DNA of 59,997 bases, filler included, from Hausera hauseri (Eukaryota): NCBI GenBank assembly GCA_046269625.1. It is 10 parts of 10 records of this genome, joined end to end, with 100 filler letters (N's around TTAATTAATTAA, not from the genome) between each part and the next. Parts side by side here need not be neighbours in the genome. Positions count along the whole stretch, not along the records: positions 12,318 to 17,145 come from JBJURY010422254.1; positions 17,246 to 26,540 come from JBJURY010409921.1; 8 more parts are not named here. One strand, 5' to 3'. How positions within the stretch are numbered: the stretch's first letter is position 1; every line of letters begins with the position of its first letter. Below, one piece after another: positions 1-59,997 of this stretch. Made by a program: the position numbers and the translations under genes. Under the pieces are notes generated by a model. The model saw nothing but the letters and a program-made list of their open reading frames with translations, was not told where the DNA came from and did no database searches.

Positions 1-69
1 GAATCTTTCAGATGGGCTGAGATGAGGGCGATGTTCTGCAATGGACATGCCACATGATGATGATGATGA
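1..69 (+). mobile_element. Possible 3' end of an RTE-type LINE with a (TGA)n tail
   Basis: Short coding-like stretch ending in a TGATGATGATGATGA microsatellite, typical of RTE 3' ends. Very short. Confidence 0.35.
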
Positions 70-575
70 AAGTTAGAATGCTCACCCTGTGTTTAAATTA
101 ATTTTTATGACACGCTCATCCCTTTAGTATCATACAATTTCATGTGCATGTCAACAATGGAAGTGGGAACTGGGCCAAAAGCCTGCAGCTGCAGCTTGAA
201 TATTCACTGCAAAGATGGAGGTGACTCGAGCAGGAATACTGATTCGGAGATGTGATCTATTGCAAGTGTGTATTTTCTTGAAGCAACAAAAATACTAAGG
301 CATAAGAAACTCAGAAGAGGAGGAAGGAGAAAATGTGTGAGAGAAGGTGAATATAAGAGACGTTAAAGGCAGAAAAAGAACATAATTGCTATAAGATGTT
401 AATAGTTTCCGCTGCTGAGTTCTAAACATTTAAAAATAGAATTGTTACTAGTTTCAGTTTTTATTCTGCAGGCATTGTTTTTTTCTGAATACTCACGCTT
501 AGACTCAGGTCAATGTCTAATCAAACATTATTGACACGACTCTACGAGCTAAGTTTTCTCAAACAACTGCTAACT

Positions 576-1760
576 TTACAGGCTTAATCTAGCCACGGCT
601 CGTACCTTGAAAGGGTATGGACTCGTAGTGATACCAAATCTGGCAGTTAATGGTGGTAGTGCTTCCGGGTCGGCTGGAAGGAATTTAAACCGCTGGACCA
701 TCCACGACACAAACAAAAATAGCTCGGCTTTAGCCAATAGTTCTCCAGCACATACCCTTGGTCCTATTGCAAAGGGGATATTCTCTTCTGGGTCTTTTAT
801 GGTCCCATTCTCATCTAGGAATCTTTCGGGCCTGAGTACATATACGTCGTCACCCCAGATATTCTTATCATACAAAATAGAATCAAGATTAGGACTAATC
901 CGAGTTCCTTTGGGTATTATATACCCCTTCAAAGTTGTGGTTTCCGTGGCCATGCGCATAAGACTCAGTGGTGCAACGCTTGCAACACGCTGGAGTTCTT
1001 TAATGAAAGCATTCAGATACAGTAATTTATTACTGTCTGACATTTTGGGAGGTCTCTCAGTTCCAATTTCCTTCTCGATCTCACGATAAACCTTTTCCTG
1101 AACCTCGGGATAGTGCAGTAAGTATAGGATAGCTCACATAAGTGAATTAGCTGTAGTTTCCACACCAGCAACAAACAGGTCGTAAATAAGTTTCCTTAAG
1201 TTTACGTCATCCAATATAGTAGATGTTCCGAGTTTCAGTTTTTTGTTTCTCTGCAATATGTAGTGAGAGATAAAGTTGTTTGTTTCATCCTCTTCGAGTG
1301 ACTTCGAAGCTTTGTCTTTGATAAATGGATCAAGGAATGTGTTCATGACAAACTGTGCCCGTTTTCGTATTGCTTGTGTTTTGAATAGATCACCAGGTAG
1401 TTTCAACAGGAACGGAAAATAATTTGCTATGTTTCGAGCATCAGCGTCTTCAATGTTCTGTCGAATATACTTGGAAGTTTTGAGAAACATTTCGTCATCA
1501 TACTTAAAGGTATGTCCTAATAAAATGCGACAAGTGACATTGCTAATGCTTGCGTTTATAATCGTATAGAGATCAGACGGCTGACCCTTGAGATCAGCTA
1601 TCATATCGTTATTGATGGCAGCGATCTCTGAAATCATCTCAGACATCGAATCTTTACCCATACCAAGAGCCCGTAGTGTGCTTATAGTTACTGCCTTGTT
1701 GTCTTTCCAAGTGTCTCTGCTAGCGAACACAAGACCTTTTCCCGGGTCATCGGAAACTGC
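576..1760 (-). pseudogene. Cytochrome P450 (CYP2 clan-like), large 3' exon with an in-frame TGA at the conserved post-I-helix Trp
   Basis: I-helix LFVAGVETT, ExxR (ELQR), PERF and heme motif FAIGPRVCAG are present. ORFs 1134-1994 and 576-1043 share a frame and join as NSLM*AILYLLHYPEVQEKVYREI. Splice acceptor ttttattttcacag precedes 1760. Confidence 0.92.
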
Positions 1761-1814
1761 CTGTGAAAATAAAATATATAGACGCATGTTAAAATAAGTT
1801 GAAGTCTGTATTAC

Positions 1815-1994
1815 TGTTTCTTTAAGCAATTCCTGATTTCTTACGGTTTTTGGCCAGAATGTTTGTTTGATCCTTCTCAGACATGTCGTTTGCAAAGCAT
1901 TACATTTCTGTTCTGTTTTCTTTTTTATATGCCAGGATTTCCTTCCATACAGCAGCACACTCACAACATTGCTCTTAAATATCCTAATTTTCAT
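1815..1994 (-). mobile_element. RTE-clade LINE ORF fragment (post-RT region) in the P450 intron
   Basis: KIRIFKSNVVSVLLYGRKSW...CLRRIKQTFWPKTVRNQELL matches the RTE motif KxRIFxSNVxSVLLYGxETW...CLRRIxxIxWPxxIxNxxL. Confidence 0.8.
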
Positions 1995-2563
1995 TTTTAA
2001 GCTCAGCCTTAGATTTCTCGATTTTTTTAACTTCTTTCATGCATGTATTCCGTTTGTTATCTGATTCTTTAACTTCCTCCACTGGTAAATGATTTATATC
2101 TCATTTCTTGGGTTTTGTTTCTGTAGTGATTGTGACTGGATTGATGAATTTCATGGCAAGGCATCACTTGCCAACAGGTTCTAACCATTGCACCACAGCT
2201 TTGTGTTCCTGAGCCAGTTCTCCTCAGGGCCCATAAGGGACCACTTGTTAATGGGGTACTGCCAGCGTCTGTGGCAGAGGTCTTGCAGGAAATTCCTTAA
2301 AGCCACGGTATGTGAGGAACCGCAGACTGAAGAGGAGGAAAGGTGCTTAAGAGGAGAATGAAAGAATTACATGTAAGAAAGGAAGAAACAGAAGTTGCTT
2401 ACTGACAGGAATAACATAGTAATATGATGAGGGGAAAAAAAGAACATTCTGGACAAACTAGACTGGTTACTATAACAGGATTGAACATTTCCTTCAAAGT
2501 ACGAACGGATCGAGTACTGTGTAATATATTCAATCAAAATTATAGTTTTATTCGTGGACACTG

Positions 2564-2674
2564 TGGTGCCCGCGTCGGTTGCTGCCCTCCGGCTCATTCG
2601 GTTGGGCACGGCCGGGTTTTCCGCTACCGGCGCGTCGGGCGCAGAAGCGGGCCCCGATTTTTCGCCTTGAAAAT
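2564..2674 (+). repeat. 111-bp GC-rich hairpin-forming repeat, homologous to the terminus at 32801-32909 (minus strand)
   Basis: Hand alignment gives about 78/111 identities with the reverse complement of 32801-32909; mismatches are mostly transitions. Confidence 0.8.
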
Positions 2675-2806
2675 GAAACAGTGTATTTCCTACAGATTTC
2701 AATGAATTTACTTCTATATCTTTAAATAATCCATCTATCATTCTGCGACATCAATTTCATCAAAGAATTCAGTTCTAAACAACTGAAAATATTCGAAATT
2801 AATCGG

Positions 2807-3103
2807 AATACTTTGGCGTTGGCCGAAAATGACATTTTGCATTTGACTAAAACGTTCTATTTGCAACCGTTGGTTAATCTTTGGCGTTTGTCCATTAAAC
2901 AAAACCCATGTATTGTTTCCAATACCCAGCAGTTACAGTTCGATTATTGACCATATGTACTAACATGGTGCAACAGCTCAACAACTTTGGACGAAGAAGA
3001 GGTCAACAAAAAAGAAATGTTAGTCGCAGGATGGCTTTTACTCAGGGTAAAGGCCGGCATTTTTAAACCAGGATAACATTCTCAGTTCATACATTACCTG
3101 TCA
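2807..3103 (+). pseudogene. CEP97: CEP97-like (LRR and LRR-cap region) pseudogene fragment, absent from the ORF track
   Basis: Translates LALAENDI...LSIKQNPC...FDY*PYVLTWC...TLD...WL(fs)TQGKGRHF(fs)KPG*HSQFIHYL, matching CEP97 SLAENEI...LSIMNNPC...FDYRPYIVSWC...[23 protein letters not shown]. Stops at 2948 and 3074. Confidence 0.8.
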
Positions 3104-4084
3104 ATTGACGATCTAGATAGTATACGGGAGCAAAGAAAAAAATTGACTGGTCGACAAGTACACGATTTTAAGAAAAACACCATGTAAAAAAAGAAATTTT
3201 GATACAACCAAATCAAGTCTGATAATATCCGAACCAACTCCAAATAACAATGGTACTATACCAAGCAATTCGATATCATTACATGACGACGACAACTCTG
3301 TCACAAATACTAGTATGCTTATGTATGAAAGTTCTTTCCTTTCACTAACTCCGCCAAAAATAACCATTTCTCCCGATCCCTCCAGGACCCTGTCACCACT
3401 CAAATCGCAAAGTGGAGATGAATCGCCAAACGTACCGACTTTGAAGTTTTCTAGTGAAAATCCCAAAGAAAGAAGAGTTTTGAACTCAATTTGCGAACTT
3501 AACTCTTTTGGTTTTATTTATGTTTGTCAATGCTGGTCCAATTATTATTTGGTACAGATGTAGTTGTAGATCATTTCTCAATATTCTTTCAACACTTCAT
3601 CTTGATATATCAAATTCGGTAGTCATTGTTCTGTCCTTTTTGATGTTTACTAAGTAAAAAAAAATTGTTTTAATCAGTTTTTTGATATGTACAAGATTGT
3701 ATAAGAATTGAATAAATTGATTTTAATGATCTTTCGGTTGACATTTTATTTGGGATTTAATCTACTATTTCTCTTGTTATAGTTTTTTGAGCTATTATTT
3801 TTGGAATTTCCATATATCTATACCGCATATATATTAGTCAGATCAAATACTACAACAAAATGGTGTCAGAAATTCTAGAAATTCAACATATTGACATATT
3901 CAAAGTTTACAAAATGCCTATAAAAAATTTTGTAACAAAGATTCCCTGAAACTATGATGAATTTCGATAATTTATAAGGGAGATATGCAATCTCATCGAT
4001 TTTAGATTTTGTAAAAACAAAGATGGCAGTCCATTTTGCTTCCTAACGGTCAGTCAAGACGATCAAATTAAATGTGCGGAAGAT

Positions 4085-5728
4085 TTGATTAATTTAATCA
4101 CAGGAAAGATGCTTGGTGGTGTAACGTTGCGTCCACGCGTTCTGGTCGATAAAGTGGTTGGCAATTCAAATTATATCGTTTTTCCTGAATCTGAAACTGT
4201 CGATGATATTGTCAACACAACTCATTTCGAAAAGGGGTTTTATTTCGTCCAATTGTACACGGAACGTGGTTTGAATAATAATGTGGCGTTGTTTCTCAGC
4301 GATTTGTATCGGGATTATGAATTGAAACGGTTGCCATCGTTGACTTTTGGTGAAATCGGGACCGATCAATTGTTTGCCACGTTTTATTTCGATGATCAGT
4401 TTCATCGTGTTCGGCTTTTGGATAAATCGGACTCATATCGGGTCAAAGTCATGTTCATCGACTATGGTAACGAAGAATGGGTCACCGTTGATGATATCTA
4501 TCCAATCAGCAATAAGCTCCGGGAAATCCCTCCACTGGCTCACAAATGCACCATTGACGGGGTCGTTATCGTTGATCCGGAGCGTCACCAAATTGCGCCA
4601 ACAGACGTTCTCCACAAAAACATGAAAGCCAGTCTGGTAAATGAATACGATGCGCAGCTGAAATCCGATCGTGTTGTAGCATTGGATTACACAGATTTCG
4701 CGTCGATCAGCTATCGGAAATATCTTGTCGGCGAAGGAATTGCCGTGCCGATACGATGCGAGAAAGTGACGAATAGCGCGGCTGTTGAACAAATTTCGAC
4801 ATTTCCCGATGAACTCGTCAATGGACATTCGTCGCCTCAATGCAGAGCAGTAATTATGCACATGGAAAGTCTGACCGAATTCTATTTGCAACCGGATTTC
4901 GTTAGTAATAAGGCGAATTTGGATAAGGTATGTCAGTTGATTGATTCGGTAATGGAACATGACAGAATCCATTTGGAATATTCCCGTACAGATATTCGTT
5001 ATTTAAGTCAATTCACGGAAGATTGCAATTGGTATCGTTGCGAGGTTGTCAAGGACAGATTCAGAAATGCTTACTGCATTGTGCGGTACATCGATTATGG
5101 GAATAGTGAACAGAAGACTGAGTTGTCTAGTCTGAAACCGCTGACAAAGGAATGGAATGCGGATGCTGATGCATTGGAAAAAATTGCGCCGTGTGCTGTC
5201 AGACGTAAATTTCACGATGGGATGATGAGTCAGTTGCATGAACGTGTTGTGAACACTGCGGCATCTGATGGAAAAGTTGAGGAGTCTATGCAGTACCGAC
5301 TGACAAATATCGAGTCATCAGAACAACTTCGGTTCCGTTTGGTAGACACACAGGATGAATCACGGAAATCGCGGCTGACTGCTATTGCCGAATGGATTGA
5401 ACACGGTAGTCAGGGTGAAGGGCAAGTTTTGGCATTAGCGAAAGATGAATTGTACGGTGCTACGGTGGTCGATGGTCAACAGCAAATGCGGTGTCGTATG
5501 ATGTGCCGCAATATAAACAAAGTTGTCGTGTAAGATATCGACACCGGTGTCTACCATATTGTCCCGCTGAAATCCCTTTTTTATCTGCCTGACGATATTT
5601 TTAAGATCGCCCTATTGGCATTCCACGAGAGATTGGTGCTAAAGAACATCCGTGTGTCGAAGAGAGGCCGAATTGAGAATGGAGAAGTTGCTATCAATAA
5701 AAGATGCCCGTCTATTGTGGTGCGGTGA
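4085..5728 (+). CDS. Intronless multi-Tudor-domain protein (extended Tudor, TDRD-like); in-frame TAA at 5531-5533 interrupts a third degenerate Tudor domain
   Basis: Tudor 1: FDDQFHRVRLL...VKVMFIDYGNEEWV...LREIPPLAHKC. Tudor 2: FTEDCNWYRCEV...VRYIDYGNSE. After the stop: *DIDTGVYHIVPLKSLFYLPDDIFKIALLA. Confidence 0.85.
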
Positions 5729-6269
5729 AGGCGAAATTTGCGACTTGCATTGCGCTCCTTCATTTGTTTCTGGTTCATAAGCCACTGGTTCAATTCCTAG
5801 TGAACAGTTCAAATTCGATTATGCAATTATATTCGGTTGCTGTCTAAAATATACACTGCTGAGAAATTATTTAATTTATTTATTGAACCCTCAGGTTTGA
5901 TTCATACGGTTTTAGATTACTCGTTGAAACGCCTAAACCATTTGGCCTCAATAGAGTCCGCTCACGATAAACATTACACCTATTGGCATAATATTTTTTT
6001 ATTTGTCGTGAAACGGACATCTTTACCCTACATGTAAGTCTCGATTCATCAAACGGTGTGTTAGCCGATGTTGTTCATGTTTTTTACAACATCGTTAGAA
6101 AATTTCCCGAATGGGGTATTCATAAATCATCAAATGATATAGTGCATTACTTTATTATCCGTCTACCTGATCAAAGAGATGTGATCATACACGTGAAATT
6201 GCTACCGTTTATACTTAATTTTTTTGCTGAGCGAATTGCATCTTTGTCATCTCCATCGACGACGATAAT

Positions 6270-6665
6270 TTTGATTAATATCACATCCATTGAGTCCTTA
6301 AACAGAACTCTTCCCAGTGGTTCGTCAAAATCAGCTAATCGTAGTCTTCCGACTTCAACCTATACGGCATATGTTACGACGAAATTTTCATCAACAGACT
6401 ACGTGGACTAGGCTGACTAATTTTACTTCTGTTTATCCTTCAAATACAACTACTTTTATAGAAACGTCTAAATTGAGTGATTATAGTAGATCTACACCGT
6501 CCACTATGGGGAACAGTTCTTTAAGTACTTCTGAATCGACCTTCACCAAATCGACAGTACCGAATAACGTAAAGTCAGTTCATTCTTCAATCCTGACACG
6601 TGAAAGTGAGCCAACGAAATCAACTAACCATACATTAGTAATACCGTCACATACGGATGATATTT
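6270..6665 (+). other. Ser/Thr-rich mucin-stalk-like coding remnant with N-glycosylation sequons, truncated by the contig end
   Basis: ORFs 6058-6411 and 6317-6721 are S/T-rich (NITS, NFTS, NTTT, NSSL, NHTL). No recognisable domain. Confidence 0.3.
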
Positions 6666-6765
6666 NNNNNNNNNNNNNNNNNNNNNNNNNNNNNNNNNNN
6701 NNNNNNNNNTTAATTAATTAANNNNNNNNNNNNNNNNNNNNNNNNNNNNNNNNNNNNNNNNNNNN
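6666..6765. other. Artificial contig linker (N44-TTAATTAATTAA-N44). Identical linkers at 12218-12317, 17146-17245, 26541-26640, 31113-31212, 41615-41714, 45766-45865, 51108-51207 and 55182-55281; a 10-N scaffold gap at 12795-12804
   Basis: The same 100-nt N-padded spacer, with stops in all six frames, occurs nine times and sequence content changes abruptly across each. Confidence 0.99.
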
Positions 6766-7120
6766 TCAGGCATTGGTAGGGCAACAACTCATCTGGTGAA
6801 ATAGTCAATAAAGACTAAAATATATTTGTTTCCGTTCCGTGTTAACGGTAATGGGCCCGTTATATCCATTGCGGTAAATTCGAATTGCGCTGCAGGCTTG
6901 TCCCATACCTTTAATGGTGCTTTAAACATTGATCCTGTGTTTTCCGGGTAGCACACAACTTGCAGCTCTCGCACCATTCTTGTACATTTTTCGTTATCGT
7001 TGACCAAAAGTATTTTTGTTTTAATTTGTTTAGTGTCTTATTGGCCTATTGATGTCAACTAAGTAATCCATTATGATACTGAGTCAGTAAAACTGCTCTA
7101 TTTTTCTTAGGAATTACTAA
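6766..7120 (-). pseudogene. Element A integrase N-terminal part
   Basis: HHCC region YHNGLLS*H...KYFWS...WCESCKLC, then AMDITGPLPLTRNGNKYILVFIDYFTR. Confidence 0.92.
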
Positions 7121-7369
7121 CGCAGGTCCGTTTTGACTAACAAAATATAGAAATCCTTCTTTTTCCTCGTAAGCTTCGCTGAATCGAGCCAGGTGACGGG
7201 TTAGCTCTCTGTCAGCTGGTATGATTTTGTCTTCTATGTACTTTCTAATGGCCCTTATTTCTGCATCCTCATTTTGATTTGCCTTAATTTTCTCGACTGA
7301 TCCATCTATACCCCATACGGCTGCGACTACTGCCTTTGTTTCTGATTTATCGGGTATTCTCGATAAGTA

Positions 7370-8600
7370 GTCGGCGTTGGCATTTCGCGATCCCGGCTTA
7401 TATTGGAAATTTAATGTATATGGTTGTAACTTTAGAGCACATCATAGTAGTTTGCTGTTTGGATTTTCATGCTGCTTTAGTCATTGGAGCGGTCTTTGAT
7501 CCGTATAGATCAAGCGCGGTTTATTTTCGCTAATATACGGTGAAAATACTTCTAAGACAAATATCATTGCTAATAGCTCTTTTTCTATTACAGTGTATTT
7601 CTTTTGATGCTTATTAAGTTTTCGTGACACATAGGCTACTGGGTGTTCCTTTCCATCTTTACCCTTCTGTGATAATACGGCTTCTAATCCATAATTATAT
7701 GCGTCTGTTGCCAAAATAAATGGTTTGGTCATGTCTGGATAGATTAATATAGGAGCCGTTAATAATCTGTCTTTTAGATATTCGAAACCTTTTTGACATT
7801 CGCTTGTCCAGATAACTTTATCTAAATCTTCACGTAATAATTCATACAAAAGTTTCGCAATTTTTCTAAAATCCTTTATGAATCTTCGGTAATAGTTTGC
7901 TAAACCTAGAAATTGACGTAATTCTCTAACTGTACTTGGCTTGGGAAAATCTCGTATTTTTCCCAAGAGCTTATCCTGAGGTTTTACACCATTCCTATCT
8001 ACTTTATGTCCGAGGAAATCTACATCTGCTTGAGCAAATGAACACTTCTTGGGATTTATCTTTAGACCCATTATTTCGCATCTATCAAAGAGATCCTGTA
8101 GATCCTTTAAATGTTGTTGAAAATCCGTTGATGCTATTATTACGTCATCTATATATACCATGGCATGTGGAGCATCCAACAGTAAGAGTTCTGTTCCTCT
8201 TTGAAATGTGGGTGGTCCATTCTTTAATCCAAATGGCATCCTGTTAAATTCCCACAATCCTTCTCCGATCGAGAAAGCTGTCTTCGGTTTATCCTCCTCT
8301 TTAACCTCCACTTGCCAATAACCCTTTTGTAGATCGATGGTTGTGAATATGGTCGATCCGTGTAATTTGTCTAGTATCTCGTCAATTCTTGGTAGAATAT
8401 ATGTATCCGTCTCTGTTATTTCATTCAAGGCTCTATAGTCTATACAAAATCTCATAGTACCGTATTTCTTTTTAACCATCACTACGGGCGCTGTCCATGG
8501 GGAACAACTTGTTCGAATTATCTTATTTTCTCTCATCTCTTTTATTACTTTACGAGCTTCCTGTTTCTTATCATATGCTAACCGATACGGTCTTTTCTTA
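7370..8600 (-). pseudogene. pol: Element A reverse transcriptase and RNase H
   Basis: SPWTAPVVMVKKK, RFCIDYRALN, DLQKGYWQV, MPFGLKNGPPTFQR, YIDD, FILATDA, EKELLA. Confidence 0.97.
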
Positions 8601-9218
8601 ATTGGCTTGCCTTGCCGTCCTTCAACTTAATGACATGCTGTATTACTTTCATTGTGCCTAGATCATAGTCAGTTTGTGCAAATCGACTAGCATTCTTTTC
8701 TAATAATTCGATTAACATCTCCTTCTCTTCCTTACTTACAATTTTGCATTTTTAACCTCTCGTTCCAATCAATATTCGTGGTTTTATTTCCTTTGTCTTC
8801 GTCTGGTTTCGTTTTCAGTTTTTTTGTAATCATCTTTTCTATTTTATCTACGTCCGATATTACTGAGCAGGTTTCTTCTTTTATTATTTCTTCAGTTATT
8901 GTTACTTTTTCCAAACTAGTATCCTTCCGTAATCGTTTTTCTTTATTTGTTGTATTACAAATTCGTAAGTGGATTTTTCCATCTCTTACCTTATCTACAT
9001 GAGGGGCGATTAACACTTCGTATTTTTCCATGACTTGCGGGAATGGTTTAAAATAAATTATTTCCGTCAACGTTTGACTCTATTTTTGGGATTATTATCT
9101 CAGATCTTGGTGGGATTATAACGTCTTTTATTAGTGAGACTATTCCTTCGTTATGATCTTCGTTGAATATCTTAAGTTGACATGTTCTTATATCTATATA
9201 AGCATTTTCCAATTGATT

Positions 9219-9857
9219 TCATAGATCACATCCGATTAAAATTTCATTGGTTAGATTATCTGCTATTCTAATGGTATGTTTCAAAATTTGTTCACCAATC
9301 TTAATTTTGGCATCTAATACCATCTTGATTTCTTCTTCTGTACCAAATTCTCGAACATTTACTAATGTAGTAGTTGGTCTTCGTAACTTTCTTTTCAACT
9401 CCTTTGGTAATTGATTTCTTCCCATTATCGTGGTTGTGGATTTTGTATCTAGTAAAGCCATCATTGGATATCCATTCACCTCTATTTCTATTTCTGATCT
9501 TATGGGTGATTGTTGATCATTTTTATCATCAACAGTGTACGTAGTTTCATGTTTATAAGGGGTTAAGTTTTTATCAAAATTTTGTTTCATCTGCTGAACT
9601 TGTTGTGTAGGGTATAATTCTGCATTTACTACATATCGTGGAGCTGAAGGATTTATTAACTGTTGTTCATTATACAACTGTCCATGATATTCATCCGCAG
9701 GATCTAGACGGGGTAAATCCGTTATTAACTTCTGTCTATACTTCGATTTCCGTGTCTTTAGTACCAATTGTTTGATACTGGGTACTCGTTTCTTTGCTTT
9801 CATCTGAGTATATTCAGCATCATCATCATCAGTTATATTATACGGGGATTCTTTCAT
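9219..9857 (-). pseudogene. Element A linker plus aspartic protease
   Basis: IEVNGYPMMALLDTKSTTTIM (DTG-like motif, G>K) ... ILIGCDL. Confidence 0.8.
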
Positions 9858-9884
9858 GTCTTTTCTCTGTAGTATCTTTTTCTT

Positions 9885-11570
9885 CTATCGTGCATCATGG
9901 CTTGCTAAGAAACAACTTGCCACTGCCGGGATTACCGTTATTAGAATTTTCCATGAGCATCCCACTGCTGCATGTATCCCGTATGCTTTACCAAGTGCCG
10001 TAAATACTGTCCGTATGGCGCTAATAATAAAGTATATAGCTAGAAAGCCGAAGCTGCTTGTCCGAAATATAGGAGCTTACCCCACATCTTTTCCACAACG
10101 TTTTTTGTTACCTTCCTTAGGTAATCCATACCCATAAGATTTTCCCATTGTGGTGATCCTTCGCCATCCCACATTACTCTCTGTGTTAGTTCAGTTATTA
10201 CTCGTTGTTTTTGCTGTGGAAACAACAACATACGTCCATAGTCCTCTAAATTTTGTTGTGTGTAAATTCCTCCCTGCGATATTCCTGTTTATGGTTCGAA
10301 TTTTTGATTCCTTTACAGATTAATCAAACTTAACATCTCTGATTTGGGCACTGGTTCTCTTTTGGGCATTCTAATCAATTTTTTGTTATCGATCTTAAAC
10401 ATGGGCGACATATTAAAGGTACAATTGTATAATGGGGTAGGTTTCACAATAATATCTAATAATATTCTAGTTACTGGCATCACATATCTCGGTTTCTTAC
10501 GGTAAATCACAGGTAACTCCATTTTTCATTCTTCTGTTGGTCTAACTGATACTTCTACCTTTGGCATTCTATTGTTATCAATACCTCGCCCATCATTCTG
10601 CCAATGATTCCGTCACCAAAGGTCATTACAGGTGCTACCATATCCGGATTTGTTATTACTAATGCCATTTGATTGCGCATTATTTCGTAATTCAGCTTGC
10701 ATTTATTCATTATTATTTCTCGATATAATCCTCTGATTTCTTTCCTTACATAATTGATTAAAAAATCAATCTTATTGTCGAAATATTTTGTCAACTTTAT
10801 ATCTTCCTTATCTATTTTGGTTTTTATAGCCGGTATTTCTTTTCTCGATAAAAAGATGTTCTTATAGTTAGTTTTTGATATTTCCTCATTGCATTTAGTT
10901 GCTAGTCCCGTGATTTTGAATCGCATCATCTCTTCCGGATTTTCCGAATATACAATTGTAGCTACTTCTGTCATCTTGACTTCCTTTGTTCCTTCTTTAT
11001 ATGTCGCTGTCTCTTTTTCTGCCGTTTTTCCTACTGTCTTGTTAAACTTTCCTTCCTTTAATAGCGTTAACTGACATTTACTGGCAGTGGTTTCCCATGT
11101 CATTTTCGATTCTCCAGTATCACATTCACTATTATCATATTCGCATTCGTTCATAGTCGTCATCAATTTTATCTGTGAATCGAATAATACTTCGTATTCC
11201 TTCAACTGAATCTGGTAATCCTCAATGGCTACCGTTCTCGGTGCAATAGTGCCTCCTACATCGTAATCCACTCCTTTACAGGTGCCTTCTATTGTTTTAT
11301 CTACTCTTCCAGCTCTAAATATTCCGGTATATTTTATTCGATTTCGAACTGCCAGTATATGTTCGTTTTGTATTGTTATGATACCAATCTTAAAGGCATC
11401 TTGGCATTCCGATCGTGATATAATGATTGGTTCGAAAGGTGTCGTGGGCTCGATTATGGCTGTGTTTCCCGAATAATAGGCACAATTAAACAAGAAAAAT
11501 GATCTTTCTACGTAACACTCCCTGACTTTTGCTTTTACGAATTCAGACTTTCTACCATATAAATACTACT
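9885..11570 (-). pseudogene. Element A chuvirus-like envelope glycoprotein with C-terminal transmembrane region
   Basis: ECYVERSFFLFNCAYYSG, GTCKGVDY, LYREIIMNKCKLNYEIMRNQMALVITNPD, GEVLITIEC, ELPVIY...PVTRIL, GIYTQQNLEDYGRMLLFP, KMWGKLLYFGQAASAF(fs)LAIYFIISAIRTVF...VGCSWKIL. These motifs are collinear with those I recognise in chuvirus-type glycoproteins. Confidence 0.85.
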
Positions 11571-12217
11571 TTCCTTTAGTATTTGTTGTTGTCTTTTATA
11601 CTCCTTTAGTTCTATTTCTAATTGCTTCCTTGTGCGTGGTGATAACGTATCGTTTGTATAGTTAACACTTTCCTTCTTTTTGTCTTCTTTCTTGACTTCA
11701 GGTTCGCTAGCACTATCCTCCGTTTCGTATTCCTTACCGGAGGATTTATCTGACGTGGCTGATATATAATCTTTCTTCTGTTGTTTCTTCTTGTTACTTG
11801 ATTTTGAGGACTCTCCTCTTCGTGATCTACATGACTTGGCTATATGTCCATATTTATTACAGTTAAAACATTACAACCTTCCTTCAGGATCTATGTTGGG
11901 TAAGGATCTTCCGTCCTTTTTGGATTTCTTCTTGTAGCATTCCTTTTCCCCATCGTTCCGTAAATTAAATCGGACTTTCTTTTCCACATCTGACTCAGCT
12001 TCAGTGGCTGATGTTTATGAGGGGCTTCTGTTTCTTTCATAACGTTGATATCGTTGAGTACTATTGTTTCTTCTCTTATCATAACCGTTATTATTACGTT
12101 TAGACTTATTCCACCTATACAGTTCCGCATCTCGTTCGCCTTTTCGTGCCTTTCTTATTGCTTCTTGGAACGTAGGCGGGTCTTGCTTGTGAGATTATCG
12201 TCCTTAATCTTTCTTCT
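11537..12217 (-). pseudogene. gag: Element A gag C-terminus with CCHC zinc knuckle
   Basis: Hand translation: DPPTFQEAIRKARKGE (capsid C-terminal helix) ... GRL*CFNCNKYGHIAKSCRSRR (CX2CX4HX4C at about 11829-11870). Confidence 0.85.
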
Positions 12218-14919
12218 NNNNNNNNNNNNNNNNNNNNNNNNNNNNNNNNNNNNNNNNNNNNTTAATTAATTAANNNNNNNNNNNNNNNNNNNNNNNNNNN
12301 NNNNNNNNNNNNNNNNNTATAATGTATATATGATCAAAACTTATCAAATCAAACATCGATGTATTCATAAATTATACAATTATTTGTAGAGTTGTTTATC
12401 ATGCAAACGTCACTGCCGATCAATCAATTCTTCAATCTCGTCCCACTTCTTAGAAGTGAGGCAAACAATGGACATAGTATCTTTTCTTCCTCTATTGCCA
12501 CGAGACCAATATCCATTGGTTCACAACAATCACCACATAATATACTGATCTCCGCCTCATCCAGGCGTAGTATAAAACTACAGAATGGACACATCCATTG
12601 TCTGTTAGTAGCTGCTACTAACTTTCCGGTGGGTTCTGATAAGACAAGGTGCTAAAATTATCATAATAATACTTATGAGGCTCATTTCTATTAGTCGCTA
12701 ATTTCAGATCTCATTCAATAGTCTTCCAGATTTTGATTTATACTATGCTAACAAATATTAAACAAAACACTAAACGGGCTCCAATTACATAATANNNNNN
12801 NNNNAATACTGTGGGTAATGGAAGAGTATACTCATTCATTAATGATCTCGGTTTGTTCCCGATGTTTCCCAGACACTCAATTCATGATTGTTGCAAAATG
12901 ACTTATGGCAGACTAACTGATATGGAAGTCAGTTCAGTCATGAGAAAGGCCATATACAGATAATATTAATTATTCTTGTTTCTTGGCACTGTACATAATT
13001 ATTAAATTAGATCGGCATATTAAATGTGAATTGTCAATGTGAACTGTACACGAAACATTATTAACCAGTTATTATCTGGAATAACTGAAAGATTCGTTTT
13101 TATTTAGAATATATTCCAAAGTACTTGAATCTTCGAAATTCATGGTTTCAAAAAGAAAAAGCTGCCATAATTTTTTATTTCATTTTAAATTTTACCATAA
13201 TCGTAAATACAAATATTTAAAGAACACATTTTTCAAAAAAAATGTTTACATATATAGTTATTTTTGGGTGGGCCAATGTGGGAACCACAATAACCAGTTT
13301 ATTTTTATTGGAATATGTAAATAATCAGTTGAAATTTGCAAAATAATTATTTGGTATTGAAAATATGGAAATAAGTTAACTGAAGCAAATGGTATAAATA
13401 CCGAACCAAAAACAGTCAATCGAACAAATGTTGAAATATTGTTGAGTTGATCATTAAGCAGTTGAGATAACAACTGTAAAACAGTTCCAAGTGAATTAAA
13501 GTGAAACAGTTGACTCGAAGTAGAGAAACTGAAAAACGATTTCAGTTCTGTAGCGAACTATTCAGTAAGAAGTTTGTATTCAAGTTGCCAGACATTGAGA
13601 ACTACGATTATTGGTGGACCTTCGACATTACTATTGTTACCGAAAAGAATAATTTTTATAATTCGGTTGTTGAATCGCTGTAAGATTCTTGGTTGTTTGA
13701 GTTCAATAAACTTTTTAGATTTAAATTTTTTATAGTTTCCATTGCTCCTTAAGGGTAAATAGACGTCACTAGGATTAAAAATCACTTTTAAAGTTAAATA
13801 GTTAAGACTAGAATTTTGATAATTTTTTACACAGCCGCAAGCAGTACACGCAAAAGTATTGTAGATTTTCTTAAAGTCACATTCTGGTTACTCGAGAACG
13901 AGTAATCCTTACCTGCACAAGTAAAGAAACTTGGAATTTAACTTACTATTATATGACCAACACCAACCAATACCATGCTCAATCATGGAATGTTGCATTC
14001 AGTGATGTATTTGCATAAATTCGATTTAGTTTTCAGGGCATTCTTTACTTCGTTAGTCTACAGGCAATTTGCACTGACGAAATTTGTAAGTTAGTTATTT
14101 ATGCAGAGATCGATACTACCCTTTCGCGATAAACAACTCTACAGATAGTATAAGAGTAGGGGAAAAATGCCAATCCTGCGCCACCCCCCCGGTAGCAGAA
14201 CGAAGCGTGACTGATGCGCAGAAAGGTACTGGCTTGGTAGATTCGGTGACGAGGATTTCGAAAAACGAACGGTTCACGGTGCACGGTGCACCCCGGAAGT
14301 AGGGGAAGTGCGCAAGAAAAGCGAATGTTAAAAAGAAATGGTGCACGGTCATGTGTGACACATAGAAATGATGGGGCGGGCATAGTGCATTGAGCGCTGA
14401 AGGTGCGAAATCCGTCAGATGAAAGGAGGCCCCGTGGTGGAATGGGGAAAAAGTGGCGCAGGATCGGCATATGGTTTCTGACGATGGTGGAGGCGTTATG
14501 AACCAACGGATAACGGTTCCGTAAGGTTCGGCGGATGACTAACCGAACGGAACGGGAATGAACGGTGCATGATGCACAGATGGCGGTGCATGCTCCCGTG
14601 TGTGTGCACTGATGAAGGCGGCCGGTGTCGAGTAGCACAGCAAACGAAAGACCAAGGCGCGGGCTATCCGATGCCGGTGTTCAAATGGAAATAGCCGCAT
14701 CGGGAGCGGCGGTGCGAAGAGAAACATCAAAAATCGGCAAAGGGTATCCCTGTGAAAACGGAAAAAAAATTTCATCGAAATTCATCGTGACCTGGTTCGA
14801 TCGATCGGTCATTGTTTGCTGAGTACGACAATGTGTGTCGCAAAGTTTTTGCGCATCTCCATCAACGTACAGAAGAGGAAAAACGAATTGTCTATGTACA
14901 TGTGAACTTTGAACACGTG

Positions 14920-15420
14920 AACTTTTATGCGGTTTTAGACAAATATTTGCGGTAAAAATCGATTTTTATGTTTCACACACATACATACATACGAAAAAAT
15001 ATATATAGGAGCAAGAAAAAGTAAATTTAAGCAATAAAATGATTGCAACAATAAATTATCGTGGTTATATACGTGGAACAGTTGAACATTTACATGTTAT
15101 ACATGAATATAAATCACATAATCAAACTTTATTAGATATAAGTACTGCGTTAACTATAAAGCACATAATCAAACATGCGGTTTTAGACAAATATCGATTT
15201 GTATGGATGTCTTTGAATTTCTTATATGTTAAATCAATGTTTGTAATACATACTAAAATAATGGAAGGAGAAACAGCATATCAAACTTTATTATATGTAA
15301 CAGTTGGTACTGCGAACTTTAAACATGTTAAATAATAACTTTAAATATATATGTCATACACGAATATAAACCACATAATCAAACTTTGTTAGATATAAGT
15401 ACTGCGTTAACAATCAATAG
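14920..15420 (+). repeat. Degenerate tandem duplication with about 250-260 bp period
   Basis: ATGCGGTTTTAGACAAATAT at about 14927 and 15176. GAATATAAAyCACATAATCAAACTTTrTTAGATATAAGTACTGCGT at about 15105 and 15362. Confidence 0.7.
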
Positions 15421-15499
15421 TCTTATTTAAAAAATGAATAAGGTAAGTATTGTTTTTGTTAAATGATTTTTCTAAATAATTTTCTAGTGTAACACGTAT

Positions 15500-15880
15500 G
15501 TGAAGTATTGTGCCAATACTCAGCACGACGATGCAGAGAAATGTCATAAGAAGATGCAGATCTATTATTCCTCAAACAATGGAATTATATGTCCAGTATG
15601 CCGTTCTCAAGATAATATACCATATATGGAATTTTATCAGCAGCACAGAGAACACCTAAACCAATTCCAAGGCGAATCAAAAAGAAAATTATCTATCGAA
15701 CTAACATCGCAATTATTGCCTTCGACATCCCATCAATCATCGTCGTCAACAAAGATAATGCCGAGTGGTCAGCAGTATTACGGAGTCAAATATTATGGGG
15801 TGCAATATTATGTGTGTCCTCAATGTCAAACATGTGAGACATCGAAATATGAGGATTTTTTACATTAACATGGATCACAT
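15500..15880 (+). pseudogene. Small ORF with two related C2H2-like zinc fingers
   Basis: ICPVCRSQDNIPYMEFYQQHREH and VCPQCQTCETSKYEDFLH*HGSH. Confidence 0.45.
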
Positions 15881-15941
15881 TTAGGCCATTTTCAATCAAA
15901 ACGAAAACGTGATATGTTAAAGAAAAAACCACCAGTTCACT

Positions 15942-15968
15942 CAACAACAACAACAACAACAACAACAA
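15942..15968 (+). repeat. (CAA)n microsatellite
   Basis: About nine consecutive CAA units. Confidence 0.9.
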
Positions 15969-16189
15969 ACATAACGAATATCAAGGAATTGGGTGAGATT
16001 TTTTCACAGAAAGACTCTACTGTTGTTGCCGGAATGGGGAGCCAAGCAGCTATGTTGATGTTCCATATACATTGACAGCATTGCTTAACCTTTTTTTCAA
16101 CAATCTCGAAACTAATTGTTCTTGTATAAGTCCATCACACGGAATGCGGACTATTCTATTCATCCAGGTAAGATATGTATTACGTTGAT

Positions 16190-16530
16190 CTACTGCTATG
16201 AGAATGAACGAAACCGATAAACCCAATAAGTGCCCAGTAAGATCATGGACAGTATGGCCAGAGAGTGTTCTCTCCAGGTGAAAATTTCGATTCACGAGCT
16301 TTTCTCTAGAGTGCAGCTGTTTTTAATTTTCTAGATGCTTCACATACAGTTGCACCCATCCAAAGAGATGTGAACCATGAAGTTCGGTTCTGTGCAACAG
16401 GAATCAAGTTGTATATCAAAGGCTTTTAGTGAGCTCTAGCATGTTTCATTAACACGATTCTTTTGGCCGCCATGTGAAGGTGTATCATCCTGCAGTTCAT
16501 CCTAGAAGAGCATTGTTGGCATTCCGGTGG
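16190..16530 (-). mobile_element. RTE-BovB-like LINE 3' ORF fragment
   Basis: MPTMLF*DELQDDTPSHGGQKNRVNETC*SSLKAFDI ... AQNRTSW...GATVCE matches RTE-BovB RLPKxxFYGELxxGxRSxGGQKKRxKDTLKxSLKxFxI. Confidence 0.75.
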
Positions 16531-17429
16531 TTTGAGATGCAGAGTGTTATTGGCATGTGTATTCTCAGTGTTTCCGAAAATGTAAAACAGACAGTGGTTG
16601 GAGTTCAGCATAGAATCTCTTTCATTTTCATACATGGCCATGCGGAGGTCAGGGGAAATGAATGAGCAGACAGACTGACCAGTACTGCAGGCAGCAGAGT
16701 CATGGACTGATCTGATATCATGAATGTCCTCCACGAGACTGGTCGGAAAGAAAATTCTTCAATAAGTCAGAATTTCCTCTCCCTCATGATTGCGTGAACT
16801 TTGAATGGAGCAACGTGGGGCCAGATGCAAGCGGCTCGCTGGCAGCAGCAGAAATTTGATGAATGAAAATAGAATTAGAACTGTTCGATCATTGTCTTTT
16901 GGTTTTGTGGGAATGGACTATAGGGCCCGTGGTCTTGTTCTTAGTGATGAGGATTTGCCGACTAAGTTACAGATTTACTATGCATTTTATCATGTTTCTT
17001 TTTTCAACATTTTCTGTTAGACCTGAGGTATAAGCTTGTTAAAATTATTTCAGTCATTTTAATATTATTTCTTGAACAGAGTGTCAGCCATGTCCCACTG
17101 GTTGGAAGCTGTTCCAGAAAAAGTGCTACTTGTTTTATAATGAAANNNNNNNNNNNNNNNNNNNNNNNNNNNNNNNNNNNNNNNNNNNNTTAATTAATTA
17201 ANNNNNNNNNNNNNNNNNNNNNNNNNNNNNNNNNNNNNNNNNNNNATGCTTTTTTTCTGGGTTATTTTTCGCCCTTATACCACTTTTCCGTATTCCGTAT
17301 GTGTCTCCTAGTGTAGATTCGTCACCCCACCATTGGGCCTGTTTTCTCGGAATGTAAAAACCAATTAGCGATAGTGCTAAAACTATTTGAATGTACGATA
17401 TTGGTGTGACAATTATTGAAGAAGTTTTT

Positions 17430-18500
17430 ATTTTGTGTCGGCATAAATTATAACCTTTATTAGGCCGGATTTCCGTTTTAACAACTCTTTGTACTGACAC
17501 GACTTCTTCTTTTCCGTTTTTGTTGATGTACACCGTAGTTAGTGTGGGCCTCGTAATTTTGTATGACCCTCTGCCGGTACGGATCCATTTTAATGAGGTG
17601 CCCTTCTTGTCTACTAAATAATGTACATAAACCCAATTTCCTGGTTCCAAATCATGAGGTTTCGCTTTCTTATCATATTGCTTTTTAAACTGCTCCTGAT
17701 ATTTCCCAACTCTTTTGTAATCGCGTCTGCAATACTTCTGCAAAATTTTGTTCTAAATCTTCGGGATTGAGCGGGTATGGCGTCATTCCTAAATCTGTGG
17801 GTAACACAGCTTCACGTCTATACATCATGAAAAATGGTGTAAATCCTGTTGTTGGATGTGGGGTGGTATTAATAGCAAATTGAGTTTTATCTAAAAATTC
17901 GTCCAAATTTTTTTGGTCCTTATCTACTACTGTTGATAATATGCGTATGACAGTTGCATTCATTTTTTCAACCATTCCATTACACTGAGGGTGATATGTG
18001 GTAGTTGTTAACCGTTCAATTTCAAATATCTTTGTGATCTTCTCAAATAGTTCACTTGTAAAATTTCTTCCTCGATCTGTCAATATTTGAACTGAAGGCC
18101 CGTATTGGAAAGTAATTCTTACTCCAGCTTCTGCTGAAGTTTTTGCCTTTTGATCATTATCGCTATTAATTCGACAAAATGAGTTAATCGATCAATACAA
18201 TTTAGGATATACTTATTGTTTTTGTGGGTCGTAGGAAGAAGTCCTACGATATCCATCGACATGGCTTGCATAGGCCTATCGGCCACATTAATTGGTTTTA
18301 GTTCAGCTATATAATTTTTCATTTTCTTTTGTTTAGTTGCACAAACTTCACGAGCTTTTACACAATTCTTTACATCGATATAGATACTGGGCCAAAAGTA
18401 TTTATTCAATATTCTTTCTAATGTTTTCTTCCAGGACATGTGGCACGCTAAATATGAATCATGTTTCGACATTAGCACTTTGGTTCGTAGACCCTTTGGA
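17430..18500 (-). pseudogene. Element B integrase (HHCC, DDE core, GPY/F-like module)
   Basis: KHDSYLACH...KYFWP, SMDIVG, TDRGRNF, YHPQCNGMVE, TTGFTPF, KKQYDKK...GNWVYV...GSYKI. Confidence 0.95.
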
Positions 18501-18789
18501 ATAACTATCAGTTTCCTTCCTTTTCGTTCGTAATATAAAATATCCTCATTGCTATTGTCACTTAAGATGCAGTATTTATGTCCATGTCTGTGTAAATTTT
18601 TCTTCAATTGTCGTCCCTTTGGTATGATATCCTTCTTAGCAAATTCTATAATCTGCTGAATAACTTTATCCTTTCTTTGTTTTGTGCAGATTTTAATTGC
18701 TTTATCCATCGTTAAGGCTCGTTGGCGATCTATTATTTCTTCAAGTTGACTTTTCTTCATAACCGTGATTGCGCTTGTTTTGGTCTTTA

Positions 18790-20096
18790 AACTTGATAGT
18801 GCATCAGCATCTACATGTTTATTTCCTGGTTTATACTGGAATTCGATATCGAATCTAGAGATTTCTTCGATCCATCTGTTAAGTCTGCATTTCGGGTTAT
18901 GTGCTCCGTCATTTAGGTCATGACGGCTTTGTGATTAGTGACAATAATAATTTTCTGCCCATATACGTAAACGTTGAAGTATCGAAGTGCTTCTTTTACG
19001 TCTAGAGTTTCTAATTCGGTTACGGAATAATTTTTCTCGGCCTTCTTCAAGGAACGTTCTCCATAAGCAATTGGGTGTTCTAGTTCTTCATCTTCCCTTT
19101 TCTGCGCTAATTCATATCAAATGCCTTCTTTACTGGCGTCTGTCTTGATTATAAAAGGTAAGTTAAAGTCTGGGTACCGTAAAACAGGTTTGCTTGTTAA
19201 TATCTTCTTCATGTTGTCGAAGGCTTTTTGTTCGACATCAGTCCGTTTCCATTTTATTCCCTTTTTAAGTAGACGATATAAGGGTGCATTAACTTTTAAA
19301 TTATCTGGCACATAGGAGGCAAAATATCCTCAGAGTCCTAGCCAGTTCTTTAACTCTTTTTGGTTTTGTGGTTCCATGCAATTTGGTATTTTGTTTAATA
19401 ACGATTTATCTGGTCTCAATCCTCCTTCTCCAACTATATGGCCAAGGTAGGATAGTGCGTTTTGAGCCCATTTGCATTTTTTGGATTTAATTTCAATCCG
19501 GCCTGCTCCAGTCTCATTAATGTGTGTTGAATCTCCTTTAAATGTTCCTCTTCTGTCTTTGACGCTATCATTACGTCGTCTACATATGCAATGGCACGGT
19601 CCAGTCCCATTAGCATCTTATTCATTATTTTTGTAAAAATGGCTGGCTTAGTAGTGATACCGAACGGCGTGACGTTAAATTCATACACGCCATCGTGTGT
19701 TTTAAATGCCGTTTTATATCGATCCTCATCCGCTATCTCTAATTGACAATATCCAGATTGTAAGCCCAGAGTATTGAACCATTTTTCTCCCAAAAGTCTG
19801 TGCAAAGCCTCCTTTACTGATGGTAAGGGAAAGGAATCCTTCATTATAAGGTTATTTAATGGTCTGTAGTCAATACATATTCGATGTTTTGTAGTACCTT
19901 TCTTTTTAACCATGAGGATCGGTGAATACCAGGATCTGTAACTGGGTTTAATTATATCGGCCTTAAGCATCCGTTTGACTTCCTTTGTTATCTCTGCTTT
20001 CAGTGACTGTGGCGGGGCATACAATTTCGGTATCTTTTGATATTTAAGATCTATTTCTTCATTTGAACCGGGCTTTTTCTTAAGTGGAATAGTCAA
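18790..20096 (-). pseudogene. pol: Element B reverse transcriptase and RNase H
   Basis: SPILMVKKK, RICIDYRPLN, KTAFKT, YVDD, PFIIKTDASKEGI. Confidence 0.95.
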
Positions 20097-20619
20097 TCTT
20101 AATGCTTTAGCCCGACCGATATCCTCGTCGTCTTTAGCGATAACTGATTTTTAAATGCACAACAGTTCATAAAATCGACAGTAAGATTCAGGAGAAAATT
20201 TATTTTCTACATGAGGTGGAAATTGGGCATACTTCTAAGGCTTTTCTTCAATAGTTTTCGACGACACTCTATAGGTATCTCCTAGAGTAGTATAAGCATA
20301 AAGCTTTACGGGTTCCGTACGTTATTTGCTATCCTAATTGGTATACGACCGAAGTGTACTCTTGTCAGTACGTTACTGAGCGTTATATTTGGATTTAATG
20401 TCTCCTTTGGTTCAAAATATACCGGTTGATCGTTATATTGTTGAACTTGAGCATAGATTGTTGTCTCTATTCTTGGTGGAATCTAGTGGTATCCACACTT
20501 CTCCAAACTTCCTATCTTTAGAGTTCCTTATACCTTTATTTTGTCTAATTTCTATTAATTTTTCAGTATGCAAGTCGATTGCTATAATTGGTAACCTTTT
20601 CAGTAGATCACACCCTAAA

Positions 20620-20937
20620 ACTGTCGTCGGTTAGTTGTTCAATAACTGCAAATTCATGACAGAAAAACTGTCCAACTACTTGAACTTATGAATTCCATTT
20701 AAATATGGGTTTGGACATTTGACCAAAAGCTCCTGTACTTCCGGGATCTTTTGTAGACGGTGGGTATAATTGTCTGCTGAGCGTTTGAGGTATTGAATCA
20801 TTTTTAATGTAAGACATATAAGACCCTGTATCGATTAATGCATAAACTTCCCAATCTTTAATAACGATTTTGGCGAAAGGTCTTCCTTCTATTGCTGTTC
20901 CAAAACAGTTTGATGCTATTTTTGGGCGTTTAGTCAA
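20620..20937 (-). pseudogene. Element B aspartic protease
   Basis: RPFAKIVIKDWEVYALIDTGSYMSYI ... VLGCDLL. Confidence 0.9.
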
Positions 20938-21561
20938 CGATATTTCATGTCCATTAATTGGAATCTATGGAGAAGATACTATGTTCTCAGCCAATTGCTT
21001 TACTTCTCCGTTTGGGTATAATTCATTGTTTTCAATGTTTAATTCTTCAGCTTCATGAGTACTGGTTAATGGTTCTCGGTTGTTAGTGTGCGGTTCTATG
21101 TTCCATAAAATTCTTAACATTGAATTTTCCCAGACAGGCGACTTAGTCTCTATATTACAAGGTTCACTCTGGGAGTAAAACATCCTGGGATCATCCCCGG
21201 ACTGTCGGTAACACATTTTCCGTAAGACTCCATAACGTTTTGTTCCATCATAAGGGTTTTCGACATTAATTGTCCTTTTAAAGATTTCCGTCTAATAGGA
21301 ACTCATTGATTGTTTGTCACAGTCTTCATAGACTGGAGCGGTAGAAGATAACATAGGCAATAGTGCTTTAATGACAGAGTACGTCTTGTGTCTGTTTATT
21401 CTTGAAAGTACTTCTCCTCCCTTAGGATCGTCATCATTTGAATCATTTCTTCGCATACTAGGTCTTGTAAATTTCCGCTTGTACAAGAGCATAGGCCTTC
21501 CTTGTCGTTTACGATTATAATAACCGACATCGCGTTCTATGGCCGATTTCCATCTATTTTC

Positions 21562-23392
21562 CTAGTATGCTTTTAAAAACTTTCCAAAGGGCGTTATGAT
21601 TGCAGTCAGTATTTTACATAAAAATCCGGTGAATGTAAATATTTCATACCCATATATTACTGCTTGGATGACTGCTGTAATCATTTATATCAGAAAATAT
21701 ATTGCTAAGAATCTGGATGCGGCTTGACCAAAAATCAAAAATCTTCCCCAAATTTTGTAAAGTATTTATGTGGTTACTCGTTGATAATGGTTTAGGCCAA
21801 GTAAGGATTCCCATTTAGCCTGATATCATGTATCGTCTACTACTGAGGCCATGGCTCGGTTTAATTAGTGTGTTCGTTGCCGCGGAAAAGCGAGGAAATG
21901 TCTGGAGGCTTCGATTTCCTTAGGCCTGTATATGCCTTTCGACGAGGTATCTCGGAATTTGTCATCCGTAATTACTTTCACAAGATTTGTTCCCGTTAAT
22001 TTAATTGGGGAGGTAGTAATAACTCCATTTGTCAAACTAACCCAGTCTGTTTCACTACGTCTAAACATGGGTTCCCCTAAGCTTGCCTTACAATCTTTTA
22101 GAATGGTTGGTTGGGTTGCATTATCCAATAACACTCTCGTCAGCGGTGTAGCTAACTTGGGAGTATTCTGATAAATAACATAAAGTTTTTGAATTGCAAC
22201 GTTTTTCTTCTATGTTTATGGGTACATCCCTCTTTTCACATTCGTAAGTTAATAGTACTTCACCCGTGACCCGACTGAAAATTCCTTCTCTCATAGGGAT
22301 TATTGGAGAAGCCAACTCTGGGTTGGCGTATATAAAGGCCAATTTTGTCCTCATAATCTCGGTATCTAATTTACAGTAATTCGTTATTATTTTGTGATAT
22401 AATTACATTATTCCGACTTGTCTTTTGTAATAAAAATAATGATATCTGTTCTTGAAGTAATCCTCAACTCGGATATCCTGTGTTTCCAACTTATAGGTCT
22501 TCACACTTATCTCGGTTTCGGCGATAAAGAATGCTTCATAGTTAGTAGTGAACATTACTACGTCACAACGGGAAATCATCTCCTTTTTAATAAATTTCAG
22601 TCTATGCTGATCCGAGACTAATATAATGGATGTAGGGTGTTCCGATACGTCTTCGAGTGTCCTTGAGTTTGTATTCGATTTATCCACATATCGCTTTTCG
22701 GTAGTTTCAGTTTCTTAATTTTAATAAAATTACACTTTCTTCAAGAGGGAGGTTCCCATATTATAACAGAACTTCTAAAAGCACAACTTCCGTCTTGTAA
22801 ATGACACTTTTGATTCTCGGTGTATAACTTGGTGACACTATGGAACATTACTTCTGTGATCGCATCTCTGATTCGCAGAAGTTTACGGCCACCACCTTTG
22901 CTTGTAATCCTTTTCCGGTGTCGTATTCCGCCCCGTTACAATGTCCGCTATGCATATCTAACCTTCCGACCACTACTTTGCATGCCCTAATTATTTTTCA
23001 TGGTTGCATTTCTAATTGCATACTGTCCCATTCTATTCTTCCAGTTTCTTGCCCTGTTTGTAGTGCTGGCTTTCAAAGTTCATTGGGATTAGAGAAGTTG
23101 TTGGTTTGATTATTGAGGAATGTCCGTGTACCAACCCGCAGTGAAAAATGCTACAAAATCGTATCAGCATACATTCCATTCCATCTAACGATATTAATTC
23201 TTGTTGTTGGTACACGAAGTAATTTTTCTCTCTTGCTTCCAACTTGTGCGGTATGGCATCTTCGCACACTTCTAAATCTATTAGGAAATATCTTTTCCAT
23301 AGTTTGAACTTATCGCAATCGTAGACAGTAACAGTGCCTATGTGCTTTATTAGCATCATCAAGGTGAGGAGGTTAATTAACCAACTTAATTC
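21562..23392 (-). pseudogene. Element B chuvirus-like envelope glycoprotein, essentially full length, with internal signal peptide
   Basis: WLINLLTLMMLIKHIGT-VTVYDC...LIDLEVC, ECMLIRFCSIFHCG, GHCNGAEY, LYHKIITNYCKLDTEIMRTKLAFIYANPE, GEVLLTYEC, GIYRPKEIEASRHFLAFP, KIWGRFLIFGQAASRFLAIYFLI. Aligns along its length with the element A glycoprotein. Confidence 0.87.
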
Positions 23393-26300
23393 ACTCTTCC
23401 AGTGGCTCGTATCCGTTGTTGTCAAATTATGCAACATATCGTCGAGTGTATTACTATTACTGGTCCGCTTGTCTTTTTCCTTGTCAAATAGTCTTGACCA
23501 AGCTACTTCGCGGGGCAGCTTCCTCGCCACTCTTCGTGCTAAGGTTATAACTCTATTGATTTCATTCTCTCGATTAGGGTTTATTTTGATAGCTAAATAC
23601 AGTAATACTTTCCTTAATACTTTATTCGTGTTTTCTGCAATGATCTTTTCGATTACCGATTCATCGGTTAGGTTACTTTTCGGTAGTTTAAAATGCAAAC
23701 TTCTCATTATTCTAGCTGCATTAAATATGACCTTTTTCTTATCACCTAATGTGTCGCCTCGAAGCTTGAATAATTTACAATTCGTATTAAATTCTTCATT
23801 AACTCGCTTAATTCTTCAGTATCTGTGCTGAAAGTCGGAATTGACATTTGTCTCAATTCTCTAATCAATTCTCCATTATAATGGACTAAATCTCGTGTCT
23901 TCTTAGGCCTACCGACTGGGCGTTTCTGTCTTGGGACATTGGCCATCACTTTACTCAGTGGAACTAAATTCTTGTCGTATTGTTCCTTATCCTCATCCGT
24001 TTGTAAATACTCGAAATACATTGCAGCGTCTCGTACTCCCATGATTTGTCCTACGCATCATTCTGTCTTGGCCTTACGCATGGCTTCTTTTTTAGTTTGC
24101 TCTTTGGCTACTATTGACATTATCCGACTTGTTTCGTCGAGAATAATTCCGACGTCTATTAACTGTCCTAGATCATCTAGTATTCTACCTCTAAAATAGA
24201 ATCTATAGTTTAGCTCGTTTGTTCCGCCATTATTTAATAACCATTCTCTAACGTCCCTTAAATAGGAATATGTAGTTAACTCACATTCTTTTTCGTCCAT
24301 CCACTCGGACGATATCATTACTTTCATCACTACCGCCGGTTTAACCCTTAATATTTTAGCGTATTCCCTGATCAAAAGTTTCGGCACCGTGCTATAAATT
24401 GTGTTCTCACTAGATAATTTAGTTAAGGTCGGAATAAGTTGTCTTAACCTACTTTCTGTAATGTTCACGTTAATTAATTTAATTAAATCTTTTTCAGTTA
24501 GCGCCAAATCCAGGAGCATCTCCACATTGAATCTCCTGTCCTGCGGACACGTTTCTATCTCATTTAATTGCACTGGAGTCACGGGTTTTTCGGCCATTTC
24601 TACCAATAAGTAGGCTACCCATACATTTCATTTATGACTTTTGAGTCTGGATCAATTGCATCCGACAATTTCTTTACGAACTCAGATTCTTGAAAACTGA
24701 GATGTTGGTCATTTCTTATCTTTATCAACTCGGTATGGAAATTTTGATCTGATCCGGCCATCCATTCTTGTGGTTTATGCAAAAATCTTATTACGTCTAT
24801 TAACGTAGCTTGGTCTTCCGGACAAATGTCTAGGGTCTTAATATCTTGAGCCGAGGTCTCATCAATAGGTTTATCTGTTATATGTTGAACTTCTTCTAGT
24901 CGGACATTCCTCAATCTTGGGTAAAATTTGCAAGTCATATTTCGCCTCTCCGTAAAGTTCGTCTCTTCGATCATCTTATAGATCTCTTCCAATAACGTTG
25001 CGTCTTGCTTCTTCTTCTTAAATTAAGTTGTCTTAATACATCAAATCTCGTTCGGATGTCTATTTCTGCTATTATCGTATATAGGTTACGTGCGCTTTCT
25101 TCTAACTGTTTCTTTACAGAGGTCTCGCTTCCTGGAAATTCTTTCTTTCAATCTTCCGCTATTTTGCCTAATCACATTACTAATTCGGACCATTCTGACA
25201 ACTGATTGGCGATTATTGGCTTTGTCGTTATAGCCTTATCTAGCATCTTATATGCATCATTTAACTCGTCATCTGGCCCTTTTATAAAGTTCATAATCCG
25301 GCTGACATAACTAAATTCATCTTTATATTCATCAAATTCTGCGATACAAGCTCTTACTACATATTCAGTTTCTTCGTTGTTTGGAGACAATCCAATTTCT
25401 CAAACTACAAATCTGTGCTCGCTTTTCATTTTCTATTTTGATCCGATTCTCTAGGTTTGTATATTGTTTGGGTACAACAAATGCAATTTTTATCATTTCC
25501 ATTAAAGGAGGAGTATCTATTGCGTCTATACCCAATATTTCTAAATCGACATTACTTCGACTATTAACCGGTTTTTCTCTGAGTCGATTAATCATTGTGC
25601 AACGAATTTCATCCATCGTACGTTCTAAATTCCGGACTACCCTCTTCAGTTTTGGATTTATTCCTAAATTAGCCAAGAGTGTTTTAGCTTTAGCGACTTT
25701 TATATCAATGCTATCTTCGTTTTTGTTCCATCCTTCCGAAAATTCGATTCTGCTTTTACTCCAGGATTCTAATTCATGCTTTCATTTTAACAGTGTTTTA
25801 GGTGATACCTCTTCAGGTTGTCCTAAGTCGATTGCTTCCTCTAGCTTCCCTTCACTGCATAGTTTTAAGCTTTTATATAGCCTCTCAGCAAACTGCTGCT
25901 CTTTCCCGGATATATCTATTTCTTCGCTAATCTGCTTAAGCCTTTCTAGATTTCGCTGTAATATTTCTGGGTCGTGGCATCTAATTTTTATTTTCTTTAG
26001 CTCATCGGCGTTTCTCCATGAACGTTGGACTTTTCACTTTCTTGGGTCAAAATCATCAATATTTACCGTTTCTTCCTCACTAATGGGGAGTGGGCAAACT
26101 TCATTAATTTCATTAATCGATTCTATAGACTCCGCTGTCCCAACAGGCGTGAGTAATCCAATTTTAGGTACATTCAACCTATGGTCCGCGTCGCCTTTTA
26201 CCGCTATGTTCGGACTTTCCGTTTCTTCAGTTTTCTCTCTAGTTATTTGTGAACGTGAACGACTTCTACGTTTCGTCTTAAATGAAGGGCTACTGCCTCT

Positions 26301-26540
26301 ATTTTTCGCAATTTTAAGTATTAATGGTTCCATAAATTCCTTTTCTGCTGTATCGTCCTCAGTGGAATTATCTACTTTTTCGCCCGTGAACTCAGGCTCT
26401 GCATCTAAGTCGACTTCTGTCGAAGTTCCTGTTTAATCAGATATCTTATTACTTGTCGGAACACTCTTTTTTCGTGTCATATCAATTCGCTTGGGTGCTA
26501 TCGCATGCTCATATTCAGTTTCTTGTTCTGCTAAACCATG
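23393..26540 (-). pseudogene. Element B long ORF1 (about 1000 codons, fragmented): basic/SR segment, charged helical region, AT-hook-like motif, gag-like C-terminus
   Basis: Consecutive minus-strand ORFs 26034-26333, 25365-25676, 25172-25390, 24615-24992, 24058-24606, 23746-24042 and 23033-23707. KRPVGRPKK at 23899-23925. Gag identity is inferred from position and a MSIPTFS segment. Confidence 0.55.
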
Positions 26541-26640
26541 NNNNNNNNNNNNNNNNNNNNNNNNNNNNNNNNNNNNNNNNNNNNTTAATTAATTAANNNN
26601 NNNNNNNNNNNNNNNNNNNNNNNNNNNNNNNNNNNNNNNN

Positions 26641-27133
26641 TAATATCAGATTCCGCATCGGATGAAAGGTCCAATTTTTCACCAATTATAACATGTCCAC
26701 CTAGCCGTAGACGTTTTTAATATACATTGACTTATTAAAAACCCCATACCTGAGAATCAGCTATAGATTTAAACTACATTTCCATGGGATTTCGATGCAC
26801 TAGTTTCATATGGTAGTTTGAAAAATAAGCATAAACCGAGAAATTTTGTCGCGAATAATTTCGAAGAGTATATGGGTTATTGTGTTGGATTGTCCGCAAA
26901 CGACGTGAAATAGGTTACGTTTCTTGTCGGGTAAAGTAAATACCACTGTTCTGATGTATTGTCATTGGTGAAAATGTAAATGTGAATTACGTCAGAGCCA
27001 CTTCCCAACCCCCGTGGCGTAAATCGACCGGTTGGTCCAAGTGCATGGCAAACTATTTAGCGGTATTGTCATTGTCGTCATGTTATGATAATGATCTGTT
27101 ACTATCAAGTACCAAGTAAATGTTGCTGCTCAT
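26641..27133 (-). pseudogene. Maverick/Polinton minor capsid (penton-like) protein N-terminus, absent from the ORF track
   Basis: MSSNIYLVLDSNRS...DNTAK*FAMHLDQPVDLRHGGWEVALT*F matches the pattern FYxxLPSNxS...NTxxxFxxxLxxPxxLxGxWEVxL. Its ATG overlaps the integrase TGA (ATGA). Confidence 0.75.
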
Positions 27134-28148
27134 TGAATCTGTGATGCAAAAATGCTACTCGGTGCAGTGTATCCGTGCCACTTGACGAGATATTGTTTAT
27201 TCGAACCTTTTTCACGTGAACGTAGAATTTCCCGAATAAAATATACATAGGGTTTCTCGGGCAGTACCCGCAGTTCCTGTTCGTAGAATATATCGCGTAT
27301 TTCCTCACCGTTTTTTTCCTCTGAAACATACATGACAGGTGTTTGTTTTGTTTTGAATGCCAAAATGCTAAAAACCTCGTCGCTCCAGTTCTGATTGAAA
27401 TTCTTAATGAATGCCGTCGTGCTTATTTTCGAAATACGCACGTAAGCACCGATTTTATATTTTGGACGTTTAATTGCTCGTTGTCGGTTTTGATAAAGCC
27501 TTATGTCCAAATCATCGATAAAGTCAACCGGGCGCATTTCGTTGATTCCACGGTGTGTCGAGTGATTGTATGCATGAATAATATCCGGCAATATATCTAC
27601 CCAGTGTTTTTTGCCCTGCTTCGTAAAGAATCTGTTTAGGCGACCGCACAATGTTCGATTAAATCGTTCAACGAGTACAGTCTTGTATTGGGAAAACATC
27701 GAGTAGTGTATTATGCCTAACCTTTTCAAGACCGCTGCAACATGGGTGTTGTAGAATTCCTTACCCAAATCCGTTTGTAAATGCTTCGGCTGTTGTTGTT
27801 GTTGTTGCATCAGTGTCTGAACAGCGTCGGCAATCTATTTACCGAATTTAGATTTCACAGCAATTGCACGTGCAAAAAAACTAAACACATCAATACATGT
27901 CAGCACGTACCGATACCCATCATTGATGCTGTCGTACGGAATCATTTCCATCAGATCCATTTACCATACGTTATTTACACCAGCAAAACGGTATGCACGA
28001 GTTAGAAACTGCCTTCTTATCGGTTTGTTTAGGCTCTATGCTAATTGTTTTCCGAGCCAACGTTGGGTCTGTTGCGAGTCTGTTTGACAGTCTTTGCCAG
28101 TTTGTCGACGTCAGTATACCTGACGGGATGACGCGGATCGAACCACAT
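27130..28148 (-). pseudogene. Maverick/Polinton retroviral-like integrase with C-terminal chromodomain
   Basis: MWFDPRHP..DVDKL, W*MDLMEM...GYRYVLTCIDVFS, LQTDLGKEF, VERFNRTL, YNHSTHRGI, YKIGAYVRISK, NWSDEVF, FYEQEL, QYLVKWHGY. Confidence 0.93.
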
Positions 28149-28937
28149 GTCGCGCATCGTTGTCGTCGAAGACGACATTGTTTCCCCGACGAGATACTCC
28201 AGCGTGCCGAGGAGAATTGGAGGGCACGGGAACCTTATCTACGACATATGAAGCAGGTTGTTGGTGACATGGACATGATATTCGGACAGATTTTTCGCAT
28301 GTGGCATAAATTGGTGGATACCTATGTGCCAACAGTCCACGTCAAATGGAGTTTGTGGATGATTTTGGCCAAAGCGACCAGATGATGGTGGATTACGTTC
28401 CCATGTGGCAATCGATGGATCAGATTTGCTTTAAGCAACATTTCAATGTAACTAATTCCGATCGACTCGTTCATTCTCCTACGGAATTGGTTATCCCATG
28501 TGGTTTATGTACTCCTAACATCCTTTAAAACGATTTAATTGTTGTTGTTGTTGTTGATGCGGTACAAAACAAGAAAAATTAATAAAATATTAAAATTAAT
28601 AAAAAATAGTATAAAAAATTATCAAAAGACAAAAAAGTAACATTCACTGGGTGATCCATCTTCGGTTGCCGTAAATTTTCGAAATGAAGATAAATTAAGT
28701 ACCTGGCATTTTATATATTAGTGTGTGTGTGTAGTGGTCATAATTTATTGACATACTGTTGATTTTGAAAACTACTTCCAAAAAAAACAGTCTCGACTTC
28801 CAATGTCCAATATTTTAGAATTGTACTTTACAGTAAAGAGCGAACAAACCATAAAAAATAATGACATTTTCATTAATGTGAGCTTCACAATATCCTTGTC
28901 ACACATTTGGTAGTGGTGGTAAATTTTTTTATCCAAC

Positions 28938-29028
28938 TCAACTCGTTGCGGTGAGTCCGAATATGCATGTGTCCGGAACTCGGTCAGTCTAATTTTTTCC
29001 GATTCAACTCATTGCGGTGAGTCCGAAT
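28938..29028 (+). repeat. 25-bp direct repeat, two copies 66 bp apart, in the Maverick subterminal region
   Basis: TCAACTCrTTGCGGTGAGTCCGAAT at 28938 and 29004. Confidence 0.85.
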
Positions 29029-31479
29029 GTTCTCGTGGTAATTTGTGTAATCGGTTTTAAGCGTCGTCGTCGTCGTACAAAATAAAATTCACGATTTTTC
29101 TACAAAAAACGAACGCATTTACAACCATGACTTTTGAACAATGCGTTTTTCGATTTATTTTTTACCCGGATCCGTTGGTCTGATCGTGAGGAGGTTATAT
29201 GAAAATTTCCCCAACTTATGAGCAATGTATGAGACCCATTTCCATCTTCGGCAGACTTGAACATGGGGAAATTTTACCAGACGGAAAATTTCCCAATCGG
29301 TTTTCCTCATGTTCCCTTGGTCGGACGACGACAAAACCGTGTCTATTCGAGTTGAAAACATCAATTTTACCTCTGTACAAAATTTTGGTGTACCCAGCAA
29401 CATGTGTTGCGTTGCCAGTTGCACATTGCCCGTTTTTCTTCTGCCTCCTGCTCCGCCAGGTTACATTTTACGGCTTCGCGGCGCTGTTTACTTTTGTTCG
29501 CCTTGTCCGGCTCGACCGATTGGTCTCGGTTCAAAGTCCATTGTTCGACCTTCTTCTTTCCCTGGAGGGGGGGGGTCTCCGACCTCGAGACATGAAATGC
29601 TCAGAATTGCGAGATAGGTGGGGAAAACTAGGTCCGAGGTCGATCTGACCACTTTTGGGAAAGTGGGCTGGAGCCCACACTTCTACCTACTTTCCTCATA
29701 TTATTGTTGATTTGGCCTTTCTTTGTGGTGTCCTTTCTTTCCCATTTATGTACTGTGCCCATGCGGTCACCTCTTGCACTTCCTAAGATTTAAGCCCATG
29801 TGAAAAGGCTGAGACATTTTTATTCAAAAACGATTTCCACAAGGCTGCTGTTTTATTTTTTTTACCAAATTTTTGAATTAGTTGGTGTAAAATCCGAACA
29901 TTTCTCCAAAGAGTTAAGTGCCACATTAGAATCATTTACATTTACTGTACAGGTTCAACCTGTGCCAATGCTAGTATACTCTGAATTCCTTATTTCATCG
30001 AAATGACGCATACGCCTATTTCTATGATTACTACTACAATTTTTTTGCGAAATGAGGTTCATTACATAAGTAGCATTATTTAATTTTGTAAAATCTTATA
30101 AGATAAACGTTCGTTGACGCACTTTGCGAAAATAATCAGCACACACACTGATTAATAAATTTTTTAAATTCATCAGAAAAGCTTGGAAGATAATAATACA
30201 AGCAACAAGAGAAATTTGTTGCTCAAGTGTAGGCATGACTAAATGTCATGTTTTAGTGCCTAGATGTTTTCCCCACGTGTTGCCAGGGATTATGTTTTAA
30301 ACGTGCACATATATTGCTACTTATGTTAGAGCGACAGGCCCAATTCAGGCAGAAATGACACAGCATCGGAAACAACAGCAGCTACAAAACTACCATATTT
30401 GGTTCAGTCTTTACAACAAACAAAAAAGAAACCACCCATAAATCTAAATGTGTGGGTGTACATGAATAATGATTTTTTTTTCAATAATGTTGTGTCAACA
30501 ATATGGGGATGAAAAATTTAAATCTCTCTCACGACAAGTTTAGGTCAATCACTGGGTTTCTACTGTTACATTTACTAAAGGAATTTCAATTATTCACTAT
30601 GAGTTTGATTCCATTCTGTAGTTATTCTTTCTTTTTGCACGTCGGCCTGTACAGATTCGTCTCTTCTTCTATTCATATAGTTTCTGTTCAAACTGTGTAT
30701 TTGTTTCTTTGCTAGTTGATCTATCCATCGTTCTAGTTATCTATCTTCAATCGATCAAACAACGTTGCAATCCGTCAAAGAATCTTTGAGTCTTTCTTTA
30801 CATCCATGTATGTGTCTTTTAAACGCCCATTTTATCGCTATACCTTTTATATCCTACAGTTAGACGCAGCTATCTGATTGTTTACACATGTAACCCCAAG
30901 ATTTATGGCGATGTTTCCACACATACCTCTGAGACATATCGCTAGTACATAACTGACATTGACGTGAAAGTATTTGATCAGCCAAAGTTATTCTTTGGTT
31001 GTTATTTGATCATCAGCTGTGTAACTAGCACTCTATTTTTAGTATTTCTGCTTGTGGAAGATAAGCTAAAGGATTTGTCACTTTTGATATGCCTTTAAAT
31101 CTTTATCATCCCNNNNNNNNNNNNNNNNNNNNNNNNNNNNNNNNNNNNNNNNNNNNTTAATTAATTAANNNNNNNNNNNNNNNNNNNNNNNNNNNNNNNN
31201 NNNNNNNNNNNNGAATTGAATACAATCAATTTTCCCATCACATATCTCATTTGTAAGTTGTTTAATTTCAGCTTCTAAGTCCATTTTTTTTCTATTTAAA
31301 CAATGTATTTAACGTTTGTTTATCAAAAAGTCAGAAATAACAATAACAAGATTTATTAATATAACAATAACTAGATTTAATAATATAATAATTAACAAGA
31401 TTTAATTTCAAGAATTTTCCAGATGGGTTGACTTTTTCAATCATTTTCTTTCAATGCTTGGATACATACTTTAATACAT

Positions 31480-32800
31480 GCCATTATGTATTGGGACAGA
31501 TCCATTGTTGATATATCACAAATCATAAAATCTTTGAATTTTATTGAGCGTGACCGAAAATAATGCTATCTTTCGTTAATCAAATTATCATGGCTTATTC
31601 CAAGTGCCTGTATTTCTGCCGACAGTTTGATGTAGTTCTCATCCATAATGTCTTTGACATCGTATAAAGTCCAGTACCCTTTTATTCGATGAAATCAACA
31701 GATTGCGCACCGTATTTAATTTCGACCATAGGTTTGTTTCCTGTTCAAGCTTCGTTCAACGTTTTGTAAAATGTAATCGGCTGAACAATACTCGTCAAAA
31801 TCAGACAGTAAAAGGAACAAATTCTCTGAAAATTATGGCGTGAATAGATTGAGTAACAGAACGGATTTTTGGAGTAATAATGAATAAATTAAAAATCGAA
31901 TTTACAACACAATTACTCGGATGAGATGACTCAATAGAAGAAAAATCCAAAGAAACTGAATAACTAATGCCTTTAGATCGACAAATCAGGTTCAATTTGA
32001 AAAAGCAAAACGTTGTCATTTTCAGATTTTATATTGATGTAATTCGCCATTGATTTAAGTTGACAAATAAACAGTCTTAAGTTAAAAAAACGGACAGTAA
32101 TGACCAACATTGAAAACTAAAGGGCTTCTGAAAGACTTCCATTTGTTGAAAATATCGTACTGAGTTTCAAGGACATCTACACAGATGGAATTTGGAATAC
32201 CAGTTTCATTAAACGTGGTATCCAAATTTATCAAAGCTATTTTTCTCGAACATCTTGTGGCGTAATTGGCTAATACTTTGAGATTTTGGACAATGTAATT
32301 TCATCAATGTTCGGTCCGTAGATTAAAATTCTTGGACCTCTCCATTGAATTACATGATGTTGTTCTTTGAGGTTCTAAAGAAATCATGTAGATTGCGCAA
32401 AATATCCGGCTTAAAAGCAATCCTATTGAAAGACATTCTCTGAAAATTTAGAATTTCTTAATTTACATAAGAAATGCATCCAGTATAGCTAATGATATTG
32501 TATTCGTCTCGTTGCAAATCGATTTCAAAACTCAGAGGAATTTCAGAACCAATTATTTCGGCTGTTCCTTTTATAAGCAACATTATGGTAGGTTTTTCAC
32601 ATTTTGACATAATTGATTCTTCGACTTTCAAAGTAATAATTTTCCATTTTTCTAATGCTGGGTTGATTGCAATATGCGCGTTTGAAAGATAATCAAACAT
32701 ACATAGAGTATCAATAATATGATTTATTAAATGTTCCGGTACAACCATTTCTGCTATAAACTGGCACAATTCATCGCGAACAATATGCCTGTTTTGCAAA
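31480..32800 (-). pseudogene. Unidentified degraded intronless coding sequence (left flank of gypsy element C)
   Basis: Protein-like minus-strand fragments (32458-32800, 31801-32019) broken by stops. No motif recognised. Confidence 0.35.
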
Positions 32801-32959
32801 ATTTTCGAGGTGGGGAATCGGGCCCAACTATGTATCCGCCGCGACGGCAACGGACGCCCGGCCGCGCCTGACCAAATGGGCCAAAGGGCACCGGCCGCTG
32901 TGGGCACCAAAAAAATCGCTAAACGAAAAAGTGTCTGTGTCAGCTAGTCTTAGTGTGAA

Positions 32960-35900
32960 CAAGACGTTGGGTGCCTTCTACTGATTTTTCCCTGCTATAC
33001 ATACTAAATGTGACTCTGCGTGTTTTGTCTTTATGCCATGTGTTTACTTGCAAAGTTTGAAATTGGGGAAAAAATTATCCGATTTTGTTGTGAATGTTGT
33101 GTCGTGCAAAGACGAGTCAAAATAAAGAGAAGAAGAAGGTGAAGGAGAGAGCGATTGTTTAGGACGGATGGCTAAAGGTATTCAAGAGAGTATTAGAACA
33201 CAAAGGACTGAAAAGAGGTGTAGTGGCGGATGAAGGAGGAGAGACGAAAAATGGCGTAGAAATTGAAAGTGTATTAGGTGAAAGAGTATAAGTAGAAGAT
33301 GAAACAGAGGTAGTAGTAGAGAGATAGATATAGGGATAGAAGTAGAGAGAGGAGAAAGTTGCGAAGCGGAAATGAAAGGAGTAAAAGACGATGTGTGAGG
33401 AGAGAGGGAGAAAGAGAGCGACGAGTATGAGTAAGGTGTGGAAAGAAAAAAAGAGAGAGGAAGTGAGAAGACGGTGAAGAGGGAAAAATGGAAGAGAGCA
33501 AGAAGATGGAGAAGGCGAAGGAAAGTAGTTGGAAGGTGGCATGCAAGAGGTTGGAATGATGAAAGGGGTAGATGGAGAGATTGATGAAGTCAAAGTGGTG
33601 TTTGGCGGAGGAGGTCTTGTAAAAGGAGAAAGCAGGTTGTCACCAGGGGATGAAGGAGGTGTTAAAGGCTTGAGGGTTCAAATTCGGATGGGGAAAAATG
33701 GATGAACAATCAGAAAAAATTGAGGTAGAAGTCTTGGGAGAAAACGTAGGGGAAAGTGGGTTAAAGAATTCAGCAGGGATGGAAGGTGAATTTTTGGATT
33801 GCTGCGCGTTGTGTAAAGTGTTGGTAGAATAGTTGTTTCGATGGGAGACGTATCGTTAATGAAGAAAGCGGGCTAAGCGTTGTTGATTTGGATGGTTACT
33901 TCTTTGTCGTCCTTGAGAATGATGGTGTTGTGAGAGTGTAAAAGAATTACTTTTTAAGGACCAACATACTGAGGTTGAAAACCACACGGCATTTGATTCT
34001 TTAGCCATACGAACTTGGCAATATATAAATCATCGTGTATGTTGGATTTACTTCCGTGTAACAGTCTACAAAATGAGTTTTTGCTGAACTCAATGAAGTG
34101 TCTCTGGGCCGCTTGTATGGTTTCGTCTGTAGGAATATTGTCCAGCTCAGCTAGCTCGAATAATGGTCTGAAAGAAGTACCAAATAATGCTTCTGCAGGG
34201 GAGAAGCTTGTAGAAGTAGATTTTGTGTTCCGCCAGCCAAGCAGAACGTACGGAAGGAGTGTAGTCCAACTGAAATTGGACTTAGCAAGGATTTTGAGAG
34301 ACGTTTACATCGTTCGGTGAAAGCGTTCGAGAAGGCCATTCGATTGAGGATGATATGATGACGTGTGAATGTGGTTAATTCCCAATCGATTGACAAGAGC
34401 TTTAAGCAGGTTGGATTCGAACTGTGGACCTTGGTCAGAAATGATGTGGCGAGGTGATCCAAACCTGCTGATCCAAGTGCGGATGACAACGCCTGCAATG
34501 GTTTCTGTGTTAGTGCTCCGAAGCGGAACGGTCCGTCATTGTGAGGATGAACTGATGGCCGTTGCCTAAAGGTAATGGGCCTACAACATCAATGTAGACA
34601 GATTCGAAACGAGACGTGCAGGGAAAATGAAAGAGTGGTGGCTTTAAGTGCTTAGTAACTTTGTATTTTGGCATGACACCCACGGCCTAACCCATGCCTG
34701 CACGTCAGAGCGCATCGACGGCCATACTACTTGGCGTTGTAAAAGTCAAACCGTGGCCTTGGCACCAGGATGATGCAACGCATGCACGCTGTTGAATGCT
34801 TCTTTTTGAAGCGATTCAGAAAGAATGATTTTGGGATTATTAGGTTTATAGGTATCAAAGGCCACATAATCGATGGTTTTTCACGATTTAGAAGACTTAA
34901 AGATGTCAGGAGGTGGCTGATTTTGCTGAAGTTTGGATTGAGGAAAAAATGGTGTAAACTCAATCGAGCTGACCGATCGGGATAAGAAGTCAGCTACTAA
35001 ATTGTAGACTCCGTTTAGGTGCTTAATTTCAAAATTAAATGTGGACAAATACTATATTTGCCTCTCCTGACGTGGAGAAGACGATTTCATGGTGAGAATT
35101 TGAAGCAAGGGCTTGATGTCCATTTGTATTGTAAAAGTTCGTGCAGTTTGCAGATGTTTACAGTGTTTTACGGCAAGGATCGTTGCAAGCAACTTTCGGT
35201 CAAAGGTGAAATATATTTGCTCCTGTGCTGTGAATTTTCGAGGAAAGAATTCCAATGGCTCATGGGATCCATTTTTCACTTGATGGAGGACAGCACCTGC
35301 AGCTGTTGTGGATGCGTCCGTGGTTAAGAAGAGTTCTGCTTGGGAGTCTCGATAAGCCAGGATATCTACAGTTTTCAAGTTGTCTTTGAGACGATAGAAA
35401 GTATTGACTAGATTGGCGGTCCATTGAATAGGCTGTTTCTTCTTGCCGGAGCTCAGTGATGCAAATGGAGCGGTTAGAGCAGAGCAATGTTGAACGTACT
35501 TATGAATAAAGTGCAATGTTCCGAGGAAGGAACGCATCTCTGTTGATGTACGTGGTAGCTGTATGTTTTTGAGCTGTGTGATGCGGTCTGGCTGAGGTGA
35601 GTGTCCGGAAGAGCTAATAACATATCCTAGGAAGTTGATCTTATGTCGAAAAAAAAGCATTTGGAGAAATTGATTTGCAAGTTGTTTTGGTGCAGGTGTT
35701 GAAAGATCAAATGTAGGTGTTCGAAGTGCTGCTTCGAGGAAGATGATTCAATTAGGATATCATCGATATAGGGATAGGCGAAGTCTAAGCCTGATAGCAC
35801 TGTATCGACATGCCTTTGGAAAGTCTGAGAAGCGCTGAGGAGTCCAAAGTGCATATACAGATATTCGAAAGGCCGAAAGGTGTAATGACAGCCGTTTTGG

Positions 35901-37030
35901 GAACGTATGCAGGTGCCACCGGAATTTGGTGGTATGCATCATGTAGATCATTGCAGGAAATGATGGTCGAACCATGGAGCCTGTGAAGGATGTCGTTGAT
36001 TAATGGTAGAGGGTAAGCATCCATTGTTGTTGTGGTGTTAAGTTGGCGGTAATGGCCGCATGGGTGAAAGGTGCCATCCTTTTTTTGGAACCACATGCAA
36101 TGGTGAAGGGATTTGGATCTTCTGATTATGCCTGATTTTTCAATGTCGAGAAACTCAGCGTCCACTTCCTGTCTACGTCGAGGCGATAGCGGGCGGATCT
36201 TTTGCCGGATTGGTCGTTGATGTGCAGTTACTATGTGATGTAAGGTGGATTGAGGTGATACAAATGATTTGTCCTTTTGCAACAGACTCGAGCAGGAGGA
36301 CGAAATGTATTGTTGTAAATCAGAAGGCAAAGATGACAAATTATCCAATGGAGTCGATGCATCATGACTGGATGCAGTTGAGGTATGAGTTATAGACGCG
36401 GTGTTGTGACTTGGTGGTATTTGGTGCAGGATGTTCGTGTTGAAGATGGTGTTGGCAGTTGTGCTATGAGTAATACGTGCCAAGCAGTTAGTAATATCGC
36501 ATTTGTTACCGAAATAAAAATTTCTATATAATAAATGATTATAAAAATAATTCAAAACGGTAGTCGATTTCTTTAGTATTGACTTACTGGACGCGATCGC
36601 CGGGGTGGTCATTGAAATTCTGCTGATTTGATTAAGATTATCTCCGCTTTTTAAGGACCATTGTTTGCAATCTACAAGTAAATTTTAGTGGGACAGAAAG
36701 TCTGAACCCAATATAGGTGTGCGTACATTGGCTATTGTAAATTTCCATGTGAATATGTTTGTGAAGTGTGGGAGGGTGAATGTTAATGTGGTAACTCCAA
36801 AGATTGGTAAAGGTTCACCGGAAGCAGTGAAAAGTTGCTTTTGTGAAGTGTAATTGTGTTGTATGTGTATGTGTTGTGTTGGTGGCAGCAGAGAGATAAG
36901 AAAGTTTATTTTTTGTTTTGTTGGAGTGATGACTGCTGCTTCCAACGTGAAAACAGCAAAGGAAATGTGTCGGCTGTGTTTTTGCAGGTTGTTGCCTTTG
37001 CTAGGACTTGCCGTGTGTCCTAGCGGAGAA
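32960..37030 (-). pseudogene. pol: Element C pol (PR-RT-RH-IN plus Ser/Pro-rich tail)
   Basis: ORFs 36685-36945, 35785-36612, 35627-35854, 35052-35660, 34727-34963 and 33159-33593, plus a hand-translated integrase core at about 33850-34650. Confidence 0.92.
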
Positions 37031-37041
37031 ATCAGTTTTTT
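36968..37041 (-). promoter_or_regulatory. -1 ribosomal frameshift signal (A AAA AAC plus stem-loop or pseudoknot) between gag and pol of element C
   Basis: ccA AAA AAC tga in the gag frame, then a 10-nt spacer and a perfect 8-bp stem GCTAGGAC/GTCCTAGC. The -1 frame is open into the protease ORF 36685-36945. Confidence 0.85.
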
Positions 37042-38105
37042 GGAGCTGATGAGTTTGGCCTACTATTTTGTGTGAACTTATTAGTGTTGGTCTTATTGTG
37101 TGTGCTGCAGGTACAGCCAGGTAGGCATTTTTGCGCTTTTGTGCCAAATTTTGAGTGGTAGATGCAAACGATGTTGCTTATATTAAAACCAGGGGAATAA
37201 AATTTACAACCGATGCAGCATTTCTGGGCATTGTTGCCAAATTTGTTATGATAATAGCAAATTAATGACCGCGCGGACGACGGTGACCGACTTTGACGTT
37301 GATTAAACGCATTAGGAGAAGCAGGCCTAGAAAAACCCCGTCAAGATGGTGTTAATGCGTTTAGTTTGTCGTTAACATTGTTGATTGTTTTTTGTAATGT
37401 TTCATTTTCTGTGCGAAATTGCGCAATTTGTTGCTGCAGCATTGCATTTTGTTGTTGCTGATCTGTTGTCAATGCTGCAGAGACAGTCGGTGCTGCATGT
37501 GAGTGCAGTACTTCGTGTGCCTTGTCTGCCAGTTCGGCTAGCTTGTCAAGTGCCGTGGAGTCTTTAACCACAGTTAGCAAAGCTCTTATTTGAAGGGGCA
37601 ATGCATTTAAGAAATACAGACGAAGAAGCTCGGGACTGTGTTCAGAGGTTACGCCAAGGGTATTGAGGTGAGAGAAGGATGTGCGTAGGAATTCAGAAGG
37701 CTTTTGAGGGCCCATGGCGTTGTTGTTAAAGAACCTTTGAATGATTTAATCGATTGAAGGTTCAGTAAGCGTGAGTACGGCATTATAAAGTTGTGTATAT
37801 GGGTCAGCATGCTGAAGCATGTCGATTATACTGGTGATTTTAGTTTTAATGGAAGCTGGTAAGTGAAAAGGGGCTGTAGGCTTTGGCTAGAGTCGACGAT
37901 ATTTTCCTATTTGAGCCAAAATTGGTGCAGTTTTGGCCAAGTTTGAGTAGAGTTTTGACTGTCGAGAAAATATTCGGTGCAGGGTGAATGCGTAAGGAGT
38001 GTGTGTTGTTTTGAAGTGTTTAAAACGCTGTTTGGGTAAATGGATGACGGGGATCTGCGGCCTGGTAAGTTTATCCGTGGTGTCAGCTGCGGATGACGAG
38101 TCCAT
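37032..38105 (-). pseudogene. gag: Element C gag with two tandem CHCC zinc motifs
   Basis: KPSEFLR...FLNALPLQIRALL...LDKLAELADK; ICYYHNKFGNNAQKCCIGC and VCIYHSKFGTKAQKCLPGC. Confidence 0.88.
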
Positions 38106-38425
38106 TCCACCACGGATACGGAAATGAATGTGAATGTAGATGTGGGTTTAGGATGATCGTAGAGTTTCAGCGAAGGGTACTAGAGATCCATTGTATGTGA
38201 GCTAGAAATCAGAGGAGTGGAGTAAGGTAGAGATAAAGGTGTAAATGGCTGCAGTATGTAAGTGTAATGCTGTGTGTATGGACATGTTTATTATTTAAAA
38301 AAAGAAGATGGAGTAGGGAGAGGTGGTATGCCCGGGGCGTGTTGTGGGGCGGCAACAAACGGTGTCGTCTGACCCAATGGCGCATGGTGGACGGTCTGGA
38401 GCTCAACCTCGACGCGGCGGGTCCC

Positions 38426-38442
38426 ACACGTCGGGGTAGCCG
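38426..38442 (-). promoter_or_regulatory. Degenerate tRNA-Trp primer-binding-site-like sequence
   Basis: CGGCTACCCCGACGTGT versus the tRNA-Trp PBS TGGTGACCCCGACGTGA (11-nt exact core). CsRn1-clade elements prime with tRNA-Trp. Confidence 0.5.
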
Positions 38443-38459
38443 AATTCCCTGTACGTAAT

Positions 38460-41000
38460 GCTTCTCCATTGGTCACTCCATGTTTACTATGCAGCAGGTC
38501 CATTTTACAGACCAGTGGCGAATTGTTTTCATTATCCATTCGCACTGGATTTGTCTCAACAATTACGGCAATGTTTAGTTCAATACTCAATAAAATAATT
38601 TTCCCATCAAGACTAAATTATGTACAATTTGCACGAATTGTTATTTCCTCGGCCCATAAATTAGGTCGTCTATCGAGTTTATATGTAGCATCGGTAAAGA
38701 GTATTTGAAAATATTTGTCATCACTTTTTGATATGTTGATTTTTATTTTGCACCCTTCGAGTTTTAACTTCATGATTTGAAAAACAGAATAATGTGAAAA
38801 AATGCCGTCTGCCAAGTTCTGGCAAACGTCAAATGTTTGATTGGATTCCAGTTGGACCGACATGGTCTTATCAAACGTATATTGCAACAATGGACTCGAC
38901 AAATGCAGATGTACACTTTGCAAGTTCATCAAAAACCCATCATTGGTGAAAGTGCCGTCTTCAATCGATACATTTTATAACAAATGAACAAGTGTGTTGG
39001 GTCCTAAATTATAATGGAGCAGTTGGCCAAACCATGAAATCAGTTGGAGCTTTATGATAGTGTTTGATAAGGAACACGTGAAGATATTCATAGAGGTCAG
39101 AGGTTTCATTTTCGGTAAAAAGAGTGGCGCACAAAATCCGCTGATGAAGACACCGTACGTGATCTATGTAGTGATGAATAATGTCTGGAAAAGTCGAGAA
39201 TCATTACGGCTGCCAATGGAATACGTGGCAAAATTGACAGAGTATTTATAAACGAATGTCTCTCCGGGCGATATAAAGTCTGCACCGGATCTTTCCAAAT
39301 TCCCAAGGCATTGGAAACTGTCGGCTTTTCGCCAAGAAAAGTGTCATTCAATAAATGTTTGGAAAAATCGTAAAAATACATCAGCAAATTATCAGAACTC
39401 CTGTCTTCCCTTAACTTGTCAATAAATCAATCACTAACACGGGCAGAACATCCGAATATTTCCGTGTCTAGATCGCCATGTGAAAGGCAATTGGACAAAT
39501 GAACCGTGCAATAAGGCTGTGTTAACTCTCTCTTATTCACAATAAAGAAACAAGTTTGATTGATGATTGATGTCTGCACCAACTCTAAGTAAATACCGTG
39601 TAAGTTAGGAACTGAATTTTTACAACGCTAAAAACAGTTACAGATGTAAATAAAAAGATTTCTCTCATTCACATTAAATTCAGCTGGATAACCGTCATTT
39701 TGGAACATTGCAGTATTAACATCACGATAATGTGACTCATAAAAAGGCATATCAAAAAAATAGTTGCTGAACAAATCGCACATGATTATAATAATTACCC
39801 CACCGGATTTTCCTCTGCTGGATACTAGACTTTTCTCGGATACTCTCTTTTCAAACAATTGTTTATGTTCGGTTTCCCACGGAGAAGCAAAGCAATTGTA
39901 TTCCGTTTTTATTTCATCACGAGGCGTTGTATTTTTCATTTTGGATTCCTGTTGGATTGCCATCCATGCCGCAAAAGAGCATGGGTCAAATAATTTCCGC
40001 AGCTGAAGCACGATTAAATGTATTTCAGTGGTGAGATCGATTAGTTGTGATAAACTCTGGTAACGATGGAGTTGATTGGGGAAATCGTGTATTTTCAAAC
40101 TGGACAAATGTTCGAACGGTGCTCTGGCCGTATATATTGGCACGATCAATGTTCGGTTGAAGAATGTTAATCGTTTTTTACTATCAAAATAGTAAAAAGA
40201 ATTTATTTGATGGACATTTTTTATTGTACAATCCTGTATGGAGTGTGCTGGAATTGGAAGTGTCGGGAATTACATCCATCGTGTCATAGAAAAGAAAATT
40301 AGAATGTTCAAATGTGTAACGAAATCCGTTCGTATTTTCCATTGAGCTTTTCTGGGATTGTTTTTGATTCTTTATACTACGTTTAATAAGCTTTGTACTT
40401 ATAAAACAACACGAAATTCTTAAAATTGATTCAATGTCATAGTCGCGTATTGACAGAATGATAGGAATATTTTCAGCAGCACAAATACATGTTGAGAACA
40501 CCATACATGTTTTACATTCTTTTATATTTTTAAATAATAGAGAAATCTTTGAGTCTACTACTGGCATTCTGGCAATTTGGAGAATAGCAAAATTTTTCAA
40601 GATTCTTAATTCACATTTGATTTTTTTGCGTAGAACATTGTATAATTCACTGATTGTCAAATTAGGAAAATATATTTTCAAAAATACCATGCATAGTGAA
40701 TGTAATTGCTGCAAAGTTTGTGTCATCAAAATCGTTCGGCATTGAGCATCTGGCATTTTCTGCATATCGAGTGGTTTCTTTGGTATCTGACACCAATTGT
40801 GAGGTTTGTTTGGTAAAATATCCACCAATAGAGAATAAACGGTTTGAGGTTTAAGTCCAAAATAATGTCAGCGATTGATAATAAAATTCCACTATAAAAA
40901 GAGTAAAATCCAATTTCAAATCACAAGTTTAAGAATTTGATCCCAGGGAAATATAGGATAACGTTCTAAGCTTAAATCCATAATGTAAAAAAATGGCTAA
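38460..41000 (-). pseudogene. Unidentified long degraded intronless coding sequence (right flank of element C)
   Basis: Successive minus-strand ORFs 40184-40828, 39628-40149, 39106-39387, 38618-38932 and 38460-38590. No recognisable motif. Confidence 0.4.
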
Positions 41001-41714
41001 TGGCAAGAATAAAATTTCAAAAGCGTGAAACTCATGTTTTATTTCAAATTAAAACTAAATTTCTTTTTATCACAGATTACGTCATTGTAAAATTTACGGT
41101 TTCGTTAATTGAACGAGAGATTCGCAGATCAAATCATGAAAAACCATTTCAAAATCTGACGATACTCGACCAAGAAAGGTGTACATAAAAATTTGGAAAT
41201 CAAATTGGTGCATAAAACAACAAGTGAAAAGTTGCAAATAATTTCAATGTTTGATAAAGTCTGTTGAAATACATGCACAAAATTGTATCATGAAATTACG
41301 GACAATAAACATCAACCAAAGTGATATTATACAAAGTAGGAAATGTTTCCAATTAAAAAAAATCTGTCAAAGGACACGAAATGTATCGAGAGATTATAAT
41401 GTAAAAGTTTCCGATTACGCTTGCTGACCTGGGAATCTGCAGAATGTTCGAATATGTAGATTTTATTGACAATGATCTAATTTACTAAACGTTCTCAAGA
41501 CTAAATTTGACCAAGCTGGATAGAAAATCAGAATACATTGACCGTACCAATTATAAATTGCAACAGTGATTTCTGGACTGAGTTTGAAACAACGTTATCG
41601 GCAAAATGAATACANNNNNNNNNNNNNNNNNNNNNNNNNNNNNNNNNNNNNNNNNNNNTTAATTAATTAANNNNNNNNNNNNNNNNNNNNNNNNNNNNNN
41701 NNNNNNNNNNNNNN

Positions 41715-42847
41715 CGTATCTAACGATACACGAACGGACTCAATCGGTCTGTTGTTAGCTGACCTGTTGTACATTATTGGAAATTTGCCGGAAAAACCTC
41801 AACTGTTCCAGAACCAGCATATTCTTTGCCTTGCCGCCAGAAGGGTTGGCCGAACATGCTATATATCATTCGAATCGCGCTGCCATACCAAGGTCAACTG
41901 TGTAAAGAAACCCACAATACGGATTTTCGTTCCGACTCAATGCCCAGAAAACCTCAAAAGTGCTCAAGTGCTCACTGCTCAAACTTGGAGATTCTGAGAA
42001 CCATGATCATTGCACCGTTCGATTCGTCTTCATATCACCGTTCCAACGCTATGCGGATCAATTCATTATCCACTACCTTTCCGGAGTTATAGCCATTTTT
42101 CCGTTTTTTCCCTTTAAATCACTCTAGCGCACAATTGATTTGTGCTCAAACTACCCGTTGGACTGAATCCATTCACATACCTGTCGATAGATCACACCGA
42201 ATACTACTCGATGGAATCGATAAAGGCCTCGCGTGACGTGAGGATTTTGAGCAGTGCTCATTTCAAGCTTATTTTTTTGCTCAGTTTTCTGCTCATAACT
42301 CCGGACCATACACATCAATCACGTCATTTTGTGGTTTATCCGACGCCGCTCATTGAGACCAATCGAATGACACCAAAATGGACTCCATACGACGCCTACG
42401 GTTGAGATATTGACTTTCCGGTCATTTTCATCGAAAAACCGAAACTGTTCCAGAACCGTCAAGATATCCTGAAAGGTTATCCCTACAATCCTTATATCAT
42501 TCGAACCGCACTGATGCGCCTAGGTCAACCGTGATGAGAAAATTGCGATACACTTCAGTCCGACGCAATTCCTTAAAAACCACTTTTTCTTTTAGGTCAA
42601 TTTCTTAGTGCCCTTACGGGATTTTCGCAATTTTTCAAAGCCGAACACATGAGGACACCGCTGCTGCGCAACTTTTGCGTTATTTCCTGCCCGGAAATTG
42701 CACAACGTCCGGTGAAAATTGCGTTACATTGTGCAAATTTTACCGAAAGTGACGCAAATTTACACCGGAAGTTGCGCAATTTTCAAACCGGAAGTTACGC
42801 AATTCTGGGGGGAGGGGTCTGTGCCAAAACCGGCAATTTTACACTAC
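41715..42847. mobile_element. Non-coding interspersed repeat (probable non-autonomous DNA element) truncating gypsy element D
   Basis: Internal diverged duplication (about 41780-41950 vs 42425-42580), short CCGGAArTTrCGCAA subrepeats, and a 3' end shared with 51208-51313. Confidence 0.65.
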
Positions 42848-45446
42848 TCAAACAACATGAGCATCTCCGAATTATTATCCACAGATTGCATAAAATCAAC
42901 CTTCAAATTAATTTCTCCAAATGTAATTTCCAGAAACACGTCAACTTCGTAGGCCACATAATTACTCCCGATGGTCATTCTATCCAGCCTGATCGCTTAC
43001 AACAATTACCAGTGACTACCACCGACATGGGGAGTTATCTAGGGACACTACATTTCGTACACAAATACGTGCCACACTGCTCCGAACTAACGGAACCTTT
43101 CGCACACCTGTCATCCGGGAAGAAAAGACAACTAATCCACTGGAATCCTGATCTAATAAACCAATTTGATTGCTTTCATGAAGGTCTAAAGCCGTTGAAA
43201 TCTTGGCTTTTCCAAAACCCAACGAGGAACTCATACTAACCAGTGACGCCTCCACCACAGCCACTGGTGCGATATTACACCAAATATACAATGGTGTCGA
43301 TGAGCTGTTAGAATTCTATTCCCGAAAACAGAAAGTCTATACTCAACATTCGACCGTGAGCTCTTAGCCATTGTTCTGGCGGTAAAGCATTTCAAGCATT
43401 TGTTTCTATCACGTCAATTTTTCATCGAAACCGATCATAGGCCTCTGGTGTATATTATGACGTTAAAACAGTCACCACCCAGACAAGAACGACAAATATC
43501 ATACCTGTCGACATTTAGCTTTTCTATGAAATATATTTCAGGCACCGAAAATTTGGTAGATTTTCTGTCGCGGTCGGTCAGCTCAATTACAGTTCAGAAA
43601 AATTTCTCTGAAATCCTGAAAAGTAATCAGCCATCATCTTATATTCTCCAACCTTCTAAATCTGTTGAGATCATCGATGGCATCGCCTACGATACATCCA
43701 GCTCGACTAATAAAAAATTATTTATGCTCCTTCGTCACAAAAGACACCCTTCACTCTTTTTCAGTCTTTATCATCCAGGTTCGAAGGCCACATTTCGCTT
43801 ACCGCGACGCCACGTTGTTTGGCCAACTATGTGTACGGATGTACACGTCTGGGTTAAGGAATGCGCAGCATGTCAGCAATATAAGGCCCATAAACACCTC
43901 CAACCACCACTTTACCACTTCCCTTGTACATCTCGTTTCGACACCGTTCACTTGGATCTTGTCGATCCTTTACCATCCGATAACGGTTATCAATACATCT
44001 TATCTATCATGGACCGCGCTTCTCGCTGGCCTTAAGCTATTCCTCTTCGATCAATTAATACTGATTCAGTAGCAGATGCCTTTATTTAAATATGGACCAG
44101 ACGCTTTGGTTCACCACGTCACATTATAACGAACCATGGTCCGCCGTTTGAAGCTGATCTTTTTAAATCTCTGGTAAAGCACTTGGGGATAGCCCATTTA
44201 CACACAAAACCGTACTATCCTAAAACAAATGGCCTTCTTGAAAGATTTCATCGCACCATGAAAATTTCCTTAAAAATCTTGGCAAACAATCATCACAATT
44301 GGACCTCCATTCTTTCTCTTGTCTTACTCGGTTGGTGTAACACGGCTTCCACTACCACAGGTTGTGCTTCAGCCGAAGCTCTCTTTGAGACACCAATTTG
44401 TGCCCGATGTGAGCTTTCCGACCTCGATGAAGGTCGGTCAGATGTAGTTATTCGTGCGGCACAGTCACACTTTGTCGATGTCAGCTCAAACGCCTTTTGT
44501 CGCCTTATATAAAGACAAATCGTATATTCCGGAGGACCTATACTCAGCCAAGTTTGTATGGCTGAAGGATTAGTCGCCTTCTGGTTTTCGGCCTCAGTAC
44601 ATTGGTCCTTATAGACTAAATCTTTTTTCGTACACCTTTACTATTTTAGGTAAGGACAAACCTCAAAATGTACACGTTTCCAATCTTAAGCCAGCATTCT
44701 TTGTTGACGATGACCAGGATAACAACTCTGTTTCAAATCCCAACTCTATCTTTTCTCCTATCAAGCCATCATCTAATTTCCTCGATGATTTTGCTCCGTT
44801 GCAGCAATCACTCGTGTCACAATCAATTCTTTTCACTTCCTTCATTGTCCACTGCTCCTTCATTACCTACTTCGCCGTCATCGCCTGTATATCCACTACT
44901 CATTTCACCTTCATTGCGCCATTCGCTTCCATCTCTAGTCTCGCCTTCTTCGCCTGATTCCCTTCCCTTTTCAGCTTCTCCACTTTCACCTCTTCACAAA
45001 ACATTCTCCCAAAATACTGCAAAATCTACAACATCTCTCCCTCAAACAACTCCACAAGCACCAGCAACATCTAGCAGGTCACGCCAAGTGACATTAGTAC
45101 TTACAGTAGGGAGAAATTTATAGATAGAATCCAACGTCTGACACATACCAAAACCGAATAGGTATAAGCTTTTCCTTTTCTTGTGATATCCTACGTTTAT
45201 TTTTTTCTTTATAGTCTTCATTTTGCCACGGGGAGTAATGTAGTGCCTGTAATGTCCATAAATAAGTCTGTAATGTCTGTTGTGGTAAACATTTTAATTG
45301 TACTGGGGGCGTTAACTGATCAGTGAGGAAATTTTCCCACCGTGTATAAAAGACAAATATGTTTGTAAAGGATAATGTTTTGTGTAAGTTGTTAAAATGT
45401 TGTGATAAATAAATTGTTAATGGAAACGCCGATGAATTTCACTATA
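42848..45446 (+). mobile_element. Ty3/gypsy element D (sister of C): end of RT, RNase H, IN, Ser/Pro tail, PPT and 3' LTR
   Basis: HEHLRII..LQINFSKC, LSSGKKRQLIHW, ETDHRPL, RQERQI, HLDLVDPLP, YPKTNGLLERFHRTMK. Confidence 0.93.
45239..45446 (+). repeat. 3' LTR of element D (about 208 bp) preceded by a polypurine tract
   Basis: GGGGAGTAA then TGTAGTG ... TATAAAA ... AATAAA ... CACTATA (near-inverted termini). Confidence 0.75.
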
Positions 45447-46744
45447 GATGTGATTTATCTGCGAGGAGCTCTACAAGACACGTGCGTGTTTCTCATGAAA
45501 ACTTTCAAAGTAATAGTGTTCCGGATATCATTTTATCGGTCAGTTGCGTATCTTGTGGATATTTCTTCAGTGTATTACCAACACCACAACTTGTTTTATA
45601 ATATTTCCAAGTTCGGTGAATATTGGTCCAGTATTTTTTATATCACAACGGTTTCAAAGCAAAACTTTAATTATGAGTAATCTGCGTATTATGGTAAATC
45701 GTCAGAGAACTTTGTGTGATATTGACTTTTAATACAATACAGTGTTGCTCTGGCACGTAAATAGTNNNNNNNNNNNNNNNNNNNNNNNNNNNNNNNNNNN
45801 NNNNNNNNNTTAATTAATTAANNNNNNNNNNNNNNNNNNNNNNNNNNNNNNNNNNNNNNNNNNNNTTAGCCACTTTTTAACCCTTCCGCTGTCTGTCTTT
45901 GAGGGGTCGATGTGAACCCACTCATATTTGGTCGGGTGGTGGGGTCCTCCTGACCCCCACCTGATCAAGCTGTGGTTGCGGGGGCAAAGGTGGGGTCGTC
46001 ATGTGGTATTTTTGGGTGGCATGGCTGGCTCCAAGAGACAGCAATGACTTTAACTTGCTAGCTGCATTAGGATTCAGGAACCTTACAGTATATGAATCTG
46101 ACAGTACCCTCCAAAGTTCATGGCCATGGCTACAAGCTAACTCACTGACTGAGAGGGGGATGAGTGTGCTTCAAATCTTCATGAGACAGTGTTCCAGAAT
46201 AAAATGCAACACATTTCTATTTTTAGCTTCAACTAGGAAGGTGCTACAGCTCTGAAAGTTTGAGCCTTATATTAACCTGTGATCCAAAAGCCTAATAATC
46301 TAAGATCTAAGTGCCCAATATTAACCTTTAACCTACATTTTATCTCATAACCTGAGATTGAGAAGCCTACAACTAAACCTGACATGTGATTCAAGACGTT
46401 AACTTAAAACTGGTAATACTTAAACCTAAAATCAACCACTGCCTCTTAAATCTACATGTAACCTGACAAACACTAAAATTAACCTGGTGAGTACAAGATC
46501 AAATATTAACCACTTAATCATAAATTAATGTCTGACCAGAACAAAAAATCCTAAAAATAAACCCAGACCGCCACATAATCCTAAAATTAACCCTGGAATG
46601 GGAGAGTGACGCATGGTTCTGAGATAGGACTGGATTGACAGTTCTGGGGGATCCTTACAGTCCATGGACTGTGCATGTAGGGTCCTAATGCAAAAGGCAT
46701 CTTTCCTTCCCAAACTTAACCAGAATATACTGGTTTGGCCTGAA

Positions 46745-47140
46745 AACATGATGACCTGTGGAGTTTGATTTTCTTGTGTTTTCTAACCAATGAAGTGATG
46801 AACCTAAATTATTGTACAACACATGTGAAAGACAAACTCACAAGTCAAACTATCTGAGAACTAGTCACATTTGCACGCTTCCAAATGTAGATTATTTTTC
46901 AACTGTCATAAATGCACATTTGGAAGATGGAAGTGGTTTGTAAGTCCACTTTGGACCAATGTAGAAGGGTGGAACCAAGACATCTTAACTGCATGCCAAA
47001 GAGTCATTATCATACATAAAGTGTACTTGTTTAGCCTTTACTGGTCTGACCTCCTGACATGCCAACATGAGGACCTGAGGAAGTTTGCTTTCTTAGTTTT
47101 TTTTACTAGTAGTTTGATGACCCTAAAGTGCTGTGAATAA
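46745..47140 (+). repeat. Diverged tandem repeat units (about 310 bp), resuming at 49655-49900
   Basis: GTCAAACTATCTGAGAACTAG...GTAAGTCCACTTTGGACCAATGTAGAAGG at about 46820-46968 and 49750-49898. TTTGATGACCCTAAAGTGCTGT at about 47113 and 49726. Confidence 0.7.
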
Positions 47141-47264
47141 AACTTTATTTCACACAACTCAAATATTCTTATGAAAATGGAGAAAAATAGTAAACAGGTG
47201 CCTGGTTCTGAAGAATACAAAAAAATAGAACCAGCACTGCAAAAATATTTTGATTTTAATGAAG

Positions 47265-48568
47265 GCAGTGAACAGAACCTGCTCCAGCTACATGATGTTG
47301 TCAACTTGTTACAGGTCAGATAAACTACAAACCTATATAAAGAGATGAAAGCCTAAGCCAATCACAAACAGGTTGAGTAATTGCAAACAGGTTGTGCAAT
47401 CAGCCCATACCAAGAAGCTCCTGTGACTAATGTCCACAACCAGCAAACCTCAACAACACACAATGCTAAAAACAGAAAAGTTAGAAAAACTCTTTAACAA
47501 AACAAAAATCACAGAAAGCAGCTCAATGTCAATTCTTTATTAAGTCTTTTAGCGTTAACAGTCTGTAAAAAGTGGATTCAGAATGCCTCCCACAGAAATT
47601 TATCTCTATCAGGAGGAATAACCTCTATACCTTGAAATTTCAAGGAGCAAATGTCACCAGCTGTCATAAAATGTTTGGCAACAGAAGATCTTTCATCTTT
47701 ACTACAATTTTTGGTTTTTATGTTTCTGAAAACCTGATTTTTAATTCTCTTGTAGTTTTACCTATCTACGCCAGGCCACAACGACATTTCAATAAATACA
47801 CAACATATTTTGTTTGGCAAGAAAATTCTGTGCAAAATAGAGAGCTTTTTACCTGTGTGAGGACACCGCCACATTTCATCTAGTGACCTTACTTTAGGCC
47901 ACAGTTTTGAGAGGCCTCCCATTTTTCACAACAAGAGGGCCAAGAACTTTGAGGACTTCTTAGTTACAGCAGACTGCTATACCCCTCTTCCACATCTCTT
48001 GCCAAAATTCTCACCTGGCAATTTTCCTTGCATAAGTTGTGCTCAGAGGAGTGCTATGATTAAAGGTAATGTGTTTTTACATCCTCACACAAAAATCTGG
48101 TTTACAGAACATAAAAGTTTGTACTTTAGATGAGAGATGTCCTGTTGCCAAACATTTCATGACAGCTGGTGGCATTTGCTCCTTGAAATTTCAACGTATA
48201 GAGGTTGTTCCTCCTCTCAAGGGAGGAGGTAATGCAGATAAATTTCTGCTTAAAAGGGAAGCATTCTGGATCCACTTTTTACAGACTGTTAACCTGAAGG
48301 ACCTAATGAAGAACTGACATTGAACTGCTTTCTGTGATTTTTGGTTTGCTAATGGATTTTTGAACTTCTGTTTTTTGCATTATCTGTTGTTGAGGTTTGC
48401 TGGTTGTGCTTGTTAACCACGGGTGCTCCTTTTTTGGTCTGATTAACTGTTTGTGATTGCCCAACCTGTTTGTGATTGGCTTAGGCTTTCACTTCTTTAT
48501 ATAAGTTTGCAGTTGCCTGATCTGTAACAAGTTGACACCGGTTTGTTGATGAAACCCGTTCTGTTCAC
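47265..48568 (+). mobile_element. Penelope-like element (Neptune-type) 3' fragment with an inverted copy of its 3' end (47265-47700 is the reverse complement of about 48120-48568)
   Basis: DFLVTAD...GNFPCISCAQRSAMIKG..FLHPHT zinc-linker and GIY-YIG C-terminus PVAKHF...IEVV...GGG...LLKREAFWIHFLQT. About 400-bp inverted duplication. Confidence 0.88.
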
Positions 48569-49424
48569 TAAATGGGAGTCAGATTTAAATTGCAAATATG
48601 ATGACAAAAACTGGAGTAGATTGCTAAATTCATCTCAAACAATATTAATATCAACAAAGCATAGACAAATTCAATTTAATATTTTGCACCGCATATATTA
48701 TACCCCATACAGGTTGAACAAACTGAATGCCAACATCACTGACAAACGTCAAAGGTGTAAAATGTGTGTAGGGGATCTTCTTCATGTGCTTTGGAGTTGT
48801 ATACACTTGCAAACCTACTGGAATAATGTCATTCAGATAACATCAGCAGTTTGTGAGTTTTCTTTAGATGCTGACCCCAAGATTTGGATACTTGGAGATG
48901 TTATAACTTTGAAATTGTATCCTTGCAAGAAATACTTTGTTTTGTTAGCATCATCTGCAGAAAAAAAGTGTATACTTAAAAATTGGAAATCTATGGACCC
49001 TCCAAACCAGAAACATTGGATCAACGAACTGTTGTCATACTGTACTCCTGAAAAAAATTCTCACTTGATACAGGGGTCATTGGTTACGTTCAACCAAATT
49101 TGGACTCCGTTTCTGGACCTTCTACCCAGATTGGACCAGAGAGACTGATATGTATTGATGTTTAATGTCTTATTTAAATTCTTTAATTCTTATTCAATAT
49201 TTTTGTTGAATTTTTCTTTTTTTCTCTCTCGACTCTGGCTTTTCAAAAATATGTGATGTGTTAATTATATTATTGTATATGTTTTTACATGGAGAGAGTG
49301 GGTGGGGTGGGTGGGTTTTATTTTTGAAGTGTTTTCAAAAAAAAACCAGAAGGTAATATTGTAATCTTTATGTAGATTTTGTATGATTTAACCTTCTGAA
49401 TAAATATATCTATACAAAAAAAAA
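48569..49424 (+). mobile_element. 5'-truncated fish-type L1/Tx1 LINE (ORF2 C-terminus, 3' UTR, AATAAA, poly-A)
   Basis: KWESDL...QFNILHRIYYTPYRL...RCKMCVGDLLHVLWSC..LQTYW...ILKNWKS..PP...W; A9 tail at 49416-49424. Confidence 0.9.
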
Positions 49425-50076
49425 TGTTTGTGATTGCCCAACCTGTTTGTGATTGGCTTAGGCTTTCACTTCATTATATATGTTTGTAGTTGCCTGATCT
49501 GTAACAAGTTGACAACGGTTTGTTGATGAAATCTTTTAAACTTTAAGCTTTGGCTACAAAAAATGCTAGAGCTACAAAACCCTTTAGGGAACTACGGACT
49601 GATCAAATGTTCTTATGCAACACTGTCTGCTCAAACGCACTTGCCAACAACCCACCGTGACCTTTTGACCCACACACATGATGATCTGTAAAATTTCCTT
49701 TTTTAGTGTTTTGTCACCAGTAATTTGATGACCCTAAAGTGCTGTAAAACACACCTGAAAGACAAACTTGCAGGTCAAACTATCTGAGAACTAGACAATT
49801 TTGCACACTTCCAAATCTGGGTCATTTTTCAACTATCATAAGTGCACATTAGGAATATGAAAGGGGTTTGTAAGTCCACTTTGGACCAATGTAGAAGGAA
49901 AAATAAACTAAGAGCTAAAATTTGTCCTTAAAAGACTTAAATTGTAGCACTTACCCAGTTATATCAATCAATACCATGAAATATATTTAAAGGCCATAAA
50001 CGAGAAGTCTTCTCAACAATGGTTCTTTCAATGGGTACATTTACTTGGCTTTTTCTGGTACAAAGGATTTACCTAG

Positions 50077-50436
50077 TGTTATGGTCTGTGTCATGTCATG
50101 TGTTTATTTTGGTTTTCTGTCTTGTCAGTCTGTTTACCTCCTCCTGTCCTTTGCTGCAGCCCCGCCCACTCACACCTGATCCTCATGTTTCTTTCCCAGG
50201 TGTTTCTTATTCTCTCTCATTAGCTCACCTTTTATATTCTGTGTCTTGTCTTCACTTCCTCGTCAGTTCATTGTTTGCTTTTTGTTCATGTCTTTGTGCT
50301 CCAAGTTTTTGCAAAGCCAAGTTTGTAAGTTTTTTGAGCTGCCCCGTCAGTCTTTTTTCGTTATTAAATGCTTTGGATTTTTGGAAACTTTTATCTGCCT
50401 GCGCCCCGGGTTCATCCTGCCTGCTAAATCATAACA
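50077..50436 (+). repeat. LTR (360 bp) of a fish-type gypsy-derived, probably non-autonomous element
   Basis: TGTTATG ... CATAACA perfect inverted termini, CACACCTG motif, TTATAT and ATTAAA signals, followed by GAA...TGAACCCAGCAG. Confidence 0.85.
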
Positions 50437-50508
50437 GAATGAACCGCCCAGAACCTGAACCCAGCAGGTAGAATTTTTTTCCCCTCCTCCCTTCCCACCA
50501 CCACCGTC

Positions 50509-51107
50509 ATGTCAGCGTCTCCTCAGACTGATATCCTGGGGATCCTCGAAGGAAGGAGGAGTGAGCTGGCTGTCTTGAAGGGGCTCTTTTCTTTGGGGCC
50601 TCCTGCGAAGCTGTCAGAGCCAGGGGTTTCTGAGGTCCCCCCTCCCCACCCCTTTGATTCTGGTCCTGCTCTAATTCCTGAGGGTCCTCCTTCCCTTTTT
50701 GGGTCTCCTGCAGTCCCTGAGACACCCGGTGGGTCGACTGCTGTCGCGACTGGGTCGGCTGCCATCGCTGCTGTCGCGACTGAGTCGGCTGCCGTCGCAG
50801 CCATGTCTCCTGGGTCGGCTGCCGTCGCTTCTTCGTTTCCTCTGTCGCCTTCAGTCGCCATGGTCAAGACTCTAACTCCCTCAACCTCCGCCGGCTCCTC
50901 ATTGCCTCCTGCCTCCTCCCTGGGCTCCACGTCTGTTCCCGCCTCCTCCCTGGGCTCCGCGTCTGTTCCCGCCTCCTCCCTGGGCTCCACGTCTGTTCCT
51001 GCCTCCTCCCTGGGCTCCACGTCTGTTCCCGCCTCCTCCCTGGGCTCCGCGTCTGTTCCTACCTCCTCCCTGGGCTCTATGCCTGTTCCTGCCTCCTCCC
51101 TGGGGTA
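50509..51107 (+). CDS. Low-complexity Pro/Ser/Ala-rich ORF inside the LTR element (partial)
   Basis: Open frame directly downstream of the LTR, running into a 30-bp minisatellite. Confidence 0.35.
50911..51104 (+). repeat. 30-bp minisatellite, about 6.5 copies (GCCTCCTCCCTGGGCTCCrCGTCTGTTCCy)
   Basis: Directly visible tandem units encoding ASSLGS(T/A)SVP. Confidence 0.97.
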
Positions 51108-51207
51108 NNNNNNNNNNNNNNNNNNNNNNNNNNNNNNNNNNNNNNNNNNNNTTAATTAATTAANNNNNNNNNNNNNNNNNNNNNNNNNNNNNNNNNNNNN
51201 NNNNNNN

Positions 51208-51313
51208 AATTTGCACAAATTTACGCAATTTTGTCCTTAAGTTGGGCAATTTCTGAGCGGAAATTACGCAATTTGTGGGGATGTCTGTGCCAGAACCGGA
51301 AATTTTATACTAA
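51208..51313 (+). repeat. Terminus of the same repeat family as 42740-42847
   Basis: GGAArTTACGCAATT..GGGGGA..GTCTGTGCCArAACCGGmAATTTTAyACTA is shared by both contigs. Confidence 0.8.
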
Positions 51314-52826
51314 TGTTGTACATTTAAGTAATATTTTTCTCACACTCCACAGTATGAACAATGATTTCATGAGCTTCCGCAAGGGAACTATCGTTGTAAT
51401 GACCAACATCCAACTGACTAAATATTCATTTACATAGATAATTTCATTAAAATTCTGCATCCATAATCAGAAAGAGCTTAGGATGAAAATCTAAGGAATG
51501 CACAGACAATACAAACTTCACAAATTCATTACTTTAATCTACTATATGTATAGAGAATAGGAATAAACATACTTATAAATGTTTGAATGACTGCAAGAAT
51601 TATTTTATCTATAGGAATAATAAATATGGATCCAAGTAGATTTCGTTAGGCATTTTGTGAAAAATACATTTTCCACCGATTTAATGCGGTGTTGATATTT
51701 CTGTTATGCATTAGTATTTGTATTTATGGAGATTTGATCTATTTCTAAAGTAAAGTACTGTACAATGATGTGTATGAGTGCATGTTATATGTATACACTA
51801 TATACAATCAAAATTTAGCAACATTTTCGTTATCTGAGACAAAATACATTAAATGTCTGACAAATTCCCGGCTTAAGTATTGATTCCCTGGAATTAGATA
51901 CGAGCTTCTTTGATGTTAATGAACAACTTAACAGTTGTAACTTCACAACAGTTTCACATTAAAGTTATTGACTTAAATGATTGTTCCATTGTTACTTCTT
52001 TGAGTACAGTTCTTCCAACAAACAATAATTATTTTCGGAACTAACGTGTCGTTAAAAAACATTAATTTTCTACGTAAAATATGTGTATAAAAACTTATAT
52101 GACAGAAATTAGTTTTGCATTATTTACTAAAAATAATGAATATTTAAAAAGTATTACATAAACAAAAACGTACAAAACTTATTTTGCTTTTCAAAATATT
52201 GCTTAATTATTTCATCATTCTACAAAAACAAATAATATAGAAGCTATGCACCTACTCAAACAATAATAAATAATAAATTCGCATAAATACAGACAGAGAA
52301 AATTCATTTTTCGGGCCAAATTTTAGTCACCAATTTACATTTTCCTCTTACATAAATATTTGGGATTGAAAAAGAATTTACTGATTAGTGTATGTTACAT
52401 AAATCTTAGGTTTTCAATATTATGTACTTACAGTTTTTTAATTCTTTGATTAATCGATATTATTTCATTTCAAAAGAAACAGAAATGAAAATGAGACTGT
52501 AGATAACACATCATAATATTAAATTATTTAAAACATTACAATTACTGATGCAACTTTTAATCAATAAAAATTTTTATGGAAAACGAAATAACCCTGCAAT
52601 GCAAAAACCACCCTGAAAGATTTCTTTTACTAAATCAGTTTAATCTTCATAAATATATTCCATATAAAATTTTCAATACTCATGACATCTAATGTTCTAA
52701 TAATGTTTGATGAATAATTTATTTTATTGTAATTCTAATCATTTTTTTCAACCATGCAATGCATTATTACTGTAATTTGTGAGTTTCCCTGTTTTATAAT
52801 AAATTTATTTAGCTGCACATATTTAG

Positions 52827-53516
52827 ACTTACAAATCAGTGTATTTTTATCAATCGTCAGTGGATTTGAAGATTCCATTCAACAAATCCAACCGTGGTCA
52901 ATACCAATCGATAAATTTGTTGAATTCCGAGTCGTGCAGAAATTTAGTCCAAGTTCGGAAATTCTTATTGAAATAATTAATGAAAAAATATCCCGGAAAT
53001 TTCTGAAAATCTCACAAAAACTCTACGTTGACGAATCAACGGATTATTTCGTAATTGACAAAAATATTACGAAAATCGGTACGGATCAATTTACAATAAG
53101 AATGCGGTTCTTGGAAAAAAGCCATGGGAAAAAATTGGTTTTCCGTTGGTTTTCCAATGGGGTAAACCGATACGATGAAACCACGTGGAAACAGGCGGAC
53201 AGTGAAATTTATTCTCAAACGATATCATTGTTGAAAGACTGGACGATCAAATTGAAAATGCAAATTGTCGATTACGATGAGAAATATTTCCAGATTGGTA
53301 AGAAAGTGAAAGTAACATGTGAAGCACACGGCGGATTACCAGAAGCACGTGTTAATATCGTTCAAACGAATCGATTGATCAGCGATATTTATTACGATGA
53401 TAAGCAGAATACGATTGTTGGATATTTTTATCTGCGTGTGACAGATCACAATTCGAACATGACATGCAACGTTGATGGAACTAAACAGATACAGACGATT
53501 CAGATACGGGTTAATC
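52827..53516 (+). CDS. Internal exon of an immunoglobulin-superfamily protein (C2-set/CD80-like Ig domain)
   Basis: GKKVKVTCEAHGGLPEARV...DHNSNMTCNV...IQIRV. Phase-1 acceptor catatttag before 52827 and phase-1 donor GTGAGT at 53517. Confidence 0.75.
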
Positions 53517-53868
53517 GTGAGTTTTTGTTTTTTTGTATTTTGATCATTTTTAATTACTATATAGTTTAATTTATTTTTATATAAATCAAATCATAATTCC
53601 ATTTAAATTTCATTGTAATCCCGTAGATCATAATGATAATTTTCAGGCAGTTGTATAAAATTAAATAACTCAGCTGAGTCCGTTTTAAAGGTTTATTGAA
53701 AATGGAGTAAATCGACCAATAACTCCATTTGTTTTATCATGTTAAATCTAGTTTATTTTATAGTCTTTATGCGTTCAATACCAACAATTATAAAGTGGCT
53801 GATTGTATAGTCTTATTTTATTACTCAGATGAGTCCGTTAGACCGAATCACCAAAGGGCTAACATACT

Positions 53869-54528
53869 GGGGTAAATATTTCAGTATATTTTTACGGATG
53901 TTAAATTGTAAAACATTCTATTCTAAGTCGCGGTTAAGCATGATTTCATTTAATCGTTGATTTTATCCAGGAATACAAATTGTAGTTATTTTTATCCATG
54001 TAACATTGCTTCTTATCAGTATTATATAAACGCGGGGTAAATGATTCAGTGATTAAATTTATATTTTATTTTACAAAAGCTTATCTGTTTAACAGTGTTT
54101 CAAATTCTATTGAATATAGTTAGAAAGAACATGAATGTTTAGTCTTGTTTTATCAAGTGGGTTTGTTTGATCGATTATATAATTGGGGTAAATATTTCAG
54201 TTTTTTTTCTACAACTACAAATGTAAAACGGTCTATTCGGATCATAATTCAATATTTTTGTCTATTTCACAACAAATTCTTTAAAATAATTGAAGTAAGT
54301 AACATTCAGAATCAAAGAAAATGGATGTTGTGTTCATTTTAGAGTAATTTTTAATGTGTAATCTTCATCGGGGGTAAATATTTCAGTCTATTGTGCTACC
54401 AAAATTACAACCGGCAAACCGCATTTGTCTTTTCTGAAATGCGTTGGTGATCAATACGCAAAATAATAATGCATATTTAATGATGTTCATGATTTCTCGA
54501 TTTTCAGACCATATGAAACATTTACCCC
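53869..54528. repeat. Array of a 17-bp motif GGGGTAAATATTTCAGT (four direct copies, one inverted)
   Basis: Copies at 53869, 54034, 54185 and 54371; inverted copy at 54514-54528. Confidence 0.85.
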
Positions 54529-55399
54529 AGGTGATTGTCCTATCGAAATACTCAACTATTATCCAATTATTCTAATACAAACGTCGAAATTTAATAAGCT
54601 TATAACAAGAATTATGAACTATGCATATTATATTGGCTGTCTTATCAAGGAGCAGCTTTTAAATTCGTCAAAATTTGTTGAAAATTTTTTGTCCGATGAA
54701 ATGAAACACACCGTTAATAAATTGCCCACGGTTTAATCTGCAAGTGCTTCTTTCTTTTTGACAACATCCAAAGTTTTTTGTATCAATTTCTTAACATCTG
54801 TCAGTCGAAAGTTATGAAATATTTTAAACGTAATTGAGTTGACTAAACGTGTTTCAATTATCTTTTGGTTATTCTGCAAAGCAGAGCATGCAAACAACAA
54901 AATTAAATTAAAACCATCTACTTTTAACAAATTCTAGTTTATATAGTTTCTGACATCTCTGCTGCATATTTGTGATTCACATCCATTTTGATTTCAATAC
55001 CATGCATAGCAGTCGCACAGCCAGCAGTTTCATAAGCGGAGGGCATGGCAATACCATGTGAATACCGTATTCTTCAAAAATGTGTGTAAATTTTCTTAGG
55101 AAAAAAACTTTGTGCGAACCAGTGGGACCGTAGGTTGGTAACTGAGTGTCTATTTTTCCTTAAATGCAGTTCCATATATGANNNNNNNNNNNNNNNNNNN
55201 NNNNNNNNNNNNNNNNNNNNNNNNNTTAATTAATTAANNNNNNNNNNNNNNNNNNNNNNNNNNNNNNNNNNNNNNNNNNNNTTCGAACCACCGGAGAAAA
55301 ACTGAGGATGCTCAAAACTACCATGTAACGGGCCAACGAATGGTCAAAAGGAAGCATTGCCAGGACGTTTTGTTTTATTTGAAATTTATTTTTTACAAT

Positions 55400-57090
55400 A
55401 TAACAAAATTATCTTAATTAACTGTGAATAAACGAAACAAGTTGTCATAAATACTGGTTTAGGGAATTTGATTTGCAATAAATATATAAAGTAATCAATT
55501 CTTCAGCATCAAAGTTATATCCAATAAAAAGGTAGACCAGTGTCGACTTTTGAAACTCCAATATTGGTTGAAAAGAGAAATATATAATTAGGCAAAGCCA
55601 AAAATCAACTCAATGAAAATTTTCCAAACGGACACCACAAATTTCGAAATTCGAGAACGGCCAAACTCCGTTTTTATTTATTGAAACAACTGCAAGGTAA
55701 AAAGTCTGCACTTTTTGCAAAAAAAAGAAAAACACAATTGCCATAAAATGTTAGGAATACATAATATGACCAATGTATATCTTTGCGTAATCTGCTAAAT
55801 GATGTCATATGAACTACATTAATACCCAGTAATAGTTTTCACGTGAAAGCCGTCAAATATAGATATTAATTGAATGCTGCTGCAAATAAGCACACATTTC
55901 GATGGATAGACGTTATCGGCCCCATCATAAAGAGAAATGTTGCAATCAATAAACACAAAACGATGTTTAACATATCAAGTCTCATTTTATCTCGAGAATT
56001 TACACACAAAATAAATACCAGAAAAAATGTTAGAGAAACATGAAATAATGCCGGTAATTACTGACAACGTTTGATAGGCTACAAGATGTTCTATATTGAT
56101 TATTTTCATTGAGACTAATAAAGCTAAATTTGTCAGATGATTGCATTTGTAGTAATGTTCTTTATCTGGATTGATTACTTTCTCACAACCATTTGTTGAC
56201 CATGTCCAATTTTTTACGAATTCCAAGAAACCACATTCCTCTTGAATTTCCAGCATCCATTTCATTGAACGATATGTTCCAATTTTGGGCAATTTGAATT
56301 CAACATTGGTTGTAAGATTCTGGTTGACGTTTAGAGCAAACATGTTGGAATTTTTAAATCCGGCTCTTCCATTAGAATCTAGTTCCGAATTGGATAACTT
56401 GATGTCATCTAATATTTGATTGTCTAAATGCTCTTCAAGGCATTCAGTCTCATCAAGAATGTCTATGTTACGATAATACACTAAACTCGATATCAGTTTC
56501 ATGTTTTCATGTTGACGAGAGATTTTAAACTGCACATAGTCATTTCCGGATTCATTCAGAATTGAAGTTGTAAGAATTGTGTACTGTAGTTTGCCGGCTT
56601 TCATTAGCTGTACATTTGTTGCTACTGGTCCCACTTTGTCCGAGATGTTTGCGATCTTCTTTGAAATCATTGCATTAATGTTGTTCATTAAATGCCGCTC
56701 AGATTTCAGTAAAAGAAAATTGACCAATACCTTTCTGGAATCTGACAAAAAATATTCTTTACGCTTTCGTACTTAAAAATTTTCAATATCAGAAACTAAC
56801 TAATGAAATTTTTTCATCACCAGTATTACTATATTTTGATATAATTCTTTCAATATAGGTCTTTTCATCGAAGTCTGTTGATTGTGAAATCGAATTTCTG
56901 CTTGCGGATTGATTATCTGGTACGTTGATTCTGACCGTATCGATTTCATTTTTTTTGGTCCGTCTTTGAGTATCAGTGTAAGATATGATCCGGTAATGTT
57001 GGAGATAATAAATGTGTCAGTCAATTCGCTTTTAGATACAATGAAATTGATTCTTTATCGCATTCCAATTTTGGATTATATTTCAACGGA
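55400..57090 (-). pseudogene. Intronless adhesion-GPCR-like gene (GAIN/GPS plus 7TM), disrupted
   Basis: GPS motif CGF...WTWSTNGC...KCNHLTNLALLV, then TM1, a frameshift, and TM2/TM3 VCLFAAAFN*YLYLTAFT*KLLLG. Confidence 0.82.
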
Positions 57091-57420
57091 ATAGATTCAC
57101 TCGTATTCTTTGTACCTATAAAGTTTCACCTTACTAAAAATATGAAATTACCAAAATATACTAAAATTTAAAACCTTAAAATTTAATATCACCGAGTCGA
57201 TAAAATAAAATTAAAATACAAAAACCACGAATTTAAAAATTTCCCCTTGAAATTTTAAACATACCAAATAGTAGTAACAAAATCGCGGATTTGTCAAGCA
57301 TAAAAATTCATACACAAAATTATTAAATAACAAACAAAATCTGTGGATTCAAATTCATTTGTTTGAATCCACAGTTTTCCAAAAACAGAATTCTATTCAA
57401 AAAAATAACACGACTCCAAA

Positions 57421-58689
57421 ATGCCAGAAGCCCCAAAAATGAATCCATCAACCAGAACAACGAAGCCCGGCGAGCCAATCGCCCGGAATGATACAAAGGC
57501 CATCCCAGCCGATGCCACAACCCAACCAAACGCCACCCTTGGCGAAACGAAGACATCATCGACTCCGGGGTATCGCATTCCCAAGATACCCCGACCAATG
57601 CACGCCCAAGCGCACAATAACACCGACCGTCGCGTCGCCTTACTGGAACAAAGCCGATCAAAACAGCGGCAATGCGCAACCCGGCAGAATACCGTCCCAC
57701 ACGGCAGACGACGTCTCGACACCAACAGGCGAGCCCCGTACCGATCCTATTCGGATATTCTGACGGTACGGGAGTTGCTCCAACGAAGCCGTTTCGTACG
57801 GCACTTGACCCGGCTAGGGCAATACAACCCCTACGCTTTACCGACGACACGCTTTATCGGTTCTACGAGGACGGGGAAAATCGACGCCTTTTCGACTTGT
57901 CGGCTTTTCTGCCGGTGTTCCTAAGACTGATGGCGGCCTCCGACCGCATCTACGAATCTGTGGCTCCATCTGAGAGCCAGTTGATTCCGGACCAGAGAAT
58001 CTCCGGCTTACGGCGGGTCAGGGCATACAGCTCCGACACGGACGACCAACCAATTCCCCCTCGTCGTCTTCTTAGCACGGCATTATCTCTATCCTCCACG
58101 GAAGAGTTTTACTCGTCGGCAGACGACGATTGTAATGTTAATAAACTTTGTGATTCTTATACTGTTGTTGTCTACCGATTTTTTACATTCGTTTTTTATT
58201 GTTTTCTTTGTTACGATGTTGCTAAATAGGATCAGGGACTCTCATAAAGCAATAAGCACTAAAATGGTGGCAGCGGTTACCCAATTCACGCCTTTCAATA
58301 CAAACTCAGCCGTAGAAATCAATCCGGCTCAAACACTGCACACAGCAGTTCATATCAGTCCGACTGAAATTTGCACAAGTGCCGTCGAAATTAATCCGGT
58401 CACACAATCGTGTATCAGCAAGTATGATCACGTAACACCCACTGACAGTTGCATCAGCAAAATGAACTGCAGTCAGAAAATCACAGTGAGTAATTTTGAA
58501 CAAGTGCTAAAATATACTAGCACTAACACACGCGCCAACAACGTCAAATCCGAACACAAACCCGATTATATGAACCGTGCCAAAATAGCACACACAACAA
58601 TCGAAAATTCGCTATTTAACCATTCACCCAATCATCAGTCGATTGACATCGCCAACAAGATTCACTATGGTGAAACAACGTCGACCGAT
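57421..58689 (+). other. Unidentified GC-richer ORF remnants, probably part of another mobile element, with short AVEINP-type peptide repeats
   Basis: Overlapping ORFs 57421-57924, 57672-58229 and 58135-58704. No recognisable domain. Confidence 0.3.
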
Positions 58690-58986
58690 TGTACGCCAAA
58701 CTAAGTATAACTCATAGTACAAAATTGGCGTCATACAAAAGCTCATCGCTTTCCATCTACTCTAGATATGTCGGGAATGCTGGAAGTTTTAAACCAACAA
58801 TATTTCGAGCATACATTTTCTCAATCGGAAATTACTACGCAAGAATAATTGCGCAATCAATACAATTTTCGAATAAAACTCCACTATACTGGCGACTCCA
58901 AGACTAAAAGGAGGTGCCAACACTCCCACACCCGACAAAAAAGCCAAAACTGCATCATCAGCACCGGCAAAACCTCCCAAACTAGC

Positions 58987-59830
58987 ATGTCCAACCTTCT
59001 TCATAGGTTCGGACGAAACTCCATTGAAGTGGTTCCATGTGTTTAAAACATGGGCTACTCAGTGCAGCATCACCGGCCAACTAAACAAAACCTTAACACT
59101 TATACAATACCTGCAGCCAACAACGGTCGCAGCAATAACGGATCTGGACACGTTACTGTCAGATGAAAAGCCGTTTGACAAAGTCAAAGCAACCATATGC
59201 AAAGCATACCTGCTATCCCAGCAGGACCAGTTCAACCTGGTCTTCACCAAGCGACAGAGAGGGAATATGAAACCTTCTGCTCTGCTTCAAAAGTTACGCT
59301 CAGATTTGAGCAATGCTGAATTGGACCTCCACAGCAACCAGAACATACTACGGCGCTACATCCTGAGTAGTTTGCCCAACCAAATTCAAGCAGCACTTGT
59401 GCTATTACCGCCGGATACCACTTTGGACGATATGGCATCAAAAGCCGACAAAATATATGAGTGCACTAAAGGCACTGTAGAATCCGCACCAACGGAAAAC
59501 ATCCACTCCGTCACGGCGACCCAGCAAAATCAGCTATACACCATTATCGCTGCACTGCAAGCACTTGTAACGCACAAGAATCTGCCAGCCAAAGACAAAC
59601 CGTCATCTCGGCGTCAATCCCCCAAGAGAAAGAAAGGCAAATTTTTAAAAATTTGCCATTTCCACACACGATTTTGTGAATCCACCTATAAATGTTACCA
59701 TAGTTGTCAATTCGACAAGCCATACGCACAGATAAAAATGCAAGATACTTCCATTTATCACAATAATTTCGGTCCAGACGCAAAAATCTGAGGACCCGGC
59801 TGCAAATTTCACAAGCCTTCAAAAAACTAA
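58987..59830 (+). pseudogene. gag: Element E gag with two CHCC-type motifs
   Basis: KPSALLQKLR...ILSSLPNQIQAAL...LDDMASKADKIYE; ICHFHTRFCESTYKCYHSC and SIYHNNFGPDAKI*GPGC. Confidence 0.88.
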
Positions 59831-59887
59831 ATGGGCCCAGATGACCAACGGCACGTCGACTGGAAACCCAATCACCACAACTGCCAT
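59821..59887 (+). promoter_or_regulatory. -1 ribosomal frameshift signal of element E
   Basis: tcA AAA AAC taa in the gag frame, 9-nt spacer, stem CCAG-A-TGAC/GTCG-A-CTGG, loop containing ACGGCA, downstream TGCCAT. Confidence 0.75.
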
Positions 59888-59997
59888 ATTCAAATAGCGA
59901 ACGCATTTTCAATGATATTTTTCCCTCGAGGCGGAGTCACTACACTCCGACATCTCGAAACAACTCAATTTTCTAATCGACACTGGTGCAGCTTTAT

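Follow-up and report, generated by a model that had tools for sequence, protein, structure and literature searches.

The contig JBJURY010252403.1 of Hausera hauseri (5.45 kb; positions 6766-12217 of the window, the whole stretch of 59,997 nucleotides that was analysed) carries on its minus strand the end of a gag gene, a glycoprotein (G), a protease (PR), a reverse transcriptase (RT), an RNase H (RH) and an integrase (IN), in that order. This is very probably a dead copy with an internal deletion (element A), belonging to a multi-copy Ty3/gypsy family of GAG-ENV-POL layout, and its envelope very probably shares a common ancestor with that of another element in the window (element B). The two elements lie on different contigs joined by N-spacers, so their closeness within the window carries no meaning. 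Their features are as follows.

11548..12217, minus strand: gag 3' end, with a capsid C-terminal helix, one CCHC knuckle (11870-11829) and a charged linker (PF00098)
11544..11556, minus strand: internal deletion junction, from gag linker to G core, out of frame (sibling record ends)
10051..11547, minus strand: remnant of a class III (gB/chuvirus-like) glycoprotein ectodomain (PF24664, AlphaFold, Foldseek, 10 invariant Cys)
9516..10070, minus strand: G membrane anchor region, tail and linker (hydropathy, stop map, PF24664 positions 547-634)
9216..9515, minus strand: aspartic protease (PF00077, E 8e-6)
8615..9215, minus strand: PR-RT linker of about 200 codons with three frame breaks (aligns with P0006 and P0008)
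7400..8614, minus strand: reverse transcriptase, with its YIDD motif intact, and RNase H (PF00078, PF17917, PF17919)
6766..7399, minus strand: damaged zinc finger of the integrase, followed by the beginning of its core (PF17921, E 6e-16; tblastn with P0006/P0008)
17246..26540, minus strand: element B, on a separate contig and of a separate family, with spacer, hydrophobic segment (23380), YDC (23323), G, PR, RT, RH and IN

Organization and state of element A

The original prediction of a gag end upstream of a glycoprotein and PR-RT-RH-IN was borne out, as the motifs and Pfam domains were found colinear on the minus strand. The gag part is truncated by the contig end and has two stops and one frame break near 12183; DPPTFQEAIRKAR lies at 12182 and the CCHC knuckle CFNCNKYGHIAKSC at 11870, both on the minus strand, the latter scoring above the PF00098 cut-off (E 9e-5), and the identity to the gag of P0001 is 32% over 114 aa (E 8e-10). 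The distance of about 250 nt that had been given between gag and G is close to the measured one, the knuckle starting 323 nt before the G core and ending about 280 nt from it.

The whole contig contains 12 stops, and its reading frame is broken about 8 times. The initial 330 codons of the G remnant are open; frame breaks follow near 10560 and 10050, and three stops are present. The anchor region, with two hydrophobic stretches (starts at 10070 and 9977) and one stop at 9887, has a common reading frame with the protease, interrupted by that single stop; it ends near 9920 and the protease begins at 9515, which places envelope and pol within 2 kb of each other. The catalytic D-T-G of the protease, present as DTG in the relatives, is changed in this copy. 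A stretch of 381 codons is open in RT/RNase H (7481-8626), and the integrase is truncated by the contig end. The PR-RT-RH-IN order, the Pfam matches and the position of the RT among gypsy RTs in the tree identify a Ty3/gypsy pol. Within the contig, whose ends fall inside gag and integrase, we found no long repeat, and the analysis revealed neither an LTR or primer site nor an intact member of family A.

Family A is very high-copy and divergent: two runs gave 23,429 and 2,990 sibling contigs, which cover 30 of 30 bins of the element. Variable sites in G of this family are at third codon positions in 14 of 16 cases (p 1e-5), a bias indicating that the family kept G under selection, and in 13 of 22 cases in the gag frame. 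Among the near-fixed differences of the element A copy itself, 32 of 38 are at first or second codon positions, and half of its stops (6/12) lie at listed differences of this kind (p about 1e-7).

The glycoprotein and the ancestry of the envelope

The match of element A's G to PF24664 is split by frame into three pieces (E 3e-28, 2e-25 and 3e-5) that span profile positions 63-634 of 653, with GTCKGVDY at 11286 and LYREIIMNKCKLNYEIMR at 10728 on the minus strand. Its AlphaFold model (pLDDT 78) was matched by Foldseek to a chu-like virus G (E 5e-17) and to herpes gB (E 1e-5), the global TM-scores to gB being low (0.27-0.38), and 10 Cys are invariant across 12 aligned G sequences. From the Pfam family and the modelled fold, the envelope is classified as a Monjiviricetes/gB-type class III glycoprotein. 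A HMMER search of 1.84 billion representatives gave 235 matches to G, the best of which are long polyproteins, as against 0 of 1399 candidates when longer proteins were searched through a word index, a blank that reflects the limits of that method; the Atlas matches, all under 0.9, serve as leads only. Protease and/or RT come after G in 10 of 18 scanned long polyproteins and before it in none, and P0287, P0285 and P0151 likewise have G ahead of protease/RT.

Between A and B, pairwise identity is 21-42% over six domains, and the similarity is above chance in all six (z 9-32, 200 shuffles each). The claim that the two glycoproteins align and yet are clearly divergent agrees with their identity of 30-31% and with z values far above the shuffles; the counterparts of A's G motifs lie in B at 22946, 22402 and 21750. 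All the motifs that had been quoted for the pair were found on the minus strand, although A's "WGKLLYFGQAASAFLAIYF" had been stitched over a frame break and its pieces are in two frames. These comparisons support A and B as separate families of an old, diversified lineage. On the element B contig there was no CCHC or gag Pfam match.

The eight RTs that match A best (58-65%) belong to envelope-before-protease polyproteins or to pol ORFs of the same clade, and the others reach at most 55%; a search with the RT of B gave 10 matches, none of them closer to it than P0168 and P0008 at 50%. For the RT+RH trees the sample was picked by likeness to A, with 42 and 18 rows used and the remaining RT matches left out. 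In the tree of 42 rows, A, B, all six envelope-before-protease polyproteins and three pol ORFs form one clade (95/93, in a tree whose bootstraps were not settled), and the rerun with 18 rows returned the same clade at 92/97; B had a long branch (2.04) in the first, quick RT tree. In the G tree, whose bootstraps were likewise not settled, A and B fall in a clade of 19 rows that holds all 11 G-then-PR proteins (91/91).

The two trees differ in one respect: A and B pair as sisters in the G tree (85/80) and do not in the RT tree, where B is excluded at 95/90. This could reflect an exchange of envelopes within one host, and the published GAG-ENV-POL elements are described as not monophyletic in POL trees (PMC13524379), so that A and B might have captured their glycoproteins separately, or swapped them, at one site between gag and protease. 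We regard this as unlikely. An A+B grouping imposed on the RT tree was not rejected (p-AU 0.186), all sampled elements of the layout are in a single RT clade, and the G of A and that of B are both closer to the polyprotein G than to stand-alone G proteins. Taken together, the shared RT clade, the affinity of both G with polyproteins and the lack of significant incongruence argue against independent captures, and we favour inheritance of both envelopes from a common ancestor of the GAG-ENV-POL layout. The original prediction had named RTs in unrelated clades, with independent G insertion points, as an outcome that would speak against it, and the RTs fall in one clade. It had also called A a second, independent element, which holds in that A is of a different family from B (21-42% per domain) and is not supported as regards a separate capture of the envelope. 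That clade bears on how often the gag-env-pol order arose.

The gag-glycoprotein junction

Ahead of G, element A lacks a signal segment and the YDC start, and no hydrophobic stretch was found before G in any of the three minus frames. In B and in 8 of 11 relatives, YDC is preceded within 30 aa by a hydrophobic stretch, and the gap from the knuckle to the G core is 108 codons in element A compared with 283-982 residues in six relatives. Among the 16 sibling records listed of 927, none bridges 11548, four end at 11529-11544 and two at 11546/11556; the six that end at the junction continue into 11-156 letters that do not align, and both runs show a loose end at 11549. Sibling contigs thus bear extra sequence where element A is broken. 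The deletion, at about 11544-11556, is likely private to this copy; lost with it were the YDC start of G, the putative signal or anchor segment ahead of it and whatever spacer domains there were. The loss of the G N-terminus had been predicted correctly and its position had not: a deletion at 11570-11610 is ruled out, with 11600 bridged by four and 11590 by two of the 16 listed sibling records, among which there is no insertion or joint in that interval.

Relative to gag, G is read in the -1 frame. A programmed frameshift of -1 between the two genes was rejected, as no slippery heptamer was seen by eye and the sibling records break at the junction. The same frame relation, the open initial 330 codons, a weak G-frame similarity that extends beyond the inferred break to 11586, and the occurrence elsewhere of depth dips as low as the one at 11543-11555 would also fit a subfamily that lacks the envelope signal anchor and still multiplies intracellularly or is copied in trans, with G as a signal-less remnant. 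If true, such a subfamily would have shed the signal anchor and the accessory spacer by one deletion, and a GAG-ENV-POL lineage would be caught giving up its infectious route. We consider it very unlikely, however, in view of the record ends, the unaligned tails and the loose end described above, and because the sites that vary at 11577-11604 are third positions of the gag frame and not of the G frame. In a literature search we found no report of deleted GAG-ENV-POL copies.

In working members of the family the genes are likely translated as a single long polyprotein, in the middle of which sits a herpes-gB/chuvirus-like fusion protein. The hydrophobic segment directly before YDC would serve as an internal signal anchor, so that Gag would stay cytosolic and the G ectodomain would enter the ER, where signal peptidase would release the G N-terminus. 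An anchor past the ectodomain would bring the chain back to the cytosol for the protease to excise RT and IN, and trimeric G, by analogy with Drosophila errantiviruses, would allow particles to enter other cells. Both A and B have two hydrophobic stretches past the ectodomain, and the membrane topology is therefore not settled. In element A, the deletion at about 11548 would have taken away the signal anchor and put what follows out of frame; neither envelope nor Pol could then be made, and the copy would have decayed neutrally. Broken as it is, this copy is a poor vehicle for the question of how a membrane protein is processed in the middle of a polyprotein.

That the contig is a chimera of the assembly, or that a viral glycoprotein happened to insert into an otherwise ordinary gypsy element, is exceedingly improbable. 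The window is pieced together from short contigs, a high-copy family can yield mosaic contigs and none of the listed records reaches across the whole element, but the same order occurs in natural single-frame proteins, tblastn with P0006, P0008 and P0003 is colinear from G through the anchor into PR, sibling records overlap over 9399-9943, and the nearest kin of A's RT and of its G are the same polyproteins. The coverage of all 30 bins by sibling contigs overlapping across the domains likewise speaks against the chimera that the original prediction had named as a possible refutation, and a mosaic of sibling copies would leave the layout unchanged.

Comparison with described elements

Elements that combine this layout with a mononegavirus-like glycoprotein have been known since 2019 (PMC6431247) and were surveyed in 2026 (PMC13524379); the layout, though unusual, is therefore not new, contrary to what had been implied, and A, as a divergent family, and B, as a second one, modestly extend the described group of envelope-carrying retroelements. 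The survey (Chary and Hayashi, eLife 2026, PMC13524379) reports GAG-ENV-POL order with a gB-type ENV in errantiviruses of Platyhelminthes, Bryozoa and Nematoda, and its table holds 55 elements, 9 from flatworms (three free-living host species), 10 from bryozoans and 36 from nematodes (term counts 18, 20 and 72, two per row). As described there, these elements resemble A in their Ty3/gypsy pol, in a gB-type envelope between gag and pol and in being multi-copy, and the A-B glycoprotein identity falls in their within-group range of about 18-32%. The catalogued elements are intact and often LTR-flanked, whereas A, compared by description only, is broken and internally deleted and runs off both ends of its contig; intact reading frames are a filter of the catalogue and not a trait of the lineage, and A, with its stops and breaks, falls outside it. 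The membrane segment or signal peptide N-terminal to the ectodomain that the survey gives as a trait is absent from A, where it was probably deleted; sibling contigs carry additional sequence at the break. The non-canonical nematode endogenous retroviruses (Sacco et al. 2022, J Gen Virol, as cited in PMC13524379) are likewise comparable by description, as metaviruses with a captured RNA-virus glycoprotein ahead of pol.

The giant gypsy-like elements of planarians, Burro/GYPSM1, have a Gag with CCHC, an in-frame env matching mononegavirus fusion glycoproteins, PR, a PR-RT insert, RT, RH and IN (Arkhipova and Yushenova 2019, PMC6431247), a domain order that A shares. The PR-RT linker of A, conserved in relatives, has no Pfam match and sits at the position of Burro's dUTPase-like region. 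According to the same description, CCHC knuckles number two or three in Burro, compared with one in A, and the env of Burro is in frame; A shares the order and has G anchor and PR in one frame, while its gag-G frame was cut by the deletion. Burro exceeds 25 kb, and its ORF of 4,900-5,100 aa also encodes MATH, BIR, BCL2-like, ankyrin and other domains (PMC6431247), whereas A has nothing between gag and G, such domains having been deleted or never present. The spacer profile had no match in the six frames of A, where the spacer part is deleted. In B and in relatives the Bcl-2 likeness of the spacer is weak: that of P0002 scored 0.00096 with the Bcl-2 Pfam profile, below the cut-off, and that of B gave no Pfam Bcl-2 match; a PDB profile search with the B spacer ranked BOK (E 0.47) after two designed coiled coils, and its model (pLDDT 48) had a best Z of 6.1, to unrelated helical proteins.

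Further parallels are natural proteins with the same order as A, namely P0001, P0039, P0287, P0008, P0006 and P0151. Identity to the G of A is 46% for P0001, which also shares the gag end, and 74-83% for P0039, and P0287 holds capsid, CCHC, G, PR, RT, RH and IN in one frame of 3735 aa. Several of these proteins carry 2-7 protease copies.

Layout and decay of element A

Element A fills the whole contig at window positions 6766-12217. The comparison element B, whose glycoprotein (G) has a hydrophobic segment and a YDC start, occupies the contig at 17246-26540, and the nearness of the two is an artefact of joining ten contigs with N-spacers and no sign of one shared organism.

6766-12217, minus strand: element A, in the order gag end with one zinc knuckle, glycoprotein, protease (PR), RT, RNase H (RH), integrase (IN)

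This arrangement confirms the gag(CCHC)-glycoprotein-pol order of the original prediction, whose quoted motifs were all located in the sequence, one of them stitched across a frame break. The glycoprotein, a fusion protein of Monjiviricetes type, is broken into three frame pieces that match profile positions 63-634 of 653. The RT keeps an intact YIDD; the motif of the protease is damaged, as is the zinc finger of the integrase. Mapped against natural relatives, the coding path contains 12 stops and about 8 frame breaks, so A is a dead copy. The contig carries no LTR because its ends fall within gag and within integrase.

The 330-codon open stretch of G has a predicted fold (pLDDT 78) with long strands and a 48-residue helix. 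In Foldseek comparisons, chu-like virus glycoproteins came top among viral models (E 5e-17, TM 0.63), and herpesvirus gB in the PDB (E 1e-5; global TM-scores low). The A glycoprotein is a class III fusogen of the kind termed HSV/gB-type ENV.

The A family is present in two public runs, in which 23,429 and 2,990 contigs match A, mostly at 80-95% likeness and with 30 of 30 bins covered; these siblings are many divergent copies, and contig counts do not equal copy number. Considering only the best-supported variable sites and differences, a non-random sample, third codon positions account for 14 of 16 listed variable sites in the family's G (p 1e-5) and, counted in the gag frame, for 13 of 22 on the gag side down to 11577 (p 0.012). 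Near-fixed differences setting the A copy apart lie at first or second positions in 32 of 38 listed cases (40 sites, less two of low share), and half of the stops (6/12) coincide with listed differences. These patterns argue for a family that maintained G and gag under selection, with the A copy decaying later.

Relatives of the glycoprotein and the missing N-terminus

The full HMMER search returned 235 matches, the best being long unnamed polyproteins, and protease and/or RT followed G in 10 of 18 scanned and preceded it in none of the 18. One relative, P0287, holds capsid, knuckles, G, PR, RT, RH, and IN in a single 3735-residue frame; another, P0001, is the closest across the G core (46%) and shares its gag end with A. 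The signal peptide and YDC N-terminus are indeed missing from A, as predicted: a hydrophobic stretch immediately precedes YDC in 8 of 11 relatives and in B, and is absent in A. The knuckle-to-G-core distance is 283-982 residues in six relatives versus 108 codons in A.

Among 16 listed records of 927 at the junction, four span 11600 and 11548 is not spanned by any. Four listed siblings stop within 11529-11544, leaving 31-156 letters unaligned on their gag side; two more, ending at 11546 and at 11556, leave 11 and 81 letters, respectively, unaligned on their G side. A loose end occurs at 11549 in both runs. These observations place the deletion at about 11544-11556, so the predicted loss stands and its predicted position, near 11570-11610, does not, although weak G-frame similarity runs on to 11586. 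The deletion is probably private to the A copy or a minor lineage, and removed at least roughly 60 codons (the signal segment and G start of relatives), perhaps several hundred; short likeness between both ends may have favoured it. Sibling contigs also have loose ends at 11628-11643 and 9891, further small differences between the A copy and the family.

In the relatives P0151, P0007, P0006, and P0004, envelope and RT are separated by protease-like domains in tandem, numbering 2 to 7, and P0151 additionally has ankyrin and C2H2 motifs. Long extensions with more hydrophobic segments follow the integrase in B (17246-17500, minus strand) and form the C-termini of P0006, P0008, and P0013. P0008 (HBK71150.1) is an intact polyprotein with the envelope before the protease; it is catalogued under a Flavobacteriaceae MAG, probably as animal DNA that was binned with bacterial sequence.

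Relationship to element B and to known lineages

Nucleotide comparison of A with B gave no match, and protein identities are 21% (PR), 30-31% (G), 31% (IN), 35% (RH), and 42% (RT); the two are separate families. Trees were built from a sample centred on A, with a long B branch, rough bootstraps, and published GAG-ENV-POL (envelope before protease) elements left out. With RT+RH (42 rows), A, B, 6 of 6 envelope-before-protease polyproteins with RT, and three pol ORFs, one clustering at 90% with P0287, form one clade (95/93) in which B diverges ahead of A; a rerun on 18 rows supported the clade with A and B at 92/97. The two RTs therefore do not fall in unrelated clades, the outcome named as contrary to the original prediction. 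In the G tree, A and B belong to a clade holding 11 of 11 G-then-PR proteins (91/91), with stand-alone glycoproteins outside it, and their pairing as sisters is weak (85/80). Constraining A and B together in the RT tree was not rejected (p-AU 0.186); with these placements, the proposed congruence check shows no incongruence, and a second envelope capture is without support. A is independent of B as a family, and probably not as a capture. Chary and Hayashi 2026 (PMC13524379) describe the layout in several POL clades, a question beyond our smaller sample.

The same paper reports gB-type ENV in GAG-ENV-POL elements of Nematoda, Bryozoa, and Platyhelminthes, citing Sacco 2022. A belongs to this lineage as a dead copy, since order, fold, and RT agree, and adds a further member to an already described group. 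The planarian Burro, according to Arkhipova and Yushenova 2019 (PMC6431247), has an in-frame env placed after gag and before the protease, with matches to mononegavirus glycoproteins; the identity of A as a Burro is not established. In B, a helical module (23441-23815, minus strand) directly precedes the envelope signal segment and is common to P0001, P0002, P0003, and P0287; its profile matches P0287, which is outside the profile, at E 6e-13, and in relatives it ends W/Y-x-x-x-x-GGW. It occupies the place of the Burro BCL2-like motif; in Pfam, PDB, and fold tests the likeness of the module to Bcl-2 was weak.

Of a possible mechanism, gene order, family, breaks, and single-frame relatives are observed. 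From hydropathy and general knowledge of membrane protein insertion, the hydrophobic segment would act as an internal signal anchor, signal peptidase would cut before YDC, and the G ectodomain would be luminal; an anchor after it would bring PR-RT-IN back to the cytosol, the protease would process the polyprotein, and G might mediate entry into other cells. In A as in B, the ectodomain is followed by two hydrophobic stretches, compatible with more than one number of membrane passes. For gB-carrying elements, Chary and Hayashi 2026 (PMC13524379) state the entry mechanism as unknown.

Other features of the window

579-2036, minus strand: cytochrome P450, one in-frame stop, no introns over 485 codons
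3971-5530, plus strand: long Tudor-domain ORF, same contig as the cytochrome P450
27133-27834, minus strand: integrase core and chromodomain, weak Pfam matches
33900-37750, minus strand: decayed gypsy-type element of another clade
42577-44950, plus strand: decayed gypsy-type element of another clade
45866-51107: LINE-like fragment and GC-rich 30-nt tandem repeat
55990-56772, minus strand: GPS motif, adhesion-GPCR-like gene
58877-59790, plus strand: decayed gypsy-type element of another clade, DUF7041 gag match at 58877

The integrase at 27133-27834 resembles those of Polinton/Maverick elements. We take 45866-51107 to look like fish DNA, in which case the assembly would mix organisms. The cytochrome P450 and the Tudor-domain ORF could represent host genes that were captured or processed.

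Follow-up and report, generated by a model that had tools for sequence, protein, structure and literature searches.

A truncated Ty3/gypsy copy with a chuvirus-type envelope gene before pol in Hausera hauseri is probably a divergent Burro-like gag-env-pol element

The window analyzed here is a 59,997-nucleotide stretch of Hausera hauseri DNA, in which positions 17246-26540 are one whole contig flanked by N spacers. On the minus strand of this contig, an open reading frame (ORF1) is followed by a glycoprotein and then by protease (PR), reverse transcriptase (RT), RNase H, and integrase (IN), a layout that the first-pass annotation had given and that frame reading and Pfam matches confirmed. An envelope gene in this position raises the question of whether the element (element 1) is a new lineage that captured a viral fusogen independently, as had been proposed, or belongs to a group already described. 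Our results favor the second answer: the contig very probably holds one copy, decayed and truncated, of a Ty3/gypsy element that is present in high copy number and has a chuvirus-type envelope before pol, likely a divergent Burro-like gag-env-pol member, with membership judged by domain order and unnamed relatives and with Burro/GYPSM1 and published errantiviruses compared by description. The features of the window are as follows.

24628..26540, minus strand: upstream part of ORF1, in three frame pieces and running off the end of the contig
24121..24498, minus strand: helical hairpin and ubiquitin-like module (cargo), profile E 2.5e-9
23899..23925, minus strand: GRPKK motif, read directly
23480..23745 (bounds approximate), minus strand: degenerate Bcl-2-like region immediately preceding the signal anchor, weak profile match
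23324..23380, minus strand: internal signal anchor (glycoprotein), sharing its frame with the ORF1 end, hydropathy 1.66
21562..23323, minus strand: chuvirus/gB-type envelope glycoprotein, PF24664
about 21655-21711, minus strand: C-terminal membrane helix of the glycoprotein, hydropathy peak
20899..21561, minus strand: spacer of about 220 codons, bridged by other copies
20623..20898, minus strand: aspartyl protease, RVP E 0.034 (weak)
19485..20144, minus strand: reverse transcriptase (YVDD), RVT_1 E 1.1e-25
18907..19479, minus strand: connection and RNase H, RT_RNaseH_2 E 8e-31
17465..18886, minus strand: bridge region and integrase, three frame pieces, Integrase_H2C2 E 1.5e-13, rve E 0.0019
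17360..17416, minus strand: hydrophobic helix after IN, hydropathy 2.08
6766..12217, minus strand: second, separate element (element 2) with CCHC knuckle, glycoprotein, PR, RT, RNase H, and the start of IN

Element 1 is decayed: 23 stops were counted across 16 single-frame stretches (some of them ending a frame piece), together with at least 11 frame changes. The contig ends inside ORF1 and just past IN, and neither LTR is present on it. The assignment of pol to Ty3/gypsy was borne out by the PR-RT-RNase H-IN order and by the named gypsy-type matches. Gypsy-type relatives have a colinear pol that shares 30-48% identity with this one (37-48% for RT), and no BEL/Pao-type pol was found. The protease motif LIDTG was read directly, with DTG at about 20824-20832; matches between this protease and those of the relatives were weak. 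The glycoprotein C-terminus, the spacer, and the protease lie in one common frame.

The glycoprotein is itself broken by three frame changes and several stops. Three of its single-frame pieces match PF24664 (Monjiviricetes_fusion) colinearly, at profile positions 6-96 (E 4e-4), 244-396 (E 1e-12), and 402-598 (E 7.6e-21), and its identity to the glycoproteins of relatives is 27-37%. Hydropathy peaks at 23324-23380 and 21655-21711 bound the ectodomain, and a single open frame, 23033-23815, joins the end of ORF1 to the signal anchor. Fold comparison was performed with the predicted glycoprotein model of a relative, P0002 (pLDDT 85), which matched the viral fusogens herpes gB (E 2.9e-14) and, in a fold search, chuvirus G (E 7.8e-45); the best 50 PDB rows listed were all herpes gB. 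Together with PF24664, these matches uphold the earlier description of a chuvirus-like glycoprotein of class III type.

Element 2, which the first-pass annotation had rightly described as a divergent element with the same layout, was found by tblastx against element 1 (E 9e-110) and contains PF24664 (E 1.6e-28) and zf-CCHC (E 1.4e-4) domains; no ubiquitin-like or Bcl-2-like cargo was found in it. An HMMER protein search with its glycoprotein gave 236 matches, a word-index protein search found nothing, and a PDB sequence search returned only 2 chance matches.

ORF1 had been called gag-like, a designation that we do not retain. A capsid profile built from seven relatives reached at best -1.4 bits on element 1, against 172.8 bits for the positive control, L001, and no CCHC zinc knuckle was seen on the contig. 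ORF1 before the envelope is a cargo region and, with neither a capsid domain nor a zinc knuckle on the contig, not demonstrably gag; the capsid gene of element 1, we infer, lies beyond the contig end. The upstream part of ORF1 gave no Pfam match under E 0.01, and a comparison with the relatives yielded nothing below E 0.1; this 640-codon front of ORF1 may be new cargo.

Downstream of this part, ORF1 pieces compared pairwise with P0001 by BLAST gave nothing significant, and only profiles revealed the ubiquitin-like module. The earliest profiles run on the window gave E 0.013 for the ubiquitin-like domain (3 segments) and E 0.74 for the Bcl-2-like domain (4 segments). In the profile search, the module sits at the same position in the relatives and in element 1, and the predicted fold of a relative's domain matches ubiquitin. 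The GRPKK motif, which we take to be AT-hook-like, recurs in similar form at the corresponding position of P0001, P0006, P0154, P0157, and others. At the Bcl-2-like position, the relatives' domain matches the Bcl-2 family by sequence (E 0.0017-0.01; Pfam E 9.6e-4). The match in element 1 is weak: it scored 7.6 bits, equalled in 4 of 1000 shuffles, and over the whole window the profile gave E 1.0 for 23480..23745, with another site scoring better. Fold searches of a cargo model, in which the window's Bcl-2-like piece was misaligned in the underlying alignment and the Bcl-2-like domain was folded only within the whole, returned ubiquitin only and no Bcl-2 protein among the best 50 listed.

Several described systems resemble this arrangement. 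According to a 2019 account, Burro1-4/GYPSM1 are giant gypsy elements of planarians with gag, ubiquitin-like, BCL2, in-frame env, and pol (Arkhipova and Yushenova 2019, PMC6431247, citing Grohme 2018 and Jurka 2007 on these elements). An env lying in frame after gag and before pol was on record in 2019, and the architecture is not undescribed, as had been supposed. Burro and element 1 share an env in frame before the protease, a ubiquitin/SUMO-like domain between gag and env, an env related to mononegavirus fusion glycoproteins, and very high copy number with decayed copies (PMC6431247). The BCL2-like domain directly before the Burro env has only the weak match above as its counterpart. Env, cargo, and protease form one polyprotein in Burro; both junctions are in frame in element 1, and single ORFs span them in 13 relatives. 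Element 1 differs in an env-to-protease interval of only about 220 codons, and in that gag and LTRs are not on its contig. Nor were MATH, BIR, or ankyrin found there: these Burro domains, and the dUTPase-like region that Burro has between PR and RT, gave zero Pfam matches on the broken frame pieces (two of three frames scanned at 20150-20620). Ubiquitin-like plus Bcl-2-like cargo was considered as a new finding and dropped, as it is already published for Burro (PMC6431247).

A second source catalogs GAG-ENV-POL errantiviruses with a gB-type, Chuviridae-like env in Platyhelminthes, Bryozoa, and Nematoda (Chary and Hayashi, eLife 2026, PMC13524379), the flatworm hosts being Macrostomum, Prostheceraeus, and Schmidtea (29 rows of supplementary file 1); the proposal of a new lineage is not supported. 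Element 1 shares with them Ty3/gypsy pol, a gB-type env placed before pol, and an ectodomain between a signal/membrane helix and a second membrane helix, whereas the cataloged copies are intact and element 1 is decayed (PMC13524379). Capsid and knuckle before env are off the element 1 contig; the knuckle is present in element 2. NERV, the nematode endogenous retroviruses (Sacco et al. 2022, doi 10.1099/jgv.0.001739, cited in PMC13524379), likewise have flipped env and pol and a captured RNA virus glycoprotein but reside in nematode hosts. Mosquito Anakin elements also hold a chuvirus-type glycoprotein inside an LTR retroelement (Dezordi et al. 2020, PMC7642597). Anakin elements are BEL/Pao, in contrast to the Ty3/gypsy element 1. 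Their glycoprotein is reportedly placed after pol.

Among the relatives, 13 of 25 scanned with Pfam have the glycoprotein and then RT in one ORF and none of the 25 has the glycoprotein after integrase. Capsid, knuckles, cargo, envelope, and pol are encoded in a single frame in some relatives. P0157 and P0153 show the order capsid, two CCHC, two ubiquitin-like, Bcl-2-like, anchor, glycoprotein, pol, which is also the order described for Burro (PMC6431247); capsid and knuckle are present in P0153, P0155, P0157, P0016, and L001, and ankyrins in P0151 and P0157. One related locus (L001) was found among metagenome contigs and none among the viral contigs or prokaryote genomes searched. L001 LTRs were not seen, since no long direct repeat was found in it.

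Could element 1 instead represent a compact, non-Burro gag-env-pol branch of bryozoan or nematode type, only distantly tied to the planarian elements? Its short envelope-to-integrase distance, as in P0008, P0010, and L001, is consistent with this, as is its unplaced position at the base of a 16-row group in the RT-RNase H tree. We nevertheless consider this improbable: ORF1 exceeds 1000 codons without a capsid and includes the ubiquitin-like module missing from the compact relatives P0013 and P0016 (by profile) and L001 (by Pfam), and the element 1 glycoprotein groups with those of cargo-bearing relatives.

Slightly less probable still, and largely refuted, is the proposal of a separate gypsy lineage with its own capture of a chuvirus glycoprotein. 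In each of the two trees element 1 is long-branched (1.49 and 1.44), its best RT-RNase H identity is only 44%, and GAG-ENV-POL elements are not monophyletic in pol (PMC13524379). Against this, the glycoprotein tree places both window elements among polyprotein glycoproteins, in a group of 15 rows with a support of 96, while 22 of 24 sampled stand-alone glycoproteins fall across the split from it or form a branch of their own (two join P0097/P0120). Glycoprotein-only summed tblastn bits likewise favor five polyprotein relatives (232-276) over the best stand-alone ones (about 100), and the helical and ubiquitin-like module is shared with relatives at the same position. With its glycoprotein nested inside the set from related elements, element 1 shows no sign of a fresh capture. 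In the 42-row RT-RNase H tree, built without BEL/Pao or copia outgroups or GyDB profiles, both window elements again share a clade, the 16-row group with all 13 env-before-pol relatives; its support of 93 lies below the 95 mark, and both trees are quick searches.

The family of element 1 is high-copy, with many diverged copies: 25,515 contigs of run X1 fell on the stretch, covering 30 of 30 bins. An assembly misjoin, or a viral insertion nested between unrelated gag and pol pieces, is very improbable. In its favor, the contig is of short-read style and belongs to a high-copy repeat, no X1 contig alone spans the element, and one spacer bin drops to a depth of 24. Against it, single-ORF relatives align colinearly with element 1 from the glycoprotein through RT and RNase H to IN, element 2 has the identical order, no long internal repeat was found in the contig, listed X1 pieces overlap across 20723 to 21550, and one 528-letter X1 contig bridges the protease interior to 21371, with 244 other letters replacing 246. 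The layout is thus a lineage trait, as first suggested, and not a nested insertion.

For the preferred reading, a Burro-like gag-env-pol element, an active ancestor would have encoded one single polyprotein. Its internal signal anchor would direct the glycoprotein into the ER lumen and the C-terminal helix would stop transfer, so that both flanks of the chain would stay in the cytosol, one with gag and cargo and the other with protease-pol; cleavage by signal peptidase and by the protease of the element could then free the parts. RNA packaged by the capsid would be copied by RT and inserted by integrase, and the gB-like protein might fuse membranes and permit cell-to-cell spread, while the Bcl-2-like and ubiquitin-like modules may influence cell death and protein turnover in the host.

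Element 1 is accordingly a decayed addition to a published group, and its annotation is corrected in that the ORF preceding the envelope is read as a cargo region and no longer as gag. The element further links the Burro and errantivirus literatures, since the 2026 survey omits Burro and the cargo domains: in its available text Burro has 0 occurrences, as do 'ubiquitin', 'ankyrin', and Bcl-2 terms in its main text (PMC13524379). More tentatively, the family could be a deeply diverged Burro-like branch at very high copy in a non-planarian animal, possibly a parasitic flatworm, with envelope-in-the-middle and ubiquitin-like/Bcl-2-like cargo marking an old, wider lineage; a literature search, with subscription papers outside it, found no report of Burro-like elements in parasitic flatworms. 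A host outside planarians would imply a wider range and greater age for envelope-bearing elements with cell-death and ubiquitin-type cargo.

Hydrophobic segments after IN occur in P0006, P0008, P0013, and P0151, with no sequence match to the helix at 17360..17416 of element 1. This helix is likely the start of a membrane-bound tail as in the relatives, cut by the contig end.

Ten contigs separated by N spacers make up the window, and element 1, a decayed retroelement read on the minus strand, is one entire contig (17246–26540). Three-frame translation of this strand revealed, in order, ORF1 (the long frame upstream of the glycoprotein), a cysteine-containing membrane protein, LIDTG, YVDD, RNase H, and integrase. 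Pfam matches in element 1 were as follows:

Minus strand, glycoprotein: Monjiviricetes_fusion (PF24664), three colinear pieces, E 4e-4, 1e-12, and 7.6e-21
Minus strand, protease: weak match, E 0.034, with LIDTG in the translation
Minus strand, reverse transcriptase (RT): RVT_1, E 1.1e-25
Minus strand, RNase H: RT_RNaseH_2, E 8e-31
Minus strand, integrase: Integrase_H2C2, E 1.5e-13

Translation and domain matches bear out the glycoprotein-before-pol order claimed in the first-pass annotation. Element 1, which runs past the contig at both ends, carries 23 stops across 16 single-frame stretches and at least 11 frame changes, and this copy cannot make its proteins. The last part of ORF1 lies in the frame of the glycoprotein signal anchor, and a second frame carries the glycoprotein tail, the protease, and the 220-codon spacer that separates them; common frames at both junctions are the pattern expected of one ancestral polyprotein. 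Most likely, a single polyprotein crosses the membrane twice: the internal anchor would place the ectodomain, of class III type, in the ER lumen, and the glycoprotein's C-terminal helix would bring protease-pol back to the cytosol. Anatomy, together with what is established for retroelements and for class III fusogens, suggests this topology, as well as the putative processing, fusion activity, and functions of the ubiquitin-like and putative Bcl-2-like cargo.

One public run contains the element 1 stretch; as this run may be the source sample, its support is not independent. A total of 25,515 of its contigs mapped on element 1 at 85–99% likeness, covering 30 of 30 bins, which indicates a large family of diverged copies. 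Over the spacer between glycoprotein and protease, the pieces listed form an overlapping series between 20723 and 21550; depth there falls to 24 in one bin, and one 528-letter contig joins the protease to the spacer. None of the run contigs spans the entire element.

The second element with a like layout was also confirmed: in element 2 (6766–12217), a CCHC knuckle is followed by the glycoprotein and then pol, the latter two arranged as in element 1. The knuckle lies almost directly before the glycoprotein; no cargo was detected in element 2, nor was a hydrophobic signal anchor seen by eye. An HMMER search with its open 336-residue glycoprotein frame gave 236 matches, with long polyproteins at the top, and later searches added five relatives and L001, a metagenomic locus whose open 2693-residue frame has the order capsid-knuckle-env-pol. 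The glycoprotein preceded RT within a single ORF, colinear with element 1, in 13 of 25 Pfam-scanned relatives, and followed integrase in none of the 25. Element 2 is nearer to the giant relatives (57% RT identity) than element 1 (44%).

The proposed chuvirus-like nature of the glycoprotein is supported by PF24664 in element 1 and by an AlphaFold model of a relative, P0002; this model (87 sequences, pLDDT 85) matches both herpesvirus gB and chuvirus glycoproteins (E 2.9e-14 and 7.8e-45, respectively).

Independent fresh capture of this glycoprotein, as first proposed, is disfavored by the trees, both built without named chuvirus, Burro, or GyDB sequences. In the glycoprotein tree (FastTree; 49 rows: 23 long proteins, 24 stand-alone, and two from the window), elements 1 and 2 both sat among polyprotein glycoproteins, in a group of 15 rows with support 96, and this grouping favors inheritance within the lineage. 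A quick IQ-TREE analysis of RT-RNase H (42 rows) recovered a group of 16 (support 93) comprising both elements, all 13 env-before-pol relatives, and P0152, a member of the cluster that contains P0151; element 1 sat on a long branch with unresolved placement.

The first-pass annotation knew of no description of this architecture. According to Arkhipova and Yushenova (2019; PMC6431247), planarian Burro/GYPSM1 elements have the order gag, knuckles, Ubi2/SUMO-like, BCL2, env, then PR; their env matches mononegavirus fusion glycoproteins, and they are termed the first case in which env lies in frame between gag and pol. Chary and Hayashi (2026; PMC13524379) catalogue GAG-ENV-POL elements of Nematoda, Bryozoa, and Platyhelminthes whose env is of gB type, and connect this env with Chuviridae, citing Sacco 2022. 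By its domain order, element 1 works like a Burro-type enveloped retroelement; neither gag nor LTRs were seen on its contig. Element 1 is a real feature of known architecture and probably a divergent new member, and closer relatives may already be in the literature.

Several relatives showed additional features. At least two aspartyl protease domains per polyprotein occur in P0003, P0004, P0006, P0007, P0012, P0015, P0151 (six stretches), and P0154–P0156; some of these domains sit past integrase, and C2H2 fingers or ankyrins are interspersed among them. The post-integrase frame extends into a hydrophobic-helix tail, likely a second membrane protein, in P0006, P0008, P0013, P0151, L001, and the window (17360–17416). 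P0008 (HBK71150.1), assigned to a Flavobacteriaceae bin, is likely animal retroelement DNA inside a bacterial bin. Upstream of the P0013 envelope, residues 110–300 form a compact domain that we take by eye to resemble a DEDD-type nuclease; Pfam gave no match to it at E 0.001.

The window contigs look mixed in origin, so neighboring contigs are no certain guide to the host. Their features include:

579–2036, minus strand: long intron-free cytochrome P450 (contig 1–6665), joined to a fragment resembling a LINE end
3971–5530, plus strand: Tudor ORF (contig 1–6665)
27133–27834: integrase core and chromodomain, weak Pfam matches (contig 26641–31112), resembling a Polinton integrase
55990–56772: GPS-motif fragment (contig 55282–59997)

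Contig 1–6665 gives the impression of cDNA pieces patched together. Decayed remnants of further gypsy elements (RT, RNase H, IN, and DUF7041 gag) lie in 31213–41614, 41715–45765, and 55282–59997, with no glycoprotein match in them. Contig 45866–51107 holds a 30-base tandem repeat and an ORF without a Pfam match; we take the two to be similar to repeats and a LINE end of fish, which suggests a mixed assembly.

Follow-up and report, generated by a model that had tools for sequence, protein, structure and literature searches.

The closest described counterparts of the element analyzed here are the Burro/GYPSM1 elements of planarians, giant gypsy-like LTR retrotransposons of 25-30 kb. For these, the review PMC6431247, which is our sole source for the work of Grohme 2018 and Jurka 2007 on Burro, gives an Env that shares one frame with gag on one side and pol on the other, preceded by a BCL2 motif and followed by the protease. 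The same account lists SUMO-like, MATH, BIR and ankyrin domains as cargo and a dUTPase-like segment between PR and RT (PMC6431247). Errantiviruses with a GAG-ENV-POL layout and an HSV/gB-type Env are described in Nematoda, Bryozoa and Platyhelminthes (Chary and Hayashi, PMC13524379), and, according to that paper, the nematode NERVs (Sacco et al. 2022, J Gen Virol) likewise have Env before pol. The main text of PMC13524379 contains neither "polyprotein" nor "splic" and thus does not deal with processing. Another point of reference is the Atlas virus of Ancylostoma ceylanicum, in which Env forms part of a single Gag-Pol-Env polyprotein whose coding sequence has neither stops nor introns; it differs from the element described below in belonging to the Belpaoviridae, in having Env last and in using a phlebovirus-like class II fusogen (PMC9094657). 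The portions of PMC13238120 and PMC8532177 available to us hold nothing further on Env, and in the literature searched, to which Sacco 2022 and Grohme 2018 did not belong, we found no test of signal-peptidase processing in these elements.

The locus is a contig of Hausera hauseri (positions 17246-26540, JBJURY010409921.1) within a window of 59,997 nucleotides, the whole stretch of DNA that was analyzed, which consists of short contigs joined by N-spacers. From its sequence, we identify the minus strand of this contig as one decayed Ty3/gypsy element with the order cargo-Env-PR-RT-RNase H-IN. Its placement in Ty3/gypsy comes from the pol order PR-RT-RNase H-IN with gypsy-type domains, recovered by Pfam and tblastn as a piece of a retroviral-type aspartyl protease at 20689..20964 (Pfam RVP E=0.006), a frameshifted reverse transcriptase and RNase H at 18930..20150 (Pfam RVT_1 E=1e-25; tblastn) and a frameshifted integrase at 17486..18934 (Pfam Integrase_H2C2 E=1.5e-13, rve; tblastn). 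Its errantivirus character is seen in a gB/chuvirus-type Env upstream of pol (PF24664, tblastn to intact relatives) and in an ectodomain bounded by a predicted signal peptide and a predicted transmembrane segment (hydropathy, -3/-1 analysis). The ectodomain occupies 21750..23332, is interrupted by several stops and frame changes, and is matched by PF24664 in two pieces below the cutoff and by intact relatives in tblastn at E values of 1e-21 to 1e-52. It is followed at 21655..21741 by the predicted transmembrane anchor, which has a stop inside; full-length relatives display one clear hydrophobic peak here, at the glycoprotein end and ahead of the protease region. On the other side of the junction, coding remnants without a Gag match run from 23816 to the contig end at 26540 and likely represent a cargo region of ~2.7 kb, for which there was no usable match to Pfam, PDB or the relatives. 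Gag itself likely lies past the contig end or has diverged beyond detection. No long repeat that could be an LTR was found inside the contig, where coding remnants reach both ends. By eye only, the stretch near 24250-24100 has a ubiquitin-like look and that near 20500-20300 a dUTPase-like look. Judged by these many breaks, this copy cannot produce the polyprotein.

As far as the review describes Burro, the likeness extends to an Env homologous to mononegavirus fusion glycoproteins, to cargo between Gag and Env, likely for the contig copy, and to the existence of decayed copies. In Burro, Env also has a BCL2-like motif ahead of it and the protease behind it in the same frame; of this arrangement, relatives of the contig copy show the single frame from gag to pol (P0010 and P0018) and the Bcl-2-like segment before Env (three relatives), the latter being probable for the contig copy too. 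Size, LTRs, Gag, MATH, BIR and ankyrin lie outside the view of the 9.3-kb contig. The contig copy differs from Burro in being broken throughout by stops and frame changes. With the GAG-ENV-POL errantiviruses, it shares a Ty3/gypsy pol, a gB-type Env upstream of pol and an ectodomain with a signal peptide before it and a transmembrane segment after it (PMC13524379), and its glycoprotein start resembles, by eye, the Schmidtea entries (VYQESD..EC) in supplement 2 of that paper, which lists intact elements, unlike the one in the contig. This resemblance points to a flatworm as the likely host. In the accounts available, the layout is already published (PMC6431247, PMC13524379), and the locus is a decayed element of that published design. 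Env ahead of pol is also the point of likeness to the nematode NERVs. These reportedly carry a continuous gag-env-pro-pol ORF and are said to be restricted to nematodes.

The original prediction had proposed that one uninterrupted ORF of 224 aa at 23033..23707 runs from a gag-like region through an internal signal peptide into the glycoprotein, so that the latter is made from a capsid-signal-glycoprotein polyprotein. The ORF is there on the minus strand, without a stop, and, past MLHNL (starting at 23437), it does run through the hydrophobic stretch (WLINLL at 23383) into VTVYDC at 23332, which is indeed the glycoprotein start, as it is covered by all 19 phmmer matches and as PF24664 is present in 16/16 of those scanned. 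The stop-free frame is longer than its Met suggests, spanning 23033..23815 on the minus strand (260 aa, of which 224 aa follow the Met at 23707), and ranks second by length among the stop-free runs on that strand of the contig. At the base composition of the contig, the chance of a stop-free run is p ~2e-4 for 110 codons and p ~2e-9 for 260 codons, and a frame so far beyond chance argues that 23815-23033 is retained coding sequence. Translation probably does not begin at the Met at 23707, since sequence ahead of that Met (EFNTN near 23797) still aligns with the relatives. A frame change near 23.8 kb interrupts the frame, and the stop that closes it at 23033 falls within the glycoprotein; as its sequence reads, the frame is no separate gene, only a piece of a longer polyprotein frame.

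That longer frame is seen in the relatives, which were collected with phmmer against 1.84 billion representatives (E<=0.001) and comprise 19 matches of 25-38% identity. Pfam was run on 16 of the 19, all of which contain PF24664 (Monjiviricetes_fusion); half of these (8/16) also show a downstream protease, one of them below the Pfam cutoff, and 4/16 have RT, RNase H and integrase within the same ORF. The hydrophobic core begins more than 100 residues into one ORF in 11/19 relatives (positions 126-871), and a CCHC knuckle is found upstream in the same ORF in 5/19. In two of them (P0010 and P0018), a stop-free ORF leads from the knuckle through Env to the integrase, and the N-terminus of P0001 is a capsid matching dArc2 (E=0.007). 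The remaining 8/19 matches, which are short (92-304 aa), start at the signal or close to it and may represent env ORFs that stand alone or copies that have decayed or been cut. At the level of the wider family, the predicted polyprotein arrangement holds. As the relatives are only 25-38% identical, the continuity established is that of the clade, as distinct from intact copies of the contig element's own family. This family is present at high copy number in two sequencing runs: a diverged copy (run X1, record 5) spans 23158-23560 with 62 substitutions and no gap, and another (X2, record 11) has 8 gap letters over 23300-23586. Among the 40 of 2941 substitution rows and 12 of 45 indel rows listed, the stop at 24058-24060 is common to another copy in one row, which is too thin to rely on. 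Word-index protein searches among longer proteins returned nothing for the contig frame or the glycoprotein of a sister element in the window, the same search with the N-terminal region of P0003 returned only P0003 itself, and no related loci were found among metagenome and viral contigs.

The label "gag-like" given to the helical segment ahead of the signal did not survive comparison with a profile of capsid plus CCHC built from P0001, P0016 and P0018. With this profile, the best score for Gag in contig 17246-26540 was E=1.5, versus 1.6e-8 in the sister element (12188-11820) that served as positive control; the contig has no CCHC motif, and the sole one across all six frames of the window belongs to the sister element. 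Instead, the segment (23490..23800, minus strand) is collinear with P0003 in an alignment that continues into the glycoprotein, and likely is a diverged Bcl-2-like domain. It is joined to the signal by a polar linker (23390..23489, minus strand) that contains the Met of MLHNL (23437), and the distance from the last conserved Trp to the YDC motif is 59 aa in the contig copy and 52-80 aa in three relatives. Pfam Bcl-2 is matched in three of the four aligned segments (P0001, P0003 and P0004; best E=2.3e-5, below the curated cutoff), the fourth, that of the contig copy itself, having no such match. Against PDB, P0004 recovers Bcl-xL at E=0.01, and stretches resembling BH1 and BH2 are present. For a model of the P0001 segment (pLDDT 57.5), all Foldseek matches listed are members of the Bcl-2 family (E 0.055-0.22, none listed at E<=0.001), and in VIA its top 16 matches are Bcl-2 folds (Z 6.7-7.9, rmsd 4.1-5.0, 119-128 residues), a Z<8 for a helical bundle not being decisive by itself. 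From these profile and model comparisons, we take the collinear segment in the three relatives to be Bcl-2-like. The contig copy scores 6.8 bits on the profile of the relatives' segments, the best among the real frames of the window and a value reached by 4/1000 shuffles; in a sequence search with the four-row segment profile, the top two matches are designed coiled coils, and the predicted fold of the contig frame (pLDDT 36.7), which shows the helical segment, is uninformative. Altogether, we consider it probable that the segment of the contig copy is Bcl-2-like too. That it is instead a true Gag capsid fused directly to the signal would agree with its predicted helical nature and with P0016 and P0018, where nothing between Gag and the signal matches Bcl-2. 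However, the contig lacks a Gag profile match and a CCHC although the control element was detected, the capsid of Gag-bearing relatives sits several hundred residues upstream of the signal, and the collinear segment is Bcl-2-like in three relatives, which makes a capsid at this position highly improbable.

Next to the linker, we predict an internal signal peptide at 23333..23389 on the minus strand from its hydropathy and from the conservation of positions -3 and -1 in relatives. Its hydrophobic core (23389-23348) is followed by a short c-region ending in I-G-T, with cleavage predicted before the V at 23332. Small residues at -3 and -1 are the pattern of a signal-peptidase site. When 18 relatives were anchored on the [AV][YF]DC motif (P0017, which begins at the motif, being omitted), small residues occurred at -3 in 18/18 and at -1 in 17/18, versus only 7/18 at -2 and a background of 25%, the significance of the -3/-1 pattern being overstated, as the choice of column was made with the sequences already in view and the aligned rows are related. 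Columns -12 to -9 are hydrophobic in these 18 relatives (mean KD 2.7-3.2), and the I-G-T before V-T-V-Y-D-C in the contig copy fits the site pattern. The net charge on the n-side is -1 in the contig copy and positive in just 10/18 relatives. The segment might alternatively be an uncleaved signal-anchor, which would leave the glycoprotein tethered at both ends until the protease of the element or another protease acts. Bcl-2 proteins do end in a membrane anchor, which speaks for this reading. So does the description of some gB-type ectodomains as flanked by two transmembrane domains in place of a signal peptide and one (PMC13524379). Yet the hydrophobic core is short, with a 19-residue KD mean of 1.66 in the contig copy, and the -3/-1 pattern is retained in 17/18 relatives, and we regard an uncleaved anchor as improbable next to a cleaved internal signal.

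The position of Met residues bears on a different possibility, namely that Env mostly stems from an RNA that is spliced or starts internally, with the hydrophobic segment as an ordinary N-terminal signal (e.g., from the Met at 23437) and the genomic frame continuous all the same. Such a Met lies 19 residues ahead of the core in the contig copy and within 22 residues in 5/11 long relatives, 8/19 matches begin at or near the signal, and Drosophila errantiviruses and retroviruses as a rule express env from a spliced RNA. On the other hand, in 6/11 long relatives the 45 residues ahead of the core contain no Met, and, as read from the alignment, a start Met before the signal is not conserved. Moreover, frame continuity has been retained across 25-38% identity, and pyrimidines make up at most 53% of the 15 bases ahead of each of the 12 yAG sites in 23830-23383, a weak test in an AT-rich genome. 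On balance, a separate env RNA appears unlikely to be the main source of the glycoprotein, more probable all the same than an uncleaved anchor.

We therefore favor, with a probability of about 75%, a reading in which the junction belongs to a decayed Ty3/gypsy copy whose intact relatives have one long frame and in which the glycoprotein is likely freed by the host signal peptidase. The long frame of the relatives would comprise Gag, cargo, a likely Bcl-2-like domain, the predicted signal, the gB-type glycoprotein and its anchor, protease, RT, RNase H and integrase. Gag and cargo would be translated in the cytosol, upon which the hydrophobic segment would enter the ER co-translationally with its N-side cytosolic, and signal peptidase would cleave before V-T-V-Y-D-C. 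The ectodomain would then fold in the lumen, with the C-terminal glycoprotein anchor acting as a stop-transfer that places Pol back in the cytosol, and the element's own protease would process Gag and Pol. In the structural polyproteins of flaviviruses, hepaciviruses and alphaviruses, the cytosolic protein that comes first finishes with an internal signal peptide, at which the envelope protein starts. The likeness to these is one of analogy and not of homology, as here cargo, and not a capsid, adjoins the signal and a retroviral Pol follows. Thus, of the proposed capsid-signal-glycoprotein polyprotein, what stands is a glycoprotein that sits within a long ORF and is preceded there by an internal signal-like segment, with Gag upstream in relatives; what falls is the capsid as the signal's neighbor, which is most likely a Bcl-2-like cargo domain. 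The parallel with the alphavirus structural polyprotein is limited as well, since the chain in relatives goes on into PR-RT-RNase H-IN (P0010 and P0018) and, with Pol included, is not structural-only.

More tentatively, and at clearly lower odds than the cleavage itself, the cleaved signal might remain in the ER, where it would serve the Bcl-2-like domain as a tail anchor and thereby tie the Gag-cargo precursor to the budding membrane. Under this speculative extension, the membrane-anchored viral Bcl-2 might delay host cell death, and a second internal signal after the integrase might serve a further membrane protein.

By itself, the locus matters little, being one decayed copy of a published design. 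What is gained is, first, a correction, in that the neighbor of the signal is likely Bcl-2-like cargo and not a capsid, and second, a predicted cleavage site conserved across the clade, by which the processing route becomes testable. If that route is true, capsid, envelope and enzymes of these elements would come from one membrane-threaded chain, unlike in retroviruses with a spliced env RNA; if the tail-anchor reading also held, the three would be delivered 1:1:1 from that single chain.

The Ty3/gypsy element that occupies the contig at 17246-26540 belongs to a highly repetitive family. From sequencing run X1, 30,692 contig pieces were placed on this contig, and 1,916 from run X2; most of these pieces show less than 95% likeness to it, with transitions predominating among the differences. 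Another, separate element built on this plan lies elsewhere in the window (6766-12217, minus strand); it comprises Gag, in which a CCHC knuckle is located at 11870, and then glycoprotein, PR, RT and IN. Its alignment to P0001, one of the protein relatives of the 23815-23033 frame, jumps from residue 302 to residue 847 near 11565, so this sister element lacks the cargo, the signal and the beginning of the glycoprotein. The gap is probably an internal deletion, though it may instead have arisen from the copying of a spliced RNA.

The whole window is built of short contigs with an N44-TTAATTAATTAA-N44 spacer at each join; therefore, sequences on either side of a spacer are not true neighbors. The window also includes pieces of a cytochrome P450 (576-1133), a Tudor domain (3971-5533) and an integrase-chromodomain (27130-27834), as well as a piece at 48528-49148 that, by eye, looks like a vertebrate LINE.

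Within the likely cargo region upstream in the main element (23900-24250, minus strand), we found an AT-hook-like motif, VGRPKK (Pfam E=0.08), which is also featured by P0001. The sequence upstream of this motif has a ubiquitin/SUMO-like look by eye, a resemblance for which database searches gave no support. Among the relatives, P0002, P0003, P0008, P0011 and P0020 each display several tandem aspartyl-protease-like domains, reaching a maximum of six such Pfam stretches in P0020, which additionally contains ankyrin and C2H2 motifs. Downstream of the integrase, the element has a hydrophobic stretch (17372-17416, minus strand; KD15 2.16), and post-integrase hydrophobic peaks also occur in P0008, P0009, P0010 and P0020. 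Such stretches are consistent with a second membrane protein within the same polyprotein.
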